Source of the DNA: an uncultured Clostridia bacterium
GTDB taxonomy: Bacteria; Bacillota; Clostridia; Christensenellales; UBA1242
Direction: 5' to 3'
Length of the DNA: 43,471 nucleotides
Assembly: GCA_947630075.1 (NCBI GenBank)
Contig: CANRGF010000003.1
Location: 1 to 43,471 of the forward strand
Below the pieces are notes generated by a model, which had not been told where the DNA came from, did no database searches, and saw only the letters and a program-made list of their open reading frames with translations. This document shows, one piece after another, positions 1 to 43,471 of the stretch. A program made the position numbers and the translations under genes. The first letter of the stretch is position 1. The number at the start of each line of letters is the position of its first letter.

Positions 1-442
1 CTCCAAAGGTTGAGCCGGCAAACACCAAATATGCCACCGAGCAACCGGCGGTGAACACTGTGGCGCATTTTATTATCAGCAGATTTGAAATGCCAAGCGA
101 GATGACAAATATGAGCGTGCCTACTAATGGAAGCACGGAATACCAATCTTCCCACATGAACACGGCACACACGATTGCCAGCACAAACAGCCCACTTGCC
201 ACCAAAATTTTGCTTTTTTTGTTGCCACCCGCCTTTTCAATAAAATAGAATATCCCCACTCTAATGCAATCAAAAAATGAAACCACTGCTCCAACCCATG
301 CTTTCATAAGGAGCAAATACGAAAAATATAGCAGCGCGCTGACCCATTGGATTATAAACAACAGTTTTTTGCCCTTGGCAAAACAACTCAATCCATAAAG
401 AACTGCTGAAATGGCTATGAAGATTTGAGCCACAATAAACAT
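1..442 (-). CDS. YgjV-like inner membrane protein (3' end runs off the window)
   Basis: Not in the ORF track. Manual translation from ATG 442 gives MFIVAQIFIAISAVLYGLSCFAKGKKLLFIIQWVSALLYFSYLLLMKAWVGAVVSFFDCIRV...WEDWYSVLPLVG..., open to the window edge. Multi-TM with YgjV-like A..GA...R and W..W.S.LP..G patterns. Confidence 0.7.
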   Translation of the reverse strand, partial: MFIVAQIFIAISAVLYGLSCFAKGKKLLFIIQWVSALLYFSYLLLMKAWVGAVVSFFDCIRVGIFYFIEKAGGNKKSKILVASGLFVLAIVCAVFMWEDWYSVLPLVGTLIFVISLGISNLLIIKCATVFTAGCSVAYLVFAGSTFG

Positions 443-514
443 AACAAGATTATAAACTAAATTTTATTTTTAATCAAATTATTTAAACTATTTTTAAATT
501 TTTAACTTTTCCTC

Positions 515-543
515 TTGCTTTTTGCCATAGTTTGTGCTATCAT
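515..543 (+). promoter_or_regulatory. sigma-A promoter of the rpsF-ssb-rpsR operon
   Basis: TTGCTT-17 bp-TATCAT with extended -10 TG. Confidence 0.6.
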
Positions 544-601
544 ATAGATGCTAAACATAAGTTTGGCAAGCGCATTTAATAAGTCGAAATAAAAAAGTGC
601 G

Positions 602-640
602 TTCCTTACCTAGTTTTAGGTCAATAGTCCATAAGGAGGT
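602..640 (+). promoter_or_regulatory. S6:S18 ribosomal protein leader-like RNA
   Basis: TCCTTA pairs with TAAGGA (the SD); inner hairpin ACCTA/TAGGT; unpaired CCA just before the SD strand. This fits the known S6:S18 autoregulatory motif. Confidence 0.6.
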
Positions 641-643
641 TTT

Positions 644-925
644 ATGAATAACTACGAATTGATGTACATCATCCCAAGTCAATCAACGGACGAAGAGAAA
701 GAAGCGTTAATCGCCCAAGTCAATGCCATGATTGAAAAGGATGGAGGAAAGATTGAGAGCGTTGAGCGCATTGGCAACAAAAAGCTTGCTTACGAAATCA
801 ATAAGAAGCGCGAAGGTTACTATGTTTTAGTTAACTTCACCGCATCAAGCAAACTGCCTAATCCGCTTGGCAAACTGCTTTCAATCACAAATAATATTAT
901 GCGTTATATAATTGTGGCAAAATAA
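644..925 (+). CDS. rpsF: 30S ribosomal protein S6
   Basis: MNNYELMYII...G.KKLAYEINKKREGYY; SD AAGGAGG. Confidence 0.97.
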   Translation: MNNYELMYIIPSQSTDEEKEALIAQVNAMIEKDGGKIESVERIGNKKLAYEINKKREGYYVLVNFTASSKLPNPLGKLLSITNNIMRYIIVAK

Positions 926-945
926 TTTTTTAGGAGATTTTAAGA

Positions 946-1379
946 ATGAACAAAGTTTATTTAATTGGTAATTTAACGAGAGACCCTGAATTAACACCAC
1001 AAATAGTGGTGTGGCAGTGTGCAGGCTGTCAATTGCCGTAACCAGAAGATTTTCAAACGCTGAAGGCACAAGAGAAACAGATTTCTTTAATGTAACCGCT
1101 TGGCGTGGCACGGCTGAAAACTGCGCAAAATTTTTGAAGAAAGGCAACAAGATTGCAGTGTCTGGCTCAATCCAAACAAGAAGTTTTGAGCGTCAGGACG
1201 GCACTAAGGGCTTCGGCATTGACATTGTGGCAGACGAAATTGAATTTTTGCAGTCTAGAAACGATTCAAGCGAAGGCTCTTCCGAAGCGCCAGCAGGTGG
1301 CTTTGGTGTGGCTGGCGGCAGCCAACAATCTGCTCCGCAAGCAGATTTGCAGCCAGTTGATGAAGATTTGCCTTTCTAA
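946..1379 (+). CDS. ssb: single-stranded DNA-binding protein, with an apparent 1-nt deletion near 994-996
   Basis: MNKVYLIGNLTRDPEL starts at ATG 946 (SD AGGAG) in a different frame from TTNSGVAVCRLSIAV...DEDLPF; lies between rpsF and rpsR. Confidence 0.93.
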
Positions 1380-1438
1380 GCACTTATAAAAATCTGCTCG
1401 GCAGATGCCGAGCCAATCTAAATTAAAAGGAGAATTAA

Positions 1439-1750
1439 ATGGAAGAAGAAGTTAAAGCCCCTGTTAAAGAAAAGGCTGAAAAAGTGGAAAAAACTGAAAG
1501 GCCTGAAAAGACAGATAAGAAAAAGTTCTTTAAACAGCACAAGCAAAACAAACGCAAAGTTTGCGCTTTCTGCCAAGATAAAAAGCCTATCGACTATAAA
1601 GATGCAAATAGGCTTAGAAAGTTTATTGCAGAAGGCGGCAAGATTTTGCCATCTCGCCAAACAGGCACTTGCGCTCGCCATCAACGTGAATTAACCGTTG
1701 CAATCAAGCGCGCAAGAAACATTGCTTTGTTGCCATTCGTTGGTGAATAA
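1439..1750 (+). CDS. rpsR: 30S ribosomal protein S18 (Zn-binding type, with charged N-terminal extension)
   Basis: RKVCAFC...IDYKD...[17 protein letters not shown]...[13 protein letters not shown]. Confidence 0.97.
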
Positions 1751-1752
1751 TT

Positions 1753-1779
1753 AACCCCTCGCTTTTAGCGGGGTTTTTT
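1753..1779 (+). terminator. intrinsic terminator after rpsR
   Basis: AACCCC(T)CGC tttta GCGGGGTT followed by a T-run. Confidence 0.75.
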
Positions 1780-1823
1780 ATTGGGGCTTGACTTATGCGA
1801 GGAATTATGTTAAGCTTCAGTTA

Positions 1824-2321
1824 ATGGATGGTTTGGAATTTATTAAAAAAGACCGATTGACAGCAAGCGAAATTGACGCTGCTTTTAACATTTTAAAAAT
1901 TAATATGCTTGAGCTTAATGTGCCCGCCACAGAAGAGGACAAAGCGCTCTGGTCAAAAAGCCTAAAACAAAATTTGCAGGATAACAATTTTGCTTTTTAT
2001 TTAATTTATTTGCGCGGTGAATTAGTTGGCTTTGTTGAAACGCTTTCTAAGGGAAATTCACTAAACGTGTGCGAAGTGCAACTAGCAAACAGAGTTAAGC
2101 ACACAAAAGTTATTTTGGAAGTGATAAAACACCTTTATTCTCTTAAAGAAGCGTATACTGCAGAAGAAGTTACTTTTTCGATTTTGAAAAACAACGAAAT
2201 GTCCAACAAAACGTTCTCTCATTTGGGAGGAAAAATCGTTTGGCAAAGCGAACGCAAAAACTATTATTCGCTTTCGCCCGAACTTGTGGAAAAATATTTA
2301 AAGACCTTGCATCAAATTTAG
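1824..2321 (+). CDS. GNAT-like acetyltransferase
   Basis: FYLIY..GELVGF...LNVCEVQL...N..S...F..LG pattern. Start moved to ATG 1824, 7 nt after TTGACT-17-TAAGCT. Confidence 0.55.
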   Translation: MDGLEFIKKDRLTASEIDAAFNILKINMLELNVPATEEDKALWSKSLKQNLQDNNFAFYLIYLRGELVGFVETLSKGNSLNVCEVQLANRVKHTKVILEVIKHLYSLKEAYTAEEVTFSILKNNEMSNKTFSHLGGKIVWQSERKNYYSLSPELVEKYLKTLHQI

Positions 2322-2388
2322 AGCGTCCGCTCTTTTTTTGTTGTGAAAAACACTTGCAAGTTTCTTCAATTTCTTTTAGAATATAACC

Positions 2389-2940
2389 ATGAAAAGATGC
2401 AGTTGGGTCAATCTAAATAATCCGCTATATGTTGCCTATCACGACAATGAGTGGGGCGTGCCCGTGCATGACGATAAAAAACTTTTTGAATTGCTGCTGC
2501 TCGAAAATTTTCAAGCGGGTTTAAGTTGGGAATGCGTGCTAAATAAACGCGAGGCGTTTAGGTGTGCTTTTGACAATTTCAATATTGATAAAATTGCAAG
2601 TTATGATGAAAATAAAATTTCGAGTTTGCTAAAAAACAAGAATATAATTCGCAACAGATTGAAGATTAAAGCAAGCATTCAAAATGCAAAAATATTTAAG
2701 CAAATTCAGCAAGAATTTGGCAGTTTTTCATCTTTTATTTGGAGTTTTAGCAAGGATAAGGTGGTGATTGAAGAATATACCCGCCGCACCACATCCCCGC
2801 TATCTAACAAAATTTCAAAAGACTTAATCTCGCGCGGGATGAAATTTGTGGGTTCAACGATTATTTATTCATATTTGCAAGCAATCGGCATAATCAACGC
2901 ACACGGCCGTGAATGTGATTTGTGTAAAAAACTGAACTAG
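2389..2940 (+). CDS. tag: DNA-3-methyladenine glycosylase I
   Basis: RCSW...YHDNEWGVP...LFE...FQAGLSW...IIRNRLKI...FVGSTIIYSYLQAIG...H...C. Confidence 0.96.
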   Translation: MKRCSWVNLNNPLYVAYHDNEWGVPVHDDKKLFELLLLENFQAGLSWECVLNKREAFRCAFDNFNIDKIASYDENKISSLLKNKNIIRNRLKIKASIQNAKIFKQIQQEFGSFSSFIWSFSKDKVVIEEYTRRTTSPLSNKISKDLISRGMKFVGSTIIYSYLQAIGIINAHGRECDLCKKLN

Positions 2941-2948
2941 CAGTTAAG

Positions 2949-3941
2949 TTAAAACAATTTATCTGTGTCGTCTATTGAGAATTTGCTATTGCGTGAACTT
3001 AAAACTTGTTGAGATTTTTCTTTGCCCTTTTCTAATTCTTTTTCTTGGGTTTGTTTGACATATTTTTTAACTTCGTTTTCTAATTGACTTAAAAAATATT
3101 TAAACTTGTCAATCTCTTGCTGAGATTTAAAGAATGAGCATGGCGGAAGAATTTTTTTATTAAAGTAATTTGCAATAACTCCCCGCAAAAATTCATAAAT
3201 TTCCTCTAAGCAATGCTTATAGGTATCTTCACTTTTTTCCTTAATTAAAAATTTAAAGCATTCTATTTGTCTCTCAATGCTGAATTCTTGGAAATCTTCT
3301 GTGGAATCAATTTCTTGATTCTCTTTTTTTGCGTTTCTATCATTGACATGATTTATTGGCTTGTATTTTGGGTTTAAAATGACCTGCCCAGTTGAAATGT
3401 CGATATATCCCTTTATCCTCTCTATTGGCAAAGTGTAATAATCTTTGTTTTTCACTAAATCTCTGCTATCGGCATCAAGAATCATAATTTGCTTTTGATT
3501 TCTATGTTGCCTATTGAATAATTCATATAAAATTTCGTTATCTGATAAATCAATTAATGCATAAGAAGTGTGGGCGATGTCTTTTGCTGGGCTATAACAT
3601 CTTAAGCCCTTTTCCATTATTGCTTCTGCGCTCGATGTGGCATGAATGCGATAATTTTTATCTTTTAAAACTTCCAAAATTTGTTTTATAAATTGCGGAC
3701 TATAATTTTCTTTTATCTCTTTTGTGGTTTCGGGGACATATTCTTCAACTTCTTGTTCTTTAAAAGTTAAAAAATTTGCAAATTTTGTTAGAATTTCACT
3801 ATTTCGTCTTGCCAAAAAGAGAATATCCCTTTCGTTATAATTTTCTTCATACTCCTTATCTAAATTTTTTATAAATTCATCCATTTGCTTGGCGGAGATG
3901 TTAAATTTTCCGCACTCTTTTTTTAATTTGATAATCTTCAT
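2949..3941 (-). CDS. hypothetical protein with a possible ADP-ribosyltransferase-like central domain
   Basis: IHATSSAEAIMEKGL...HTS...LP...IKGYID...LNPKY. Start at ATG 3941, 6 nt after TTGACA-17-TATAAT. Confidence 0.4.
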   Translation of the reverse strand: MKIIKLKKECGKFNISAKQMDEFIKNLDKEYEENYNERDILFLARRNSEILTKFANFLTFKEQEVEEYVPETTKEIKENYSPQFIKQILEVLKDKNYRIHATSSAEAIMEKGLRCYSPAKDIAHTSYALIDLSDNEILYELFNRQHRNQKQIMILDADSRDLVKNKDYYTLPIERIKGYIDISTGQVILNPKYKPINHVNDRNAKKENQEIDSTEDFQEFSIERQIECFKFLIKEKSEDTYKHCLEEIYEFLRGVIANYFNKKILPPCSFFKSQQEIDKFKYFLSQLENEVKKYVKQTQEKELEKGKEKSQQVLSSRNSKFSIDDTDKLF

Positions 3942-4042
3942 ATTTGAATTATAATAAAAACTCATGAAAATGTCAAAGTTTTATTGGTTTTCTAGTTAAA
4001 AATCATTTTGATTTTCATTTGTTTTCTGCTATAATTTGATTT

Positions 4043-5161
4043 ATGAATATTGAAAACATTGGTGATGAATTATCTAAATTGGTGGATAAGTTTGAGCTCA
4101 CAAAATCTTGCTTAAATTTGGATGTGGAGCAGCAAAAATTATCCTCTCTTTTAAAAGAGCGCGAAAGCCTAACCTTCTGGAACAATTTGGATTATGCCAT
4201 GCAGACGAACAAAGAGATTAAAGCCATTCAAGATTTGTTTGAAGAGGTGAATTCGCTGCAAGCGAGTTTGCAATCGCTTATCGACACGGTTAAAGGGTTA
4301 GAAGAAAGCCCAGATATTGAAATGCTAAACCTCGCCCTAACTGAAATGCTAGATTTAAAAGATAAAGTTGACGAGTTAAATGTGCGCACTCTTTTAGACG
4401 AAAAATATGATAACAATGATGCAATTCTCACAATTCACTCGGGAGCGGGTGGCACTGAGGCTCAAGATTGGGTGGTGATGCTTGCTAGAATGTATAAGAT
4501 GTTTGCTTCGAAATATGGCTTTGACTATTCTGTGGTGGACAAAGTTGACGGCAACGATGCCGGGTTAAAAACCATCGTAATTTGGATTAAAGGCGATTAT
4601 GCCTATGGCAAACTTAAAGGAGAGATGGGCGTGCATAGATTGGTGCGCATCAGTCCGTTTGACAGCAACAAACGCCGCCACACGAGTTTTGCTTCGGTTG
4701 AAGTTGTGCCATCTATCAGCCAAGGCTCATCTGTGAAAATTAATAACGAAGATTTGAAGATAGACACATATCGCAGTTCGGGTGCGGGCGGGCAAAATGT
4801 AAATAAAGTGGAAACTGCCGTGCGCATCACTCATATCCCAACTGGCATTGTGGTAACCTGCCAAAATGAGCGTAGCCAACTGCAAAACCGTGAAAACGCA
4901 ATGAAAATTTTAACTAGCAAACTTGTGGCACTTGAAGAAGAAAAACGCCGCCAAAATCTAAACGAAATCAAGGGCGATTTAAAGCGCATTGAGTGGGGAA
5001 GCCAAATAAGGAGTTATGTTTTCCAGCCATACACAATGGTGAAAGACCACCGCACGGATTATGAAACTAGCGATGTGCAGGCGGTGATGGACGGAGAATT
5101 AAATCCGTTTATCAATGAATATCTTAGAAAATCACACTCGCAGGCTTCAAATGAGCAATAG
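4043..5161 (+). CDS. prfB: peptide chain release factor 2 (no internal frameshift)
   Basis: [13 protein letters not shown] tripeptide (RISPFD), GGQ motif, WGSQIRSYV. Confidence 0.97.
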
Positions 5162-5252
5162 GCGAGCAAATTAATTGTGTTTTTAATCATTTTGTTGTAG
5201 AATATAATCATAAAAAGTTGGCAGTAGTTTGCCAAACAATAAAGGAGAAATC

Positions 5253-5807
5253 ATGAAAAAGTTTTTTAAAGAATTTAAAGCGTTCATATCGCGTGGCAAT
5301 GTGCTAGATTTGGCCATTGGCGTGATTATCGGTGCAGCGTTTTCTGCAATTATCACCGCGCTCACAAACGGCATTTTGATGCCTCTAATCAACGCCTTGC
5401 TTGCTAAAGGTGGCAACGGCTTAGAGAGTGCCTACACTTTCTTAACTAAGGTTTATGATGCGCAAGGCACATTAGACCTCACTAAGAGCATTTATATTGA
5501 CTGGGGAGCATTTATCACGGCAATAATCAATTTCTTGCTCATCGCTCTTGTGCTCTTCCTTATTATGAAGGCCTTGATGAGCGCAAAAGGCTTTGCTGAA
5601 AAACGTCAAAAAGAAATGCCAAATAAAGAAGAAAAGGCTGCCATTGCCGCTCAGGGTGTGAACATGAAAGATAGGGCTGCTGTGGTTAAGGCCACTGCCG
5701 AACTTCGTGAGAAAAACAAACCCGCTCCTGAGCCTAAAAAGCCTACGCAAGAAGAGCTTTTGCAAAATATTTTAGACGAGCTAAAAAAACAAAACAACAC
5801 AAAATAA
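5253..5807 (+). CDS. mscL: large-conductance mechanosensitive channel
   Basis: FFKEFKAFISRGNVLDLAIGVIIGAAF...WGAFITAIINFL; SD AAAGGAG. Confidence 0.95.
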   Translation: MKKFFKEFKAFISRGNVLDLAIGVIIGAAFSAIITALTNGILMPLINALLAKGGNGLESAYTFLTKVYDAQGTLDLTKSIYIDWGAFITAIINFLLIALVLFLIMKALMSAKGFAEKRQKEMPNKEEKAAIAAQGVNMKDRAAVVKATAELREKNKPAPEPKKPTQEELLQNILDELKKQNNTK

Positions 5808-5894
5808 AATAGCCGGCGCAAAGCCGACTTTTTTAAAAATTTTATTGAAAAATTTTCGAATTTGTGCTATAATCAAACTAAACAAGGAGGAATT

Positions 5895-6557
5895 ATGATT
5901 AAAAACATTGTTTTTGATGTGGATGGTGTGCTGCGCATCACAAAAGATGGTGATTTTCCTGTGGAAGATGTGTTGCCAGCAGCATTGAAAAAGAAATATA
6001 AGGATGTGTGTGAGAACATGACTGTTTCGCAATTTGTAAAGTTGTGTGATGATTTGGGTGATGTGCATAAATTTGACGCGGGCAAAATAACCACAGAAGA
6101 ATTTAGAAGCACGATTGTGAACCGCTCAAACTTGGAGCGCGAATTGGTGGACGCAGTGCAAAATTCTAGGATTAAAAAATCTAGTTTTAAATCTTCTCCC
6201 GTTACAGCAAAATTGGTGGAGCAATTAAAAGAGCAAAAGTTTAACTTATATATCCTATCAAACACTAACAAGTTTTTAATTCAATCATGGAAAGATGGTT
6301 TCAACGAAAAGATGTTTAAGGACATGCTCTTTTCGTGCGAAGCGGGCCTTGTGAAGCCAGATGTGGAATTCTATAAACTTGCCATGAAAAGATGGAAAAT
6401 AAAGCCACAAGAAACCCTGTTTGTGGACGACAATCCTCAAAACCTTGTTCCTTTCACTCGCATGGGTGGGCATACCTATCTTTACGATGAAACGCGTGCG
6501 GCACAATGCAGTGAAGAATTGAAAAACTACATTAGCAAAATCAACAAAATAAAATAA
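5895..6557 (+). CDS. HAD-superfamily hydrolase
   Basis: FDVDGVL, LSN, KP, FVDD motifs; SD AAGGAGG. Confidence 0.9.
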   Translation: MIKNIVFDVDGVLRITKDGDFPVEDVLPAALKKKYKDVCENMTVSQFVKLCDDLGDVHKFDAGKITTEEFRSTIVNRSNLERELVDAVQNSRIKKSSFKSSPVTAKLVEQLKEQKFNLYILSNTNKFLIQSWKDGFNEKMFKDMLFSCEAGLVKPDVEFYKLAMKRWKIKPQETLFVDDNPQNLVPFTRMGGHTYLYDETRAAQCSEELKNYISKINKIK

Positions 6558-6574
6558 CATTTAAAGGAGTTTTT

Positions 6575-7336
6575 ATGAAATTTCAAGAATTAAAAGAGCT
6601 AACTGAAAATTTGGTGAAAATAGACACCACATTATTTGAAGGAGCGAAAAATAAAAATATTTATGGCGAAGCTTGGCTCGCTAAATATTTCACTCGCCTT
6701 AAATCGCGTGGAGACGCGGAAAATCATCTGCCACTATTTAAAAAGCGCGAAACAATTTTGAAAAAATTGAAAACGGTGACAAAGGGAGATGACATCTCTC
6801 GCCTATATAGATGCAAGGTGTCAGTTTTAAAAAAGCACTTGGCTAAGTCTAATTCCAATGAAGAGTTATCTCTCTTCACCATCTATAACAATGACCCTTA
6901 CGATTGGGAAGATGACCCGTCCGTTTCAGTTTATTTTGCCAAAGGGGGAAGACCATTCACCGTGCTTCATCGTGCAGCCATGCAAGGTGAGTCAATCGAG
7001 GAGAATAGGCAAAACATATTGCTGACCCTTACCCCTTTATTTAACGCTTACCCATACACGCATAATTGGCAAGAACTTCTTAAAGAGTGCCCAACACTAA
7101 GAGAAGAATTGTGGGGTGCTTTAAGAGATCAATATAACGAAATTGTGAGTGCAAAATTGGAGGAAAATAGATCTGCTTTGCAAGCCAACGAGCGCAGATT
7201 GATAGAACTAACGAATCCCCTTTTCTTACAGAAAAAGATTGAAGAGCTAAAGCGCAAAGAAGTTTCAATCTCAAAAAAGATTAAAGAAGATAAAGAAAAG
7301 TTTGACGAAATTGATTTAAACATTTTTGAAAACTAA
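6575..7336 (+). CDS. hypothetical protein with C-terminal coiled coil
   Basis: 253-aa ORF with SD AAAGGAG; no motif recognised. Confidence 0.7.
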   Translation: MKFQELKELTENLVKIDTTLFEGAKNKNIYGEAWLAKYFTRLKSRGDAENHLPLFKKRETILKKLKTVTKGDDISRLYRCKVSVLKKHLAKSNSNEELSLFTIYNNDPYDWEDDPSVSVYFAKGGRPFTVLHRAAMQGESIEENRQNILLTLTPLFNAYPYTHNWQELLKECPTLREELWGALRDQYNEIVSAKLEENRSALQANERRLIELTNPLFLQKKIEELKRKEVSISKKIKEDKEKFDEIDLNIFEN

Positions 7337-7398
7337 AAGCCATCTTGGCTTTTTTCTTTATGCTTGACAAAGCCTTGCCTAAATTCTATAATAGCCTT

Positions 7399-8079
7399 AT
7401 GGAAATTAAAGATTTGCAAAGTGCACTCGCCCTTCACGAACGCGAGTTTAATAGTTATTTTAATGAATTGATTGAAGGCAACAAGGTTGCCAATCTCACC
7501 GCAATCACAGAAAAATTAGATGTGGAAGTTAAGCATTTTTTAGATAGTGTTTTGCCAATCGAAGAAATTAAAAAAGGTGCAAGCGTTGTGGATGTGGGCA
7601 CGGGCGCAGGTTTTCCCGGCTTGCCAATAAAAATCGTCCGCCCAGACATAAAACTTTCGCTGGTGGATAGCCTAAATAAGCGCGTTGCTTTTTTGAATAA
7701 TTTAGTGATAAATTTAGGCTTAAAAGATGTTGAAATTTTTCATCTGCGAGCAGAAGAGTTTTGCTCAAAATTTAGAGAAACTTTTGATGTGGCGGTGGCG
7801 CGTGCCGTGGCAAAAACAAACACCCTTTTAGAATACCTTTTGCCCCTAGTGAAAGTGGGTGGAATTGTTTTAGCATATAAGGGCAGCGGATATAGCGAAG
7901 AGTTAATAGAGGCGCAAAAGGCACTGGCAGTTTTGGGCGGGAAAATTGAAAAGGTGCTCAACTTCACCCTGCCACATGATTTTGGTGAAAGAAACATAAT
8001 TGTGATTAAAAAAGTTAAGCCCACGCCTGCAATATATCCGCGCCCGCAAAACAAACCAAAACTAGACCCAATCAACTGA
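7399..8079 (+). CDS. rsmG: 16S rRNA m7G527 methyltransferase
   Basis: NLTAI...KHFLDS...DVGTGAGFPG...RAE...ARAVA...YPR; start ATG 7399. Confidence 0.96.
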   Translation: MEIKDLQSALALHEREFNSYFNELIEGNKVANLTAITEKLDVEVKHFLDSVLPIEEIKKGASVVDVGTGAGFPGLPIKIVRPDIKLSLVDSLNKRVAFLNNLVINLGLKDVEIFHLRAEEFCSKFRETFDVAVARAVAKTNTLLEYLLPLVKVGGIVLAYKGSGYSEELIEAQKALAVLGGKIEKVLNFTLPHDFGERNIIVIKKVKPTPAIYPRPQNKPKLDPIN

Positions 8080-8202
8080 GAATTTGCAAAAATTGCATTT
8101 TTTGCGTGAAAAAAAACGAATTTTGACGAAAATTTCTAAAATTGCGCAAAAAAATAAGAGCTTTTTACACTTCTTAGTTTTTTATCCTCAACCCAATATA
8201 AT

Positions 8203-8952
8203 TTATGCGCCCTCGATGAGCATTTTGTCTGCAACGAGAGCGATAAATTCACCATTGGTTGGTTTTTCATTGCTTGAATAAACCTTGATGCCAAATAGGT
8301 TGTTTATGTTTTCAATTTTTCCCCTATTCCAAGCCACTTCAATTGCATGACGAATTGCACGTTCCACTTTTGAAGCACTTGTGTCATATTTTTCGGCAAT
8401 TGTTGGATATAATTTTTTTGTGATTGAATTTATAATTTCAGGATTGTCAATCGCGAGTTTTATTGCCTCTCGCAAGAACTGATAGCCTTTGATGTGAGCC
8501 GGAATGCCAACCGTGATAAATATGTTTGTGATTTTCTCTTCAATTTGGCTTTTCGACTTTGAATTGAAGAACATTTTGTTTGTGTTGTTTTTCGCATTTA
8601 AGATGTCCTCAATGCGCTCTTTTAGTGTGGCTGTGTCAAATGGCTTAATGCAATAATATTTTGCTCCAAGTGAAATGGCTTTGTTTATAAATCCATCAAT
8701 GGATAATGACGATTGCACCACAATGTTTGTTGGCACATTCTTAACGCTTTCAAGCACTTTAAATCCATCGCACTTTTGAAGCACCACATCCATCACCACC
8801 ACATCGGGTTTTAAATTTTTTATCAACTTTATAAGTTCTTCACCATCTTGCGTTTGTGCAAGAATTGTGTAATTTTCCTCATCAAAATGTTTTGTCATTT
8901 GGCTTAAAACATTTTTATCTTCGTCTGCTAGTATAATTGTAGTTTTGCTCAT
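8203..8952 (-). CDS. spo0A: sporulation master regulator Spo0A
   Basis: Receiver domain plus GIPAHIKGYQFLREAI...ITKKLYP...SKVERAIRHAIEVAW...KPTNGEFIA. Confidence 0.97.
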   Translation of the reverse strand: MSKTTIILADEDKNVLSQMTKHFDEENYTILAQTQDGEELIKLIKNLKPDVVVMDVVLQKCDGFKVLESVKNVPTNIVVQSSLSIDGFINKAISLGAKYYCIKPFDTATLKERIEDILNAKNNTNKMFFNSKSKSQIEEKITNIFITVGIPAHIKGYQFLREAIKLAIDNPEIINSITKKLYPTIAEKYDTSASKVERAIRHAIEVAWNRGKIENINNLFGIKVYSSNEKPTNGEFIALVADKMLIEGA

Positions 8953-9096
8953 AATAATCCCCTTTTAAATGTTTAAAATAACTACAATTTCTTTTAAACA
9001 CAACGATATTTTAGCATTTTAAAACAAAAAAACTTAATGAAAAAAACCAATCTTTTTTAATTAATTTAGCAATATTGCGAGTTTCTTTATTTTTAA

Positions 9097-9103
9097 TGTC
9101 GAA
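9097..9103 (+). promoter_or_regulatory. Spo0A box (0A box)
   Basis: Perfect TGTCGAA about 145 bp upstream of spo0A, consistent with autoregulation. Confidence 0.5.
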
Positions 9104-9274
9104 ATTAAATTGAAAATTAAATTATTTTCAACTATTTTAAAAAATTATCATTCATTAATCCGTTTTTTCGAGGAATAGAAAGGTTTATTTAAAATTTTGT
9201 CAGCAAATAAAATTCCTCTTTATTTTTGTTCTATTTTTTCCTCTCTCTCTATACATTATAAAAGGAGGAACATT

Positions 9275-10774
9275 ATGGACTTTGACACAAAGGTTTGTTT
9301 TTCAAAAAACATTCAAAAACAAAATTTTAATTTAACAATAAGCCTGCCTATTGATAGCAATGTGGGAATTAAAACGATTTTAGATATTAGCGCTTTTGTT
9401 TACGACAAAAAGGTGGATTGCGCAAACGGAAAAGCAATCGTTAGCGGAAAATTGGGAGTGAAAGTGCTTTATGTTGACCAAGACAACATCACAAACACAT
9501 TAACCAGCAATCAGCCTTTCAGCGAGACTGTGCTAGACGAAGCAATCACTGCCGACTGCTTTTTAAACCTGCTAGATTTTGGCGTGGTGAATAACGTGCT
9601 TTCGCAAGACGGGGCGCTAAAAATTAATTGCGATATTAGTTTTTCGCCCGTGCTTTATTTAAACATCGGGCTTAATCAAAATCAAACATTCGAAAACATG
9701 ATTGTGAAAAAGAGCGAAATTAACACCAACACCATTGCTTGTGTGGTGGACACAAACTTCAATTATTCCGCAAACTTTGAAACAAAAGACAATCTAACAA
9801 AAGTGCTCTGCTATAACTCACACTTCACCCCGTCCGCAGTGAGTTGTGATAATGGATTTGCTTTGATTGAAGGCAAACTATTTGCTCATCTCGTGTATGA
9901 AACCAGCAAGGACGATGCTCCTATTATCAAAGAGATGACGGACACATTCAATGTGAAAACAGAAGTCAAAATTGACACGCTCGATAAAGACTGCGTGCTT
10001 GACGCCTGCTTTTCACTCGACAAATCTAAATTTAATCTCACCACAGAAATTGAAGACAATAGCAGTGTGGTGAGTGTGGACCACACAATCTGCCTTGACG
10101 GGGTGGCACTAAAAAACATCAGCCTAGACATTGTGGACGATGTGTATAGCGTGGACAATGAAATTGAAACTCACACAATCACGCGAGATTATTTTGCTTG
10201 TGTGCGCCAAGAGCACGCAACCGAAACCGTTTCTGGTGAATTGTCCATTCTAGATAGTGAACCTGCCATAGATGAAATTGTTTGCAATCTTGACTCTCAG
10301 GCAGAAATCACAAATTCATATATAAAGGACGGCTCTCTGTTTGTGGAAGGTGTGGTTAGCGCACAGACGGTTTATCTTGACGAAAACAAAGCGTATTTAA
10401 ACAAACAAACTGAGTTGCCTTTCGTTGTGAACACTCGCATTCAAGCAGATGATTTAGATGAATTTCACACAAGTGTGTCCGTTTGCGATTGCAAGGCAAA
10501 GTCAAAGCGTGGCACGATAATTGAACTTGAATATAGCCTATGCTTCGCCGTTTGCTTATATAAGAAACAAACAAAGGAAATGATAGACAATCTAACTCTG
10601 GGCAGGCAACTAACATTTGAAGATGTGGACTATCAAATTTTCCTTGCCAAGCCAAATGAAACCACATGGCAACTCTGCAAGCGAATTAAAATTTCGATGG
10701 ACGACTTGCACTTATTCAACAAAGACTTGCCACCTATCTTGGAAGGGGGCGAAAAAATTATTATCAAACGCTAG
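9275..10774 (+). CDS. SPOCS/DUF3794 repeat spore coat morphogenetic protein (SipL-like) with LysM-like C-terminus
   Basis: Three repeats of ..V.G....(V)LY.....PF/TF; C-terminal AKPNETTWQLCKR...N..L...GEKIII; SD AAAGGAGG. Confidence 0.75.
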   Translation: MDFDTKVCFSKNIQKQNFNLTISLPIDSNVGIKTILDISAFVYDKKVDCANGKAIVSGKLGVKVLYVDQDNITNTLTSNQPFSETVLDEAITADCFLNLLDFGVVNNVLSQDGALKINCDISFSPVLYLNIGLNQNQTFENMIVKKSEINTNTIACVVDTNFNYSANFETKDNLTKVLCYNSHFTPSAVSCDNGFALIEGKLFAHLVYETSKDDAPIIKEMTDTFNVKTEVKIDTLDKDCVLDACFSLDKSKFNLTTEIEDNSSVVSVDHTICLDGVALKNISLDIVDDVYSVDNEIETHTITRDYFACVRQEHATETVSGELSILDSEPAIDEIVCNLDSQAEITNSYIKDGSLFVEGVVSAQTVYLDENKAYLNKQTELPFVVNTRIQADDLDEFHTSVSVCDCKAKSKRGTIIELEYSLCFAVCLYKKQTKEMIDNLTLGRQLTFEDVDYQIFLAKPNETTWQLCKRIKISMDDLHLFNKDLPPILEGGEKIIIKR

Positions 10775-10823
10775 AGCGCATAGTGCGCTCTTTTTTAAAA
10801 AAACAAAGGCACAACTGTGCCCT

Positions 10824-11849
10824 TTATTCCAACTCAATGGCTTCCGTGATTTTCTCACTTATATATGTGCCCGCTTTGGATATTTCAATTTCACCTGTGG
10901 TGATATCTTTCACTGCCATGGTTATTGGCATTTTAATTTGTTTTTCTTCATTCACGCGGTTGTTAAATTCGTCCATTTTCTTTATGAGTGCTTGCGCCGT
11001 TTTAATGCCTTCAACCGATTCAATGTTGTAATTTAAGAAATTGCCTGAGAGAGCCTTATTTTCCACAATCGCTTTGCCATAGGTTAGATTTTTGCTGTTG
11101 TGGTCAAAAAACGTGGCTTGGAAATCCCCCAAAAATGCGAGCCCTTGAGCAGTGAGTGGGTCGCCACCAAGTGCATCAATAAACATTCCAATCTCTTTCA
11201 CACTTGCAGGCATAAGTGGACCTTTCTTCTGCTCCATATTAGACCCTTCCAAAATGCCGGCAGCGATGCCTATCACATTTTTTGCGGCAGCACCAATTTC
11301 CACTCCAATGATGTCGCTTGAATAAGCGATGTCCAACAAATTAGGCTTTGAGAAATTTTTAATTAAAAATTTTGCATAAGCTTCGTGATATGCGGAAATT
11401 ATCATGTTGGTTGGCTGGCCCGCATAGATAGATTGCACGTGTCCAGGCCCCACCCACACTGCAATGTTTTCTTTCTTCACACCGTTATCTAGCAAAATTT
11501 CGCTAAGCCTACGCCCTGTGGCGCATTCAACGCCTTTCATATTAAGGCAATATTTCTTGTTTTCATAACCCTTAATTTGCTTGATGGACTGCATAAATTC
11601 ATCTAACTTTTGGCTTAAAATTGAAATGACAATAACCTCGCCAAAATTAACGGCGCGCTCCAAATCGTGCGTCAACTCAATGCCCTTTGGCAACTCCATA
11701 AATGCATTTTTGCGGTTTATAAAAAGTGGGTTATATTCTATATTGTCCTTAGGTGGCAAATCCCACATAAGCACATCGTGTTTGTTGCGGTTTAGGCAGA
11801 ACGCAATGCAGCTCGCCCATCTGCCCGCCCCTAAAACTGTAACTTTCAT
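10824..11849 (-). CDS. gpsA: NAD(P)H-dependent glycerol-3-phosphate dehydrogenase
   Basis: VLGAGRW, KGVE, GP, D..GVEIGAAAKNVIGIAAG, GD, VEG. Confidence 0.9.
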   Translation of the reverse strand: MKVTVLGAGRWASCIAFCLNRNKHDVLMWDLPPKDNIEYNPLFINRKNAFMELPKGIELTHDLERAVNFGEVIVISILSQKLDEFMQSIKQIKGYENKKYCLNMKGVECATGRRLSEILLDNGVKKENIAVWVGPGHVQSIYAGQPTNMIISAYHEAYAKFLIKNFSKPNLLDIAYSSDIIGVEIGAAAKNVIGIAAGILEGSNMEQKKGPLMPASVKEIGMFIDALGGDPLTAQGLAFLGDFQATFFDHNSKNLTYGKAIVENKALSGNFLNYNIESVEGIKTAQALIKKMDEFNNRVNEEKQIKMPITMAVKDITTGEIEISKAGTYISEKITEAIELE

Positions 11850-12307
11850 TGTTTTTCCTTTATATTTTTATCAAATTTTTTACCAACTGTTTTTAAATCT
11901 TTTAACACATCTATAAAATATGATTGATCAGAATTTAATTCAAAATTTAGCAAATTGCTATACATAGGATCATCTCGGTAACTGCCAACAATAAAAACTT
12001 TTCCATCTTTAAAATTTAAATTGAATTTAAGTTCATTTTCGGGCCAAGGTACTTCATAATTAGCCGTTCCGTTCAAAATTTCATAACATTTTTTCAAGTC
12101 CGAATAAAAACTTTTTAATGCACCCGTGCAAGAAAAGTAGTTTTCAGTTGCAACGGCGTACACCCCAACACGAATTGTCAGTTTGCATCTAATATCATAT
12201 CCGTCCCTAAAAGATGTCCTTTCAGGAAAGTCGTACACCTCAACAATTTCAAGTTTTATTTCACCATTAGTCCCTTTGATGTCAAATGCAATCATATTCT
12301 CTTCCAT
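11846..12307 (-). CDS. hypothetical protein, WapI-like immunity protein candidate
   Basis: L..FY..L...Y..L.G.A...EN.L.F.L.F..G.V.I.G...L.FE...DQSY pattern (family recalled from memory); GGAG before ATG 12307. Confidence 0.45.
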   Translation of the reverse strand: MEENMIAFDIKGTNGEIKLEIVEVYDFPERTSFRDGYDIRCKLTIRVGVYAVATENYFSCTGALKSFYSDLKKCYEILNGTANYEVPWPENELKFNLNFKDGKVFIVGSYRDDPMYSNLLNFELNSDQSYFIDVLKDLKTVGKKFDKNIKEKQ

Positions 12308-12321
12308 AATATGCTCCAACT

Positions 12322-13845
12322 TTAATCGTTTTTGTCCGTATCCGGCTTCATTATTGGGAACAAAATCGTGTCGCGCAAGGTTGGAAGGTCATAAATCATC
12401 ATAATAAATCTGTCAATTCCAAAGCCTAAACCAGACATAGGCGGCATTCCGTGCTCCATAGCGAGCAAGAAATCTTCGTCCAAATCCATGGTTTCGTCAT
12501 CACCTTGTGCCTTATCTTTAAGCTGAGCCATAAGTGCCTCGCGCTGCTGAATTGGGTTTACAAGTTCGCTATAAGCATTCAAAATTTCTGCACCATTCAC
12601 CACCACTTGGAAAACATCTGTGATGCGGTCGTCCTTATCATTGCGCCTTGCGAGCGTCTTTAAAAATGCCGGATAATTATATAAAATGGTTGGCCCCACA
12701 ATTTTGCTTCTAATCAACTTTTTATAAACATAGTCAATCACTGCGCGGGTGGATTTATATCCATCCAACTCTGCTCTGTTCATAACTTTATTTTTTTCAA
12801 TTTTGTCAACAAGTTCATCCACATCGGTAATATCCAAAAAGTCAAAACCTAAAAGTTCGCGCATACGCTCAACATAATTAATGCGCTCCCACTTTTCGTT
12901 GCCAAAATCAATAGTGTTGCCTGCAACCGTTATCTTTGTTGTGCCGATTGTGTGCAACATAAGCTCTTTTATAAACTTTTTGAAAAAGCGTATGTTATCT
13001 TCAAAATCCCAATATGCTGCGTACCACTCCACCTGCGTAAACTCTTGCAAATGTGTTGGGTCCATGCCCTCGTTTCTAAAATCTTTGCCAAGTTCAAACA
13101 CTTTGTCAAACCCGGCGGCAGATGTCATTTTAAGCCAAGTTTCAAATGCGATGCGCAAATTGCAATCTAGGTCTAGCGCATTGTGATGAGTGAAGAACGG
13201 CTTAGCACTCGCGCCCGAAACATTAACTTGCAAAACGGGAGTTTCCACTTCAATGAAACCATTTTCTTCTAAAAATCTGCGAACAAAACTAACCGCCCTG
13301 CTGCGCGCCATAAACACTTTGCGGCTATCTTCATTTGAAATTATATCCAAATAGCGCTGACGGTAGCGGCTGTCTGTATCTTGCAAACCATGGAATTTCT
13401 CAGGAAGCCCGCGCAAGGCTTTTGAGAGCAATTCAAACTTTTCCACTTGCACGGTCAACTCGCCCGTCTGCGTGCGGATAAGCTCACCTTCCACGCCGAT
13501 ATGGTCGGCAATGTCGCAATAATCTTTAAAAAATTTTAGCCTCTCTTCACCCACAATGTTGAAATTCAAACTGATTTGCACGCTCGTGCGGATTAGCTTA
13601 GATAAGTCATAATCAAAATTATCACCAATCGAATAAAGACGCGCAAAAATAAGTTTGCCAAAAGTGCGCTTAAAAATCATGCGCCCAGCAATAGAAACGC
13701 GCGTGCCCAACTCAAACTTATCCAAATCGTGAATTTCGTGAGTTTTGTTAAATTTTGCTTTATACGCCTTTTCGCCACAGGCTTCTAACTTTTTAACTTT
13801 TTCAACCTTGATGTCAAATTCGCTCTGTAAATCGTTATTGTCCAT
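12322..13845 (-). CDS. lysS: lysine--tRNA ligase (class II)
   Basis: LPEKFHGLQD...RYRQRYLD, FIEVETP, FRNEG...H..EFT, NAYSELVNP, GMPP..G.G.GIDR. Confidence 0.97.
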   Translation of the reverse strand: MDNNDLQSEFDIKVEKVKKLEACGEKAYKAKFNKTHEIHDLDKFELGTRVSIAGRMIFKRTFGKLIFARLYSIGDNFDYDLSKLIRTSVQISLNFNIVGEERLKFFKDYCDIADHIGVEGELIRTQTGELTVQVEKFELLSKALRGLPEKFHGLQDTDSRYRQRYLDIISNEDSRKVFMARSRAVSFVRRFLEENGFIEVETPVLQVNVSGASAKPFFTHHNALDLDCNLRIAFETWLKMTSAAGFDKVFELGKDFRNEGMDPTHLQEFTQVEWYAAYWDFEDNIRFFKKFIKELMLHTIGTTKITVAGNTIDFGNEKWERINYVERMRELLGFDFLDITDVDELVDKIEKNKVMNRAELDGYKSTRAVIDYVYKKLIRSKIVGPTILYNYPAFLKTLARRNDKDDRITDVFQVVVNGAEILNAYSELVNPIQQREALMAQLKDKAQGDDETMDLDEDFLLAMEHGMPPMSGLGFGIDRFIMMIYDLPTLRDTILFPIMKPDTDKND

Positions 13846-13977
13846 AAAAATACCTCGCATATATTTTAACATAAATCAAAAAAATATTAAACTAATTTTA
13901 AGCACATTTAAAAACTTTAAAAAAATATGTGAAACAAAATTTGGCAAAAATTTCAAAATGTTTCACATAACCCACAC

Positions 13978-14287
13978 TTACTTTTTAAAAGTTTTTATAT
14001 GCCCAACAATTTCGCCCACTTCTTCATCTGTCAAAACATAAACAAATTTCATCAATCACATATTTTTGATTTTTGCTAACTGTTTGCAAGTCAACAATAT
14101 GATTGTCATGACCAATTAGAGTGTCAACACTAACACCAAAAAAGTCCGCCATTTTAATTAGCGTATCAATGTTTGGTTCATTTCTGCCATTCTCATAACT
14201 TTGATATGTCGTTCTAGAAACATTTAAATGCTGGGCTAATTCTCTTTGGGAAACTTTTTTGCTTTTTCTAAAAAACTTAGTGTTCAT
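13978..14287 (-). pseudogene. Xre-family HTH regulator with an apparent 1-nt insertion near 14044-14046
   Basis: SQRELAQHLNVSRTTYQSYENGRNEPNIDTL...FFGVSVDTLIG. As read, the frame stops at 14024. Removing one base gives a plausible tail VYVLTDEEVGEIVGHIKTFKK ending at 13978. Confidence 0.6.
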
Positions 14288-14540
14288 AAAAGCATTATAA
14301 ATCAACAAATCATAGATTTAATTAAATATCTTCTAAATTTTTTGCACGAGTATTAAATGTATCAAAAATTTAGTTTTTGAGCACCAAAAGTATGCTTTTT
14401 ACTCAAATTTTTACTTTTTGATATGTTTTGTGGCAAATTTTAAGATTTTTGATGTAATTTATATCGTTTGTTTATTTTTTTAAAAAAGGCAACCAACTTT
14501 TTCAATATTCCATTAAATTAAATAATAAAGGTGTTATATT

Positions 14541-14822
14541 ATGACAATGAAAGAATATGATTATTGTTTAAATTGCAAACATTTTCGCCAACACTATGTA
14601 AACATTTAAAATGTTGGATTGAGAAAAACGAGTTGCGGACACTGTTGTGAACACAATATAAAATATGGTTGCGAACATTTTGAAAAAAGAGATGAAACAA
14701 ATCAAAATCTTTATGAAAACGAAGTTGAACTTGCAAACCTATTAATTTCCACTAAAAATCATTTAAAAGACTTTCTTTATCATTTGGAAAAATTAGAATT
14801 GCTTTTCAAAAATGACAAATAA
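14541..14822 (+). pseudogene. Cys-rich small protein with an in-frame TAA
   Basis: MTMKEYDYCLNCKHFRQHYVNI*NVGLRKTSCGHCCEH...CEHF is all in one frame; stop at 14607-14609; SD AAAGGTG. Confidence 0.6.
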
Positions 14823-14850
14823 AAAAAGTGGCGAATGCCACTTTATTTTT
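14821..14850. terminator. bidirectional intrinsic terminator
   Basis: AAAGTGGC gaat GCCACTTT between convergent genes. Confidence 0.75.
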
Positions 14851-15577
14851 TAAAGATAGGTTTAACCACCACATGACGCTTTTCACCTTCGCCCGTGGAT
14901 TCTGTGGTTACATCTTCACGGTCTTGCAAGGTGGTGTGAATGATGCGCCTTTCATAAGCGTTCATTGGGTCAAGGTGAATGTTTCGCTCAATTTTAATTG
15001 CCTGCTCTGCGGTTTTATTTGCCAAATCCACCAAACTTTGATTGCGGTTCGCTTTATAGCCGTTTATATCCAAATATAAACGCACAGGGCCTTCGCTTCT
15101 AAGTTTTATGCCACTGAGCAAAAGTTGAAGTGCTTGCAAATTTTCGCCGTGATATCCTATAAGTTTGCCCAAATTTTCACCTTTAATTGAAAATGTGATT
15201 TCGTTTTCCCCGGCAGTGCAATCCGCTGTGGCAGATTTATCCACCAACTGTGCCAAACCGAGCAAAAATTCAACGCCGCGCTTTTCAAGCCTAGAAGTGT
15301 CCACCACACGCTTTGGTTTAACCGGCGCACTAGCGAGAGCGGTTTTTTCTTCCACAATCTCCTCTGCTTTTTGCTCTGGCTCTGCGGTTGGCTCTAATTT
15401 TTCCTCTGGCTTTGCTTCTGGGGTTTCTTCTCCCAAAACAAGTTCAACTTTCGCCTTTTTAAATAACCCGCCTTCTTCAATCACTTTAACCTGCACTTCT
15501 TCGCGCGTGAGCCCGCACTCTAAAAGCCCATTTTGAATTGCTAATTCCACATTTTTGCCTGTTGCTTCCAATCTCAT
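14843..15577 (-). CDS. jag: Jag/KhpB (SpoIIIJ-associated RNA-binding protein; Jag_N, KH, R3H)
   Basis: EATGKNVELAI, LIGYHGENLQALQ, PMNAYERRIIH, T.S.GEG..RHVVV. Confidence 0.95.
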   Translation of the reverse strand: MRLEATGKNVELAIQNGLLECGLTREEVQVKVIEEGGLFKKAKVELVLGEETPEAKPEEKLEPTAEPEQKAEEIVEEKTALASAPVKPKRVVDTSRLEKRGVEFLLGLAQLVDKSATADCTAGENEITFSIKGENLGKLIGYHGENLQALQLLLSGIKLRSEGPVRLYLDINGYKANRNQSLVDLANKTAEQAIKIERNIHLDPMNAYERRIIHTTLQDREDVTTESTGEGEKRHVVVKPIFKK

Positions 15578-15801
15578 AACATGCTCCTTTTAATTGAAAT
15601 TTTAAGAATTGCCCAAGGTGAGAGCAAATTCTCTTTTCAACAATAAACATAAAATTAAATAAAATAAATTTTAAATGCTTAACTAATAGTTAAAAAGGGC
15701 AAAATTTAATAATCAAATTTTAAGATTTTATTGTGCTTTTATTATATCACAAAAAAAGAAAAAAGGCAAGTTGTTTTGCCTTTTTTGAAAAATTCTTAAA
15801 A

Positions 15802-16140
15802 TTAAACCAATTCGAACTCAATTCCCACCACGCCATACTTGTTTTGCTCACTTAAAGGATAAAAATTTTCCATATCGTGCGGGTTGGCTTTTTGGTTGGG
15901 TAAATAGCCTAATTTTGCGTTATCTAAGTTTTTATAGAGTTCGATAAAATTTTTAAACTTGTGAAGGGCTTTTATTTTAACTTTTAGTTTCAAATTTTCG
16001 TGTTCTGCGTTGGTGAAAATCAAATAATCTCCCACCTTATACGCACTGCGCTTTTCATCTAGCAAACGCATTTCAATTGTTTTGTGCCCAGATTTCACTA
16101 GAGCAAAATATTCATCGTTTAAATGTAAGTTGAAAGTCAT
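15802..16140 (-). CDS. ASCH domain protein
   Basis: F..VKSG.KTIEMRL.DEKR...GD...F...YGVVGI. Confidence 0.88.
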   Translation of the reverse strand: MTFNLHLNDEYFALVKSGHKTIEMRLLDEKRSAYKVGDYLIFTNAEHENLKLKVKIKALHKFKNFIELYKNLDNAKLGYLPNQKANPHDMENFYPLSEQNKYGVVGIEFELV

Positions 16141-16146
16141 TTTTCC

Positions 16147-17199
16147 CTACTTTTTATAGTTTCTTGAATATTCCACCACTTCCACATTCTTTTTCTTTAA
16201 AAGCAACTGCTCATTGCCTTCATATTTCTTATTTATCTTCCTAAATATGAGTGAAATGATTGTGGAAATGATTGCCGACATGATTGAGTTTGCAAGGATA
16301 TAAAGTGTGTAAACGCAGTTTGAATTGATTGCAAGGATAAACATCGTGATTGGAATGATGCCAAACATCACCTTGTTCATCATGCTCATTTTCTGCCCTT
16401 TTGGAGCGAGCAGTTTTGCAGACAATAGTTGGGTTAGGAATGACACAACCACAGCAAGAATTATAAGCACATATATGCCGTTTGGCTGAGCCTTTTCGCC
16501 ATCTATGGCTTTTGTGATAATTCCATATCTATCTTTAACGGCGTCCGCTTCGGCACCTTCAATTTTTTCATTTTTAATATAGTCTTCTATATCCACGAAT
16601 TGGCTGGTTTTAGTGTCGCTCTTCCAAACGTTTTTAATCCAAAGCCAACTATTCTTTTTCTTCATGTCCTCATATTTTTGCACGGCGGATTTTGTGGCCA
16701 ATTCTTTTGCTTCAACAATCTGCCCATCAGTTGGGTCTTCCCCCGCCTTCTTTATTTCGGCATTATAAGTTTGAACATACGCACTATCTAGTTCGCGATA
16801 ACTTTCATAAAGTTTTTCGTTGCCATACGCCCTAACCGAGCCGAACAGCGAAAACACGATGACAATGTTTAGCACCATAGACAATAGCATTATTAAGCAG
16901 CTGCCGCCCATGCCAGTGTTGTATTTCTTATAAACCTTATTTGTTTCCTGATTTAGTTTCTCTTTATTGTTGCCATATTTCTTTTGCAAGGCGTCAAGTT
17001 CGGGTTGCATAGCGGCAGAAACGCGCGCCTGCTTTTGCCCCGCCACCCTTTGCAAAACATCTAATGGACTGAGCACAATCTTCAACACTATAGTAAAAAC
17101 CACGATTGCCCAGCCGTAGCTCACAATCCATTTTGCAAATTGATTGATTAAAATTGTCCATAAATTATTGCCCGCAAGCAATGTTGATAAATTTAACAT
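16147..17199 (-). CDS. yidC: membrane protein insertase YidC/SpoIIIJ
   Basis: YGWAIVVFTIVLK..L.P...MQPEL..LQKKY...YKK; WLWIKN; synteny with yidD/rnpA/rpmH. Confidence 0.92.
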   Translation of the reverse strand: MLNLSTLLAGNNLWTILINQFAKWIVSYGWAIVVFTIVLKIVLSPLDVLQRVAGQKQARVSAAMQPELDALQKKYGNNKEKLNQETNKVYKKYNTGMGGSCLIMLLSMVLNIVIVFSLFGSVRAYGNEKLYESYRELDSAYVQTYNAEIKKAGEDPTDGQIVEAKELATKSAVQKYEDMKKKNSWLWIKNVWKSDTKTSQFVDIEDYIKNEKIEGAEADAVKDRYGIITKAIDGEKAQPNGIYVLIILAVVVSFLTQLLSAKLLAPKGQKMSMMNKVMFGIIPITMFILAINSNCVYTLYILANSIMSAIISTIISLIFRKINKKYEGNEQLLLKKKNVEVVEYSRNYKK

Positions 17200-17223
17200 A
17201 ATAATTCCTATTTAAAAGCAAAG

Positions 17224-17499
17224 TTAACATTTATATTTATAATTGCCATGCAAATTGAGTTTTGGAAAGTCCACTCCCGCAGCATGATGCGCTCTGCACC
17301 TTAAAAGCCTTTTAGTGGCATAAATTATGCCCAAAATTGCACCAAACTCCCAAATGCACCAAAGTGCGTAGGTTGAGCAAGTGGGCAAATATTTGCACCC
17401 ATTACCTATGATTTTGCTAAGAGTTAGTTTGTATGCCCAAATGAGCAAAACGCACAGAAGTGTGAGCGGAAAAGTGAGGATATAAAAAACTCTAAACAT
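17224..17499 (-). CDS. yidD: membrane protein insertion efficiency factor
   Basis: CKYLPTCSTYA...G...RLLRC...G.D. Confidence 0.92.
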   Translation of the reverse strand: MFRVFYILTFPLTLLCVLLIWAYKLTLSKIIGNGCKYLPTCSTYALWCIWEFGAILGIIYATKRLLRCRAHHAAGVDFPKLNLHGNYKYKC

Positions 17500-17923
17500 T
17501 TTTGCTCTTCTTTTGGCTAGCAGATTTTGCCGATTTTTTTGGCTCAGTGGCGAGTTTTTTGGTTTCTGCTCTGTTTTCTTTTGCCTCGCCCTTCATTAGC
17601 CCGTTTTTCTTCAACATGGCAAGCAACTCTTCTTCAACCTCTGTGGACTTTTTCTCCACGATTGGAGGCTTCGCCGTGATAATATAGTTTTTAATGGCAA
17701 ACTTTTCAATGTTTAGCCTGCACGCTTCGCTTATAATTCGCTTAACGCGGCTTCTAATCACGCTATTGCCAACCTGCTTTGAAACGCTAATGCCAATTTG
17801 AGCATAAGGCTTGAAAGCGCGAACGTAATGAATTGAAAAGTCGGCGCAATGTGCAATCTGCCCCTTCTTATAAATATAATTAAATTCCTTCCGCTTTTTT
17901 AAGCGGTTGACTTTGCTTAACAT
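17492..17923 (-). CDS. rnpA: ribonuclease P protein component (basic C-terminal extension)
   Basis: RLKKRKEF..IY, GISVSKQVGNSVIRSRVKR. Confidence 0.95.
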   Translation of the reverse strand: MLSKVNRLKKRKEFNYIYKKGQIAHCADFSIHYVRAFKPYAQIGISVSKQVGNSVIRSRVKRIISEACRLNIEKFAIKNYIITAKPPIVEKKSTEVEEELLAMLKKNGLMKGEAKENRAETKKLATEPKKSAKSASQKKSKNV

Positions 17924-17931
17924 TCCCGCTC

Positions 17932-18066
17932 CTAAACGGTTAATTCTTTTCTGCCCTTATTTCTGCGCCTTTTTAACACATTTCTGCCAGACAAAGTTCT
18001 CATTCTGGCCCTAAACCCGTGCACTTTGTTGCGCTGTTTCTTTTTTGGCTGATAAGTCTGTTTCAT
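17932..18066 (-). CDS. rpmH: 50S ribosomal protein L34
   Basis: Not in the ORF track (44 aa): [44 protein letters not shown]; SD AAGGAG. Confidence 0.97.
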
Positions 18067-18176
18067 TTAGTTCTCCTTTTAATAGACTAGGTTATAATAA
18101 CAAAAAAAACAGTTAATGTCAATAAGAAAACGGCAAAAACTCCAATAAAAAGCACCTCATTTAAGCCAATATTAAT

Positions 18177-18282
18177 AAAAAAGCCCGCTCTTGCGGGCTC
18201 GATTGGCAGGCCTTGACCAAGTTCAAAATTACTCGTGCGTCCGGGAGTAGTCGCTAGTCCACAACACTTTCCTCTCTTGAAC
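18177..18282 (-). ncRNA. candidate ~106-nt small RNA (or mini-ORF transcript)
   Basis: TTGACA-18-TATAAT promoter (18289-18318); GC-rich body with GTTCAA/TTGAAC and TACTC/GAGTA pairings; terminator AGCCCGC aaga GCGGGCT followed by a T-run. Confidence 0.5.
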
Positions 18283-18352
18283 GATATAATTATAACTGAC
18301 ACTTTGGGGTCATGTCAAGTATTTTTATTCGATTTTTGAAATAATATTGAAT

Positions 18353-18580
18353 ATGGAAAATAAAGAGCAAGTGTTAAAAATATTTGCCAAAAAACTTAAA
18401 GAACTCTTGAAGGAAAACAATCTAAACAACTCCACCTTCGCTGCAAAATGCGGAATTCCTCGCACCACAATTAATAGTTGGACAGAGTGCAAGAAAATTC
18501 CAAAGGCGGACGCATTGCTAGTGGTGGCAGAGTTTTTTAATGTGTCGGTGGATTTCTTGCTTGGGAGAGAAGATTTTTAA
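18353..18580 (+). CDS. Xre-family HTH regulator
   Basis: LKELLKE...FAAKCGIPRTTINSW...P..DAL...AEFFNVSVDFLLGR. Confidence 0.88.
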   Translation: MENKEQVLKIFAKKLKELLKENNLNNSTFAAKCGIPRTTINSWTECKKIPKADALLVVAEFFNVSVDFLLGREDF

Positions 18581-18602
18581 AAAGGCCGCATTGAGCGGCT
18601 TT

Positions 18603-19319
18603 TTATAATTTATCTTGTGTGTCCTTAAAATTGAAACTTTCGTGCCAACTATGAAAATTTGGGTGAATATAGGTTGTGTTTTTAAACACCAAGTCGTTAT
18701 ATTTTGTGCCCACAAAAATTTTATAAGGAATATATTTATCTAAAGCTTCCCATATTTCGTCAACGAGTGAAGCTTGCAACACACTGAAATATTGCGACCT
18801 TTCATCTTCCACATATTTCAAAATATATTCAGTGCCTCGCCTTAACTTAAATTTTTCGTCTAGCGAAAGGCAGGTGCTATCGCAAATATTGCCCAATCTA
18901 TCTGCCAATTTCAAAACGAGTGCATAGTCGGACATGGCAACCATCTTCTCAGCAAGATAATTGTCTTTGCCTTTTTCATTTTTTTCGTAGTTTACAGTTG
19001 TTACATCTTGCACCAGCCCGGCAACCACTTCACCAAACTTTTTTTCCAAAATTTTTGGGCAAGTATAAGTGTCTTCGAGAGTGTCATGCAAATAGGCAGC
19101 GGCAACAAGCATTGGAAGAACTTCCACATCTTCTTTCCTTCCATATTTCATCACCATTTTTTTCAAGATTTCCGCCACCATCTTAGGATGCTCAATATAA
19201 GGAGTTTTGCCATCCTTTCTAAACTGATGGCGGTGTTTCTTTTTTGCAAACTTTAACGCTTCGTTTTCGTCTAAAACTTTTTCTTTTCTTTTGAATAGAC
19301 GGTCTAAAATTAAACCCAC
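18603..19319 (-). CDS. HD-domain (p)ppGpp hydrolase-like protein (small alarmone hydrolase/Mesh1 type)
   Basis: H..Q.RK.G.TPYI.HP, LHDTLEDT, FG..VA.LV..VT, KLADRL.N; no synthetase domain. Confidence 0.85.
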   Translation of the reverse strand: MGLILDRLFKRKEKVLDENEALKFAKKKHRHQFRKDGKTPYIEHPKMVAEILKKMVMKYGRKEDVEVLPMLVAAAYLHDTLEDTYTCPKILEKKFGEVVAGLVQDVTTVNYEKNEKGKDNYLAEKMVAMSDYALVLKLADRLGNICDSTCLSLDEKFKLRRGTEYILKYVEDERSQYFSVLQASLVDEIWEALDKYIPYKIFVGTKYNDLVFKNTTYIHPNFHSWHESFNFKDTQDKL

Positions 19320-19451
19320 CTTTCACCACCTTTTGCAAAAGACTTCAAATTTAATCTTGCCTATTCGTAATATTATATCATAAAAAGCAAGTTTGTCAAC
19401 AAACAAACCTTGAATTTTGTGGGTTTTGTGTGCGTTTTATTTGCGTGAAAA

Positions 19452-19650
19452 ATTGCTAGCCTTTTAAACCTCTGCTTTGCCTATCCATATCTTCCTCGTC
19501 GAAAAATTCGCTTTTGCTCGTTTGCTAAAGCAAACTTCGGCTTTTGCTCTTTTTCTCCTCTTCTCTGCAAAACTTTATTTTGCAGAGATTTTGTGCGTTG
19601 TGGAAGATTGCTAGCCTTTCAAACCTCTGCTTTGCCTATCCATATCTTCC
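19452..19650. repeat. 44-bp direct repeat (19452-19495 and 19607-19650, 1 mismatch) duplicating the 3' end of the 19611-19877 gene
   Basis: ATTGCTAGCCTTT(T/C)AAACCTCTGCTTTGCCTATCCATATCTTCC occurs twice; the 111-bp spacer contains hairpins. Confidence 0.9.
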
Positions 19651-19877
19651 ACAACGATGTCGCAAATTTCGCCAACTGTGGAGCAATATTTAAGCACGTC
19701 CCAAGGTTCATTTGTGTGGAAATGGATTTTTATTGTTTCGCTCGTGGCTCCCAATCCATCACCAACCACAATTAAGCAATCACCTTTAAAGTTTTTCAAA
19801 AAATAATTGCGAATATCATCTTCACTTAAATTTTTGCCTTCAATTAAAAGTTGAGTGTCATATCTAAATTCAATCAT
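19611..19877 (-). CDS. small protein resembling the middle domain of DAK2/FakA kinases
   Basis: FRYDTQLLI.G...GDCLIVVGD...IKIHFHTNEPW.VL.Y....G.I.DIVVEDM.RQ. Confidence 0.65.
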   Translation of the reverse strand: MIEFRYDTQLLIEGKNLSEDDIRNYFLKNFKGDCLIVVGDGLGATSETIKIHFHTNEPWDVLKYCSTVGEICDIVVEDMDRQSRGLKG

Positions 19878-20022
19878 AGTGTCTCCTATGTTTTTTTATT
19901 ATAAAATAAATTTTTGAAAAAGTAAAACAAATTTTATCTCTCAATTTTGCTCTAATTTAAAATTTATTGAAATAAAACAAATAGGTTTGACAAAATTAAT
20001 TTTAGAAAATATAATTATAAAA

Positions 20023-21096
20023 ATGGAAATAAAAGAGGTTAAACTTAATAATTTTAGAAATTATAGTCAAGCAAAAATAGATTTTAAGAATGGTTTAAAT
20101 TTCATTGTTGGCAAAAACGCACAAGGCAAAACAAATTTATTGGAAAGCATATATATTTCAAGCATTGGCAAAAGCCCAAGAATAAGGAAAGATAAATTAA
20201 TCATTAAATTTGGTGAAGAGCGAGCAAAAATTGACATTGATTTTTCCACTCTTGCAGGCAAAAAAAACATTCAAATTTTTTTGGACAAACAAAATAAAAA
20301 GGCAATTAAAATAAACAATCTTAATGTGCTAAAACTAACTGAATTGGTAGGGTGCTTATCTGTGGTTTATTTCAGCCCGGACGAACTAAAACTCATCAAA
20401 GAAGTGCCTGAAGATAGGCGCACCTTTTTAGATATTTCCATAAGCCAGTTTGATAAAAATTATTTATATAACCTATTAAAGTATGATAAAATTTTGCGCC
20501 AGCGAAACACGATTTTGAAGTCTAACGAAAGCATTAATAGCAAGATTGAGCAATTAAAACTTTTCACTCCACAATTAGTTGACACTGCCGAAAAAATCAT
20601 CTTAAAAAGGCTAGAATTTGTGGAAAATTTGCGCCCTATTGCAAAAGAAATTCACAAGAAAATCACGCTAGACGAAAATTTAGAAATTGAATATAGTTAT
20701 AAGCCAAATAACAAGCCTATTAAAGAGGATTTAAGCGAACAATTTGAAAAGATAATAAATAAAGAAATAGAACTTGGATACACTTGCCTTGGTCCGCACC
20801 GTGATGATTTGGAGTTTAAAATTAATGGGTTAGATTGCAAAAATTTTGCAAGCCAAGGTCAGCAGCGCACGGTGGCACTAGTGGTGAAACTCTCTCTCAT
20901 GGAAGTAATAAAAAATGAAATTAATGAATATCCAATTTTGTTGCTTGATGATGTGTTGAGCGAGCTCGATTTGGCAAGGCAAAATAGGCTTTTGGAGTTT
21001 TCCACAAAATATCAAACTCTAATTACTTGCACTAATTTGCCCGAAACAAATTTGCCTTATAATGAAATAAAAATTGAAAATGGTGCAGTTTTATAA
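20023..21096 (+). CDS. recF: DNA replication/repair protein RecF
   Basis: NFRNY, GKNAQGKTNLLE, GPHRDD, SQGQQR, LLLDDVLSELD. Confidence 0.96.
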   Translation: MEIKEVKLNNFRNYSQAKIDFKNGLNFIVGKNAQGKTNLLESIYISSIGKSPRIRKDKLIIKFGEERAKIDIDFSTLAGKKNIQIFLDKQNKKAIKINNLNVLKLTELVGCLSVVYFSPDELKLIKEVPEDRRTFLDISISQFDKNYLYNLLKYDKILRQRNTILKSNESINSKIEQLKLFTPQLVDTAEKIILKRLEFVENLRPIAKEIHKKITLDENLEIEYSYKPNNKPIKEDLSEQFEKIINKEIELGYTCLGPHRDDLEFKINGLDCKNFASQGQQRTVALVVKLSLMEVIKNEINEYPILLLDDVLSELDLARQNRLLEFSTKYQTLITCTNLPETNLPYNEIKIENGAVL

Positions 21097-21148
21097 TTTA
21101 TCCTTGACAAATTGATTTTTTATGATAGAATTAACTTAGGAGCAAAAA

Positions 21149-21484
21149 ATGAACATAGAAGAAAATTTTAATTCAACTTCAAATGAAACTACTAAAAATA
21201 TAAATAATGAAAAATCCAAGCCAATGCTGGCAGATTTAATTTCAAAAAATGCCAAAAAAGCTTTTGGACGCAAAAGACTGAAAGAGAGTTGCCTAACCTG
21301 CCCAGATTGTGGCAACGCTTTGCCTTTCAACTCAATTTTTAGAATATATATGCACTCAAACAGCGAAGATCTTAATTGTTGGTATCAAGCAAATGAATTT
21401 GGTGAGTGTGTGGATAACAACCAAATGCGAGCAGAACGAATTGCAAAATTTAATGGAGAAAATTTTAACGAAGCAAAATTTTAA
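21149..21484 (+). CDS. hypothetical protein with CxxC
   Basis: Own TTGACA/TAGAAT promoter, SD AGGAG and terminator; CLTCPDCG. Confidence 0.65.
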   Translation: MNIEENFNSTSNETTKNINNEKSKPMLADLISKNAKKAFGRKRLKESCLTCPDCGNALPFNSIFRIYMHSNSEDLNCWYQANEFGECVDNNQMRAERIAKFNGENFNEAKF

Positions 21485-21590
21485 TAAAAAGTGGTAAATT
21501 GCCACTTTTTTTTATAAACATTAAAAAATATTTTGAAAATTTAGTTTTATTTGTTATAATCTAATAGAATTCATTAATAGGAGGTTTTTA

Positions 21591-22610
21591 ATGATTTTAT
21601 TAACAGGTGGGCTTGGATATATTGGCTCACACACAGCAGTGGAACTGCTAAACGCAGGCGAAGATGTTGTTTGCTTAGACAACCTTTCAAATAGCGACAT
21701 TTCTGTGAAAGATAAAATTAAGCAAATTGTTAGCAAAACTCGTGAATTGACCGATGAAAATTTTAAAGTTTACATTGGTGATGCTCGCGACTATAAGACA
21801 TTGGACAAAATCTTTTGTGAAAACAAAATCAATTCGGTAATTCATTTTGCAGGGTTAAAGGCGGTTGGGGAATCGGTGGAACTCCCTCTTAAATATTACG
21901 ATAATAACCTTATTTCCACAATTAATCTGCTTGAAGTGATGAAAAATCACGGTGTTAAAAATTTCGTGTTTAGCTCATCAGCAACAGTTTATGGTGTGGC
22001 AAAGTCTATGCCAATCTATGAAAAATTTGAAACAGGTGCAGTTACCAACCCTTATGGGCGCACAAAATATTTCATTGAAGAAATATTAAAAGATGTTTAT
22101 GCTAGCGATAAATCTTTCAACATTATCATTTTAAGATATTTCAACCCAATTGGAGCGCATGATAGTGGTCTAATCGGTGAAAATCCTAATGGAATTCCAA
22201 ACAATCTTATGCCATACATTTCCCGTGTGGCAACAGGCAAACTTGAATATTTAAGTGTGTTTGGTGATGACTACAACACTCATGACGGCACAGGCGTGAG
22301 GGATTATATCCATGTGGTTGATTTGGCGCTTGGTCATGTGAAGGCTGTAAAAAAATTAAAGTCTAAATGTGGGCTAAAAATATACAATCTTGGCACGGGC
22401 GTTGGCTATTCAGTGCTAGATATTGTGAATGCCTACAACAAAGTGTGCGGTGGCAAGGTTAAATATAAGATTGTTGGGCGCAGGCCGGGCGATATAGATA
22501 TCTGCTATGCAAATGCAGATAAAGCAAAAAAAGAGCTTGGTTGGGTGGCAGAAAGAAATCTTGAAAATATGTGCAAAACGAGTTATAACTTTGAAAAGAA
22601 AAATAAATAG
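21591..22610 (+). CDS. galE: UDP-glucose 4-epimerase
   Basis: TGGLGYIGSH, HFAGLKAVGES, FSSSATVYG, YGRTK, LRYFNP.GAH, RDYIHV.DLA.GH. Confidence 0.97.
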   Translation: MILLTGGLGYIGSHTAVELLNAGEDVVCLDNLSNSDISVKDKIKQIVSKTRELTDENFKVYIGDARDYKTLDKIFCENKINSVIHFAGLKAVGESVELPLKYYDNNLISTINLLEVMKNHGVKNFVFSSSATVYGVAKSMPIYEKFETGAVTNPYGRTKYFIEEILKDVYASDKSFNIIILRYFNPIGAHDSGLIGENPNGIPNNLMPYISRVATGKLEYLSVFGDDYNTHDGTGVRDYIHVVDLALGHVKAVKKLKSKCGLKIYNLGTGVGYSVLDIVNAYNKVCGGKVKYKIVGRRPGDIDICYANADKAKKELGWVAERNLENMCKTSYNFEKKNK

Positions 22611-22630
22611 TGGCACTTGCCACTATTTTT
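22605..22630. terminator. bidirectional terminator between galE and dnaA
   Basis: AAATAGTGGCA ct TGCCACTATTT. Confidence 0.75.
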
Positions 22631-23973
22631 TATGATTTCATCAATCTTGATTTTATGTCGTTCACCAAAACTTTTGTGTGTGGGTTGGTTTTTATTTGAT
22701 TTGAAATTTTATCACGCGCGTGCATCACTGTGGTGTGGTCTCTTCCAAATATTGACCCTATTGCAGTGAGAGGAATATTAAGCAAATCATTGATTAAATA
22801 TATGCACATCTGCCTTGGCTCAACAATTTCTTTATTTCGCTTATTTCCAACCAAATCTTCTCTCGAAACTTTAAAGAACTCACATATTGTGGAAATAATT
22901 TTATCTGCATCAAGCTCGTTATGTTTCACTTCACCATAATCTTTTAGTGCTTCTTTCGCATCTTCTATTGACGAAGTGTTTTTTCCAAGCAGACTTGCAT
23001 AAAACACAACCTTAGACAAAAGCCCTTCCATTTCTCTTATGTTTGTGCTTGTCTTTTGAGCGATGAAATCTACCACATCGTTGTCTATCAAAAACCCTTC
23101 TTGTGCACATTTTTTCTTTATAATTGCCACTTTTGTTTCATAGTCTGGCTCTTGAATATCTTGGATAAGTCCGCTAGAGAAACGGCTTCTAAGCCTTTCT
23201 TCAAGTGCACTCATTTCTTTTGGCGGACGGTCGGACGCTATGATTATTTGTTTGTTGTTTTGATATAGTTCGTTATATGTGTTGAAAAACTCTTCTTGAA
23301 TTCCCGTTTTGTTTGAAATGAATTGAATATCATCCACCATCAACACGTCAACGTTTCTATACTTTTCTCTAAAATCGTTTGTGCTATTGCTCTTCACATT
23401 TTTTAGGCTTTCAACATAGTCGTTAGTGAACTTTTCACAAGTTACATAAAGCACATTCAAATTTGGTTGATGTTCGTTTAAATAGTTGCCAACTGCATGA
23501 AGTAAGTGCGTTTTGCCAAGACCAACTCCACCATATATAAATAGCGGATTAAATTTTTCGCTTGGTTTTTCTGCCACGCTCTGCATGGCCGCACACACCA
23601 CTTGATTTGACTTGCCCACAACAAAATTTTCAAATGTATATTTTTTATTAAACTTGCTCTTTAAATTTGAATTATCCTTAGTTTTTTCAATCTCTTCGTC
23701 TTGCTTTCTTAGGCTATCTTCATATTCTTGCTTGTCAGTTATTCTCACAAAGGTGTATGGAGTGAATTCTGTGCGTACGGCCTTGGTTAATTTTTCAAAA
23801 ATTGCAGGTTGGTTAACCTGATTTTTTGCAGTAACGCTAGGCGCAATTAAAACCAATTCATCATTCACATATTGCACAGGTTGAAGATTGCTTATCCACA
23901 AATCAAAATTGACGGCAGTAACTTCATTTTCCACCCTATTCAACACTTTTTTCCACTGACTATCTAGCAACAT
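22630..23973 (-). CDS. dnaA: chromosomal replication initiator DnaA
   Basis: YTFENFVVG.SN, NPLFIYGGVGLGKTHL, DDIQF, RLRSRF, NIREMEG, RDHTTVMH. Confidence 0.98.
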   Translation of the reverse strand: MLLDSQWKKVLNRVENEVTAVNFDLWISNLQPVQYVNDELVLIAPSVTAKNQVNQPAIFEKLTKAVRTEFTPYTFVRITDKQEYEDSLRKQDEEIEKTKDNSNLKSKFNKKYTFENFVVGKSNQVVCAAMQSVAEKPSEKFNPLFIYGGVGLGKTHLLHAVGNYLNEHQPNLNVLYVTCEKFTNDYVESLKNVKSNSTNDFREKYRNVDVLMVDDIQFISNKTGIQEEFFNTYNELYQNNKQIIIASDRPPKEMSALEERLRSRFSSGLIQDIQEPDYETKVAIIKKKCAQEGFLIDNDVVDFIAQKTSTNIREMEGLLSKVVFYASLLGKNTSSIEDAKEALKDYGEVKHNELDADKIISTICEFFKVSREDLVGNKRNKEIVEPRQMCIYLINDLLNIPLTAIGSIFGRDHTTVMHARDKISNQIKTNPHTKVLVNDIKSRLMKS

Positions 23974-24054
23974 ACTCTCTCCTAACTTTGACTAATTATA
24001 AAAGATTTGCCGGGTTTTGTCAAATAAATAACAAACTTAAAAAAGCTCTTTAAA

Positions 24055-24260
24055 AATGAGTTTTACACACTGTTTTTGGGGTTTTGCACATATATTTACA
24101 CATATTTATTCACAGTTTATGTGGATAAAATTTTCATATATATTGTAAATAATTAAAAGGTGTTCACAATATATAGTGTTAATTTGGAGTTTTACACATT
24201 TCCACGCCCTATAATATAATAACCACTAACAAAAAAAATAATAAAATAAAAAAATATCTT
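24055..24260. other. oriC: DnaA-box cluster and unwinding region
   Basis: Perfect box TGTGGATAA (24120-24128), TTATTCACA (24106-24114), degenerate TTTTACACA (24061, 24190) and TTTTGCACA (24082). At 24190-24255: box pair + CCC + trinucleotide-like TATAATATAATAACCACTAAC + A-rich tract, resembling B. subtilis incC. Confidence 0.85.
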
Positions 24261-24438
24261 GGCGTGTGATTTGGCAAGGCATTATTTTCTATGTAAATTT
24301 ATAGATACTGATAAGCAACAAATTTAATTAAATATTAATCAAAAATTTTCTACAAAATTTCACAAATTATTTGACATTTTTATGGCGATTTGATAATATT
24401 GTGTTGTAATATAAATAAGGGGTTAAAGGGAGCGTAAA

Positions 24439-25536
24439 ATGAAATTCAAATGTGATGGCTTAGAGTTAAGCGAGGCGATAGGAGTTGTGTCCAAGGCCAT
24501 TAGCAGCAAAACCACTTCTCAAATTCTTGAAGGAATCAAATTGGTGTGTGAAGAGGATAAATTAATCCTCACTTCAACCGACCTTGAAATGAGCGTTGAA
24601 AAGACGATTCGTGCCGAGGTGATGAACGCTGGGCAAACGGTTGTGCCAGGAAGGCTATTTGGTGAATATATCAAGAAGTTGACCAACGAGCAAATTGAAT
24701 GTGAGCTTAATGAAAAAAATCAATTAAGAATTGCATATACAGATAGTGAAGGCTCTATTCAGTGCATGGACATAAACGAGTTTCCTGAAATTCGCGAGAT
24801 TGAAAAAACCAACTATTTTGAAATTTCTAAGGACAATTTAAAATCATTAGTAAACAATGTGTTTTACGCTGTGGCTCAAGATGATTCTAGGCCGGTGCTT
24901 AAAGGCATTTTGATTGAAACTAATGGCTCAGACATTCGTGCAGTGGCTGTGGACGGATGCAGGCTAAGCATTTCAAACAAAAAGCTTGAAAATAGCACGG
25001 GTGATTTCAAAATTATTGTGCCGGGCAGAAACCTAAATGAAATTTGCAAAATGCTTGATAGTGAAGGCAATATTAAAGTGTATGTTCACACAAATAACAT
25101 TATGGTTGATATTGGCGACACAATTGTGATGAACCGCTTGATTGATGGTCAGTTTATCAACTACAAGCAAATTTTACCAAAAGATTTTGGCACTGTGGTT
25201 ACTATCAATAAAGAGCAGTTTGAAGACGCTATTGATAGGGCAAGTGTTTTATCTAGGGTGGATAAAAACAACTTGGTTAAGTTTGACATTAAAGAAAAGA
25301 ATTTAATGCTTACTTCAAATAGTGAAATTGGCTCAACAAAAGAAAACATTACTGTTGGATTAAAAGGCAGTGATTTGGTGATTTCGTTCAATTCAAAATA
25401 TTTTTCAGATTGCTTGCGTGTGATAGATAATCCTTATATAAAATTAAACTTCAATAGTGCAATTCAGCCATGCGTGATAACTCCTAGCGAAGGAAATGAT
25501 TATTTATTCTTAATATTACCTGTTAAAGCAAAATAG
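24439..25536 (+). CDS. dnaN: DNA polymerase III beta sliding clamp
   Basis: ILEGI, TDLE, SRPVLKG, AVDG.RL, RLIDGQF.NY, FN.KY, LILPV. Confidence 0.97.
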   Translation: MKFKCDGLELSEAIGVVSKAISSKTTSQILEGIKLVCEEDKLILTSTDLEMSVEKTIRAEVMNAGQTVVPGRLFGEYIKKLTNEQIECELNEKNQLRIAYTDSEGSIQCMDINEFPEIREIEKTNYFEISKDNLKSLVNNVFYAVAQDDSRPVLKGILIETNGSDIRAVAVDGCRLSISNKKLENSTGDFKIIVPGRNLNEICKMLDSEGNIKVYVHTNNIMVDIGDTIVMNRLIDGQFINYKQILPKDFGTVVTINKEQFEDAIDRASVLSRVDKNNLVKFDIKEKNLMLTSNSEIGSTKENITVGLKGSDLVISFNSKYFSDCLRVIDNPYIKLNFNSAIQPCVITPSEGNDYLFLILPVKAK

Positions 25537-25589
25537 TGGCCTCTGCCACTTTTTTATACCACTTTCAAACTATGATTTTGGAGAGATTT

Positions 25590-26453
25590 ATGGATAAAGA
25601 AAAACAATTAATTTTAGATGCGGCAAATCAATATACAGAATATATAACAACAAACATTCCACAAACCCAAAATGATGAGGTTAAATATTATTTCAGTGGC
25701 TCACTTGCTATGCTTTTAATTATGGGTGCTAAATCTTTTTTAAGAGGTACTGTGGCTGACAAAAAGTTTAAGCAAAGGGGTGAAAATATAGAAATTGACT
25801 CATCTTCTAAATCTTGCTTAGAGGAAGGAATTAGAACTTCTTCTAGCGGAGATGTGGATGTTGTGGAAATTGAAGATGACTATTTCTTAAGGTTTTCATC
25901 TATATACAACACAAAAAGAGTTAGGGAAAATTGCAGTCTAACAAAAACTTTATTTCCAACTTGGAGAGAAGGCCAAAACGGGAGCATGTATCTTGACCTT
26001 TTAAATGATGACAGAAAGATTAATGCTCATAACATAGCTAGCATAACATTAAAGGACGGCACTAAAGTCTATACGATTGACCCAGTTGATTTAATTTTCC
26101 ACAAATTTGCAGACGCCATTTCAGCGCTCAGAACTAGCGAAAATGCCAAAGCAAAAGGTGAGAGAAATGAATATTATGATAAAAAATATGAGAAAGACAT
26201 AAAAGATTTTTGCTCACTAGCGAATGGAATTTTGCCTTTAATTAAGAATTTTAATGTGAGTGAAACTTTAGATGAAATTCTAACTAATAACGAACAATCC
26301 GCCATTAAATCATTGGTTGAAAGGAAAGACGAAGAGAGTGTTAGAAAATTTTATCAAGATTGCAAGCCTCATATAAAAAGTGGAAATGAACAACTCTTTA
26401 AAAAACTATTTGAAGAAATATTAAATAGATTTGCTTTAGTTAAAAGTTTATAA
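25590..26453 (+). CDS. hypothetical protein with putative pol-beta-like nucleotidyltransferase motifs
   Basis: YYFSGSLA...R....DVDVV...IDPVDLIFHK...K..KD..D; SD GGAGAG. Confidence 0.45.
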   Translation: MDKEKQLILDAANQYTEYITTNIPQTQNDEVKYYFSGSLAMLLIMGAKSFLRGTVADKKFKQRGENIEIDSSSKSCLEEGIRTSSSGDVDVVEIEDDYFLRFSSIYNTKRVRENCSLTKTLFPTWREGQNGSMYLDLLNDDRKINAHNIASITLKDGTKVYTIDPVDLIFHKFADAISALRTSENAKAKGERNEYYDKKYEKDIKDFCSLANGILPLIKNFNVSETLDEILTNNEQSAIKSLVERKDEESVRKFYQDCKPHIKSGNEQLFKKLFEEILNRFALVKSL

Positions 26454-26526
26454 AAATAGTGGATTGCTCCACTTTTTTATTATTTAACATTATATTTTTA
26501 GTGCAAAATATGATATAATTAAAAAC

Positions 26527-27417
26527 ATGAAAGCAGATGATGTTGAAGAGAGCTTGAGAAAGCGTTTTAAAAAGGAGTTGTTTTCCCCTTTTTGCAAGGC
26601 AATTAATAAATATGATTTAATTCAACCCAACGATAAAATTGCAGTGTGTATTTCTGGTGGGAAGGATAGTTTTTTGCTTGCCAAACTTTTCCAAGAATTA
26701 AAGCGTAGGCGCAATTTTATGGAAAGCAAAGAAGAAAACTTAAAAACCTCAGCAAATGACGAGTTAGACCATAATGGGAAAAATAAAGAAAACAGGAGTT
26801 TTGAACTCGTGTTTTTGGTGATGGACCCCGGATATTCAAAAACTCATCGCAAGCAAATTGAAGATAACGCTAAATTATTAAACATTCCTATCAAAATTTT
26901 TAAATCGACCATTTTTGAAAATGTGGAAAACATTGAAAAATCTCCGTGCTATATTTGTGCGCGTATGAGGCGCGGATATTTGTATAGCGAAGCAAAAAAA
27001 TTAGGCTGCAACAAAATTGCGCTCGGACATCATTATGACGACGTGATTGAAACTATTTTGATGGGAGTTATTTTTAGCGGACAATTCCAAACCATGATGC
27101 CAAAACTTAAAAGCACCAATTTTGAGGGAATGGAATTAATTAGGCCAATGTATTTAATTAGAGAGAAAGATATTTTGGCTTGGAAAAAATATAACAACTT
27201 AAATTTTTTGCAATGTGCTTGCAAATTCACAGAGAAAAATAAAGATGTTGAAAACAATTCAATGAGGCTAAAAATTAAAAATTTGATAGCCGATTTGGCA
27301 AAAGAAAACCCTCTTATTGAGGGCAACATCTTTAAGAGTGTGGAGAATGTGAACCTTTCCACAATCATTTCATATAAAGATAAATTTGGTGAGCATAATT
27401 TTTTGGATAATTATTAA
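26527..27417 (+). CDS. ttcA: tRNA 2-thiocytidine biosynthesis TtcA-family protein
   Basis: PP-loop SGGKDS, SPCYICARMRRG, KIALGHH.DD, LIRP, CAC. Confidence 0.88.
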   Translation: MKADDVEESLRKRFKKELFSPFCKAINKYDLIQPNDKIAVCISGGKDSFLLAKLFQELKRRRNFMESKEENLKTSANDELDHNGKNKENRSFELVFLVMDPGYSKTHRKQIEDNAKLLNIPIKIFKSTIFENVENIEKSPCYICARMRRGYLYSEAKKLGCNKIALGHHYDDVIETILMGVIFSGQFQTMMPKLKSTNFEGMELIRPMYLIREKDILAWKKYNNLNFLQCACKFTEKNKDVENNSMRLKIKNLIADLAKENPLIEGNIFKSVENVNLSTIISYKDKFGEHNFLDNY

Positions 27418-28916
27418 TCTGTCTTGCGCTCGCCCACTTTTATTATTTTTTCACCTTTTAGTTTGCACACAGGGCAAATCACTTCTTTTTGTTCGTCCAA
27501 TTCAAACACTTCGCCACAGAGCGTGCATTTATATTGAAGCATTTTAACTGCTTTTTGAGTTTTGCCTGCCAAATCTTTAGAGCGATTTACAAAAGAAGTG
27601 TGAAGAAGAGCCTTTGCTCTTTCGCTTGCAAAGCCTTCCAAAAATTCGTCATACAGTGCCATAATTTGCGGATTTTTGTGAGCTGCCCGCACCTTTAATT
27701 GTTTGTCCCTTTCATAGAGCGAAGCAATGCGCTTTTCTTGATAGGTTTTTTCTTCTCCAATATGTTTAGGTTGCCCTCCTCCGCCAATGCATCCGCCTGG
27801 ACACGCCATAACTTCAACAAAATCGAATTTCTCGCCCTGCTTAATGCGTTCTATGAGTTTGCGAGCGTTGGCAAGGCCGGACACAACTGCCAATTTCAAC
27901 TTTTGATTTGCAATTTCAATTTCTGCCGTTTTAATTTCATTAAGCCCGCGCACCTCTTGAAAGTTTAAAAGCAGGCTTGAAGGAGTTTTTTTTGTGAGAT
28001 AAGAATAAGCAGTGCGCACAGAAGCCTCCATCACTCCGCCAGAGTTTCCAAAAATCACTCCCGCACCAGACGATTTGCCCAAAAACTTATCAAATTCACT
28101 GTCTGGCAAACTCTTTAAGTCTATCCCCTTTTCTTTCGCCCATTTTGCAAGTTCCACCGTGGTGATGCAAAAATCGAAATCTCGCATTGGCAAATTATTA
28201 AACTTTGCAGAAGCGTTAAACTCTTCCCTTCTTATTTCAAACTTTTTTGCCACACAAGGAGTGATTGTTACATTAACAATTTTGCTTGGGTCTATGCCAA
28301 GTTTGTTTGCAAAATAAGTTTTTATCACTGCACCAAACATAGATATTGGGCTTTTGCAAGAAGACAAATTGTCTTTCATCTCGGGATAAAATGTTTCTAA
28401 AAATTTCACCCACGATGGGCAACAACTTGTGAACATAGGAAGATGTTTTCCGCTCTTTATTCTTTCCACAAGTTCTGCCGCTTCTTCGCATATCGTTAAG
28501 TCTGCACCAAAGTTTGTGTCCAACACATAATTAAAGCCAAGTGAGCGCAACAAACTAACCATTTTGCCTTCAACGAACGAGCCTGCTGGCAAGCCAAATT
28601 CATCACCTAAACCAACTCTAATTGAAGGAGCGGTGGACACCACAAACACCTTGCTCTTATCCCCCAAAAGAGCCTCCACTTGACGATATTCATCTTTGCC
28701 CACAAGAGCACCCACAGGGCATTCTTTGATGCACTGACCACAATTTACGCACACGCTCTTGCCCGTTTTCATTAAATCATAATGATTGTTTACGCTCACA
28801 AAATTTGAACAGAGGGCAGCGCACTTTCCACACTTCACACACTTATTTTCTATCCTTTCAAGCGAAGGATTATCCTTTTCCACAGCAACGCGAATGCTTT
28901 GACTTAGATGATTCAT
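27414..28916 (-). CDS. monomeric [FeFe] hydrogenase with 2x[4Fe-4S] N-terminal domain and C-terminal rubredoxin-like domain
   Basis: CVKCGKC / CVNCGQCIKECP; H-cluster motifs TSCCPSW, TPCVAKKFE, EVMACPGGCIGGGGQ; C-terminal CTLC...CPVC. Confidence 0.92.
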   Translation of the reverse strand: MNHLSQSIRVAVEKDNPSLERIENKCVKCGKCAALCSNFVSVNNHYDLMKTGKSVCVNCGQCIKECPVGALVGKDEYRQVEALLGDKSKVFVVSTAPSIRVGLGDEFGLPAGSFVEGKMVSLLRSLGFNYVLDTNFGADLTICEEAAELVERIKSGKHLPMFTSCCPSWVKFLETFYPEMKDNLSSCKSPISMFGAVIKTYFANKLGIDPSKIVNVTITPCVAKKFEIRREEFNASAKFNNLPMRDFDFCITTVELAKWAKEKGIDLKSLPDSEFDKFLGKSSGAGVIFGNSGGVMEASVRTAYSYLTKKTPSSLLLNFQEVRGLNEIKTAEIEIANQKLKLAVVSGLANARKLIERIKQGEKFDFVEVMACPGGCIGGGGQPKHIGEEKTYQEKRIASLYERDKQLKVRAAHKNPQIMALYDEFLEGFASERAKALLHTSFVNRSKDLAGKTQKAVKMLQYKCTLCGEVFELDEQKEVICPVCKLKGEKIIKVGERKTD

Positions 28917-29039
28917 TATTACCTCTTTTGTGTTTTTTTGATTATAAAAAACTTGGCCGAGTTTTGTCAAGAATAATGCCTAATTTAATTATTCTAAACT
29001 TGACAAACTCAACTCAATGTTATAAAATAAAAAAGTTAA

Positions 29040-29125
29040 GCGGACATGGCGGAATGGCAGACGCGCTAGATTCAGGTTCTAGTGGTGGCAACACCGTGCA
29101 GGTTCAAGTCCTGTTGTCCGCACCA
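29040..29125 (+). tRNA. tRNA-Leu (anticodon CAG)
   Basis: Acceptor GCGGACA/TGTCCGC, anticodon arm CTAGA-TTCAGGT-TCTAG, long variable arm, GGTTCAAGTCC, encoded CCA; promoter TTGACA-17-TAAAAT. Confidence 0.97.
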
Positions 29126-29152
29126 TAAAAATTTAAAAAGAAGGGAGATAAA

Positions 29153-29638
29153 ATGATTTTAATTGAACAATATAGAGACCCTTGGTTGGCAGAAAAGTTT
29201 AACAGTTTTATTGGTTTTTATACCAGAGAATTTTTTTGCTTGGACAATTTTTCATCATTTGCTGTTGTGTATAAAGGGGTAAAATATCCAACCATAGAAC
29301 ATGCTTATCAATCATTAAAATTTGTTGAAACTGCCCCTGAAATTGCCAAAAAGATTTTAGAAAGTTTTTCGTCCTATGAGGCCCTTACAATTGCTCATGA
29401 AAATGTGGATAAGCAAAACCCAAATTGGGATAAAATAAAGGTGGGTATAATGGAAGAACTTTTGAGGCTAAAATTAGAGCAAAATCCTTATGTAAAGCGT
29501 AAATTGTTAGAAACAAAAGATTATATGCTTTGCGAAGATAGTCCTAAAGATAGTTTTTGGGGGATAGGCAAAAATCGAGATGGTCAAAACCAACTAGGCA
29601 AATTATGGATGAAGTTGCGCAGCGAATTGACACGCTAA
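29153..29638 (+). CDS. NADAR family (YbiA-like) protein
   Basis: LDNF, YPTIEHAYQS.KF, W..IK..IM..L..K..QN, EDSP.DSFWG.G...G.N.LGKLWM..R. Confidence 0.92.
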   Translation: MILIEQYRDPWLAEKFNSFIGFYTREFFCLDNFSSFAVVYKGVKYPTIEHAYQSLKFVETAPEIAKKILESFSSYEALTIAHENVDKQNPNWDKIKVGIMEELLRLKLEQNPYVKRKLLETKDYMLCEDSPKDSFWGIGKNRDGQNQLGKLWMKLRSELTR

Positions 29639-29754
29639 GATTGAAATATTGAATTGATATATTTTGATTGTTATGCAGAAAAATCAAAAACAACTTATGC
29701 AAAAAAATTCAAAATCAAAAGATTTATGTTGATAATATAAAAAGAGAGGATAAA

Positions 29755-30162
29755 ATGGAAATTACTTCACGCGGAAGATATGCAATGCTGATTATGGAAG
29801 ACATTGCCTTAAAAGAGGGTTTTGTTTCCATAAGCGAAATTTCCACGAAACACGGCATCTCAACTAAATATTTAGAAAAAATTATGACTATGCTTGTGAA
29901 GGCAAATCTTGTGAAAAGTGCGCGCGGCTCACTTGGCGGATACGCTCTAAGCAAACCTGCAAACCAAATCACAATAAAAGAAATTTTGGACGCCACCGGC
30001 GATGGCGCAAAAATTGTGGATTGCATTAGTACTGGCTGCTCGAACAAAGAAAATTGCCACACCTATGCAATTTGGAATACCTTGAAAGATTTGATTGAAA
30101 ATTATCTATCAGGCATAAGCCTTTTAGATTTAATTAAAAAATCTCAAACAAAAAAGGATTGA
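29755..30162 (+). CDS. Rrf2-family regulator (IscR-like, 3 Cys)
   Basis: ITSRGRYA, IS.KYLE.I, S.RG..GGY.L, C..C..C, W. Confidence 0.92.
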   Translation: MEITSRGRYAMLIMEDIALKEGFVSISEISTKHGISTKYLEKIMTMLVKANLVKSARGSLGGYALSKPANQITIKEILDATGDGAKIVDCISTGCSNKENCHTYAIWNTLKDLIENYLSGISLLDLIKKSQTKKD

Positions 30163-30302
30163 CTTTTTAATATAATAGTTTTCAACAAGTGAAAACTTGG
30201 TAAGTAGGTTTTGCCCACTTTTTATTTTGAAGAAATTAAATAAAGATTAATTTTGTGGTTTAATAAAAATATAATTGTCAAAGATTTTCATAGGAGGCAA
30301 AA

Positions 30303-30515
30303 ATGAAAAATGAAATCACCACAAAAGATTTAATGGCTCTAAATGAAATGATGACCTTTGAGAATTGGATGGCAACAAAAATGAAATTTTGCTCACAAGC
30401 CGTAACTGAAAAACCATTAAAAACAATGTTTACAGACATGGCACAAAAGCATTGCGAAAACCATTCTAAACTGCTTGCGTATTTAAAGGCGAACGCGAGC
30501 GAAGGGGGCAAGTGA
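30303..30515 (+). CDS. small spore coat-associated protein (CotF-like helical pair)
   Basis: E....KM......LK..F...AQKH.....LL.YL; SD AGGAGG; coupled to a Coat F gene. Confidence 0.6.
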   Translation: MKNEITTKDLMALNEMMTFENWMATKMKFCSQAVTEKPLKTMFTDMAQKHCENHSKLLAYLKANASEGGK

Positions 30516-30802
30516 TGGAATTCAACACCCAAAACACTTTGCAAGACGCATTGATTGCTCACAAATATCTAATCAATATGTATTGCCAATATGGAATTGA
30601 AACATCGAATGAAACTCTTCGCACACTTTTTGAAGAGAACCAAAAAGTTGCCAGCGCACATGATTTGAAACTTTTCAAAATCATGAACGACAAGGGGTTT
30701 TACCCTAAATCTCCCGCCGCCGCAAAAGATGTGAAGCAAGCACTCAAAATGCACACCCAAATGCAGCAAGACTTGGAAAAGAATTTAAAGACAACAAAAT
30801 AA
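30512..30802 (+). CDS. Coat F domain spore coat protein
   Basis: D.L...K.....Y.....E.SN..LR..F......H...F..M..KGFY. Confidence 0.75.
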   Translation: MMEFNTQNTLQDALIAHKYLINMYCQYGIETSNETLRTLFEENQKVASAHDLKLFKIMNDKGFYPKSPAAAKDVKQALKMHTQMQQDLEKNLKTTK

Positions 30803-31214
30803 GGCGCAACGCGCCTTATTTTAAATTTCTTTTGTAAATTAGTGTTAATTCACAAAAATAAAAAGTAAAGAAAAATAATAATAAACATTAAAATAATATT
30901 TTATTAATTTTTTAATTAATTTTTTAAAATTTATTTAATAAAAATTAAATTTTTCATGAATTTTTATCACTAAAAATAATTATACAATAATTATAAATTA
31001 ATTAATAATTAATTATTAATCCGTTTTTTATATAGTTTTTATTTTATTTTATAATTATTAAAACATTTTAATTTAATTTTTAAATTTTCTTTTAAATTCT
31101 GATGAATTTTAATATATTTTTGGCAAATTTTTAATAAATTTATGATTTTTTAAATTTTTTATTTATTTTTTTATTTTATTTGGTTATTTATTGGTTTTGT
31201 GATATAATTTGAAC

Positions 31215-31901
31215 ATGAAAGTTAGAATTTATATTTATGTGTTTTTTGGGTTGCTTTGTGCTCTTGGAATAGGGTTATATTTAGCAAATCCAAATTTGGC
31301 AATTTTTCAAGTGTTTATGAGTTTTGGTGCAAGCCTTATCGGTGCAATATTTATTGCTGTTGTGCTCGAATCAATCTCTTCAAGTAAGCAGAGAAAAAAT
31401 GTGCTTTCCATTCAAAAACAAATGTTGGCTTCAAGCAAGGAAGCCTTTAAGTCATTTTATCTATGGCTTGGCAATTATTTGGTGAGAAAATTTTCAATCA
31501 CTTCATTTGATTATTCAAACTTTAGTTCTGGTGAAGAGTTTTATAAAAAACTTTTTGAAGAATGTGCCCGCTCTGAAAAAGAAGTGAACTTGGAAAATAT
31601 TGTTGAGTTTGTGTCAAACAAAGCCTCTCAACTCTCCATGCCGATTGACAGCCTTAATCGCACCATCAATGAAGAGATTGCCACGCTTATCACAAATGCG
31701 GTGGTTGACGAAGATGATGTGAAGTTCTTTAACGATTTAAAGAGCTTGGTTTTAGACATTCAGTCGAGCGAAAGTTTTGACGAACTTTCAACCGATGTGG
31801 TTGCTCTTTTAGAAAAAATTAATTCAAAGCAATCGCTAAAACTTGAGCTAAATGAATTGCTGACTGATAGGCTTAAAAGAAAATTTTCAACGGGCGAATA
31901 A
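31215..31901 (+). CDS. hypothetical membrane protein (2 N-terminal TM helices)
   Basis: Hydrophobic N-terminus, helical soluble C-terminus; ATG 6 nt after TGaTATAAT. Confidence 0.7.
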   Translation: MKVRIYIYVFFGLLCALGIGLYLANPNLAIFQVFMSFGASLIGAIFIAVVLESISSSKQRKNVLSIQKQMLASSKEAFKSFYLWLGNYLVRKFSITSFDYSNFSSGEEFYKKLFEECARSEKEVNLENIVEFVSNKASQLSMPIDSLNRTINEEIATLITNAVVDEDDVKFFNDLKSLVLDIQSSESFDELSTDVVALLEKINSKQSLKLELNELLTDRLKRKFSTGE

Positions 31902-31972
31902 AACCGCCCTTTTTTATCTAAATAGATTTGAAAAATTTTCATTATGTGATAGAATATTCAAAAGGATTTGAT

Positions 31973-33286
31973 ATGGAATTTGAAACGATTGTGGCTTTGG
32001 CAACGCCTGCTGGAAATAACGGCGTGGCAGTGATAAGAATTAGCGGGCCAAAAGCCAAGACTATTGCTCAAAAGTTGATTAAAGAAAAATTAAATTTTGA
32101 GCCTAGAAAGATGTATTTAAAAAAGATTGATTTAAAAAGTTTCACAGACAACGCTTTGATTGTGTTTTTTGAAAAGCCTTTTAGTTTTACAGGTGAAGAT
32201 GTGGTGGAAGTGCAAGCTCATGGCGGATATTTTCTTGCCCAAACAATTATTGATTGCATAATTTCTCTTGGTGCGCGCTTGGCAACACCCGGAGAATTTT
32301 CAAAGCGCGCCTTTTTGAATGGAAAAATTTCGTTAGATGAGGCGGAAGGAATTGTGGATATGATTAACGCCGAAACGCAAATGCAGGCAAAGGCGAGCAG
32401 CGAATTATTACAGGGCAAACTTAAAGACAACATCCAAGCAAAACAAACTGTTTTAACGGACATCTTGGCAGAAGTTGAGGCAAGGCTTGACTATCCTGAA
32501 TATGAATTTTCAAACTTAGAAACTGCAAACTTTTTAGAGAAAATAAAGCATCTTGAAGGCGAACTGACCGCCCTTATTTTAGATAGCCAAAAGGGGCTGA
32601 TAATTAAAAACGGCGTGAAAATTGCCATTGTGGGCGCACCAAATGTGGGCAAATCTAGCCTACTTAACGCACTAACAAAAAGCGAAAAAGCGATTGTAAC
32701 CGACATCGCGGGAACAACGCGAGATGTGATTGAAGCGGAATATCTATTTAACGGAATTGTGTTTAGATTATTTGACACGGCGGGTATTCACAGCAGCAAA
32801 GACAAAGTGGAAAAAATTGGCATTTCACGTGCAATTAAAACCATTGATGAATGCGACCTTGTGTTGCGCCTCAGCGAGCCAAATGCTCCATGCAAGGTGA
32901 AAACAACAAAACCACATATTGACGTGTTAAACAAAATTGATTTAACGAAAGGAAAAGAAACAAAAACTAAAGGCTCAGACACAATTTCAATTTCTGCCAA
33001 AACGGGTGAAAAAGTGGAAGATTTAAAGCAGTTAATTTTTGATAAAACAATCAAATCTAATATAGACCAAAATAAATTTTATCTCACAAACACTCGCCAT
33101 ATTGAGTGCATTAAATCTGCATTGGCGCATTTAAAAAAGGCAATCAAAATTTTCAACTCCACCACTATGGACATTATTTCTGCTGAACTAAAAGCGGCGT
33201 GGAGCGATTTGGGAGAAGTTACCGGCACAACGGCAAACGAGGATATTATAGACAAAATTTTTTCAAAGTTTTGCTTGGGCAAATAG
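31973..33286 (+). CDS. mnmE: tRNA modification GTPase MnmE/TrmE
   Basis: TIVALATP, SFTGEDVVE..HGG, GEFSKRAFLNGK, GAPNVGKSS, GTTRD, DTAG, NKID, FCLGK. Confidence 0.97.
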   Translation: MEFETIVALATPAGNNGVAVIRISGPKAKTIAQKLIKEKLNFEPRKMYLKKIDLKSFTDNALIVFFEKPFSFTGEDVVEVQAHGGYFLAQTIIDCIISLGARLATPGEFSKRAFLNGKISLDEAEGIVDMINAETQMQAKASSELLQGKLKDNIQAKQTVLTDILAEVEARLDYPEYEFSNLETANFLEKIKHLEGELTALILDSQKGLIIKNGVKIAIVGAPNVGKSSLLNALTKSEKAIVTDIAGTTRDVIEAEYLFNGIVFRLFDTAGIHSSKDKVEKIGISRAIKTIDECDLVLRLSEPNAPCKVKTTKPHIDVLNKIDLTKGKETKTKGSDTISISAKTGEKVEDLKQLIFDKTIKSNIDQNKFYLTNTRHIECIKSALAHLKKAIKIFNSTTMDIISAELKAAWSDLGEVTGTTANEDIIDKIFSKFCLGK

Positions 33287-34183
33287 CTATAATTTATTTA
33301 TCTCTGCCCTAATTTGCTTAGCCAACATTTCCAGCTCTTCTTTCATCACAGAAGCACCTGCGGTTATGCCAATTTTTATGTTTTTATTTAGCACGACACC
33401 GTGCTTTTTTAATTCGCTCCGCCAGGTGGAAACATCTTCAAAAAATATCGTTTTGGTGATGGGTTGCAAAGCTTTATAAAGTTCAACCGAATTGCTCGAA
33501 TGATTGCTGCCAATCACTATCATTAAATCACAATTTGAGGCAAGTGTGCGCGAACTTTTATTTATCTCACGCTGAGCCAAACATATTGATTTGTTTATTT
33601 CTAGCGAGCATGAGTTTTGCTCGGCAATTTTTGAAATTTGTTCAATCAATTTGTCTGCCAAATCAGAGTTGAAAGTGGTTTGAAAAATTAGATATAATTT
33701 TTTGTGTTTTATCGCTTTTAATTTGTCTAAATCTGCTTCGTCTTCAATTAAAACGGGCGGGTGGGCGCACCAACCAATCGTGCCCTCAATCTCTGGGTGC
33801 ATTTTGCCCGAAAATTTGCCATATTTGCCCACCAAAATTATAGTGTGAGTTTTGCTAAAATTTGCCACACACTCATGAATTTTTTGCACGTTCACACATG
33901 AGCAGTCTTTAAACTTGATATTGTGCTCATTTAGATATTTATAAGTGGCGGGCGTCTCGCCATGGGCACGCAAAATTACAAAATCTTCACTCGACAAATC
34001 GCTCAAATTGTTTTTGATTTTCACACCTTTGCTTTCTAGCATTTTGTTCACGGCGGCATTGTGCACCACCTCTTTAAATAAAGTGGCCTTGCCATAAGAT
34101 TTAAGGCTATCTAAGGCGGAATTAATTGCCAACTTGCACCCGCCACACAAACCACAAACTGATGAAATTTTCACATTTTCCAT
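33287..34183 (-). CDS. ispH: 4-hydroxy-3-methylbut-2-enyl diphosphate reductase
   Basis: GLCGG, VHN, RAHG, D.SC..V, HPE..G, QTT, IC, SSNS, TAGAS. Confidence 0.9.
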   Translation of the reverse strand: MENVKISSVCGLCGGCKLAINSALDSLKSYGKATLFKEVVHNAAVNKMLESKGVKIKNNLSDLSSEDFVILRAHGETPATYKYLNEHNIKFKDCSCVNVQKIHECVANFSKTHTIILVGKYGKFSGKMHPEIEGTIGWCAHPPVLIEDEADLDKLKAIKHKKLYLIFQTTFNSDLADKLIEQISKIAEQNSCSLEINKSICLAQREINKSSRTLASNCDLMIVIGSNHSSNSVELYKALQPITKTIFFEDVSTWRSELKKHGVVLNKNIKIGITAGASVMKEELEMLAKQIRAEINKL

Positions 34184-34218
34184 GTTAATATTATAGCATA
34201 TAAAATGAAATTTTGCGA

Positions 34219-34557
34219 TTAAGAATTATAATCAAAAGGAATTTTATTTTTCTTTTCGCCAAGCAAATTTAAAATATATCCATTTTCCGCCTTGCACCAC
34301 CAATGTGGGTCTTGCTTTGGGATGTCTAATAAAATTTGTTCGTCCGTTATTTTGCTTTCCTCAATTAATTCTAAGTCTTCAATTTTTATCACGGCAAATC
34401 TATCATCTTCAATAAAATTAGGGTCAATGAAAACAACTAAAAATGAACTATCTCTAATTTCTGGCTGAATTATCCTGCCAATTTCATTTGTTTTTACATC
34501 ATATTTTAAATAATTTTTTTCATCTCCAATAAATTTAACTTTGTCAAAATATTTCAT
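34219..34557 (-). CDS. hypothetical protein
   Basis: 112-aa ORF with promoter TTGAAA-17-TAATAT directly upstream. Confidence 0.65.
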   Translation of the reverse strand: MKYFDKVKFIGDEKNYLKYDVKTNEIGRIIQPEIRDSSFLVVFIDPNFIEDDRFAVIKIEDLELIEESKITDEQILLDIPKQDPHWWCKAENGYILNLLGEKKNKIPFDYNS

Positions 34558-34641
34558 GTTTTAATATTAGCAGATATTTTAAAATTTTTCAAATTTAATT
34601 AAATCTATTGAAAAATGCGGGTTTTGTGATATAATATTTTT

Positions 34642-36504
34642 ATGAAAGGTGAAGTGGAGCATTTTGATGCGGTGGTGATTGGCAGCGGGCATGCGGGAAG
34701 TGAAGCCTGCCTTGCTCTTTCACGCCTGGGCAAAAAAACTCTCTTAACCACTTTGAATTTGGATAGCATTGCATTCCTTGCCTGCAACCCTAGCATTGGA
34801 GGCACGGCAAAGGGTCAACTTGCGGGTGAAGTGGACGCTCTTGGTGGCGAGATGGGCATAAATGCAGATAAATCTATGCTTCAACTAAGAATGCTCAATT
34901 CGGGCAAAGGTCCAGCCGTGCAATCGCTGCGCGCACAGGTGGACAAGGTGGTTTATCACAACGAGATGAAGCGCACACTTGAAAGGCAAAAAAATTTGGA
35001 TATTTTGCAGTGCGAGGTGGCGGAAATTTTGACCGAAAAAGGGCGTGTGGTGGGCGTTAAAACTGACATGGGTGAAATCTTTGGCTGCGAAGCGGTGGTG
35101 GTGGCAACGGGCGTATATCTCAACAGCAAAATCATAATTGGAGACTACACCAAATTCACCGGTCCAAATGGTTATGAGCCTAGCACTAGGCTAACTAAGT
35201 CTTTAATGGATTTAGGGTTTGAAATTCGCCGCTTCAAAACGGGCACTCCTGCGAGAGTGGACGGAAAATCGATTGATTACACTAAATTTGAAGTTCAGCT
35301 GGGAGATGCACTCAATTTAAGTTTTTCCGCACTCAATAAAAAGGTGAAAAACACGCGCAAATGCTATTTGGGATACACAAGCGAAGCAATGCACAATTTG
35401 ATTAGGGAAAACATTAGCCGCGCTCCGCTCTATTCGGGCAAAATTAATGGCATAGGGCCGCGCTATTGCCCTAGCATTGAAGATAAAATTATGCGCTTTG
35501 CGGATAAAGACCGCCACCAACTATTTTTAGAGCCAGAGAGCGCAGGGACGGACGAAGTTTACGTGCAAGGCATTTCGAGCAGTATGCCGAGCGACATACA
35601 GCGAAAGATGTATCGCCTCATTCCAGGCTTTGAGCAGGTGAAGATAATGCGCTTTGCCTACGCTATTGAATATGATTGCATAAACGCACTCGAGTTGAAA
35701 AACAACTTGGAGAGCAAGCGAATTGCTGGGCTTTTCTTTGCCGGGCAGATTAATGGCACAAGCGGATATGAAGAAGCCGCTGCGCAAGGAATTATGGCGG
35801 GCATAAACGCTGAGAGATATATTGACAAAATGCCGCCTTTCATTTTGGGGCGCGACCAAGCATATATTGGCGTGTTGATTGACGATTTAACCACTAAAGA
35901 TATTATTGAGCCTTATCGCATGATGACCTCACGCGCCGAGCATCGCCTAATTTTAAGGCAGGATAATTGCGACATACGCTTGACAGAATTGGGGCACCTG
36001 ATTGGGCTTGTGGACGGCAAGCGATATAAGATTTTTAAAAATAAATTGGCACAAATAAGCGAGGTTAATGCCACTCTTCAAACCATGAAAAACCCTAAGC
36101 AATTGAAACCACTATTTGATGAAAAGGGCGAGCGCATTAGCCAAAACGGGCTAACACTACGCGACGCAATTAAGCGAAACAATATTACGATTTTTGACAT
36201 TAAAAAGCATTTTAATCTGTTTGAAAATGTGCCGGACAATGTGCTTGAATATGTGAACACAGAAATTAAATATGAGGGCTATATTAAGCAAGAAAATGAA
36301 CAGATTGCCCGTGCTCGCCAGAGCGAAAACATCAGTTTGCCAGACATTGATTATTCACAGATTTCAGGGCTAAGGATTGAGGCTCGCCAAAAATTAAACA
36401 AATTTAAACCCGCCACCCTAGGTCAAGCAAAAAGAATCGATGGCGTTAGTCCTAGCGACATAAATGTGCTACTCGTTTATCTAAAAATGAAAGGGATAAT
36501 TTAG
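34642..36504 (+). CDS. mnmG: tRNA uridine-5-carboxymethylaminomethyl modification enzyme MnmG/GidA
   Basis: GSGHAG.EA, CNPSIGG.AKG, KTGTPAR, GPRYCPSIEDK, AGQINGTSGYEEAAAQG, EPYRM.TSRAE. Confidence 0.98.
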   Translation: MKGEVEHFDAVVIGSGHAGSEACLALSRLGKKTLLTTLNLDSIAFLACNPSIGGTAKGQLAGEVDALGGEMGINADKSMLQLRMLNSGKGPAVQSLRAQVDKVVYHNEMKRTLERQKNLDILQCEVAEILTEKGRVVGVKTDMGEIFGCEAVVVATGVYLNSKIIIGDYTKFTGPNGYEPSTRLTKSLMDLGFEIRRFKTGTPARVDGKSIDYTKFEVQLGDALNLSFSALNKKVKNTRKCYLGYTSEAMHNLIRENISRAPLYSGKINGIGPRYCPSIEDKIMRFADKDRHQLFLEPESAGTDEVYVQGISSSMPSDIQRKMYRLIPGFEQVKIMRFAYAIEYDCINALELKNNLESKRIAGLFFAGQINGTSGYEEAAAQGIMAGINAERYIDKMPPFILGRDQAYIGVLIDDLTTKDIIEPYRMMTSRAEHRLILRQDNCDIRLTELGHLIGLVDGKRYKIFKNKLAQISEVNATLQTMKNPKQLKPLFDEKGERISQNGLTLRDAIKRNNITIFDIKKHFNLFENVPDNVLEYVNTEIKYEGYIKQENEQIARARQSENISLPDIDYSQISGLRIEARQKLNKFKPATLGQAKRIDGVSPSDINVLLVYLKMKGII

Positions 36505-36570
36505 TTTTTAAGCCAAATAAAATTATTGACTTTAACTTTCAAAGTGATATAATAAATATAGAGGGTTAAG

Positions 36571-37830
36571 ATGAAAAAGTTTTGGGTGTGGGCAATATTT
36601 ATTTTAATATTTTCGTTCCCAATGGCTTTTTTCGGCTGTGCGAAGGATAAAAATTCAAACGCAAAAATTCAGCTGGATATGACCAACGCACGATGGAATT
36701 ATAATGGCGGCTTTGAAACGGAAAACGCTGGTGAAACAAATTTTGAAGTTAAGGTTTTGGGGTTGCCTAAGGAAATTGATGTAACCTATGACGGAGTAAC
36801 TTCCAATCGTTACCCTAATGAATATTGGACGATTTATCCAGAAAGTGGCAGAAGTGAATATTACACCGTTACTGCGCATTTGCAATACGATGAGGAAAAA
36901 TATGAGCTTGTGAACGACAATTTGCCCCGCACATTAAATTGGAAAATATACGACACTTTATATCTTGAAAAAGAAGCGGACAAAATTTCAAATTGTTATA
37001 GTGAATGGTATGGGAAATTTTCAAGAGAATCAATAGACTATTTGCATTTTGTGAACTATATTCCAGAGGGAGTGGACGCCACAAGTTATATGTGGGATAT
37101 GCAAGATGGATATGGTGAAAATCATGTTTATTTTGGGTTGGACGCAAACTTATTTAAAAGTTTTAAACTACCAAAAGATAGCTCATATATGTTCGCATAT
37201 CTCTATAATCTAAAAGGCATCACAGGTTTGGAATATGTGGATTTCTCTTGTGCTGAAGATCTGTCTTATATGTTTTTTAACTGTGGTGTTGAGAGTGGCG
37301 AGAAATTAGAAATCGTTTTCCCAGACAACTTGGATTTGAGCTCCGCCACAAATATGAGCCAAATGTTTTCAAATGTGGGAGGCGCGGGTGAATTAGAGCT
37401 TGAATTGGGCAACTCGTTTAACTGCTCAAATGTGAGCAACATGGCAAATATGTTTTATAACTGCGGCAAAAGCTCTAGTAAATTTCATTTAAGGCTAGGA
37501 GAAAAGTTTGACACTTCTAATGTGAAGGATATGAGCCAGATGTTTTATAATTGCGGAGCCGCTTGCCCAGACTTTTATTTAGATATGGGCTTAGGCTTTA
37601 AGGTTGACAATGTGCAAAGCATGATTCAAATGTTTTTGAATTGTGGGAAAAGCTCTAGCAATGTGAATGATTGGAAAATTGACCTTTTAGGAAAGCTTTC
37701 CGCTGAGTGTGATTTGAGTTGGGTTTTCTATAAATTCGATAAAGATTTGCGTGTTTATGTGGACGATGCTCAAACCTACGAGCTCTTATCCGCAAAAGGA
37801 TACACTCATCCACAGATAGTGATGAAATAA
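36571..37830 (+). CDS. surface lipoprotein with BspA/DUF285-like repeats
   Basis: Signal peptide with lipobox AFFG-C; about five ~30-aa repeats of (F)D.S.V..M..MF.NCG. Confidence 0.8.
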   Translation: MKKFWVWAIFILIFSFPMAFFGCAKDKNSNAKIQLDMTNARWNYNGGFETENAGETNFEVKVLGLPKEIDVTYDGVTSNRYPNEYWTIYPESGRSEYYTVTAHLQYDEEKYELVNDNLPRTLNWKIYDTLYLEKEADKISNCYSEWYGKFSRESIDYLHFVNYIPEGVDATSYMWDMQDGYGENHVYFGLDANLFKSFKLPKDSSYMFAYLYNLKGITGLEYVDFSCAEDLSYMFFNCGVESGEKLEIVFPDNLDLSSATNMSQMFSNVGGAGELELELGNSFNCSNVSNMANMFYNCGKSSSKFHLRLGEKFDTSNVKDMSQMFYNCGAACPDFYLDMGLGFKVDNVQSMIQMFLNCGKSSSNVNDWKIDLLGKLSAECDLSWVFYKFDKDLRVYVDDAQTYELLSAKGYTHPQIVMK

Positions 37831-37857
37831 AGCAGCCGGTTGGCTGCTTTTTTTTTG
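37830..37857. terminator. intrinsic terminator between convergent genes
   Basis: AAGCAGCC ggtt GGCTGCTT followed by a T-run. Confidence 0.8.
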
Positions 37858-37877
37858 CTTAAATTTATTGTGAAGGG

Positions 37878-39950
37878 CTAAACCGAATGAGTGTCAGTTT
37901 TTAGCTCTTCTTCTTGCGAGGGGGTGGCGGAACATTCTTGCTCTTGTTCCTTGCTCTCTTGTTGGATGAAAGAGGTCAATTTTTTGCTATAGCACACATA
38001 TAACCCGTGTAATGCGCGCGTGCATGCCACATAAAGATTTTGCCTATCAAGAGGGGTGTGATAGTTTGATTCGTCCGCATTTGGAATGATAACTCTATCA
38101 TACTCTAAACCTTTGCTTAAATATGTGGTGGTGATGATGTTGTTTGAAGTGAGAAGAGCGTCATCATTTTCATTTTTGATAAATGTGAATGAAGGCAAGA
38201 GTTTTGCCAATTTAAACGCTTCATCAAAACTTTTCACAACCACAGCTATCTTCTCGCCCTTGTGCTCTTCTGCAACAGCATTTGCCAATGACACAAAATC
38301 TTCATCTGTTTTGCACTTTGAAATTGATGGTTTACTCCCTTTTCGCACAAAGCGAGTGTTTGCTGTTTCCCCCACAATTTTTTGAGCAAATTCAATAATG
38401 TCGTTTGTTGAGCGATAGCTAACTGTTAAATTGTCCACTTGAACATTAGGATAAAGCCTTTGCAAAATTTCTAGGTTGGATTGCGAAGATAAGATGTTTT
38501 GATTATAATCCCCAGTGAGCGTCATCACCGCGCTTGGATATATCTTTTTGATTAGCGCAATGCTAAATGGATCGTAGTCCTGCATTTCATCAATAAATAT
38601 GTGCTTAATGAAATGATTTGGTGCAACCCCCATGAGATTGGCGTTGATATAAGCATAAATTGGTGCGTCTTCATAACCCATAGGCTTTTCTGCAAAATGC
38701 AAATTATGCTGAGCATAAAGATTGGAGAGTATCTCTTTTGCTGAAATGCTATTTTCCATCAAGGCTAACATTTTTGCCTTGCAGCGTTCAATCGCCTTTC
38801 CAGACTGTTGCTTATACCTTGCAGATAAGGCGGCAGAAATTAGCGCTTCAATGTTTTGCTTGATGTTTGGCATGGTGGGTCTATTCAAAAGATAAAGTAA
38901 AGTTTTTGGCATATCCAAACCCACTTTTTTAAACGTTTCATACACTGGAGAAACAATGTCATAATTTTTCAAAAATTCATTCACTTCATCATAGAATTTT
39001 GTGGAAAATTTTGTGTTGATTTCTGCCATGCGAACTTCGTCATAAAACTTGCTATCCACCATGGACAATTTTGTGCCACAAGTTTTAGGGGCGAGACCTG
39101 CATCTTTCAATACCTGCATTATGGTGCAAGAGCGCACATTTTCTTCGCCTAACTCTGGCAGTAAGTCGCTTATATAGGTGCTAAATAATTTGCTAGGAGA
39201 AATCACTAAAACATTTTTGCTTGTGATGTTTCCTTTGTTTGCATATAAAATGTATGAAATTCTATGCATGGCAACGGACGTTTTGCCTGAACCTGCAATG
39301 CCGTTTATGATGACGGTTTGCATAGGAGGTTTTCTTATGATTTCGTTTTGTTCCTCTTGAATGCTCTCCACTATGTTGGTCATGTGCGAAGATGTGTTTT
39401 GGCTCAAAATCTCTTGCAAGATGTTATCGTCAATCTTCGTGTTTGTGTCGATATAAGAAACGATTTTGTTTGGTTGCAGTCTAAATTGCCTTTTCAAAAG
39501 CAATTCAACGGGAATTTTGCCCACAGGTGCGGTATAATATGTGTTGCCAAGCGAGGAGAAATATAATAGCGATGCGATTGGAGAACGCCAATCTAATAGA
39601 TAGGTGGAATCGTCTTTAAAAAGATTCTTTAAGCCGATATAAAAAGTTTCAGGCTCTGAGCCCCTTTCTTTAATTTGAATTTTGGCAAAGAAAGGTTTTG
39701 GCATGATTCGCTGAAACATGTTTTTATTTTGTTGATATAAGTAATTTGAACTATCGCGATTGTAGATTTCTCCCTTCACTTCCACAAATTCAACAAGGTC
39801 TAATTTCTCAGTGGCGGCATAGTGCATGCTCTCACGAATGTCGGACTCGTTGCTGGCGATTTTCTTATCTAGTTCGTCAATTTCTTCTTTTATTTTGCCT
39901 TGAATAAATTCAAGGTGTTTTTGCTCTTCGTCAAGGATAGATTTTTCCAT
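37878..39950 (-). CDS. helD: HelD-like SF1 helicase / RNA polymerase recycling ATPase
   Basis: PFFAKI, YIG, DWRSPIASL, IV.SIQ.EQ..IIR, G.AGSGKT..AMHR, DE.QD, GD.NQ, SYRST, KGLEYD, YVACTRA. Confidence 0.8.
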   Translation of the reverse strand: MEKSILDEEQKHLEFIQGKIKEEIDELDKKIASNESDIRESMHYAATEKLDLVEFVEVKGEIYNRDSSNYLYQQNKNMFQRIMPKPFFAKIQIKERGSEPETFYIGLKNLFKDDSTYLLDWRSPIASLLYFSSLGNTYYTAPVGKIPVELLLKRQFRLQPNKIVSYIDTNTKIDDNILQEILSQNTSSHMTNIVESIQEEQNEIIRKPPMQTVIINGIAGSGKTSVAMHRISYILYANKGNITSKNVLVISPSKLFSTYISDLLPELGEENVRSCTIMQVLKDAGLAPKTCGTKLSMVDSKFYDEVRMAEINTKFSTKFYDEVNEFLKNYDIVSPVYETFKKVGLDMPKTLLYLLNRPTMPNIKQNIEALISAALSARYKQQSGKAIERCKAKMLALMENSISAKEILSNLYAQHNLHFAEKPMGYEDAPIYAYINANLMGVAPNHFIKHIFIDEMQDYDPFSIALIKKIYPSAVMTLTGDYNQNILSSQSNLEILQRLYPNVQVDNLTVSYRSTNDIIEFAQKIVGETANTRFVRKGSKPSISKCKTDEDFVSLANAVAEEHKGEKIAVVVKSFDEAFKLAKLLPSFTFIKNENDDALLTSNNIITTTYLSKGLEYDRVIIPNADESNYHTPLDRQNLYVACTRALHGLYVCYSKKLTSFIQQESKEQEQECSATPSQEEELKTDTHSV

Positions 39951-40047
39951 TTCTCCTCCAAAAGTTACTATAGTATAGCACATAAAAAGCAATAAAACAA
40001 TAGTAAAATTAAAAATTCAGTTCATTTTTTATGGTTTTTTGTTGAAT

Positions 40048-41778
40048 TTAGCTGTGCCAACACGAAAAATTTCTAAGCGAAAATGAATATAATTTGTGAT
40101 TTTCGCTTAAAATTTGCATAATTTCATCTTTAATTTTTGCTTTTTCATCTGTTGGTGCAGAAGCTGAATAAAAATAATTTAATCCTTCATTTTGCGAGGC
40201 TATTTTGCAGTTTTTTGTGAAAGTGAAATCGTTGATTTCAAACACATCTACCAAATCTAAATTTGCTTTGATGCCATTAAGGGTTTGCGTTAGGTCGTCC
40301 TCCGTTTCTTCTGGGAAATTGAAAAGCAGGCTTACGCTCGTTTTTATGCCATATTTTTTGCTTAAGCGCAAGATGTTTAAGGCGTGGTCAACTGTTATTC
40401 CTTTGTTCATTTTGTTGAGTAAATTTTGGCTAAAACTTTCTAAGCCCAAAAACATCATTTTCAACCCGTGCTCGCTAAAATGTTTTATTGTTTCTTCACT
40501 ATCGAGCGCGGGGTCGAAGCGGAATGTGCCCTTCCAATTAATTTTCACGCCACGCTCATCAAGCCCTTGCAAAATGTTTTTCACTTCGCCAGGAATTAGG
40601 CAATCATCCACAAATTCGATGTTGTGCACTCCTTGTGAAGATAAATTGCAAATTTTTTCCACAATGTTTTTGCAACTAAATGAAAAATTATCCCTATTAT
40701 GTCTATCGCAAAACAGGCATTTTTTATAATAACACTCTCGCCTTATTGACACGGGCGCAATCTTAAACACGGCAACATATTTTTCAAAATCAATTTGAGG
40801 ATATTCCGTTGTGGGTGTGCCCATTCCGTTTAGTTGAGCGATTGGCACAACGCTTGAAAAGAACGAGGTGAAAAAACTTGGATTATAGTTTGCTTCGAAT
40901 AATGTTGAGTTGTCAACTAAAATTGGCTTAATGTGGAGCACTTCATCTAAAATTTTTGCAAAAATGGTTGCGCTCATCAGTTTGTTGAAATTGTTCACAA
41001 CTAAATATATGTTTGCCCTTTTGCCGTTATACTTTTTTATTATGGCTTCAATCTGCGAAAGTTTTGAAAGATAGAATGGATATAAAATTGAAGATTTATG
41101 ATTTGAAATCGTGCTTTCAATGGCAAGAGAATTTTTGGGGTCGCATAAAGTTAACTCGCCAAAAGAGAAACGGAAAACGCCGAATTTCTTTTGCTGAATG
41201 GCTCGGCAAATTTGTGTGTAGCGATAAAAACTATCCACATCTTTTTCACTTTTTGCGTGCTTATATAATTCAATTTTTTCAGGCGAATATATTTGGCGAT
41301 TGAAGTCCAAATTAAAATCAAAATAAAAAGTGTGCTTATTTTTTGCCGCTAGCGCCTGCCAAACTTGAATGGTTGCCTCGTTGAAATATTTGGGTTTATT
41401 GAAAGGAATATCTAAAACCAAGTTTATGCAATCTTCCTCTTTTTTTGTCTTGGCAGGCTTTGCCACAGCGATGATGTCGCTTAAAGCAAACCAAGTTTTT
41501 TCGCAAGCGGGCTGATTATCCCCCTGCAAGCAAACTTTATTATTTTTATTATCAATCTCCACCACTCTATGAATGACAAAGTTTTCCACCTTATTGCCTA
41601 TGGCAACGGCTATGTCCCCCACTCTTAGCGAAAATTCATTTGAGATTTCCACATCTTGCCCGCTGAAAAAAGTGGGCACCATGCTAGAACCAAAAATCTT
41701 CACATTTTTGATTTTGCCTTGCCTAATTTTATCTATAAAAAATTTTCTTGAAAGGGTTTTATTTATCATCTTTTGCAC
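40048..41778 (-). CDS. fusion protein: N-terminal S24/S26-type peptidase plus C-terminal radical SAM domain (B12-binding-family-like)
   Basis: N-terminal GSSMVPTF...GDI...VIHRV...QGDN; C-terminal RRECYYKKCLFC, FVDD, GLESFSQ.LL.KMNKG, FNFP.ET..D. Alternative start ATG 41769. Confidence 0.8.
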   Translation of the reverse strand: MQKMINKTLSRKFFIDKIRQGKIKNVKIFGSSMVPTFFSGQDVEISNEFSLRVGDIAVAIGNKVENFVIHRVVEIDNKNNKVCLQGDNQPACEKTWFALSDIIAVAKPAKTKKEEDCINLVLDIPFNKPKYFNEATIQVWQALAAKNKHTFYFDFNLDFNRQIYSPEKIELYKHAKSEKDVDSFYRYTQICRAIQQKKFGVFRFSFGELTLCDPKNSLAIESTISNHKSSILYPFYLSKLSQIEAIIKKYNGKRANIYLVVNNFNKLMSATIFAKILDEVLHIKPILVDNSTLFEANYNPSFFTSFFSSVVPIAQLNGMGTPTTEYPQIDFEKYVAVFKIAPVSIRRECYYKKCLFCDRHNRDNFSFSCKNIVEKICNLSSQGVHNIEFVDDCLIPGEVKNILQGLDERGVKINWKGTFRFDPALDSEETIKHFSEHGLKMMFLGLESFSQNLLNKMNKGITVDHALNILRLSKKYGIKTSVSLLFNFPEETEDDLTQTLNGIKANLDLVDVFEINDFTFTKNCKIASQNEGLNYFYSASAPTDEKAKIKDEIMQILSENHKLYSFSLRNFSCWHS

Positions 41779-42829
41779 TTTTTACACTATTATAAATAAA
41801 TTTTGCCTCTCTGCAATTTTGTTCAACAGGCAAAATAACCTTGCCATTCGTGCGGTGCTCCATGTAGGTGGACACAGCGCAGTTTGAACAAAACTTTTTA
41901 TATTTGCAGTTGTAACACTCGCCAGATTTATCCTTTTCTAAATTTAGATATTGTGAAAAACTATCCCAAATTTCTTTGATTGAAAAGTCTTTAATATTTT
42001 TTTCGCTAAACTCGGCAAAATTGCACAGCCTCACTCCGCCCAAGCAGTTTATGAAAATGCTAATCCTGCCTGCACCGCAAGAATATAAGCAATCGTTATC
42101 ATTATTCATGTTTTCTCTGGTTAAGAAACTTAGCCAATTTTTTAGTTTTAGTTTTTTTATTTTGTTCATTATTGACAAATAGTCTTTGTCAGTTAGGCGG
42201 TTGGTTTGCTGACCGTTTGAAAAATCTTTGCTTGCAAGCAGGTTTAAATCAAATCTAAAAGGCACATTAAAGCCGGTGCAATAGTCATTAATCTGCTCAA
42301 ACTGTTTCCAATTCTGCTCCATGATAACTGTTTTAAGCGAAAGGGTTAGCCCAGCATCAATGAGCAGATGAATGTTTTTATTCACCACAGAAAAGCCGTC
42401 ATTAACTAAGCAAACGGACTTATAAGTAACATCGTCCACCCCATAAATGCTGATTTCAATCCTCTCGGGCGGATTTGCCTTTAAAAAGTTGATATACTTA
42501 TCTAAAAAGTAGCCGTTCGAAAAGAGGGCGATTTTCAAGCCTTTATCAAAGCAGTGCTTATAAATTTCTTTAAAATTTGGGTGAACGGTTGGCTCTCCAC
42601 CCGTGATTGTGATGGTTTCCAACCCCATTTCGCACATCTCGTCTATCATTCGCTTTGCAATATCTAGCGGAATAAACTTTATGGCGAGATTTTGATTATA
42701 ACAATGAATGCACTTAAAATTGCACGCGTTGGATATTTCAAAGGTGGCGGAGCGCAGTTTGCGATGATTGCTCAGCCGTTTATAATATTTTTTGAATAGG
42801 AAATTTTTAAGTTTTTCTTCATTTAACAT
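41759..42829 (-). CDS. radical SAM/SPASM domain peptide maturase
   Basis: CNFKCIHC, TGGEP, SNG; SPASM CGAG...G.VRLC...CYNCKYKKFCSNC...C. Start uncertain (42829 or 42838). Confidence 0.92.
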   Translation of the reverse strand: MLNEEKLKNFLFKKYYKRLSNHRKLRSATFEISNACNFKCIHCYNQNLAIKFIPLDIAKRMIDEMCEMGLETITITGGEPTVHPNFKEIYKHCFDKGLKIALFSNGYFLDKYINFLKANPPERIEISIYGVDDVTYKSVCLVNDGFSVVNKNIHLLIDAGLTLSLKTVIMEQNWKQFEQINDYCTGFNVPFRFDLNLLASKDFSNGQQTNRLTDKDYLSIMNKIKKLKLKNWLSFLTRENMNNDNDCLYSCGAGRISIFINCLGGVRLCNFAEFSEKNIKDFSIKEIWDSFSQYLNLEKDKSGECYNCKYKKFCSNCAVSTYMEHRTNGKVILPVEQNCREAKFIYNSVKSAKDDK

Positions 42830-43097
42830 AGGCAACATCCGCCTCAATTAACTGATTGATAAAATTCTTTAAATCTGCCTTGGCACGAGATTTCGAAACG
42901 TCAAAAGATTTAACCATTTCTTCTTCAATTTCTTCACTCGTTTTGCCCTGCTTTATCTTTAAAAATATGAATTTTGCCACATCTTCAAGCACTATTGCGT
43001 GCTCATAATCTATTTCATGCTTTTCATTTTCCTTAGTTAAGATAAGGCAATTTTCATATTCATCGTCCACTATGTTTGGCTTAATAAATATTTTCAA
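42819..43097 (-). CDS. PqqD-family RiPP recognition element (stand-alone RRE)
   Basis: 92 aa with L...A.FI......G.T.EEI..E....FDV....A..DL..FI.QL; SD GGAGG before TTG. Confidence 0.88.
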   Translation of the reverse strand: MKIFIKPNIVDDEYENCLILTKENEKHEIDYEHAIVLEDVAKFIFLKIKQGKTSEEIEEEMVKSFDVSKSRAKADLKNFINQLIEADVAYVK

Positions 43098-43115
43098 AAC
43101 ATCACCTCCATAAAT

Positions 43116-43150
43116 AAAAAAGTTATAATTTATGCAATTATAACTTTTTT
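43116..43150 (-). terminator. hairpin (attenuator or stabiliser) between precursor and RRE genes
   Basis: Perfect 15-bp inverted repeat AAAAAAGTTATAATT tatgc AATTATAACTTTTTT. Confidence 0.7.
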
Positions 43151-43155
43151 AAAAA

Positions 43156-43260
43156 CTAGCAATAGCAAGAGTCGTCATCACTTCCTGAAGAATTGCAGCC
43201 GCTAAAAACTGAAATCTTGCTTAGGTCAATTTTTAGCAAAACGGGAGTTGAATATTTCAT
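43156..43260 (-). CDS. putative RiPP precursor peptide, 34 aa: MKYSTPVLLKIDLSKISVFSGCNSSGSDDDSCYC
   Basis: Below the ORF-track cutoff; strong SD AAAGGAGG; YxxPxL leader motif; Cys/Ser/Asp-rich C-terminus; first gene upstream of RRE and rSAM. Confidence 0.88.
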   Translation of the reverse strand: MKYSTPVLLKIDLSKISVFSGCNSSGSDDDSCYC

Positions 43261-43304
43261 AGCGCCCTCCTTTGTAAAATTTGAAACCTATGTTTCTTAT
43301 TCTT

Positions 43305-43333
43305 ATCATAACATATAAAAATAATTTTGTCAA
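43305..43333 (-). promoter_or_regulatory. sigma-A promoter of the RiPP operon
   Basis: TTGACA-17 bp-TATGAT with extended -10 TG. Confidence 0.75.
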
Positions 43334-43471
43334 CAGATTTAAATAGAAAATTTAAAAGCAATAGATGGAGTTTCGTACGCGCGCGGGCGCACTAACCTAT
43401 TAAAAGGCAGTTTGTGGTGGAAAATCTTAACAAAAACTTAGAAATTTTCATAAAAGTGGTTAAAATCATTT

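What the first reader, a model, noticed from the sequence alone, without database searches (positions are those of the whole stretch)
40048..43333. Compact four-gene RiPP operon: precursor, RRE, rSAM/SPASM and a peptidase-rSAM fusion
Seen in the sequence (- strand): a near-consensus promoter, a 34-aa ORF with a strong SD, a hairpin, then three overlapping genes for a PqqD/RRE, a radical SAM/SPASM enzyme and a peptidase-radical SAM fusion. Established: stand-alone RREs deliver leader peptides to SPASM radical SAM maturases in sactipeptide, ranthipeptide and related pathways. Inference: this is a self-contained pathway with two radical SAM steps and built-in leader removal. I do not recognise this gene combination as a described RiPP class. 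No transporter, immunity gene, lasso cyclase or YcaO/Lan enzyme is in the operon, so the product may be intracellular or use a shared exporter.
Basis: partly seen in the sequence, partly recalled or inferred. Interest (0 to 1): 0.92.

Follow-up and report, generated by a model that had tools for sequence, protein, structure and literature searches.

The report
Rare radical-SAM peptide operon with HelD
A small gut bacterium carries a rare, conserved operon that should turn a 34-residue peptide into a modified product using two radical-SAM enzymes, one fused to a signal-peptidase-like protease, and the operon travels with its own copy of an RNA-polymerase helper gene.

Summary
On the minus strand at 40048-43333 lie a promoter, a 34-aa ORF with a Shine-Dalgarno site, a hairpin, and three overlapping genes: a PqqD-type RRE, a radical SAM/SPASM enzyme, and a peptidase-radical SAM fusion.

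The precursor is a real gene. Five lineages share KYxxPx[LV]...F-x-G-C-[NS]-[ST]-x-x-[SN]-D-D-x-S-C-Y, with 32 codons and no indel in the four with DNA.

The peptidase domain is a soluble Sec11/SipW-type (S26B) signal-peptidase homologue with Ser/His/Asp motifs. Its radical SAM half is class-B-like, with a truncated B12-type domain and a CX4CX2C motif.

Both enzyme families are tiny: 16 and 17 clusters among 5.8 billion proteins. No curated family cut-off is reached except PqqD.

New here: a HelD gene directly follows the operon in 4 of 5 lineages. These HelDs belong to one paralogue clade, and one genome keeps HelD beside a remnant of the fusion gene.

Best reading: a new architectural variant of RRE-dependent radical-SAM RiPP pathways. 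The chemistry is untested.

The parts
43305..43333 (-). Sigma-70-type promoter, TTGACA-17-TATGAT with a TG extension
   Evidence: It matches 11 of 12 positions. Sites at equivalent positions score 10/12 in L004 and 9/12 in L005. L006 was not flagged by the tool on the coding strand.
43156..43271 (-). AGGAGG Shine-Dalgarno site (43266-43271) and the 34-aa precursor gene (43156-43260): MKYSTPVLLKIDLSKISVFSGCNSSGSDDDSCYC
   Evidence: Searches show the ORF and the site. Five lineages have conserved precursors. The K-Y...S-C-Y segment is 32 codons without an indel in the four lineages with DNA, and the window differs from L005 at 11 synonymous-only codons against 7 amino-acid-changing codons.
43115..43151 (-). 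Hairpin with a 16-bp stem and a U run between the precursor and the RRE gene; a likely leaky terminator or attenuator
   Evidence: One search gives a z-score of -4.29 with 0 of 200 shuffles as stable. Stem-loops of different sequence sit at the same place in L004 (z -2.54), L005 (z -5.68, flagged terminator-like) and L006 (flagged terminator-like; z -1.5 for the 87-nt stretch). The window's hairpin is not flagged by the terminator scan.
42819..43097 (-). Stand-alone PqqD-family RiPP recognition element, 92 aa, TTG start after GGAGGTGA
   Evidence: PF05402 scores 37.2 bits against a cut-off of 23.4. The best NCBIfam hit is a lasso PqqD chaperone at 24.5 bits against 70, below the cut-off.
41759..42847 (-). 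Radical SAM/SPASM maturase, 362-aa ORF; the probable start is the ATG at 42829, giving 356 aa
   Evidence: Radical_SAM scores 1.4e-20. In 17 of 17 family members the CX3CX2C cysteines (C36/C40/C43) and seven SPASM-region cysteines (C251, C269, C305, C308, C314, C317, C339) are invariant.
41440..41778 (-). N-terminal S26B (Sec11/SipW-type) signal-peptidase-like domain of the fusion protein (residues 1-110 counted from the ATG at 41769), with no membrane anchor
   Evidence: TIGR02228 matches 15 of 16 members (best 2.3e-13) and SipW matches 8 of 16. A profile search of PDB finds SEC11A at 2.3e-6, with GSSMxP, VHR and GDN aligned to SGSMEP, VHR and GDNN. The maximum Kyte-Doolittle 19-residue mean is 1.26.
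40750..41439 (-). Middle Rossmann-like domain (residues ~111-340), a truncated B12-binding-type domain
   Evidence: The AF2 model has pLDDT 87.9. Foldseek matches MiaB, MgmA, OxsB, TsrM and AprD4 at about 1e-10 to 1e-11. PF02310 is found in 0 of 16 members. About 45 residues, including the GGS and GxGE stretches of relatives, are missing.
40048..40749 (-). Radical SAM core of the fusion protein (residues ~341-573) with an invariant CX4CX2C motif (C346/C351/C354)
   Evidence: Radical_SAM scores 4.1e-13. The cysteines are invariant in 16 of 16 members. The nearest uncharacterised relatives share CYYxKCxFC. Positions were checked.
37878..39992 (-). HelD-type RNA polymerase recycling ATPase (probable start ATG at 39950), a paralogue co-inherited with the operon
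   Evidence: NF041464 HelD_BACSU scores 390.9 bits against a cut-off of 419. It lies directly downstream of the fusion gene in the window, L003, L004, L005 and L006=L008. It belongs to a paralogue clade with 100/99 support. It is the only HelD found in this 88%-complete genome.

Best explanation
This is a genuine, vertically maintained biosynthetic module for a ribosomal peptide (RiPP).

Shown by sequence:
- A strong promoter drives a 34-aa precursor.
- A hairpin with a U run sits behind the precursor.
- Three translationally coupled genes follow it.

Inferred mechanism:
1. The hairpin lets most transcripts stop and some read on, so that the precursor is made in excess over the enzymes.
2. The stand-alone PqqD-type RRE binds the KYxxPx[LV] part of the leader and presents the peptide.
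3. The SPASM enzyme, which has two auxiliary-cluster cysteine sets, makes one or two intramolecular cross-links in the 13-residue core G-C-[NS]-[ST]-x-x-[SN]-D-D-x-S-C-Y. Cys thioethers to the invariant Asp, Ser or Tyr positions are the most likely outcome.
4. The fusion protein's class-B-like radical SAM half adds a second radical modification. This half has CX4CX2C and a truncated B12-type domain, so it probably works without cobalamin and is not a simple methyltransferase.
5. The fusion protein's soluble Sec11/SipW-type Ser-His peptidase domain removes the leader in the cytoplasm, probably after the invariant F-x-G.

The HelD paralogue downstream belongs to the conserved block. Its role is open. 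It may be retained by descent, or it may protect the producer's RNA polymerase.
For: Gene content and signals are shown.

Conservation of the module:
- The same gene order occurs in 4 of 4 lineages for which upstream DNA is held: window/L003, L004, L005 and L006=L008.
- Enzyme identities to the window are 66/61/50% for SPASM, 48/47/42% for the fusion and 51/46% for the RRE.

The precursor is real:
- Eleven columns are invariant among four precursors.
- A fifth precursor, P0279, carries the same motif.
- The core segment has no indels, and many codon differences are synonymous only.
- A hairpin sits behind the precursor in all four lineages although its sequence differs.

RRE:
- PF05402 scores above its cut-off.
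- The leader motif equals the YxxPxL motif that a review describes for actinobacterial lasso leaders bound by their RRE (PMC6784204, passages).
- The RRE-precursor complex prediction gave weak support: score 0.58, best of 3 controls 0.02. That mark was reached by 58 of 80 solved complexes and 2 of 110 mismatched pairs. At 0.60 or under it was reached by only 7 of those 80 and by both passing mismatches. The runs agree in at least 87% of contacts, and the partner's pLDDT is at least 57. Similar RRE-leader complexes have been solved, so the pass may come from memory.

SPASM enzyme: CX3CX2C and seven further cysteines are invariant in 17 of 17 members.

Peptidase domain:
- PF00717 matches 15 of 16 members, TIGR02228 15 of 16, SipW 8 of 16 and the NiSOD maturation protease 5 of 16.
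- SEC11A is found at 2.3e-6. The family's GSSM aligns to SGSM. An SGAM form in entry 9rjb puts Ala at the column of the family's second Ser.
- G27, S28, S29, M30, P32, H67, G83, D84 and N85 are each conserved in at least 90% of the 16 sequences.
- No hydrophobic segment is present.

Second rSAM:
- C346, C351 and C354 are invariant.
- The fold resembles class-B and MiaB-type enzymes.
- OxsB, a cobalamin-dependent non-methylating rSAM, uses CX4CX2C (PMC9204698, passages).
- PF02310 is found in 0 of 16 members.

HelD linkage is shown.
Against: - No product, mass or RNA evidence exists, and no RNA run was listed.
- The window's own SPASM and S24 Pfam scores and its TIGR02228 score (35.3 against 51.85) lie below the curated cut-offs.
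- The fold search with the isolated N-terminal domain gave 0 matches at E <= 0.001. LexA, lambda CI, SEC11C and SpsB appear only at E 0.007-0.013, next to Tudor/SH3-like barrels.
- An invariant Phe at -3 of the proposed cut site does not fit the small -1/-3 rule of signal peptidases (the rule is recalled, not tested).
- The SPASM enzyme's best curated hits are heme and mycofactocin enzymes (AhbD 106 bits, MftC 91.7 bits). Thioether formers score lower (PapB 40, AlbA 71, StsB 67), and all are far below their cut-offs. Thioether chemistry is therefore a guess based on the Cys-rich core.
- The operon is absent from a same-genus genome that is 98% complete, and it has decayed in G426, so it is dispensable.
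- No exporter lies in the conserved block.
Confidence: 0.6

Rival explanations
1. The product inhibits RNA polymerase, and the HelD paralogue is its immunity gene. The modified peptide binds RNA polymerase, for example in the secondary channel. The co-inherited HelD paralogue would then dislodge it from the producer's enzyme, as HelR does for rifamycins.
For: - HelD is the only gene besides the four operon genes shared by the loci within about 6 kb, while both outer flanks differ in every lineage.
- HelD lies directly downstream in 4 of 5 lineages, and in L006=L008 its ORF overlaps the end of the fusion gene.
- The linked HelDs, together with G423:C5, G426 and G417, form one clade (100/99 in 16 rows; 100 in 20 rows). 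G423's second HelD falls in a different clade, so the linked group is a paralogue.
- The same-genus genome G362 lacks both the fusion gene and a HelD at E <= 1e-30.
- HelD is dispensable in this family: 22 of 40 other genomes have one.
- HelR protects RNA polymerase by displacing rifamycins (PMC12241128, passages).
- The operon has no other immunity gene or exporter.
Against: - G423 keeps a clade member (52% identical) next to nrdD/nrdG with no operon anywhere in its genome.
- G426 keeps HelD after losing the operon. This fits an ordinary housekeeping gene as well as an orphan immunity gene.
- L007 has a UDP-galactopyranose-mutase-like gene, not HelD, after the fusion gene.
- In the window, an extended -10-like TGCTATACT at 39972-39980 may give HelD its own promoter (read by eye).
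- The HelD best matches the ordinary B. subtilis-type model.
- No peptide-RNA polymerase evidence of any kind exists.
Confidence: 0.15
2. The operon makes a peptide-derived cofactor or small molecule, as in the PQQ and mycofactocin pathways. The SPASM enzyme would cross-link or decarboxylate around the invariant D-x-x-x-Y / C-Y end of the core, and the peptidase would excise a small intracellular product.
For: - The PqqD chaperone plus SPASM enzyme plus peptidase set mirrors the PqqA/D/E and MftA/B/C/E pathways (recalled).
- MftC is the second-best curated hit for the SPASM enzyme (91.7 bits).
- Tyr33 and Asp28/Asp29 are invariant.
- No exporter lies in the conserved block.
- The host genome is only about 1 Mb.
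Against: - MftC (91.7 against 265) and PqqE (44.3 against 381) are far below their cut-offs.
- No PqqB/C- or MftD/F-like tailoring genes lie in the block.
- The C-terminus is variable: it ends at Y, or in YC, YYGDDGED or YYETDDD. That argues against chemistry needing a terminal Tyr carboxylate.
- A cofactor would be expected to be more widespread than 5 of 185,579 species genomes.
- The two invariant cysteines have no role in this scheme.
Confidence: 0.12
3. The fusion's radical SAM half is an ordinary cobalamin-dependent C-methyltransferase, and the product is a methylated thioether peptide.
For: - All of the best curated hits are class-B enzymes: PhpK 70 bits, MCR Gln C-methyltransferase 51 bits and the RiPP C-methyltransferase TIGR03975 46 bits.
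- The fold resembles TsrM, TokK, CysS and MgmA.
Against: - PF02310 is found in 0 of 16 members.
- About 45 residues of the B12-type domain, including the GGS and GxGE stretches, are missing relative to the nearest relatives.
- All curated scores are far below their cut-offs.
- No cobalamin riboswitch was found in the 88%-complete genome, which is weak evidence.
- The non-methylating relatives AprD4 and OxsB score equally well by fold.
Confidence: 0.2
4. The operon is a decaying, non-functional relic in this genome.
For: - It has been lost in near relatives: 0 of 400 other genomes of the order sampled carry the fusion gene.
- G426 retains only an 82-aa remnant of the fusion gene.
Against: - All four ORFs are intact here and in L003-L006.
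- The catalytic motifs are invariant.
- The precursor shows changes that preserve the reading frame.
- The promoter, Shine-Dalgarno site and hairpin are intact.
Confidence: 0.03

Closest known systems
Sactipeptide and ranthipeptide pathways (AlbA, SkfB, StsB, PapB-type rSAM/SPASM maturases with an RRE)
   Same: A Cys-containing core, an RRE-guided rSAM/SPASM enzyme with CX3CX2C plus a seven-Cys SPASM region, and a small operon headed by the precursor.
   Different: The RRE here is a separate protein. All curated models score far below their cut-offs: PapB 40.1 against 340, AlbA 71.3 against 850, StsB 66.8 against 625 and SkfB 45.7 against 300. A second rSAM is fused to a peptidase. The core motif C-x9-C with DD and a following Tyr matched no precursor family (0 families).
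PQQ (PqqA/D/E) and mycofactocin (MftA/B/C/E) pathways
   Same: A stand-alone PqqD-family chaperone plus a SPASM enzyme plus a peptidase acting on a short peptide with an invariant Tyr near the C-terminus. The leader shape K-x-x-P-x-L...DL recalls PqqA (recalled, not tested).
   Different: MftC scores 91.7 against 265 and PqqE 44.3 against 381.35. There are no PqqB/C or MftD/E/F homologues in the block. The core has two invariant cysteines, the C-terminal extension varies, and the pathway is extremely rare.
Lasso peptide leader/B1 RRE recognition
   Same: The leader motif YxxPx[LV] is present in 5 of 5 precursors. It equals the YxxPxL motif of actinobacterial lasso leaders (PMC6784204, passages). 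The best NCBIfam hit of the RRE is a lasso PqqD chaperone.
   Different: There is no B2 protease or lasso cyclase in the conserved block. The RRE scores 24.5 against a cut-off of 70. The maturases are radical SAM enzymes.
Class-B (B12-domain) radical SAM enzymes, especially OxsB and AprD4
   Same: An N-terminal Rossmann-type domain plus an rSAM barrel. CX4CX2C occurs as in OxsB (PMC9204698, passages). OxsB is also a weak sequence hit.
   Different: The B12-type domain is truncated and is not detected by PF02310 in any of 16 members. It is fused to an S26B peptidase domain. Identity to any solved chain is at most 15%.
ER/archaeal-type signal peptidase I (Sec11, SipW; MEROPS S26B) and the soluble NiSOD maturation protease
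   Same: The GSSMxP, VHR and GDN motifs align with SEC11A's SGSMEP, VHR and GDNN. TIGR02228 matches 15 of 16 members, SipW 8 of 16 and the NiSOD protease 5 of 16. The NiSOD protease is a precedent for a soluble S26 enzyme that trims an N-terminal propeptide in the cytoplasm (function recalled).
   Different: There is no membrane anchor. The domain is fused to a radical SAM enzyme. Scores are below the curated cut-offs for the window's protein. The presumed site F-x-G|C is atypical.
HelD / HelR RNA polymerase recycling and target-protection ATPases
   Same: The downstream gene matches HelD_BACSU at 390.9 bits over its N-terminal half, and it has UvrD-type domains.
   Different: The score is just below the 419-bit cut-off. 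The gene belongs to a paralogue clade that is physically tied to a RiPP operon. In search 68, which was flooded by the English word 'held', none of the 12 papers listed (of 17 matching) described such a link, so that search was weak.

Membership tests
PqqD-family RiPP recognition element (PF05402) | Profile score above Pfam's gathering cut-off | tested here: met
   37.2 bits against a cut-off of 23.4, E 3.7e-9, residues 32-87.
PqqD-family RiPP recognition element (PF05402) | Binds the leader of the adjacent precursor | tested here: inconclusive
   The complex prediction gave weak support: score 0.58, best of 3 controls 0.02. The mark was reached by 58 of 80 solved complexes and 2 of 110 mismatched pairs, but at 0.60 or under by only 7 of those 80 and by both passing mismatches. 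Similar complexes have been solved, so the pass may come from memory.
Radical SAM/SPASM maturases | CX3CX2C plus a C-terminal seven-Cys SPASM motif | tested here: met
   C36/C40/C43 and C251, C269, C305, C308, C314, C317, C339 are invariant in 17 of 17 members. PF13186 scores 21.3 against 21.5 for the window protein and is precomputed on 9 of 17 members.
Ranthipeptide/sactipeptide maturases (PapB, AlbA, StsB, SkfB models) | Score above the curated NCBIfam cut-off | tested here: not met
   PapB 40.1 against 340, AlbA 71.3 against 850, StsB 66.8 against 625, SkfB 45.7 against 300.
Ranthipeptide/sactipeptide maturases (PapB, AlbA, StsB, SkfB models) | Cys sulfur to carbon thioether in the product | not testable with these tools
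   This needs MS/MS or NMR of the product.
Mycofactocin MftC / PQQ PqqE | Score above the curated cut-off and presence of the pathway's other genes | tested here: not met
   MftC 91.7 against 265, PqqE 44.3 against 381.35. No other gene is shared by the loci except HelD.
Lasso peptide pathway | YxxPxL leader motif with a PqqD-type RRE | tested here: met
   5 of 5 precursors carry K-Y-x-x-P-x-[LV]. The motif definition comes from PMC6784204 (passages).
Lasso peptide pathway | B2 cysteine protease and Asn-synthetase-like cyclase in the cluster | tested here: not met
   The conserved block holds only the precursor, RRE, SPASM enzyme, fusion protein and HelD.
Cobalamin-dependent (class B) radical SAM enzymes | Recognisable B12-binding domain (PF02310) | tested here: not met
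   0 of 16 members. The stretch bearing the GGS and GxGE motifs of relatives is missing.
Cobalamin-dependent (class B) radical SAM enzymes | Rossmann-type N-domain plus rSAM barrel fold | tested here: met
   Foldseek gives MgmA 8.3e-11, OxsB 8.8e-11, TsrM 1.6e-10 and AprD4 2.0e-10. MiaB also matches at 1.3e-11, so the fold does not discriminate between these families.
Cobalamin-dependent (class B) radical SAM enzymes | Binds cobalamin | not testable with these tools
   This needs cofactor analysis of purified protein.
Signal peptidase I, ER/archaeal type (S26B) | Catalytic Ser in GxSMxP, His in VHR, Asp in GDN | tested here: met
   S28, S29, H67 and D84 are each conserved in at least 90% of the 16 sequences. 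They align to SEC11A's SGSMEP, VHR and GDNN at E 2.3e-6.
Signal peptidase I, ER/archaeal type (S26B) | Score above the curated cut-off (TIGR02228) | tested here: not met
   The window protein scores 35.3 against 51.85. The best family member reaches E 2.3e-13.
Signal peptidase I, ER/archaeal type (S26B) | LexA/signal-peptidase beta fold | tested here: inconclusive
   The domain model has pLDDT 79.3. It gave 0 matches at E <= 0.001. LexA, lambda CI (TM-score 0.55/0.61), SEC11C (23% identity) and SpsB appear at E 0.007-0.013, among Tudor-like barrels.
Signal peptidase I, ER/archaeal type (S26B) | Membrane anchor | tested here: not met
   The maximum 19-residue Kyte-Doolittle mean is 1.26 over the whole protein and 0.81 in the first 60 residues.
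HelD (NF041464) | Score above the curated cut-off | tested here: not met
   390.9 against 419. It is the best hit by far; the next is HelR at 129 bits.

The most novel reading that the evidence does not exclude
The operon defines a new RiPP class, made by an RRE-guided SPASM enzyme together with a peptidase-fused, cobalamin-independent class-B-like radical SAM enzyme. Its product targets bacterial RNA polymerase. The co-inherited HelD paralogue would be the producer's immunity gene and would act by target protection. That would be the first peptide-HelD pair and a natural probe of HelD function.
Probability: 0.13. Interest if true: 0.9.

Novelty: new variant of a known kind. Interest (0 to 1): 0.66.

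Why it matters
RRE-dependent radical-SAM RiPPs are a productive source of new peptide chemistry, and this module differs from the described ones in three respects.

- A Sec11/SipW-type signal-peptidase domain has been recruited as a soluble, enzyme-fused leader peptidase.
- The second maturase is a class-B-like radical SAM enzyme with CX4CX2C and a truncated B12-type domain. That makes it a candidate for non-methylating chemistry.
- The operon is physically tied to a distinct HelD paralogue across lineages in which HelD identity to the window falls to 38%.

The system is compact. Five genes and a 13-residue conserved core make it directly testable by co-expression.

If HelD proves to be an immunity gene, the peptide would be a new RNA polymerase ligand from uncultured gut Christensenellales.

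If HelD is only a neighbour, the finding is still a new RiPP family, but one of many uncharacterised ones.

Tried and rejected
**Anti-phage defence reading.** PADLOC gave only generic superfamily hits: pVip at 61 bits for the SPASM enzyme and GajB-type UvrD hits of at most 54 bits for HelD. The RRE and the fusion protein had none. I rejected this reading.

**Mobile island reading.** The window's other genes are housekeeping genes: MnmE, MnmG, IspH, an Fe-hydrogenase, Rrf2 and NADAR. No integrase was seen. In L003 a tRNA-Arg lies about 870 nt upstream of the precursor. Synteny with same-genus G362 ends there, but no simple insertion boundary could be defined.

**Expression.** The look-up of sequencing runs listed 7 DNA holders from gut metagenomes in 2 studies and no RNA holder.

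**Cobalamin use.** No RF00174 riboswitch was found in the 88%-complete genome. This is weak evidence.

**Protein atlas.** It returned only class-B rSAM clusters at a score of 0.90 and added nothing.

**Remnants next to other HelD genes.**
- tblastn with 16 cluster proteins against 13 HelD loci found a remnant only in G426 (L011 and L032 are the same place). Most of those loci carry only about 1.5 kb of flank.
- The HelD trees used 16 and 20 full-length rows. I left out the partial or weak HelD matches (G416, G429, G421, G428, G433, G422, G410, G434, G405, G430:C19), which I did not fetch.

**Literature.**
- Searches covered radical SAM with signal peptidase, S24, S26, B12, fusion and RiPP terms. 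'S24' and 'S26' hits were mostly supplementary-figure labels. I saw no listed paper describing a peptidase-rSAM fusion RiPP operon.
- Search 68, on HelD in gene clusters, was flooded by the English word 'held'.
- I read passages of PMC12707348 (not relevant), PMC12241128, PMC9204698, PMC9477430 and PMC6784204.
- I read only the abstract and outline of PMC10288494.
- Supplementary tables of rSAM-RiPP atlases could list this family, and I could not open them.

**Gaps.**

Full report
**Setting.** The window is a whole contig (C3) of a 985-kb metagenome-assembled genome with 117 contigs that is 88% complete. The closest public loci come from uncultured gut Clostridia and Christensenellales MAGs: rabbit-derived bins, Christensenella sp. 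UBA5893, and Candidatus Onthoplasma. The DNA is held by 7 gut metagenome runs from 2 studies. The rest of the window encodes housekeeping genes, including MnmE, MnmG, IspH and an Fe-hydrogenase.

**Observation.**
- The promoter TTGACA-17-TATGAT with a TG extension lies at 43333..43305 and matches 11 of 12 positions. It is the best of 20 sites in the scanned 6 kb, although the number of sites is no higher than in shuffles.
- AGGAGG sits six bases before the ATG of a 34-aa ORF at 43156..43260.
- A 16-bp hairpin with a U run lies at 43115..43151, with a z-score of -4.29 and 0 of 200 shuffles as stable.
- Three overlapping genes follow: a 92-aa PqqD-family protein (PF05402, 37.2 bits against 23.4), a 362-aa radical SAM/SPASM protein, and a 576-aa protein with an S24/S26 peptidase match at its N-terminus and a Radical_SAM match at 352-500.
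- Using the ATG starts at 42829 and 41769, which are the starts of the database proteins P0168 and P0001, each junction overlaps by 11 nt.

**The module is conserved and rare.**
- A word-indexed search of 5.8 billion proteins returned 23 proteins at E <= 0.001 among 8000 scored. Sixteen of these, including the window's own, form the fusion family. Fifteen are 559-590 aa long and one is 402 aa, with E <= 2e-98 and 38-50% identity. The next hit is at 1.2e-8 and covers only the rSAM core.
- An exhaustive HMMER pass over 1.84 billion representatives gave 13 proteins at E <= 1e-30. Nine are family members or fragments of them. Four are giant proteins that match only in the rSAM core.
- The SPASM enzyme shows the same pattern. 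Seventeen close relatives have E <= 1e-103 and 47-66% identity (by MAFFT). After them comes a gap to 34% identity at 1e-41.
- Among one genome for each of 185,579 species, 5 loci encode the fusion. The JGI metagenome scan added one locus, L008, with the same ORFs as L006.
- In 400 other genomes sampled from the same order, none has the fusion at E <= 1e-20. That sample includes a same-genus genome that is 98% complete.

**The precursor is real.** A small ORF lies directly upstream of the RRE in each lineage for which upstream DNA is held: window/L003, L004, L005 and L006=L008, so 4 of 4. A profile search of the protein collection found 4 peptides, one of them new (P0279).
- All five share K-Y-x-x-P-x-[LV] near the N-terminus, F-x-G at the end of the presumed leader, and the core C-[NS]-[ST]-x-x-[SN]-D-D-x-S-C-Y.
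- The C-terminus is variable. The peptide stops at Y, or carries C, YGDDGED or YETDDD after it.
- Among the four aligned precursors, K2, Y3, P6, F19, G21, C22, D28, D29, S31, C32 and Y33 are invariant.
- The K-Y...S-C-Y segment is exactly 32 codons in the four lineages with DNA. Many codon differences are synonymous only, for example 11 synonymous-only against 7 amino-acid-changing between the window and L005.
- No Pfam or NCBIfam family matches the peptide.

**Regulatory anatomy is conserved too.** A promoter-like site with a 17-nt spacer and a TG extension sits at the equivalent place in L004 (10/12) and L005 (9/12). The tool did not flag one in L006 on the coding strand, although TTGACA-17-TTTAAT can be read in the sequence printed. 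A stem-loop followed by a U run lies between the precursor and the RRE in all four lineages, with unrelated sequences. I infer a leaky terminator that sets a high ratio of precursor to enzymes, as is common in RiPP operons (general knowledge, not tested).

**The RRE.** PF05402 is above its cut-off. The best NCBIfam hit is a lasso-type PqqD chaperone, far below its cut-off. The leader motif equals the YxxPxL motif described for actinobacterial lasso leaders, which bind their RRE (PMC6784204, passages). A complex prediction of the RRE with the precursor gave weak support.
- The score was 0.58, and the best of 3 controls was 0.02.
- That mark was reached by 58 of 80 solved complexes and 2 of 110 mismatched pairs. 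At 0.60 or under it was reached by only 7 of the 80 and by both passing mismatches.
- The runs agree in at least 87% of contacts, and the partner's pLDDT is at least 57.
- RRE-leader complexes have been solved, so the pass may only reflect likeness.

**The SPASM enzyme.** CX3CX2C (C36/C40/C43, numbered from the ATG at 42829) and seven further cysteines in the C-terminal third are invariant in 17 of 17 members. That is the pattern expected for two auxiliary clusters. No curated model is reached. The scores are AhbD 106 against 500, MftC 91.7 against 265, AlbA 71 against 850, StsB 67 against 625, PqqE 44 against 381 and PapB 40 against 340. SkfB, at 1.1e-9, is the nearest solved chain. The chemistry is therefore open. 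I favour cysteine cross-links only because the two cysteines are invariant in the core.

**The fusion protein: peptidase domain.** The AF2 model built from the 16-row alignment is confident (pLDDT 87.9, pTM 0.83). Residues 1-110 form a beta domain.
- Fifteen of 16 members match PF00717 and the archaeal-type signal peptidase model TIGR02228 (best E 2.3e-13). The sixteenth member lacks the N-terminus. Eight match SipW, and 5 match the NiSOD maturation protease.
- A profile of the domain finds human SEC11A and SEC11C at 2.3e-6 and 1.3e-5. GSSMxP aligns to SGSMEP, VHR to VHR, and GDN to GDNN. An SGAM form in entry 9rjb puts Ala at the column of the family's second Ser.
- These residues (S28/S29, H67, D84) are conserved in at least 90% of the 16 sequences.
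- There is no hydrophobic segment, so the domain is soluble.
- A fold search with the isolated domain model (pLDDT 79.3) was weak. It gave 0 matches at E <= 0.001. LexA, lambda CI, SEC11C and SpsB appeared at E 0.007-0.013, mixed with Tudor-like barrels.

**The fusion protein: radical SAM half.** Residues ~111-340 form a Rossmann-like domain, and residues ~341-573 form the rSAM barrel.
- Foldseek finds MiaB, MgmA, OxsB, TsrM, AprD4, CysS and TokK, the best of them at about 1e-10 to 1e-11 and all at 15% identity or less.
- The cluster motif is CX4CX2C (C346/C351/C354) and is invariant. The nearest uncharacterised relatives share it as CYYxKCxFC. The motif is known from OxsB (PMC9204698, passages).
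- Compared with those relatives, the family lacks about 45 residues of the B12-type domain, including the GGS and GxGE stretches. PF02310 is found in 0 of 16 members.
- I therefore think cobalamin-independent chemistry is more likely than methylation, but this is inference.

**HelD.**
- Immediately downstream, 55-97 nt depending on the start used, lies a 704-aa HelD-type gene (NF041464, 390.9 bits against 419).
- An all-against-all comparison covered ORFs of at least 80 aa in the window, L003, L004, L005, L006, L007 and L008. The only proteins it shares between lineages in the same arrangement are the RRE, the SPASM enzyme, the fusion and HelD. The 34-aa precursor lies below that length cut-off and is covered. 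Both outer flanks differ in every lineage.
- HelD follows the fusion gene in 4 of 5 lineages. In L006=L008 the longest HelD ORF overlaps the fusion's stop. In L007 a UDP-galactopyranose-mutase-like gene follows instead.
- HelD identity to the window falls in step with the enzymes: 63, 57 and 38%.
- In an IQ-TREE of 16 full-length HelDs from the loci and from family genomes, the five linked HelDs fall in one clade with those of G423:C5, G426 and G417 (support 100/99). In a 20-row FastTree, the second HelD of G423 (C8) falls elsewhere, with G411:C5 (support 99), so the linked clade is a paralogue.
- G426 keeps a HelD of this clade preceded by an 82-aa ORF that is the C-terminal remnant of a fusion gene. 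It is 53% identical to residues 502-574 of the L006 fusion.
- G423 has a clade member next to nrdD/nrdG and no fusion gene.
- HelD is found in 22 of 40 other family genomes at E <= 1e-30. It is not found in the same-genus genome that also lacks the operon.
- This genome has a single HelD.
- The scan found no promoter-like or terminator-like site on the minus strand between the fusion gene and HelD. By eye, an extended -10-like TGCTATACT lies at 39972-39980 (sequence printed), so independent transcription cannot be excluded.

**Reading of the HelD link.** The operon and this HelD paralogue have been inherited as one block and lost piecemeal. This may reflect a function or only ancient adjacency, and the data do not decide between them. 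HelR-type proteins protect RNA polymerase from rifamycins by displacing the drug (PMC12241128, passages). HelD inserts into the polymerase secondary channel (recalled). Immunity to an RNA polymerase-targeting peptide is therefore the boldest reading that the data allow, and I give it about 0.13.

**Comparison with known systems and novelty.** The module works like an RRE-dependent radical-SAM RiPP pathway. It fails the curated membership tests for sactipeptide, ranthipeptide, mycofactocin, PQQ, lasso and class-B methyltransferase families. It lacks the defining partner genes of the lasso, PQQ and mycofactocin pathways. Full-text searches listed no paper on a signal-peptidase-rSAM fusion in a RiPP operon. 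Supplementary atlases of rSAM RiPPs could not be opened and may list the family. I rate it a new variant of a known kind. It is interesting for its enzyme architecture and the HelD link, but its chemistry and activity are wholly untested.

Noticed in passing
L032 1498..1746 (G426:C30), minus strand: An 82-aa ORF is the C-terminal remnant of a peptidase-rSAM fusion gene. It is 53% identical to residues 502-574 of the L006 fusion. It also has a short match to residues 260-275, which suggests an internal deletion. It overlaps the start of a HelD gene. The rest of the RiPP operon is gone.
   Followed up: yes
Proteins P0026-P0029, not in the window: Giant proteins of 1982-2331 aa carry 3-4 separate stretches that match the class-B-like rSAM core of the fusion protein at E 1e-35 to 1e-47. 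They look like tandem multi-rSAM enzymes of unknown function.
   Followed up: no
window 39972..39980, minus strand: An extended -10-like TGCTATACT lies 21 nt before the HelD ATG at 39950, with GGAGG in between. The -35 region is poor (TTGTTT), so the scan tool did not flag it. HelD may have its own promoter in addition to read-through from the operon.
   Followed up: partly
window 36571..37830 (+); G362:C1 ~309-314 kb and ~380-386 kb: A 419-aa DUF285 protein lies convergent with HelD. The same-genus genome G362 has open frames of 5045 and 7314 aa with many DUF285-like repeats.
   Followed up: no
L031 2298..4847 (G362:C1): The GtrA-like protein that is 211 aa in L003 corresponds to the start of an 849-aa ORF in the same-genus genome. 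Synteny with L003 ends right after it, where L003 has a tRNA-Arg and then the RiPP operon.
   Followed up: partly
window 27414..28970, minus strand: An [FeFe]-hydrogenase large subunit with a fused small-subunit domain carries a weak C-terminal rubredoxin-like match (PF21349, 22.7 bits against a cut-off of 26.5).
   Followed up: no
window 3001-4000, 14001-15000, 30001-32000: These segments have G+C of 0.29-0.30 against about 0.37 elsewhere. The 230-aa ORF at 31209..31901 has no Pfam match.
   Followed up: no
L003 3927..4256, minus strand: A 109-aa ORF with no Pfam match lies divergent from the operon, between the tRNA-Arg and the promoter. It is not conserved in L004-L006. In the window this position lies beyond the contig end.
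   Followed up: partly

Follow-up and report, generated by a model that had tools for sequence, protein, structure and literature searches.

Gene content and organization of the locus

The window, i.e., the whole 43,471-nt stretch of DNA that was analysed, carries five minus-strand genes in the order 34-aa precursor, PqqD-type recognition protein, radical SAM (rSAM)/SPASM enzyme, fusion gene, and HelD-like ATPase. The features of the locus are as follows.

43305 to 43333, minus strand: promoter-like site (TTGACA, 17 nt, TG-TATGAT) preceding the precursor gene, matching 11 of 12 positions plus the extended TG
43156 to 43260, minus strand: precursor peptide of 34 aa, MKYSTPVLLKIDLSKISVFSGCNSSGSDDDSCYC, a listed ORF with like peptides at the same position in L001 to L004
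42819 to 43097, minus strand: discrete PqqD-type peptide-recognition protein (RRE) of 92 aa (Pfam PqqD, E = 3.7e-9)
41759 to 42847, minus strand: rSAM/SPASM maturase of 362 aa, with a CNFKCIHC cluster motif and a Cys-rich C-terminal SPASM region
40048 to 41778, minus strand: fusion gene, an ORF of 576 aa from a GTG, with an AlphaFold2 model
37878 to 39992, minus strand: HelD-like SF1 ATPase of 704 aa, directly downstream of the fusion gene on the same strand
37829 to 37850, no strand assigned: hairpin of 9 pairs with a T run, lying between the HelD-like and DUF285 genes where they converge

The 3′ end of the rSAM/SPASM gene overlaps the start of the fusion gene, and the cassette measures ∼3.3 kb without the HelD-like gene. 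The promoter scan was not enriched over shuffles (19 sites found versus 17.6 expected), and the promoter-like site is thus a consensus match only. A site scan returned no minus-strand terminator-like site between the fusion and HelD-like genes; the hairpin, which the scan listed on the plus strand, may mark the end of the operon, presumably being used by the minus-strand operon. The order precursor-PqqD-rSAM/SPASM-fusion is retained in L001 to L004, with variable flanking genes.

The precursor combines a YxxPxL leader with a core of the form GC-N-S…DD-x-SCY. Eleven residues are invariant in the four aligned precursors (K2, Y3, P6, F19, G21, C22, D28, D29, S31, C32, and Y33), all of which carry the leader motif Y3-x-x-P6-x-[L/V]. 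The invariant F19-x-G21 stands immediately before the first core cysteine, Cys22, with Ile as the middle residue in L004, and by analogy with LppA the leader cut is predicted to fall between Gly21 and Cys22. NCBIfam gave no family match for any of the four precursors. The PqqD protein scores above the Pfam cut-off (37.2 versus 23.4 bits), its best NCBIfam match being a lasso-peptide PqqD chaperone (E = 2.3e-5, under the cut-off). The maturase matches Pfam Radical_SAM (E = 1.4e-20), falls just below the SPASM cut-off (21.3 versus 21.5 bits), and matches the NCBIfam models MftC, AlbA, StsB, and PapB, in every case under the cut-off. Most likely, this small operon matures a 34-residue cysteine-rich peptide, a genetic setting that fits the idea, put forward in a preliminary description of the locus, of a leader peptidase joined to a tailoring enzyme. 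As for a known defence system, PADLOC gave only generic radical SAM (pVip) and UvrD-helicase (GajB) similarity, on account of which that explanation was rejected.

Comparison of the conserved block across L001 to L004 revealed no exporter gene, which is unusual for a secreted peptide. In PQQ and mycofactocin cassettes, a peptidase accompanies the precursor, the PqqD protein, and the rSAM/SPASM enzyme. The product of the present operon might likewise be an intracellular peptide-derived cofactor or effector instead of a secreted antimicrobial, the fusion protein excising a small cross-linked moiety near the C-terminal Cys-Tyr. Besides the missing exporter and the variable flanks, this reading draws on MftC, which ranks second among the full-length NCBIfam matches of the SPASM enzyme (E = 4.8e-26), on the invariant Ser-Cys-Tyr at or adjoining the C terminus of three of the four precursors, and on host genomes of ∼1 Mb. 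However, the MftC match reaches 91.7 bits against a cut-off of 265, the block encodes no redox partner enzymes, and the L004 precursor extends seven residues beyond Cys-Tyr. The cassette is also rare and patchy, being present in one of 401 genomes from the order and absent from the same-genus genome, a pattern that better suits an accessory trait. We therefore consider the cofactor reading unlikely.

Domain architecture of the fused protein

The gene call starts at an ATG at 41769, three codons after the GTG, which yields a protein of 573 aa (P0001). AlphaFold2 predicted the whole fusion confidently as a single body (mean pLDDT, 88.4; pTM, 0.85). From N to C terminus, the protein comprises an anchor-less S26B (SipW/Sec11-type) peptidase, a domain of Rossmann-like type, and a radical SAM barrel with Cx4Cx2C, delimited as follows.

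41449 to 41778, minus strand: residues 1 to 110, N-terminal helix (7 to 19) and peptidase domain, placed by sequence and profile matches, conservation, hydropathy, and structure
40759 to 41439, minus strand: residues 114 to 340, Rossmann-like domain; structural alignments start at model residues 112 to 118
40051 to 40758, minus strand: residues 341 to 576, radical SAM barrel and C-terminal helices, with Pfam, NCBIfam, and structural support
40708 to 40734, minus strand: [4Fe-4S] cluster motif Cys349-x4-Cys354-x2-Cys357, inside the invariant ECYYKxCxFCDRH

Scanning of 16 family rows with Pfam identified Radical_SAM in all 16, Peptidase_S24 in 15 (E ≤ 0.01), and B12-binding in none. Every motif named in the preliminary description was recovered, both in the N-terminal part (GSSMVP, residues 30 to 35; HRV, 70 to 72; GDN, 86 to 88) and in the C-terminal part (GLES, 445 to 448; MNKG, 457 to 460; FPEET, 487 to 491).

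A class-B-like radical SAM enzyme that has lost the cobalamin motifs

The cluster loop RRECYYKKCLFC provides Cys349, Cys354, and Cys357 in a Cx4Cx2C arrangement, and these cysteines are identical in 16 of 16 family rows. Pfam Radical_SAM covers residues 352 to 500 (E = 4.1e-13). The preliminary description had noted this spacing in place of Cx3Cx2C; it is no peculiarity of the protein but the norm of the clade, occurring in 134 of 167 fetched proteins, and OxsB has it too. Cys439 and Cys473 were considered as auxiliary cluster ligands, an idea that was dropped in view of Leu and Ser at these positions in the window's own protein. Among relatives, a stand-alone member of the CYYxxCxFC type sits in a PqqD/SPASM-type cassette at L050 to L052.

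Structural comparison supports the proposed class-B-type architecture, with AprD4, TsrM, and OxsB as matches at Z 20 to 22. From residue ∼114 onward, the model aligns with AprD4 (Z = 21.8), TsrM (20.0), OxsB (19.9), and MgmA (19.0); including CysS, these matches span Z 17 to 22 and start at model residues 112 to 118. The Rossmann-like domain lies N-terminal to the barrel, where class B rSAM enzymes have their cobalamin-binding domain. Cobalamin domains of this kind are marked by Gly-Gly on β4 and Gly-Glu at α5 (PMC9204698). In the five aligned rows of the fused family, the Gly-Gly position is taken by Asp-Asn (four rows) or Asn-Asn (one row), within V-D-N-S or N-N-S, and the stretch bearing Gly-Glu is deleted, in agreement with the earlier view of a degenerate B12 domain devoid of the GG motif. 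Among the stand-alone relatives in that alignment, seven of nine have GG and seven of nine have G/A-E. These motif losses do not prove that cobalamin itself was lost, as illustrated by Mmp10, which binds cobalamin in a different domain (PMC9204698). Cobalamin use by the fusion is nonetheless doubtful. Neither a cobalamin riboswitch nor a PF02310 (B12-binding) match above the cut-off was detected in the organism's own genome, which is 88% complete, and because of this incompleteness the missing B12 markers carry little weight.

An ordinary cobalamin-dependent class B enzyme, such as a C-methyltransferase of the TIGR03975/PhpK kind, binding cobalamin despite the altered motifs and methylating the core before the leader is cut, is an improbable description of the rSAM half. 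It would account for the best NCBIfam matches (PhpK family, E = 1.1e-19; MgmA, 7.6e-14; rSAM_ocin_1, 2.1e-12), for the fold shared with the cobalamin enzymes TsrM, OxsB, MgmA, and CysS, and for the stand-alone CYYxxCxFC relatives, which retain Gly-Gly and Gly-Glu and one of which, in L050, exceeds the PF02310 cut-off. Yet class B NCBIfam models match the rSAM core only (residues ∼320 to 525) and all fall far under their cut-offs, the best reaching 70.2 bits against 600. Moreover, both motifs are absent throughout the fused family, PF02310 matches 0 of 16 rows, and the genome lacks a detected riboswitch. The top structural match, AprD4, has a cobalamin-like domain that reportedly carries no cobalamin, and the motif loss suggests that the Rossmann-like domain of the fusion may be similarly empty.

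An anchor-less SipW/Sec11-type peptidase domain

Residues 20 to 105 find their best HMM and PDB-sequence matches among SipW/Sec11/archaeal signal peptidase I proteins. TIGR02228 matches the domain with E = 1e-8 (35.3 bits, under the 51.85-bit cut-off), and PF00717 scores 21.6 bits, under its cut-off of 23.3. The domain profile retrieves SEC11A (E = 1.2e-6), with SEC11A, SEC11C, and the SEC11A Ser-to-Ala entry 9rjb matching at E = 1e-6 to 5e-6. In these alignments, GSSM, HR, and GDN of the fusion fall on GSM, HR, and GDN of SEC11A/SEC11C, and Ser32 coincides with the mutated Ser of 9rjb. Ser32, His70, and Asp87 are accordingly the candidate catalytic residues. In a count over 16 rows that left out P0016, which is without the domain, G30, S31, S32, M33, P35, H70, G86, D87, and N88 were identical in 15 of 15 rows. 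Folded alone, the domain reached a pLDDT of 81, and its top six matches out of 48,161 chains (SipA, LexA, lambda cI, LexA, SEC11C, and LepB) all belong to S24/S26, with 88 to 93 residues aligned at Z 7.2 to 6.4, modest values that, as the comparison tool itself warns, can mean merely a common arrangement. Foldseek with the domain gave no match at E ≤ 0.001, the best being about 1e-2. Overall, the profile and structural matches bear out the preliminary assignment to Ser-His peptidases of the SipW/ER type with an S24/S26 fold.

Outside the family, the nearest relatives of the domain are eight bacterial ORFs of 120 to 399 aa and one archaeal signal peptidase, at 33 to 39% identity; most of the eight have a hydrophobic SipW-like N terminus. 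Short stand-alone relatives of residues 1 to 112 were sought by a word-indexed search, and none was found at E ≤ 0.001. By 19-residue hydropathy, no membrane anchor of the SipW type was found in the fusion: the highest Kyte-Doolittle mean is 1.26 over the whole protein and only 0.57 among N-terminal windows (starts 1 to 40), and residues 7 to 19 form a charged helix. The anchor is thus missing, as first proposed, and the peptidase domain must therefore work in the cytoplasm. Modelling of the fusion in complex with the precursor scored 0.03 (mark, 0.32), a value that counts neither for nor against an interaction.

Could the domain be a nonproteolytic docking or chaperone module, like the inactive SipA of Streptococcus pyogenes, with an unlinked protease removing the leader? 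SipA (4n31) indeed ties as the best structural match (Z = 7.2), the ∼90-residue core is short, and the HMM scores lie under family cut-offs. Nevertheless, Ser32, His70, and Asp87 and the boxes around them are identical in all 15 members at 38 to 50% overall identity, a conservation that a docking role does not demand, and the conserved block has no other protease gene. Furthermore, the three equivalent residues are each essential in LppS (PMC13381572). We regard a docking function as very unlikely and a proteolytic one as the preferred assignment.

The fusion is conserved in its family

All three parts lie in one ORF in 15 of 16 aligned family members, which share 38 to 50% identity. The 14 other full-length homologues (559 to 590 aa) come from differing sources and contigs, and the uninterrupted ORF is also present in four further genomes. 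The exception, P0016 (402 aa), has neither the peptidase nor the initial third of the Rossmann-like domain. Contigs assembled from public runs of two studies exhibit no indel or joint relative to the window between 40900 and 42000, and one of them (41407 to 41875) spans the domain junction; these contigs are short pieces at low depth, and bins that they leave uncovered carry no meaning. A metagenome scan with the family alignment returned one locus, identical to L004. Given this conservation, the fusion is not an assembly error, and the proposal of one protein rather than separate genes stands. An assembly join, or a frameshift masking two genes, has practically no chance of explaining the data despite the metagenome-type contig, whose end lies within 1.7 kb of the gene, and the shorter P0016, and on the sequence evidence of homologues, further genomes, and public-run contigs it is already refuted.

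A candidate bifunctional maturation enzyme

Taken together, we favor the view that the fusion is a cytoplasmic bifunctional enzyme of RiPP maturation, which likely both excises the leader and performs a late radical step that probably does not need cobalamin. The discrete PqqD protein would bind the 34-aa precursor through its YxxPxL leader motif, and the rSAM/SPASM enzyme would then introduce cross-links into the core, with thioethers formed by its two invariant cysteines as the most likely type. The C-terminal two thirds of the fusion would carry out another radical step on this core, probably not a methylation and probably independent of cobalamin. The N-terminal third of the fusion, a SipW/Sec11-type peptidase that would have shed its membrane anchor, would subsequently remove the leader by means of Ser32/His70/Asp87. 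A cut after the invariant Phe19-x-Gly21 would release a product of ∼13 residues with Cys22 as its first residue. Joining both activities in one chain would couple leader removal to the last tailoring step.

A linked HelD-like ATPase

The HelD-like gene adjoins the cassette in L001 to L004 and is co-inherited with it. Its product scores 390.9 bits with NCBIfam HelD_BACSU, under the 419-bit cut-off. In an unrooted tree of 11 rows, the four cassette-linked copies (the window and G401 to G403) fall on one side of a 100/100 split. HelD-type ATPases recycle RNA polymerase, and HelR and the rifamycins offer a parallel for self-protection. A more speculative extension of our reading, to which we assign only a slight chance, treats the five-gene block as one unit: a doubly radical-modified peptide of ∼13 residues would act against RNA polymerase, the HelD-type ATPase would protect the producer, the fusion would catalyze a new cobalamin-independent radical reaction, and release would occur only afterwards. 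If functional, the HelD link would indicate the target of the product. At L050 to L052, the last gene of the parallel cassette encodes a UvrA-like ATPase, a hint that such peptides may more widely be paired with rescue proteins of the nucleic acid machinery.

Comparison with known systems

The component parts are of known kinds. In the literature on radical SAM enzymes, RiPPs, and SipW/S24/signal peptidases, we found no published description of the fusion architecture or of its peptide family, and signal peptidases, S24, and S26 go unmentioned in the main text of a 2023 review of RiPP leader proteases. The fusion would be a natural case of a tailoring step coupled to leader removal, its rSAM half is a compact test case for a class-B-like enzyme after loss of the cobalamin motifs, and the small size of the cassette makes heterologous expression readily feasible.

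AprD4, a radical SAM diol dehydratase (PDB 6fd2), is the closest structural match of the rSAM half (rmsd, 3.3; 348 residues, beginning at model residue 114; 13% identity). Unlike the fusion, it acts on an aminoglycoside and has no peptidase domain, and the NCBIfam AprD4 model matches at only E = 0.031. OxsB of oxetanocin A biosynthesis (PDB 5ul2 to 5ul4) shares CX4CX2C and the four-part layout of extra N-terminal domain, Rossmann domain, rSAM barrel, and C-terminal helices (PMC9204698). At 17% identity, the highest among the top rows, its structural match starts at OxsB residue 113; the sequence match is weak (E = 0.022). OxsB binds cobalamin via Gly-Gly and Gly-Glu (PMC9204698), both missing from the fusion; its N-terminal domain is no recognised peptidase, and its substrate is a nucleotide, not a peptide. 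With the TIGR03975 (rSAM_ocin_1)/ApyD/PhpK-like clade the fusion has in common the (G/E)C(Y)(Y/W)xxCxFC loop, a DLN motif near the Rossmann N terminus, and GLES, MNKG, and FPxET; it differs in scoring far under the cut-offs, in matching over the rSAM core only, in the lost cobalamin motifs, and in the added peptidase.

Ranthipeptide and sactipeptide cassettes of the PapB, StsB, and AlbA type resemble the present one in having a short Cys-/Asp-rich core, a leader that begins M-K-(K)-Y-x-x-P-x-L, and an rSAM/SPASM maturase alongside a discrete PqqD protein. The resemblance links the cassette to PapA-type leaders and Cys-Asp thioethers. The window's SPASM enzyme stays under the cut-offs of the respective models (PapB, E = 2.5e-10; StsB, 1.7e-18; AlbA, 5e-20), and, in contrast to these cassettes, the window encodes a second rSAM enzyme, joined to a peptidase. 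On the protease side, the domain has the Ser-His-Asp residues of SipW/Sec11/archaeal signal peptidase I (MEROPS S26B) as well as its GSxMxP, HR, and GDN boxes, but lacks the anchor, remains under the family cut-off, and is joined to another enzyme.

The nearest functional parallel comes from LppS, whose description in 2026 was the first to connect RiPP maturation with SipW-like peptidases (PMC13381572). LppS is a SipW homologue (archaeal-type signal peptidase I) and the leader peptidase of Bacillota clusters for linear polyphosphorylated peptides (LPPs), and it removes the RiPP leader only together with a PqqD-type partner. Its catalytic residues S29, H68, and D93 were each essential, its N-terminal helix touches the partner, and the leader F(−3) lies in a hydrophobic cleft; cleavage occurs after F(−3)…T(−1), LppA having Thr at −1. 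The LPP leader YxxPxVL partly resembles the [Y/W]xxPx[L/V/I/F/A] recognised by discrete lasso-peptide RREs (PMC13381572). "Radical SAM" is absent from the main text of the LppS paper (PMC13381572).

Judged by this published description, the spacing of S29/H68/D93 is close to that of S32/H70/D87, a helix precedes the catalytic Ser in both proteins (residues 7 to 19 of the fusion), and both are encoded with a discrete PqqD-type protein and a precursor bearing YxxPx[V/L] and Phe at −3. Phe −3/Gly −1 of the window precursor fits LppA in part, which has Thr at the latter position. An anchor-less SipW-like leader peptidase is thus not without precedent, because LppS has been described. LppS is a separate protein, whereas the window domain is joined to a radical SAM enzyme, and in place of the HprK-like kinase, NTP transferase, and MsbA-like exporter reported as LPP partner genes, none of which occurs in the window cassette, there are two radical SAM enzymes and a HelD-like ATPase. 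The same type of peptidase is joined here to a radical SAM enzyme, in a cassette whose chemistry is unlike that of the LPP clusters, which points to a wider reach of this protease class.

A conserved and rare fusion of a peptidase to a radical SAM enzyme

The fusion gene belongs to an operon whose elements lie on one strand in the order promoter-like site (the best of the promoter scan), 34-amino-acid precursor ORF, PqqD protein, radical SAM/SPASM enzyme, fusion, and HelD-like ATPase. The fusion and the HelD-like gene have the following positions:

40048-41778, minus strand: fusion ORF, open for 576 amino acids
37878-39992, minus strand: HelD-like ATPase gene, after the fusion in the window

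The start of the fusion gene overlaps the 3′ end of the upstream radical SAM/SPASM gene, and the gene call of the collection (P0001) places the ATG three codons in, yielding 573 amino acids. When 5.8 billion clustered proteins were searched, 16 family members emerged at E <= 2e-98: the window's own protein, 14 homologues of 559 to 590 amino acids (38 to 50% identity), and the 402-residue P0016, which begins at the equivalent of residue 178 and is therefore without the peptidase and the initial third of the domain that follows it. Exhaustive HMMER searching of 1.84 billion representatives retrieved only 13 proteins at E <= 1e-30. Five of these represent the family at full length (the window's own protein among them), four are family proteins of shorter length or fragments (P0016, P0024, P0025, and P0030), and four are giant multidomain radical SAM proteins aligned over the radical SAM core only. 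The next-best matches after the family (P0026 to P0029, P0033, and P0034) are giant proteins of 1,500 to 2,330 amino acids in which three to five radical SAM modules, each carrying Cx3Cx2C, are arranged in tandem.

An assembly error, considered as a source of the fusion in the preliminary description, is contradicted by the 14 other homologues of similar length. Contigs from public runs (two studies) also map to positions 40900 to 42000 without indels or joints, one of them spanning the domain junction. This run support is thin, and it is the homologues conserving the fusion that carry the argument for what, as judged from the sequences, is a real protein architecture. The whole-protein AlphaFold2 model is confident (pLDDT 88.4; pTM 0.85). 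The family is rare: among 401 genomes sampled from the order, it was found only in the window's own, and it was absent from the same-genus genome G362 (98% complete) and from 20 same-family genomes.

The N-terminal third resembles SipW/Sec11-type peptidases

All motifs named in the preliminary description, those of the radical SAM part included, are present and conserved. When the window protein was aligned with 15 relatives (A1), G30-S31-S32-M33, P35, H70, and G86-D87-N88 were identical in the 15 of 15 rows having the domain, and Pfam Peptidase_S24 matched 15 of the 16 proteins. The NCBIfam archaeal-type signal peptidase I model aligned with residues 20 to 105 (E 1e-8), under its cut-off. Profile comparisons matched the domain to human SEC11A (E 1.2e-6), SEC11C (3.3e-6), and the SEC11A Ser-to-Ala entry 9rjb (5.3e-6), with GSSM, HR, and GDN opposite the GSM, HR, and GDN of the SEC11 proteins and Ser32 opposite the residue that is Ala in 9rjb. 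When modelled in isolation (pLDDT 81), the domain had as its top six matches among 48,161 chains SipA, LexA, lambda cI, LexA, SEC11C, and E. coli LepB (Z 7.2 to 6.4; 88 to 93 residues aligned); lower-ranked matches were Tudor/chromo barrels covering only ∼56 residues. Foldseek alone gave weak matches (E about 1e-2). Besides the four fused loci already known, a pattern scan of species-representative genomes recovered nine remoter relatives (33 to 39% identity), namely an archaeal signal peptidase and eight bacterial ORFs of 120 to 399 amino acids, most with a hydrophobic SipW-like N terminus and several placed among small secreted proteins. No 19-residue window of the fusion was hydrophobic enough for a membrane span (maximum, 1.26 overall and 0.57 for N-terminal starts 1 to 40), in agreement with the anchor-less S24/S26-type peptidase first proposed. 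The profile, structural, and relative matches therefore identify the domain, at the level of sequence and model, as a peptidase of the SipW/Sec11 type from which the anchor has been lost.

The radical SAM part probably does not use cobalamin

From residue ∼114 on, the model matched AprD4 (Z 21.8), TsrM (20.0), OxsB (19.9; 17% identity), MgmA (19.0), RimO/MiaB (17 to 18), and CysS (17.1) end to end. In the model, this pattern corresponds to a Rossmann-type domain with a radical SAM barrel after it, and Pfam Radical_SAM matched all 16 family members. Cys349, Cys354, and Cys357 were identical in 16 of 16 rows. The Cx4Cx2C motif is where the preliminary description placed it, but its spacing does not set the fusion apart: among 167 fetched proteins, 134 had Cx4Cx2C only, 25 Cx3Cx2C only, two both, and six neither, the usual cluster-loop form being (G/E)C(Y)(Y/W)xxCxFC. 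OxsB also carries CX4CX2C (PMC9204698). By sequence comparison, this spacing is ordinary for the clade rather than peculiar to the fusion. Two other cysteines, Cys212 and Cys393, are invariant in the family. Because the window protein has Leu439 and Ser473 where 15 of 15 other rows have Cys, either these cysteines are not essential cluster ligands or the window lineage has lost a feature that others keep.

Cobalamin is held in OxsB, TsrM, and TokK by Gly residues of beta4 (a Gly-Gly motif) and by a Gly-Glu opening alpha5 (PMC9204698). Five rows of the fused family and nine stand-alone relatives were compared at these motifs in one alignment. The stand-alone proteins showed GG at the first site and G/A-E at the second in seven of nine cases each; in the fused rows, V-D-N-S (or N-N-S) occupies the first site, and the second is deleted. 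Together with the lack of Pfam B12-binding matches (0 of 16), this bears out the suspected degenerate B12-binding domain devoid of GG. The window's own genome (88% complete) contained neither a cobalamin riboswitch nor a PF02310 match above the cut-off. Loss of the motifs is no proof in itself, but with these genomic absences it makes cobalamin use by the fusion unlikely.

Operon context and precursor

Cassette order is preserved at four further loci (L001 to L004), among which flanking genes vary. L001 is 95% identical, and the fusion proteins of L002, L003, and L004 are 48, 47, and 42% identical. A fifth locus, L005, is truncated by the contig end and has a different gene after the fusion. 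Four distinct precursors share K2, Y3, P6, F19, G21, C22, D28, D29, S31, C32, and Y33.

The window's assembly is 88% complete, with 0.98 Mb spread over 117 contigs, and relatives have 0.8 to 1.2 Mb at 98 to 100% completeness; these are very small-genome gut Clostridia, yet with an accessory peptide operon encoding two radical SAM enzymes. Convergent to the HelD-like gene, in this genome of about 1 Mb, is a gene (36571-37830, plus strand) whose lipoprotein-like product of 419 amino acids contains DUF285 repeats (Pfam E 1e-25) and weakly matches a model for a Mycoplasma PARCEL-repeat surface lipoprotein. A parallel cassette occurs in other Clostridia assemblies (L050, 3504-10007; L051; L052). 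It encodes a 67-amino-acid Cys-rich peptide, an 88-amino-acid PqqD-sized protein without Pfam match, an 811-amino-acid UvrA-like ATPase, and two radical SAM enzymes (one with a Pfam SPASM match). It also encodes a stand-alone Cx4Cx2C radical SAM protein in which a B12-binding domain is detectable and which is 28% identical to the radical SAM core of the fusion; the peptidase domain is absent.

A HelD-like gene accompanies the cassette

The HelD-like gene follows the fusion at four of the five further loci (L001 to L004), overlapping its end at L004. The window's copy shares 62, 58, and 38% identity with the cassette-linked copies of genomes G401 to G403 but only 29 to 35% with full-length best-match HelD homologues in genomes of the same order. 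HelD homologues are present in 16 of 20 same-family genomes and in 90 of 401 in the order; same-genus G362 and same-family G066 had no match with the window's query. In an unrooted 11-row tree (four cassette-linked copies, two other G403 copies, and the five best matches within the order), a split supported at 100/100 placed the cassette-linked copies together on one side. The two other G403 copies (L014 and L015) each contain one stop codon (one TAA, one TGA), and its cassette-linked copy is intact. After mnmG, G362 (L034, G362:C1:236000-252300) has rsmG-like, recF-like, dnaA-like, and dnaN-like genes, and that stretch contains none of the window's DUF285 lipoprotein gene, HelD-like gene, or cassette. 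Since all are missing after mnmG, the part of the window from ∼36.5 kb to the contig end is variable DNA beside the replication-origin region. Loci, identities, tree split, and absence from G362 therefore argue, on comparative grounds, that the HelD-like gene is coinherited with the cassette. HelD-type protection of RNA polymerase is an idea known from HelR and HelD. If the peptide targets RNA polymerase, this coinheritance raises the possibility of self-protection, and one may speculate that the ATPase shields the producer's polymerase from the product.

Proposed pathway and comparison with LppS

From the conserved domain anatomy, we infer a substrate, an order of steps, a cut site, and a chemistry. 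The PqqD protein would bind the precursor leader, and the SPASM enzyme would cross-link the core, probably via its two invariant cysteines. The radical SAM part of the fusion may then perform a further radical step on the core, probably not methylation, before the peptidase part cuts the leader off. Joining both activities would make leader removal come after the last tailoring step. The original observation is confirmed and its first reading, a soluble leader peptidase joined to a tailoring enzyme, is supported by context, with the substrate and cut site as predictions.

Our literature searches found no description of a peptidase fused to a radical SAM enzyme, of cobalamin-motif loss in such a fusion's radical SAM enzyme, or of a two-radical-SAM peptide family with a HelD companion. 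For the peptidase type itself, a RiPP precedent has now been published. Signal peptidase, S24, and S26 go unmentioned in the main text of a 2023 review on RiPP leader proteases, and the authors who described LppS in 2026 regard such peptidases as previously undescribed in RiPP pathways (PMC13381572). LppS (WP_029196374.1) is homologous to SipW; it cleaves the leader from 'linear polyphosphorylated peptides' (LPPs) and requires the PqqD-type partner LppB; S29A, H68A, and D93A each abolish cleavage (PMC13381572). Its N-terminal helix contacts the partner-leader sheet, with leader F(-3) in a hydrophobic cleft and T(-1) at the active site (PMC13381572). LPP leaders contain YxxPxVL, a motif partly resembling the [Y/W]xxPx[L/V/I/F/A] recognised by discrete lasso-peptide RREs (PMC13381572). 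Unlike LPP clusters, the cassette has no kinase, NTP transferase, or exporter genes, and the main text of the LPP paper makes no mention of radical SAM (PMC13381572). Like LppS, the fusion has a helix (residues 7 to 19), a matching triad (S32/H70/D87), and a PqqD partner, and the precursor, like LPP leaders, carries Y-x-x-P-x-[L/V], along with an invariant F19-x-G21 immediately ahead of the core's first cysteine. On the strength of these parallels, cleavage is predicted between Gly21 and Cys22.

What the first reader, a model, noticed from the sequence alone, without database searches (positions are those of the whole stretch)
43156..43260. Hidden precursor with a lasso-type YxxPxL leader and a 3-Cys, Asp-rich core
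Seen: MKYSTPVLLKIDLSKISVFS-GCNSSGSDDDSCYC, missed by the ORF track. Established: YxxPxL (here YSTPVL) is the RRE-binding motif best known from lasso peptide leaders. Inference: V-F-S/G fits the small-residue (-3,-1) rule of signal peptidase I-type enzymes, predicting a 14-aa core GCNSSGSDDDSCYC. Its three Cys and its Asp/Asn/Ser residues could form thioether (ranthi/sacti-type) crosslinks, and Tyr is another possible crosslinking site. The core also looks lasso-like (Gly1, Asp8-10), but the penultimate leader Thr and a cyclase are missing.
Basis: partly seen in the sequence, partly recalled or inferred. Interest (0 to 1): 0.8.

Follow-up and report, generated by a model that had tools for sequence, protein, structure and literature searches.

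The report
Hidden precursor of radical-SAM peptide operon
The 34-codon reading frame is a real gene for a small peptide that a rare, uncharacterised set of gut-bacterial enzymes most likely cross-links and trims, and it is always followed by a gene for a protein that rescues stalled RNA polymerase.

Summary
The ORF at 43156-43260 (-) is real. It opens an operon: promoter, precursor, leaky hairpin, PqqD-type RRE, radical SAM/SPASM enzyme, a fusion of a Sec11/SipW-type signal-peptidase domain with a B12-type radical SAM domain, then a HelD-like ATPase.

Homologous small ORFs sit directly upstream of the RRE in 4 of 4 distinct loci that have upstream DNA, and a fifth came from a protein search. 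Invariant residues are K2, Y3, P6, F19, G21, C22, D28, D29, S31, C32 and Y33. The third Cys (C34) is not conserved.

The RRE profile matches lasso B1 proteins best (TbiB1, E 1.2e-13), which supports the YxxPxL reading. No lasso cyclase or B2 protease is present.

Its closest studied relative is LppS, the leader peptidase of the linear polyphosphorylated peptides published in 2026. By analogy with LppS (F at -3), cleavage after G21 is more likely than after S20.

The chemistry is inferred: Cys thioether links to Asp or another residue, plus a second radical modification. The enzyme family is tiny, about 15-17 relatives in 5.8 billion proteins, all unnamed. I file it as a new variant of a known kind. 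The HelD linkage suggests, speculatively, an RNA-polymerase-directed product.

The parts
43305..43333 (-). Sigma-70-type promoter TTGACA-17-TATGAT with TG before the -10 hexamer
   Evidence: the only 11-of-12 match among 19 sites in 37700-43471. A TTGAC(A/T) -35 hexamer stands at the equivalent place in L001-L004.
43265..43273 (-). Ribosome-binding site AAAGGAGGG
   Evidence: GGAGG-type sites also precede the start codon in L002, L003 and L004.
43156..43260 (-). Precursor peptide gene, 34 aa. Leader about residues 1-21 with KYxxPxL; core about C22-C34 with the invariant pattern GC...DD.SCY.
43115..43151 (-). AT-rich hairpin followed by a T-run between the precursor and RRE genes; candidate leaky terminator
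   Evidence: dG -13.7, z -4.06. Hairpins of different sequence stand at the same place in L002 (z -3.52), L003 (z -6.78) and L004 (z -1.82). The terminator scan did not list it, because that scan needs at least 3 G-C pairs.
42819..43097 (-). Discrete PqqD-type RiPP recognition element, 92 aa, closest to lasso B1 proteins
   Evidence: Pfam PqqD 3.7e-9. Profile against PDB sequences: TbiB1 1.2e-13, TfuB1 4.4e-8.
41759..42847 (-). Radical SAM/SPASM maturase, 362 aa from a TTG start; the public form is 356 aa
   Evidence: The Cys pattern Cx12Gx4C ... Cx2Cx5Cx2C ... C was read from the translation.
40048..41778 (-). Fusion protein, 576 aa: N-terminal Sec11/SipW-type signal-peptidase-I domain (about residues 1-110) joined to a Rossmann-like domain and a radical SAM domain of B12-dependent (class B) architecture
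37878..39992 (-). HelD-like RNA-polymerase recycling ATPase, on the same strand directly after the fusion gene
   Evidence: NF041464, 390.9 bits against a cut-off of 419. B. subtilis HelD chain 6wvk_H, 1.1e-85. In this position in 4 of 5 distinct loci. Forms its own clade with 100/99 support.
37829..37850 (.). G+C-rich palindromic terminator between the convergent HelD and DUF285 genes; likely end of the operon
   Evidence: 9 pairs, 5 of them G-C, T-run. It was listed on the + strand; its use on the - strand is inferred from the symmetry of the stem.

Best explanation
The ORF encodes the precursor of an uncharacterised ribosomally made, post-translationally modified peptide.

Proposed pathway:
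1. A strong promoter drives the precursor gene. A hairpin behind it lets part of the transcripts run on into four more genes.
2. The leader (KYxxPxL/V ...) docks as a strand on the discrete lasso-B1-like RRE.
3. The RRE presents the peptide to the radical SAM/SPASM enzyme. This enzyme most likely links the two invariant cysteines (C22, C32) by thioether bonds to carbon atoms of other core residues. The invariant Asp28/Asp29, Ser31 or Tyr33 are the candidates.
4. The peptide also goes to the bifunctional 576-aa protein. Its B12-type radical SAM domain adds a second radical modification; C-methylation is the usual job of this architecture.
5. The anchor-less Sec11/SipW-type Ser/His/Asp peptidase domain of the same protein removes the leader, most likely between G21 and C22, with F19 at -3.
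6. The product would be a very acidic peptide of 13-20 residues.

Shown: the gene, its conservation, the operon layout and the domain identities. Inferred: RRE binding, the cleavage site, every chemical step, and any role of the HelD gene.
For: Gene reality: see the observation check.

RRE:
- Pfam PqqD 3.7e-9.
- The profile of 22 RREs hits TbiB1 at 1.2e-13, TfuB1 at 4.4e-8, and two further lasso or PqqD-family chaperones (9x8z, 9x90). PqqD itself scores only 0.075.
- Leader residues K2, Y3 and P6 are invariant in 5 of 5.
- Complex prediction of RRE with precursor gave 'weak support'. The score was 0.53 in 3 of 3 runs; the best of 3 controls was 0.01. The mark was reached by 58 of 80 solved complexes and 2 of 110 mismatched pairs. 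At 0.60 or under it was reached by only 7 of those 80 and by both mismatches that passed. The runs agree in at least 92% of contacts; partner pLDDT is at least 57. My own alignments were used. Similar lasso B1-leader complexes are solved, so the pass may come from memory.

SPASM enzyme:
- Radical_SAM 1.4e-20 and SPASM 3.3e-4.
- Weak matches across most of the length to MftC, AlbA, StsB, SkfB and PapB.
- Closest solved sequence is the sactisynthase SkfB, 1.1e-9.

Fusion protein:
- TIGR02228 (archaeal signal peptidase I) 9.9e-9 on residues 20-105, and PhpK-type radical SAM 1.1e-19.
- In the 16-sequence alignment, GSSMxP(T), VHR and GDN are at least 90% conserved, and ECYYKxCxFCDRH is conserved.
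- The N-terminal profile hits SEC11A at 2.4e-6 and SEC11C at 1.3e-5, aligned over SM-P, VHRV and GDN.
- The full model has pLDDT 87.9. Foldseek matches are MiaB, MgmA, OxsB, TsrM, AprD4, CysS and TokK, at 1.3e-11 to 1e-6.

Precedent: LppS, a SipW-like peptidase with catalytic S29, H68 and D93, cuts a YxxP-bearing leader only when the RRE LppB is present, and needs F-3, E-2 and T-1 (PMC13381572, sections 6 and 11, read). Here the equivalent residues are S29, H67 and D84 in the numbering of the 573-aa form, and F19 and G21 are invariant in the peptide.

Co-occurrence: the SPASM enzyme has 17 close relatives (48-66% identity) and then a gap to 34% or less. The fusion protein has 15 full-length relatives.
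Against: - No experiment or RNA data: no RNA run holds the stretch.
- The window protein's SPASM score is 21.3 bits, just under Pfam's cut-off of 21.5. No curated NCBIfam maturase cut-off is reached: PapB 40 against 340, AlbA 71 against 850, MftC 92 against 265.
- The isolated peptidase-domain model (pLDDT 79) gave no Foldseek match at E <= 0.001. LexA, SEC11C and SpsB appear only at 0.009-0.03, mixed with Tudor/SH3-like folds.
- The complex prediction is only 'weak support'.
- No exporter and no classical immunity gene is conserved in the unit. That is unusual for a secreted bacteriocin.
- B12 binding cannot be read from the sequence. The radical SAM motif is CX4CX2C, not the canonical CX3CX2C.
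- Only 5 distinct precursors are known, and they come from related small-genome gut Clostridia. MnmG identity to the window's genome is 75% for the L002 genome and 59% for the L004 genome.
Confidence: 0.72

Rival explanations
1. It is a lasso peptide precursor. The N-terminal amine of G21 or C22 would be joined to Asp28-30 to give a 7-9-membered macrolactam ring, made by an unrecognised cyclase.
For: - A YxxPxL-type leader, and an RRE closest to lasso B1 proteins.
- Gly or Cys at the putative position 1, and invariant Asp at core positions 7-9.
Against: - The five-gene unit holds no Asn-synthetase-like cyclase and no B2 protease.
- In the own genome (88% complete), PF13471 gives 0 matches. PF00733 gives one 23-bit partial match, covering model positions 17-81 of 354, on another contig.
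- There is no Thr at leader position -2 in 0 of 5 sequences.
- In 3 of 5 sequences only 3-5 residues follow the Asp block. From recalled knowledge, that is too short for a threaded tail.
Confidence: 0.04
2. It is a member of the linear polyphosphorylated peptide (LPP) family: a linear peptide phosphorylated on Ser and trimmed by the SpI-like peptidase.
For: - It shares the SpI-like peptidase, the discrete RRE and the YxxP leader (PMC13381572, section 6).
- The core is rich in Ser.
Against: - None of the four cassette proteins matches an HprK-like kinase, an NTP transferase or an MsbA-like exporter. The paper names these as conserved LPP core genes (section 6).
- Two radical SAM enzymes stand in their place.
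- The LPP motif HQxIxFET is absent.
- The RRE is closer to TbiB1 (1.2e-13) than to 9x8z_B (3.1e-6), the chain I take, unverified, to be from that study.
Confidence: 0.05
3. The peptide is the precursor of an intracellular peptide-derived cofactor or regulator, in the manner of PQQ or mycofactocin. On this reading it is not a secreted antimicrobial.
For: - No exporter is conserved.
- The peptidase domain has no membrane anchor: the N-terminus is an amphipathic helix, residues 4-16.
- MftC is the second-best NCBIfam match of the SPASM enzyme, 4.8e-26.
- The Cys-Tyr pair near the C-terminus is invariant.
- The only conserved partner is HelD, a cytoplasmic protein that acts on RNA polymerase.
Against: - The distribution is sporadic: the fusion family is found in 1 of 401 genomes of the order, and that one is the window's own genome. 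This fits an accessory trait better than a cofactor.
- No partner oxidoreductase is present.
- Tyr33 is C-terminal in only 2 of 5 sequences, so MftC-like decarboxylation of a terminal Tyr does not fit.
- The strong promoter with an attenuator hairpin is the usual layout of bacteriocin-like precursors (recalled).
Confidence: 0.15
4. The ORF is a chance open frame or a leader-type regulatory ORF, with no peptide product of its own.
For: It is short. Its motif alone is not rare: 6 of 3842 small ORFs of the genome carry it.
Against: - Eleven residues, most of them in the C-terminal half, are invariant across 5 sequences.
- Synonymous differences are in excess.
- A consensus RBS is present.
- It keeps a fixed position in front of an RRE in 4 of 4 loci.
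Confidence: 0.03

Closest known systems
Linear polyphosphorylated peptides (LPP): LppA precursor, LppB RRE, LppS SpI-like leader peptidase of Paenibacillus alginolyticus (Popov et al., Nat Commun 2026, PMC13381572; abstract, sections 6, 9 and 11 and term searches read; supplements not seen)
   Same: - A YxxP-type leader, bound by a discrete lasso-like RRE.
- An anchor-less archaeal/ER-type signal peptidase I with a Ser/His/Asp set at almost the same positions: S29/H68/D93 in LppS, S29/H67/D84 here.
- An aromatic residue (F) three positions before a small residue at the end of the leader.
- No lasso cyclase.
   Different: - Here the peptidase is fused to a B12-type radical SAM domain.
- A radical SAM/SPASM enzyme replaces the HprK-like kinase and NTP transferase.
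- There is no MsbA-like exporter.
- The leader lacks HQxIxFET, and Y-to-F spacing is 16 residues instead of 13.
- The core is a short Cys/Asp-rich peptide.
- The words radical, rSAM, SPASM and helicase do not occur in the paper's main text.
Lasso peptide leader / B1 recognition module (TbiA-TbiB1, PDB 5v1u/5v1v; TfuB1, 6jx3)
   Same: The RRE profile matches TbiB1 at 1.2e-13 over nearly the whole length. The leader carries Y-x-x-P-x-L/V near its N-terminus.
   Different: - No B2 cysteine protease and no macrolactam synthetase.
- No Thr at -2.
- The RRE carries a 5-residue insertion relative to TbiB1 (alignment).
Thioether peptides made by radical SAM/SPASM enzymes: sactipeptides (AlbA, SkfB, StsB with its separate RRE StsC) and ranthipeptides (PapB, Cys to Asp beta-carbon)
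   Same: - A radical SAM enzyme with a full 7-Cys SPASM pattern.
- A Cys-bearing core with invariant Asp.
- A discrete RRE, as in the StsB/StsC system (passages of PMC10288494 seen).
- SkfB is the closest solved sequence.
   Different: - All curated family scores lie far below their cut-offs.
- The nearest relatives outside the 17-member subfamily are at most 34% identical.
- There is a second radical SAM domain and a serine leader peptidase.
- The PapB chemistry and the CX3D motif are recalled, not tested here.
HelD / HelR RNA-polymerase recycling ATPases that protect RNA polymerase from rifamycins (search listing and abstracts of 10.1101/2021.05.10.443488, PMC10719064 and PMC12802891 seen)
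   Same: The gene after the cassette is a class-I HelD-like protein: 1.1e-85 to the B. subtilis HelD chain 6wvk_H.
   Different: No HelD has been reported inside a RiPP cluster in the papers I could search ('HelD' also matches the word 'held', so these searches are noisy). Its role here is unknown.

Membership tests
Lasso peptides | Leader with a Y/WxxPx(L/V/I/F/A) motif, recognised by a PqqD-like B1 RRE | tested here: met
   KYxxPx[LV] in 5 of 5 precursors. The RRE profile hits TbiB1 at 1.2e-13.
Lasso peptides | ATP-dependent macrolactam synthetase (Asn-synthetase-like C protein) in the cluster | tested here: not met
   None among the cassette proteins. In the own genome (88% complete) there is only one 23-bit partial PF00733 match, on contig C96.
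Lasso peptides | Transglutaminase-like B2 leader protease, and Thr at leader position -2 | tested here: not met
   PF13471: 0 matches in the own genome. No Thr at -2 under either candidate cleavage site in 5 of 5 sequences.
Linear polyphosphorylated peptides (LPP) | SipW-like SpI leader peptidase with Ser/His/Asp, working with a discrete RRE | tested here: met
   By sequence only. The GSSM, VHR and GDN boxes are at least 90% conserved in 16 sequences. SEC11A hit at 2.4e-6. Here the peptidase is a domain of a fusion protein.
Linear polyphosphorylated peptides (LPP) | HprK-like kinase, NTP transferase and MsbA-like transporter as conserved core genes | tested here: not met
   None of them among the genes of the unit, nor in the flanks of L001-L004 that were scanned (10 proteins). 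The whole genome was not searched for them.
Sactipeptides / ranthipeptides | Radical SAM maturase with a SPASM domain (two auxiliary clusters) and a Cys-containing core | tested here: met
   Radical_SAM 1.4e-20. SPASM scores 21.3 bits against a cut-off of 21.5 in the window protein, and PF13186 is precomputed on 9 of its 16 close relatives listed. The 7-Cys pattern was read. Two Cys are invariant.
Sactipeptides / ranthipeptides | Membership of a curated maturase family (AlbA, SkfB, StsB, PapB) | tested here: not met
   Scores against cut-offs: 71.3/850, 45.7/300, 66.8/625 and 40.1/340 bits.
Sactipeptides / ranthipeptides | Cys sulfur to alpha-, beta- or gamma-carbon thioether in the product | not testable with these tools
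   Needs mass spectrometry or NMR of the modified peptide.
Mycofactocin-type systems | MftC-family maturase, and a precursor ending in Val-Tyr | tested here: not met
   TIGR03962 scores 91.7 bits against a cut-off of 265. Tyr33 follows Cys and is C-terminal in only 2 of 5 sequences.
B12-dependent (class B) radical SAM enzymes | N-terminal Rossmann-like cobalamin domain followed by a radical SAM barrel | tested here: inconclusive
   The architecture matches MgmA, OxsB, TsrM, CysS and TokK. It also matches MiaB and AprD4, which from recalled knowledge do not use B12. No Pfam B12-binding hit. The motif is CX4CX2C.

The most novel reading that the evidence does not exclude
The five-gene unit makes a small, highly acidic, cross-linked peptide that acts on bacterial RNA polymerase. 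The co-inherited HelD-like ATPase would be the producer's protection or partner: it would clear the peptide or the stalled enzyme from RNA polymerase, as HelR and HelD do for rifamycins. That would be the first RiPP cluster with a target-protection motor as its immunity gene. It would also be a second, lasso-independent route from a lasso-type leader/RRE module to an RNA-polymerase-directed peptide.
Probability: 0.15. Interest if true: 0.85.

Novelty: new variant of a known kind. Interest (0 to 1): 0.62.

Why it matters
- It shows that the lasso-type leader/RRE module and the signal-peptidase-like leader protease, first described in print in 2026 (PMC13381572), are also wired to radical SAM chemistry. 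Here the protease is physically fused to a radical SAM enzyme. That gives a compact four-gene system that is easy to reconstitute.
- The family is very rare: about 15-17 enzyme relatives in 5.8 billion proteins. It is confined, as far as seen, to roughly 1-Mb genomes of uncultured gut Clostridia. Such reduced genomes seldom keep natural-product genes without a use.
- The constant HelD neighbour gives a testable lead to the product's target.

Tried and rejected
- Expression: no RNA holder was listed for window 37800-43471. All 7 runs are DNA contigs of gut metagenomes from 2 studies. No reads were laid.
- Second copies: tblastn of the peptide against the own genome found only itself. Regex scans of all loci and the genome found one precursor per locus.
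- Curated precursor families: the precursor has no Pfam or NCBIfam match at E <= 0.01.
The same family's alignment with the natural 41-aa member first found only 4 proteins.
- More loci: the metagenome scan added only a duplicate of L004. The genome scan gave 5 loci.
- Own order: 0 of 400 other genomes carry the fusion family.
- Peptidase domain folded alone: no Foldseek hit at E <= 0.001.
- ESM Atlas: only generic B12-type radical SAM clusters at score 0.90.
- Literature: no paper with a signal peptidase-radical SAM fusion among the 7 listed of 10 hits. Nothing on HelD in RiPP clusters (both noisy; no 'biosynthetic', 'lasso' or 'operon' in PMC8655204).
- HelD co-transfer: I first read the HelD linkage as proof of horizontal co-transfer. 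The MnmG identities show the hosts are related, so common descent is not excluded and I dropped that claim.
- Earlier scan notes by place or sequence: nothing found.
Full report
**1. The observation**

The minus strand of 43156-43260 holds an ATG-started 34-codon ORF, MKYSTPVLLKIDLSKISVFSGCNSSGSDDDSCYC. The window is a whole contig (C3) of a 0.98-Mb, 117-contig genome rated 88% complete. Only 211 bases lie upstream of the ORF.

The signals around the ORF fit a real gene:
- AAAGGAGGG ends 5 nt before the ATG.
- TTGACA-17-TATGAT at 43333..43305 is the single 11-of-12 promoter match among 19 sites found in 37700-43471. The total number of sites is no more than in shuffles: 19 against a mean of 17.6.
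- A 16-bp AT-rich hairpin plus T-run follows the stop codon (dG -13.7, z -4.06).

**2. The surroundings**

On the same strand follow these genes:
- A 92-aa PqqD-family protein (Pfam 3.7e-9).
- A 362-aa radical SAM/SPASM protein.
- A 576-aa protein with a weak S24/S26 peptidase match at the N-terminus and a radical SAM domain.
- A 704-aa HelD-like protein.

Successive genes overlap or lie close together. The scan found no terminator-like site on the minus strand between the fusion gene and HelD (the only minus-strand site lies inside HelD). A G+C-rich palindromic terminator stands after HelD at 37829-37850.

**3. Relatives**

- The 576-aa protein has only 15 full-length relatives (38-50% identity) plus one 402-aa form among 5.8 billion proteins. 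None has a name.
- The SPASM enzyme has 17 close relatives (48-66% identity), followed by a gap to 34% or less.
- The RRE has 19 hits at E <= 0.001 among 1.84 billion representatives.
- Scans of species genomes and metagenomes gave six loci. L001 is 95% identical in the fusion protein. L002 and L003 are Clostridia MAGs. L004 is named Christensenella sp. UBA5893, and L006 is the same sequence. L005 (Ca. Onthoplasma, Christensenellales) is cut inside the fusion gene.
- In all 4 distinct loci with upstream DNA, a small ORF of the same family lies directly before the RRE gene. A profile search added P0027.

The five distinct peptides share K2, Y3, P6, F19, G21, C22, D28, D29, S31, C32 and Y33. After Y33 the sequence is C, nothing, nothing, YGDDGED or YETDDD.

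The frame is under selection:
- Window against L003: 14 identical codons, 11 synonymous and 7 non-synonymous differences in 32 codons.
- Window against L002: 12, 10 and 10.
- No other frame is open in all loci.

Each locus also keeps a TTGAC(A/T) promoter, a GGAGG site, and a hairpin of different sequence at the same place (z -3.52, -6.78 and -1.82 for L002-L004). By itself the motif Y..P.[LV] occurs in 6 of 3842 small ORFs of the genome. The case rests on context and conservation.

**4. The leader and its reader**

A profile of 22 RREs (A4) matches PDB sequences in this order:
- TbiB1, 1.2e-13.
- TfuB1, 4.4e-8.
- 9x8z_B (labelled 'PqqD family protein'), 3.1e-6.
- 9x90_B (labelled 'lasso peptide biosynthesis PqqD family chaperone'), 4.9e-6.
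- PqqD proper, only 0.075.

NCBIfam likewise ranks lasso PqqD chaperones first, far below their cut-offs. The RRE is therefore of the lasso B1 kind. That kind is described as recognising [Y/W]xxPx[L/V/I/F/A] (PMC13381572, section 6).

The complex prediction of RRE and precursor returned 'weak support':
- Score 0.53 in three runs; best of three controls 0.01.
- At least 92% of contacts shared between runs; partner pLDDT at least 57.
- The mark was reached by 58 of 80 solved complexes and 2 of 110 mismatches. At 0.60 or under it was reached by only 7 of the 80 and by both passing mismatches.
- My own alignments were used. Similar B1-leader complexes are solved, so the pass may reflect memory.

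I take RRE binding through KYxxPxL/V as likely (about 0.75) but not shown.

**5. The peptidase**

The first roughly 110 residues of the fusion protein carry GSSMxP(T), VGDIVV, VHR and GDN. GSSM, H and GDN are at least 90% conserved in 16 sequences. Supporting matches:
- TIGR02228 (archaeal signal peptidase I), 9.9e-9.
- A four-sequence profile hits human SEC11A (2.4e-6), SEC11C (1.3e-5) and S. aureus SpsB (0.0026), aligned over exactly these boxes.

The full-length model (pLDDT 87.9) starts with a helix (residues 4-16) and a beta-rich domain. Folded alone (pLDDT 79), the domain gave no Foldseek hit at E <= 0.001. LexA, SEC11C (TM 0.55) and SpsB appear at 0.009-0.03 among unrelated small beta folds.

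A lead from earlier notes of this scan took me to Popov et al. 2026 (PMC13381572; I read the abstract and sections 6, 9 and 11, and searched terms). The paper reports:
- SipW-like 'SpI' peptidases next to discrete RREs define the LPP family.
- LppS (catalytic S29, H68, D93) cuts the leader only with the RRE LppB.
- The leader motif is YxxPxVLxHQxIxFET. F-3 enters a hydrophobic cleft, and mutations of F-3, E-2 and T-1 reduce cleavage.

The residues here (S29, H67, D84 in the 573-aa numbering) and the N-terminal helix match that description. In the peptide, F19 and G21 are invariant, while residue 20 is S, S, C, I or C. So F(-3)-x-G(-1)|C22 fits the precedent and the small-residue rule at -1. 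My estimate is 0.45 for G21|C22, 0.25 for residue 20|G21, and the rest for other sites or another protease.

The paper's main text never mentions radical SAM enzymes.

**6. The two radical SAM enzymes**

SPASM protein:
- It has the Cys pattern Cx12Gx4C ... Cx2Cx5Cx2C ... C (read), so two auxiliary clusters are expected.
- Its best curated matches are AhbD, MftC, NirJ2 and GeoRSP, then AlbA, StsB, SkfB and PapB. All are far under their cut-offs.
- The closest solved sequence is the sactisynthase SkfB, 1.1e-9.

Fusion protein, C-terminal part:
- It matches PhpK-, ArsL- and MgmA-type and RiPP C-methyltransferase models, again below their cut-offs.
- It superposes on MiaB, MgmA, OxsB, TsrM, AprD4, CysS and TokK.
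- The middle domain has a single invariant Cys, C209. A MiaB-like auxiliary cluster there is unlikely; that inference is mine.
- Whether cobalamin is bound cannot be told.
- The cluster motif is CX4CX2C (ECYYKxCxFC), invariant in 16 sequences.

From recalled knowledge, SPASM enzymes such as PapB and QhpD make Cys-to-Asp thioethers. Given the two invariant Cys and two invariant Asp, I think one or two thioethers are the most likely modification (about 0.5). A methylation or other radical step by the second enzyme would follow. None of this is shown.

**7. Not a lasso peptide, not an LPP**

The unit has no cyclase, no B2 protease, no kinase, no NTP transferase and no exporter. In the own genome PF13471 gives 0 matches, and PF00733 gives one 23-bit partial match elsewhere. 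Flanking genes differ between loci:
- L001: Sm_multidrug_ex and GtrA.
- L002: DUF1848 and GmrSD.
- L003: a Crp-type regulator.
- L004: a metallo-beta-lactamase-fold protein.
- L005: Glf.

**8. The HelD neighbour**

A HelD-like gene follows the fusion gene on the same strand in 4 of 5 distinct loci. In L004 it overlaps the fusion gene's end by 10 nt. L005 has Glf instead. It is a class-I HelD: 1.1e-85 to the B. subtilis chain 6wvk_H, and NF041464 at 391 bits against a cut-off of 419.

Distribution:
- The same-genus genome G362 (98% complete) has neither the cassette nor a HelD match with this query.
- HelD occurs in 75 of 401 genomes of the order, and in 16 of 20 genomes of the family. Those of the family's genus g2 are 31-35% identical to the window's.
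- In a tree of 10 HelDs, the five cassette-linked ones lie on one side of a branch with 100/99 support. The rows were 5 cassette-linked, 3 of genus g2, G186 and G011. Further matches were not included.

The hosts are related small genomes. MnmG identity to the window is 80% for G362, 75% for the L002 genome, 59% for the L004 genome and 56% for a g2 genome. Common descent of the linkage therefore cannot be excluded.

HelR and HelD proteins protect RNA polymerase from rifamycins (abstracts seen). That suggests, as the boldest reading, that the product acts on RNA polymerase and HelD is its antidote or partner. I give this 0.15.

**9. Verdict**

The lasso-type leader and a signal-peptidase-type cut both have real counterparts in the operon. 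The cut site and the '3-Cys' description need revision, and the chemistry is open.
- The system is a new variant of a known kind: an RRE-guided radical SAM RiPP with an SpI-like leader peptidase.
- It is notable for the peptidase-radical SAM fusion, its rarity, its home in reduced gut genomes, and the HelD link.

Noticed in passing
window 37878-39992 (-); L001 9778-11904, L002 9813-11900, L003 5956-8055, L004 9710-11749: A HelD-like RNA-polymerase recycling ATPase follows the RiPP cassette in 4 of 5 distinct loci. These HelDs form a clade apart from the HelDs of the host's own family (100/99 support). The same-genus genome without the cassette gave no HelD match.
   Followed up: partly
window 40048-41778 (-), residues 345-357: The radical SAM cluster motif of the fusion protein is CX4CX2C (ECYYKxCxFCDRH), invariant in 16 sequences. 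The canonical motif is CX3CX2C.
   Followed up: no
P0016: One relative of the fusion protein is only 402 aa long and lacks the peptidase domain. It lies on a 257.8-kb contig. It may be a split or truncated form; its contig could not be fetched.
   Followed up: no
window 36571-37830 (+): A DUF285 / PARCEL-repeat lipoprotein (Pfam 1e-25) of the kind described in Mycoplasma sits next to HelD in this roughly 1-Mb Clostridia genome. It recurs in L001 (11933-13192).
   Followed up: no
whole genome G000 and its relatives: The host belongs to a family of gut Clostridia with genomes of only 0.8-1.2 Mb that are rated 98-100% complete. The cassette is found in 1 of 401 sampled genomes of the order, and that one is the window's own genome.
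   Followed up: partly
L002 12634-13833 (-): A GmrSD-type restriction endonuclease N-terminal domain protein (4.1e-24) lies downstream of the HelD gene in this locus only.
   Followed up: no
L003 2643-2750 and P0027: Two of the five precursors carry an extra Cys at the variable position between F19 and G21. That is leader position -2 if cleavage follows G21.
   Followed up: no
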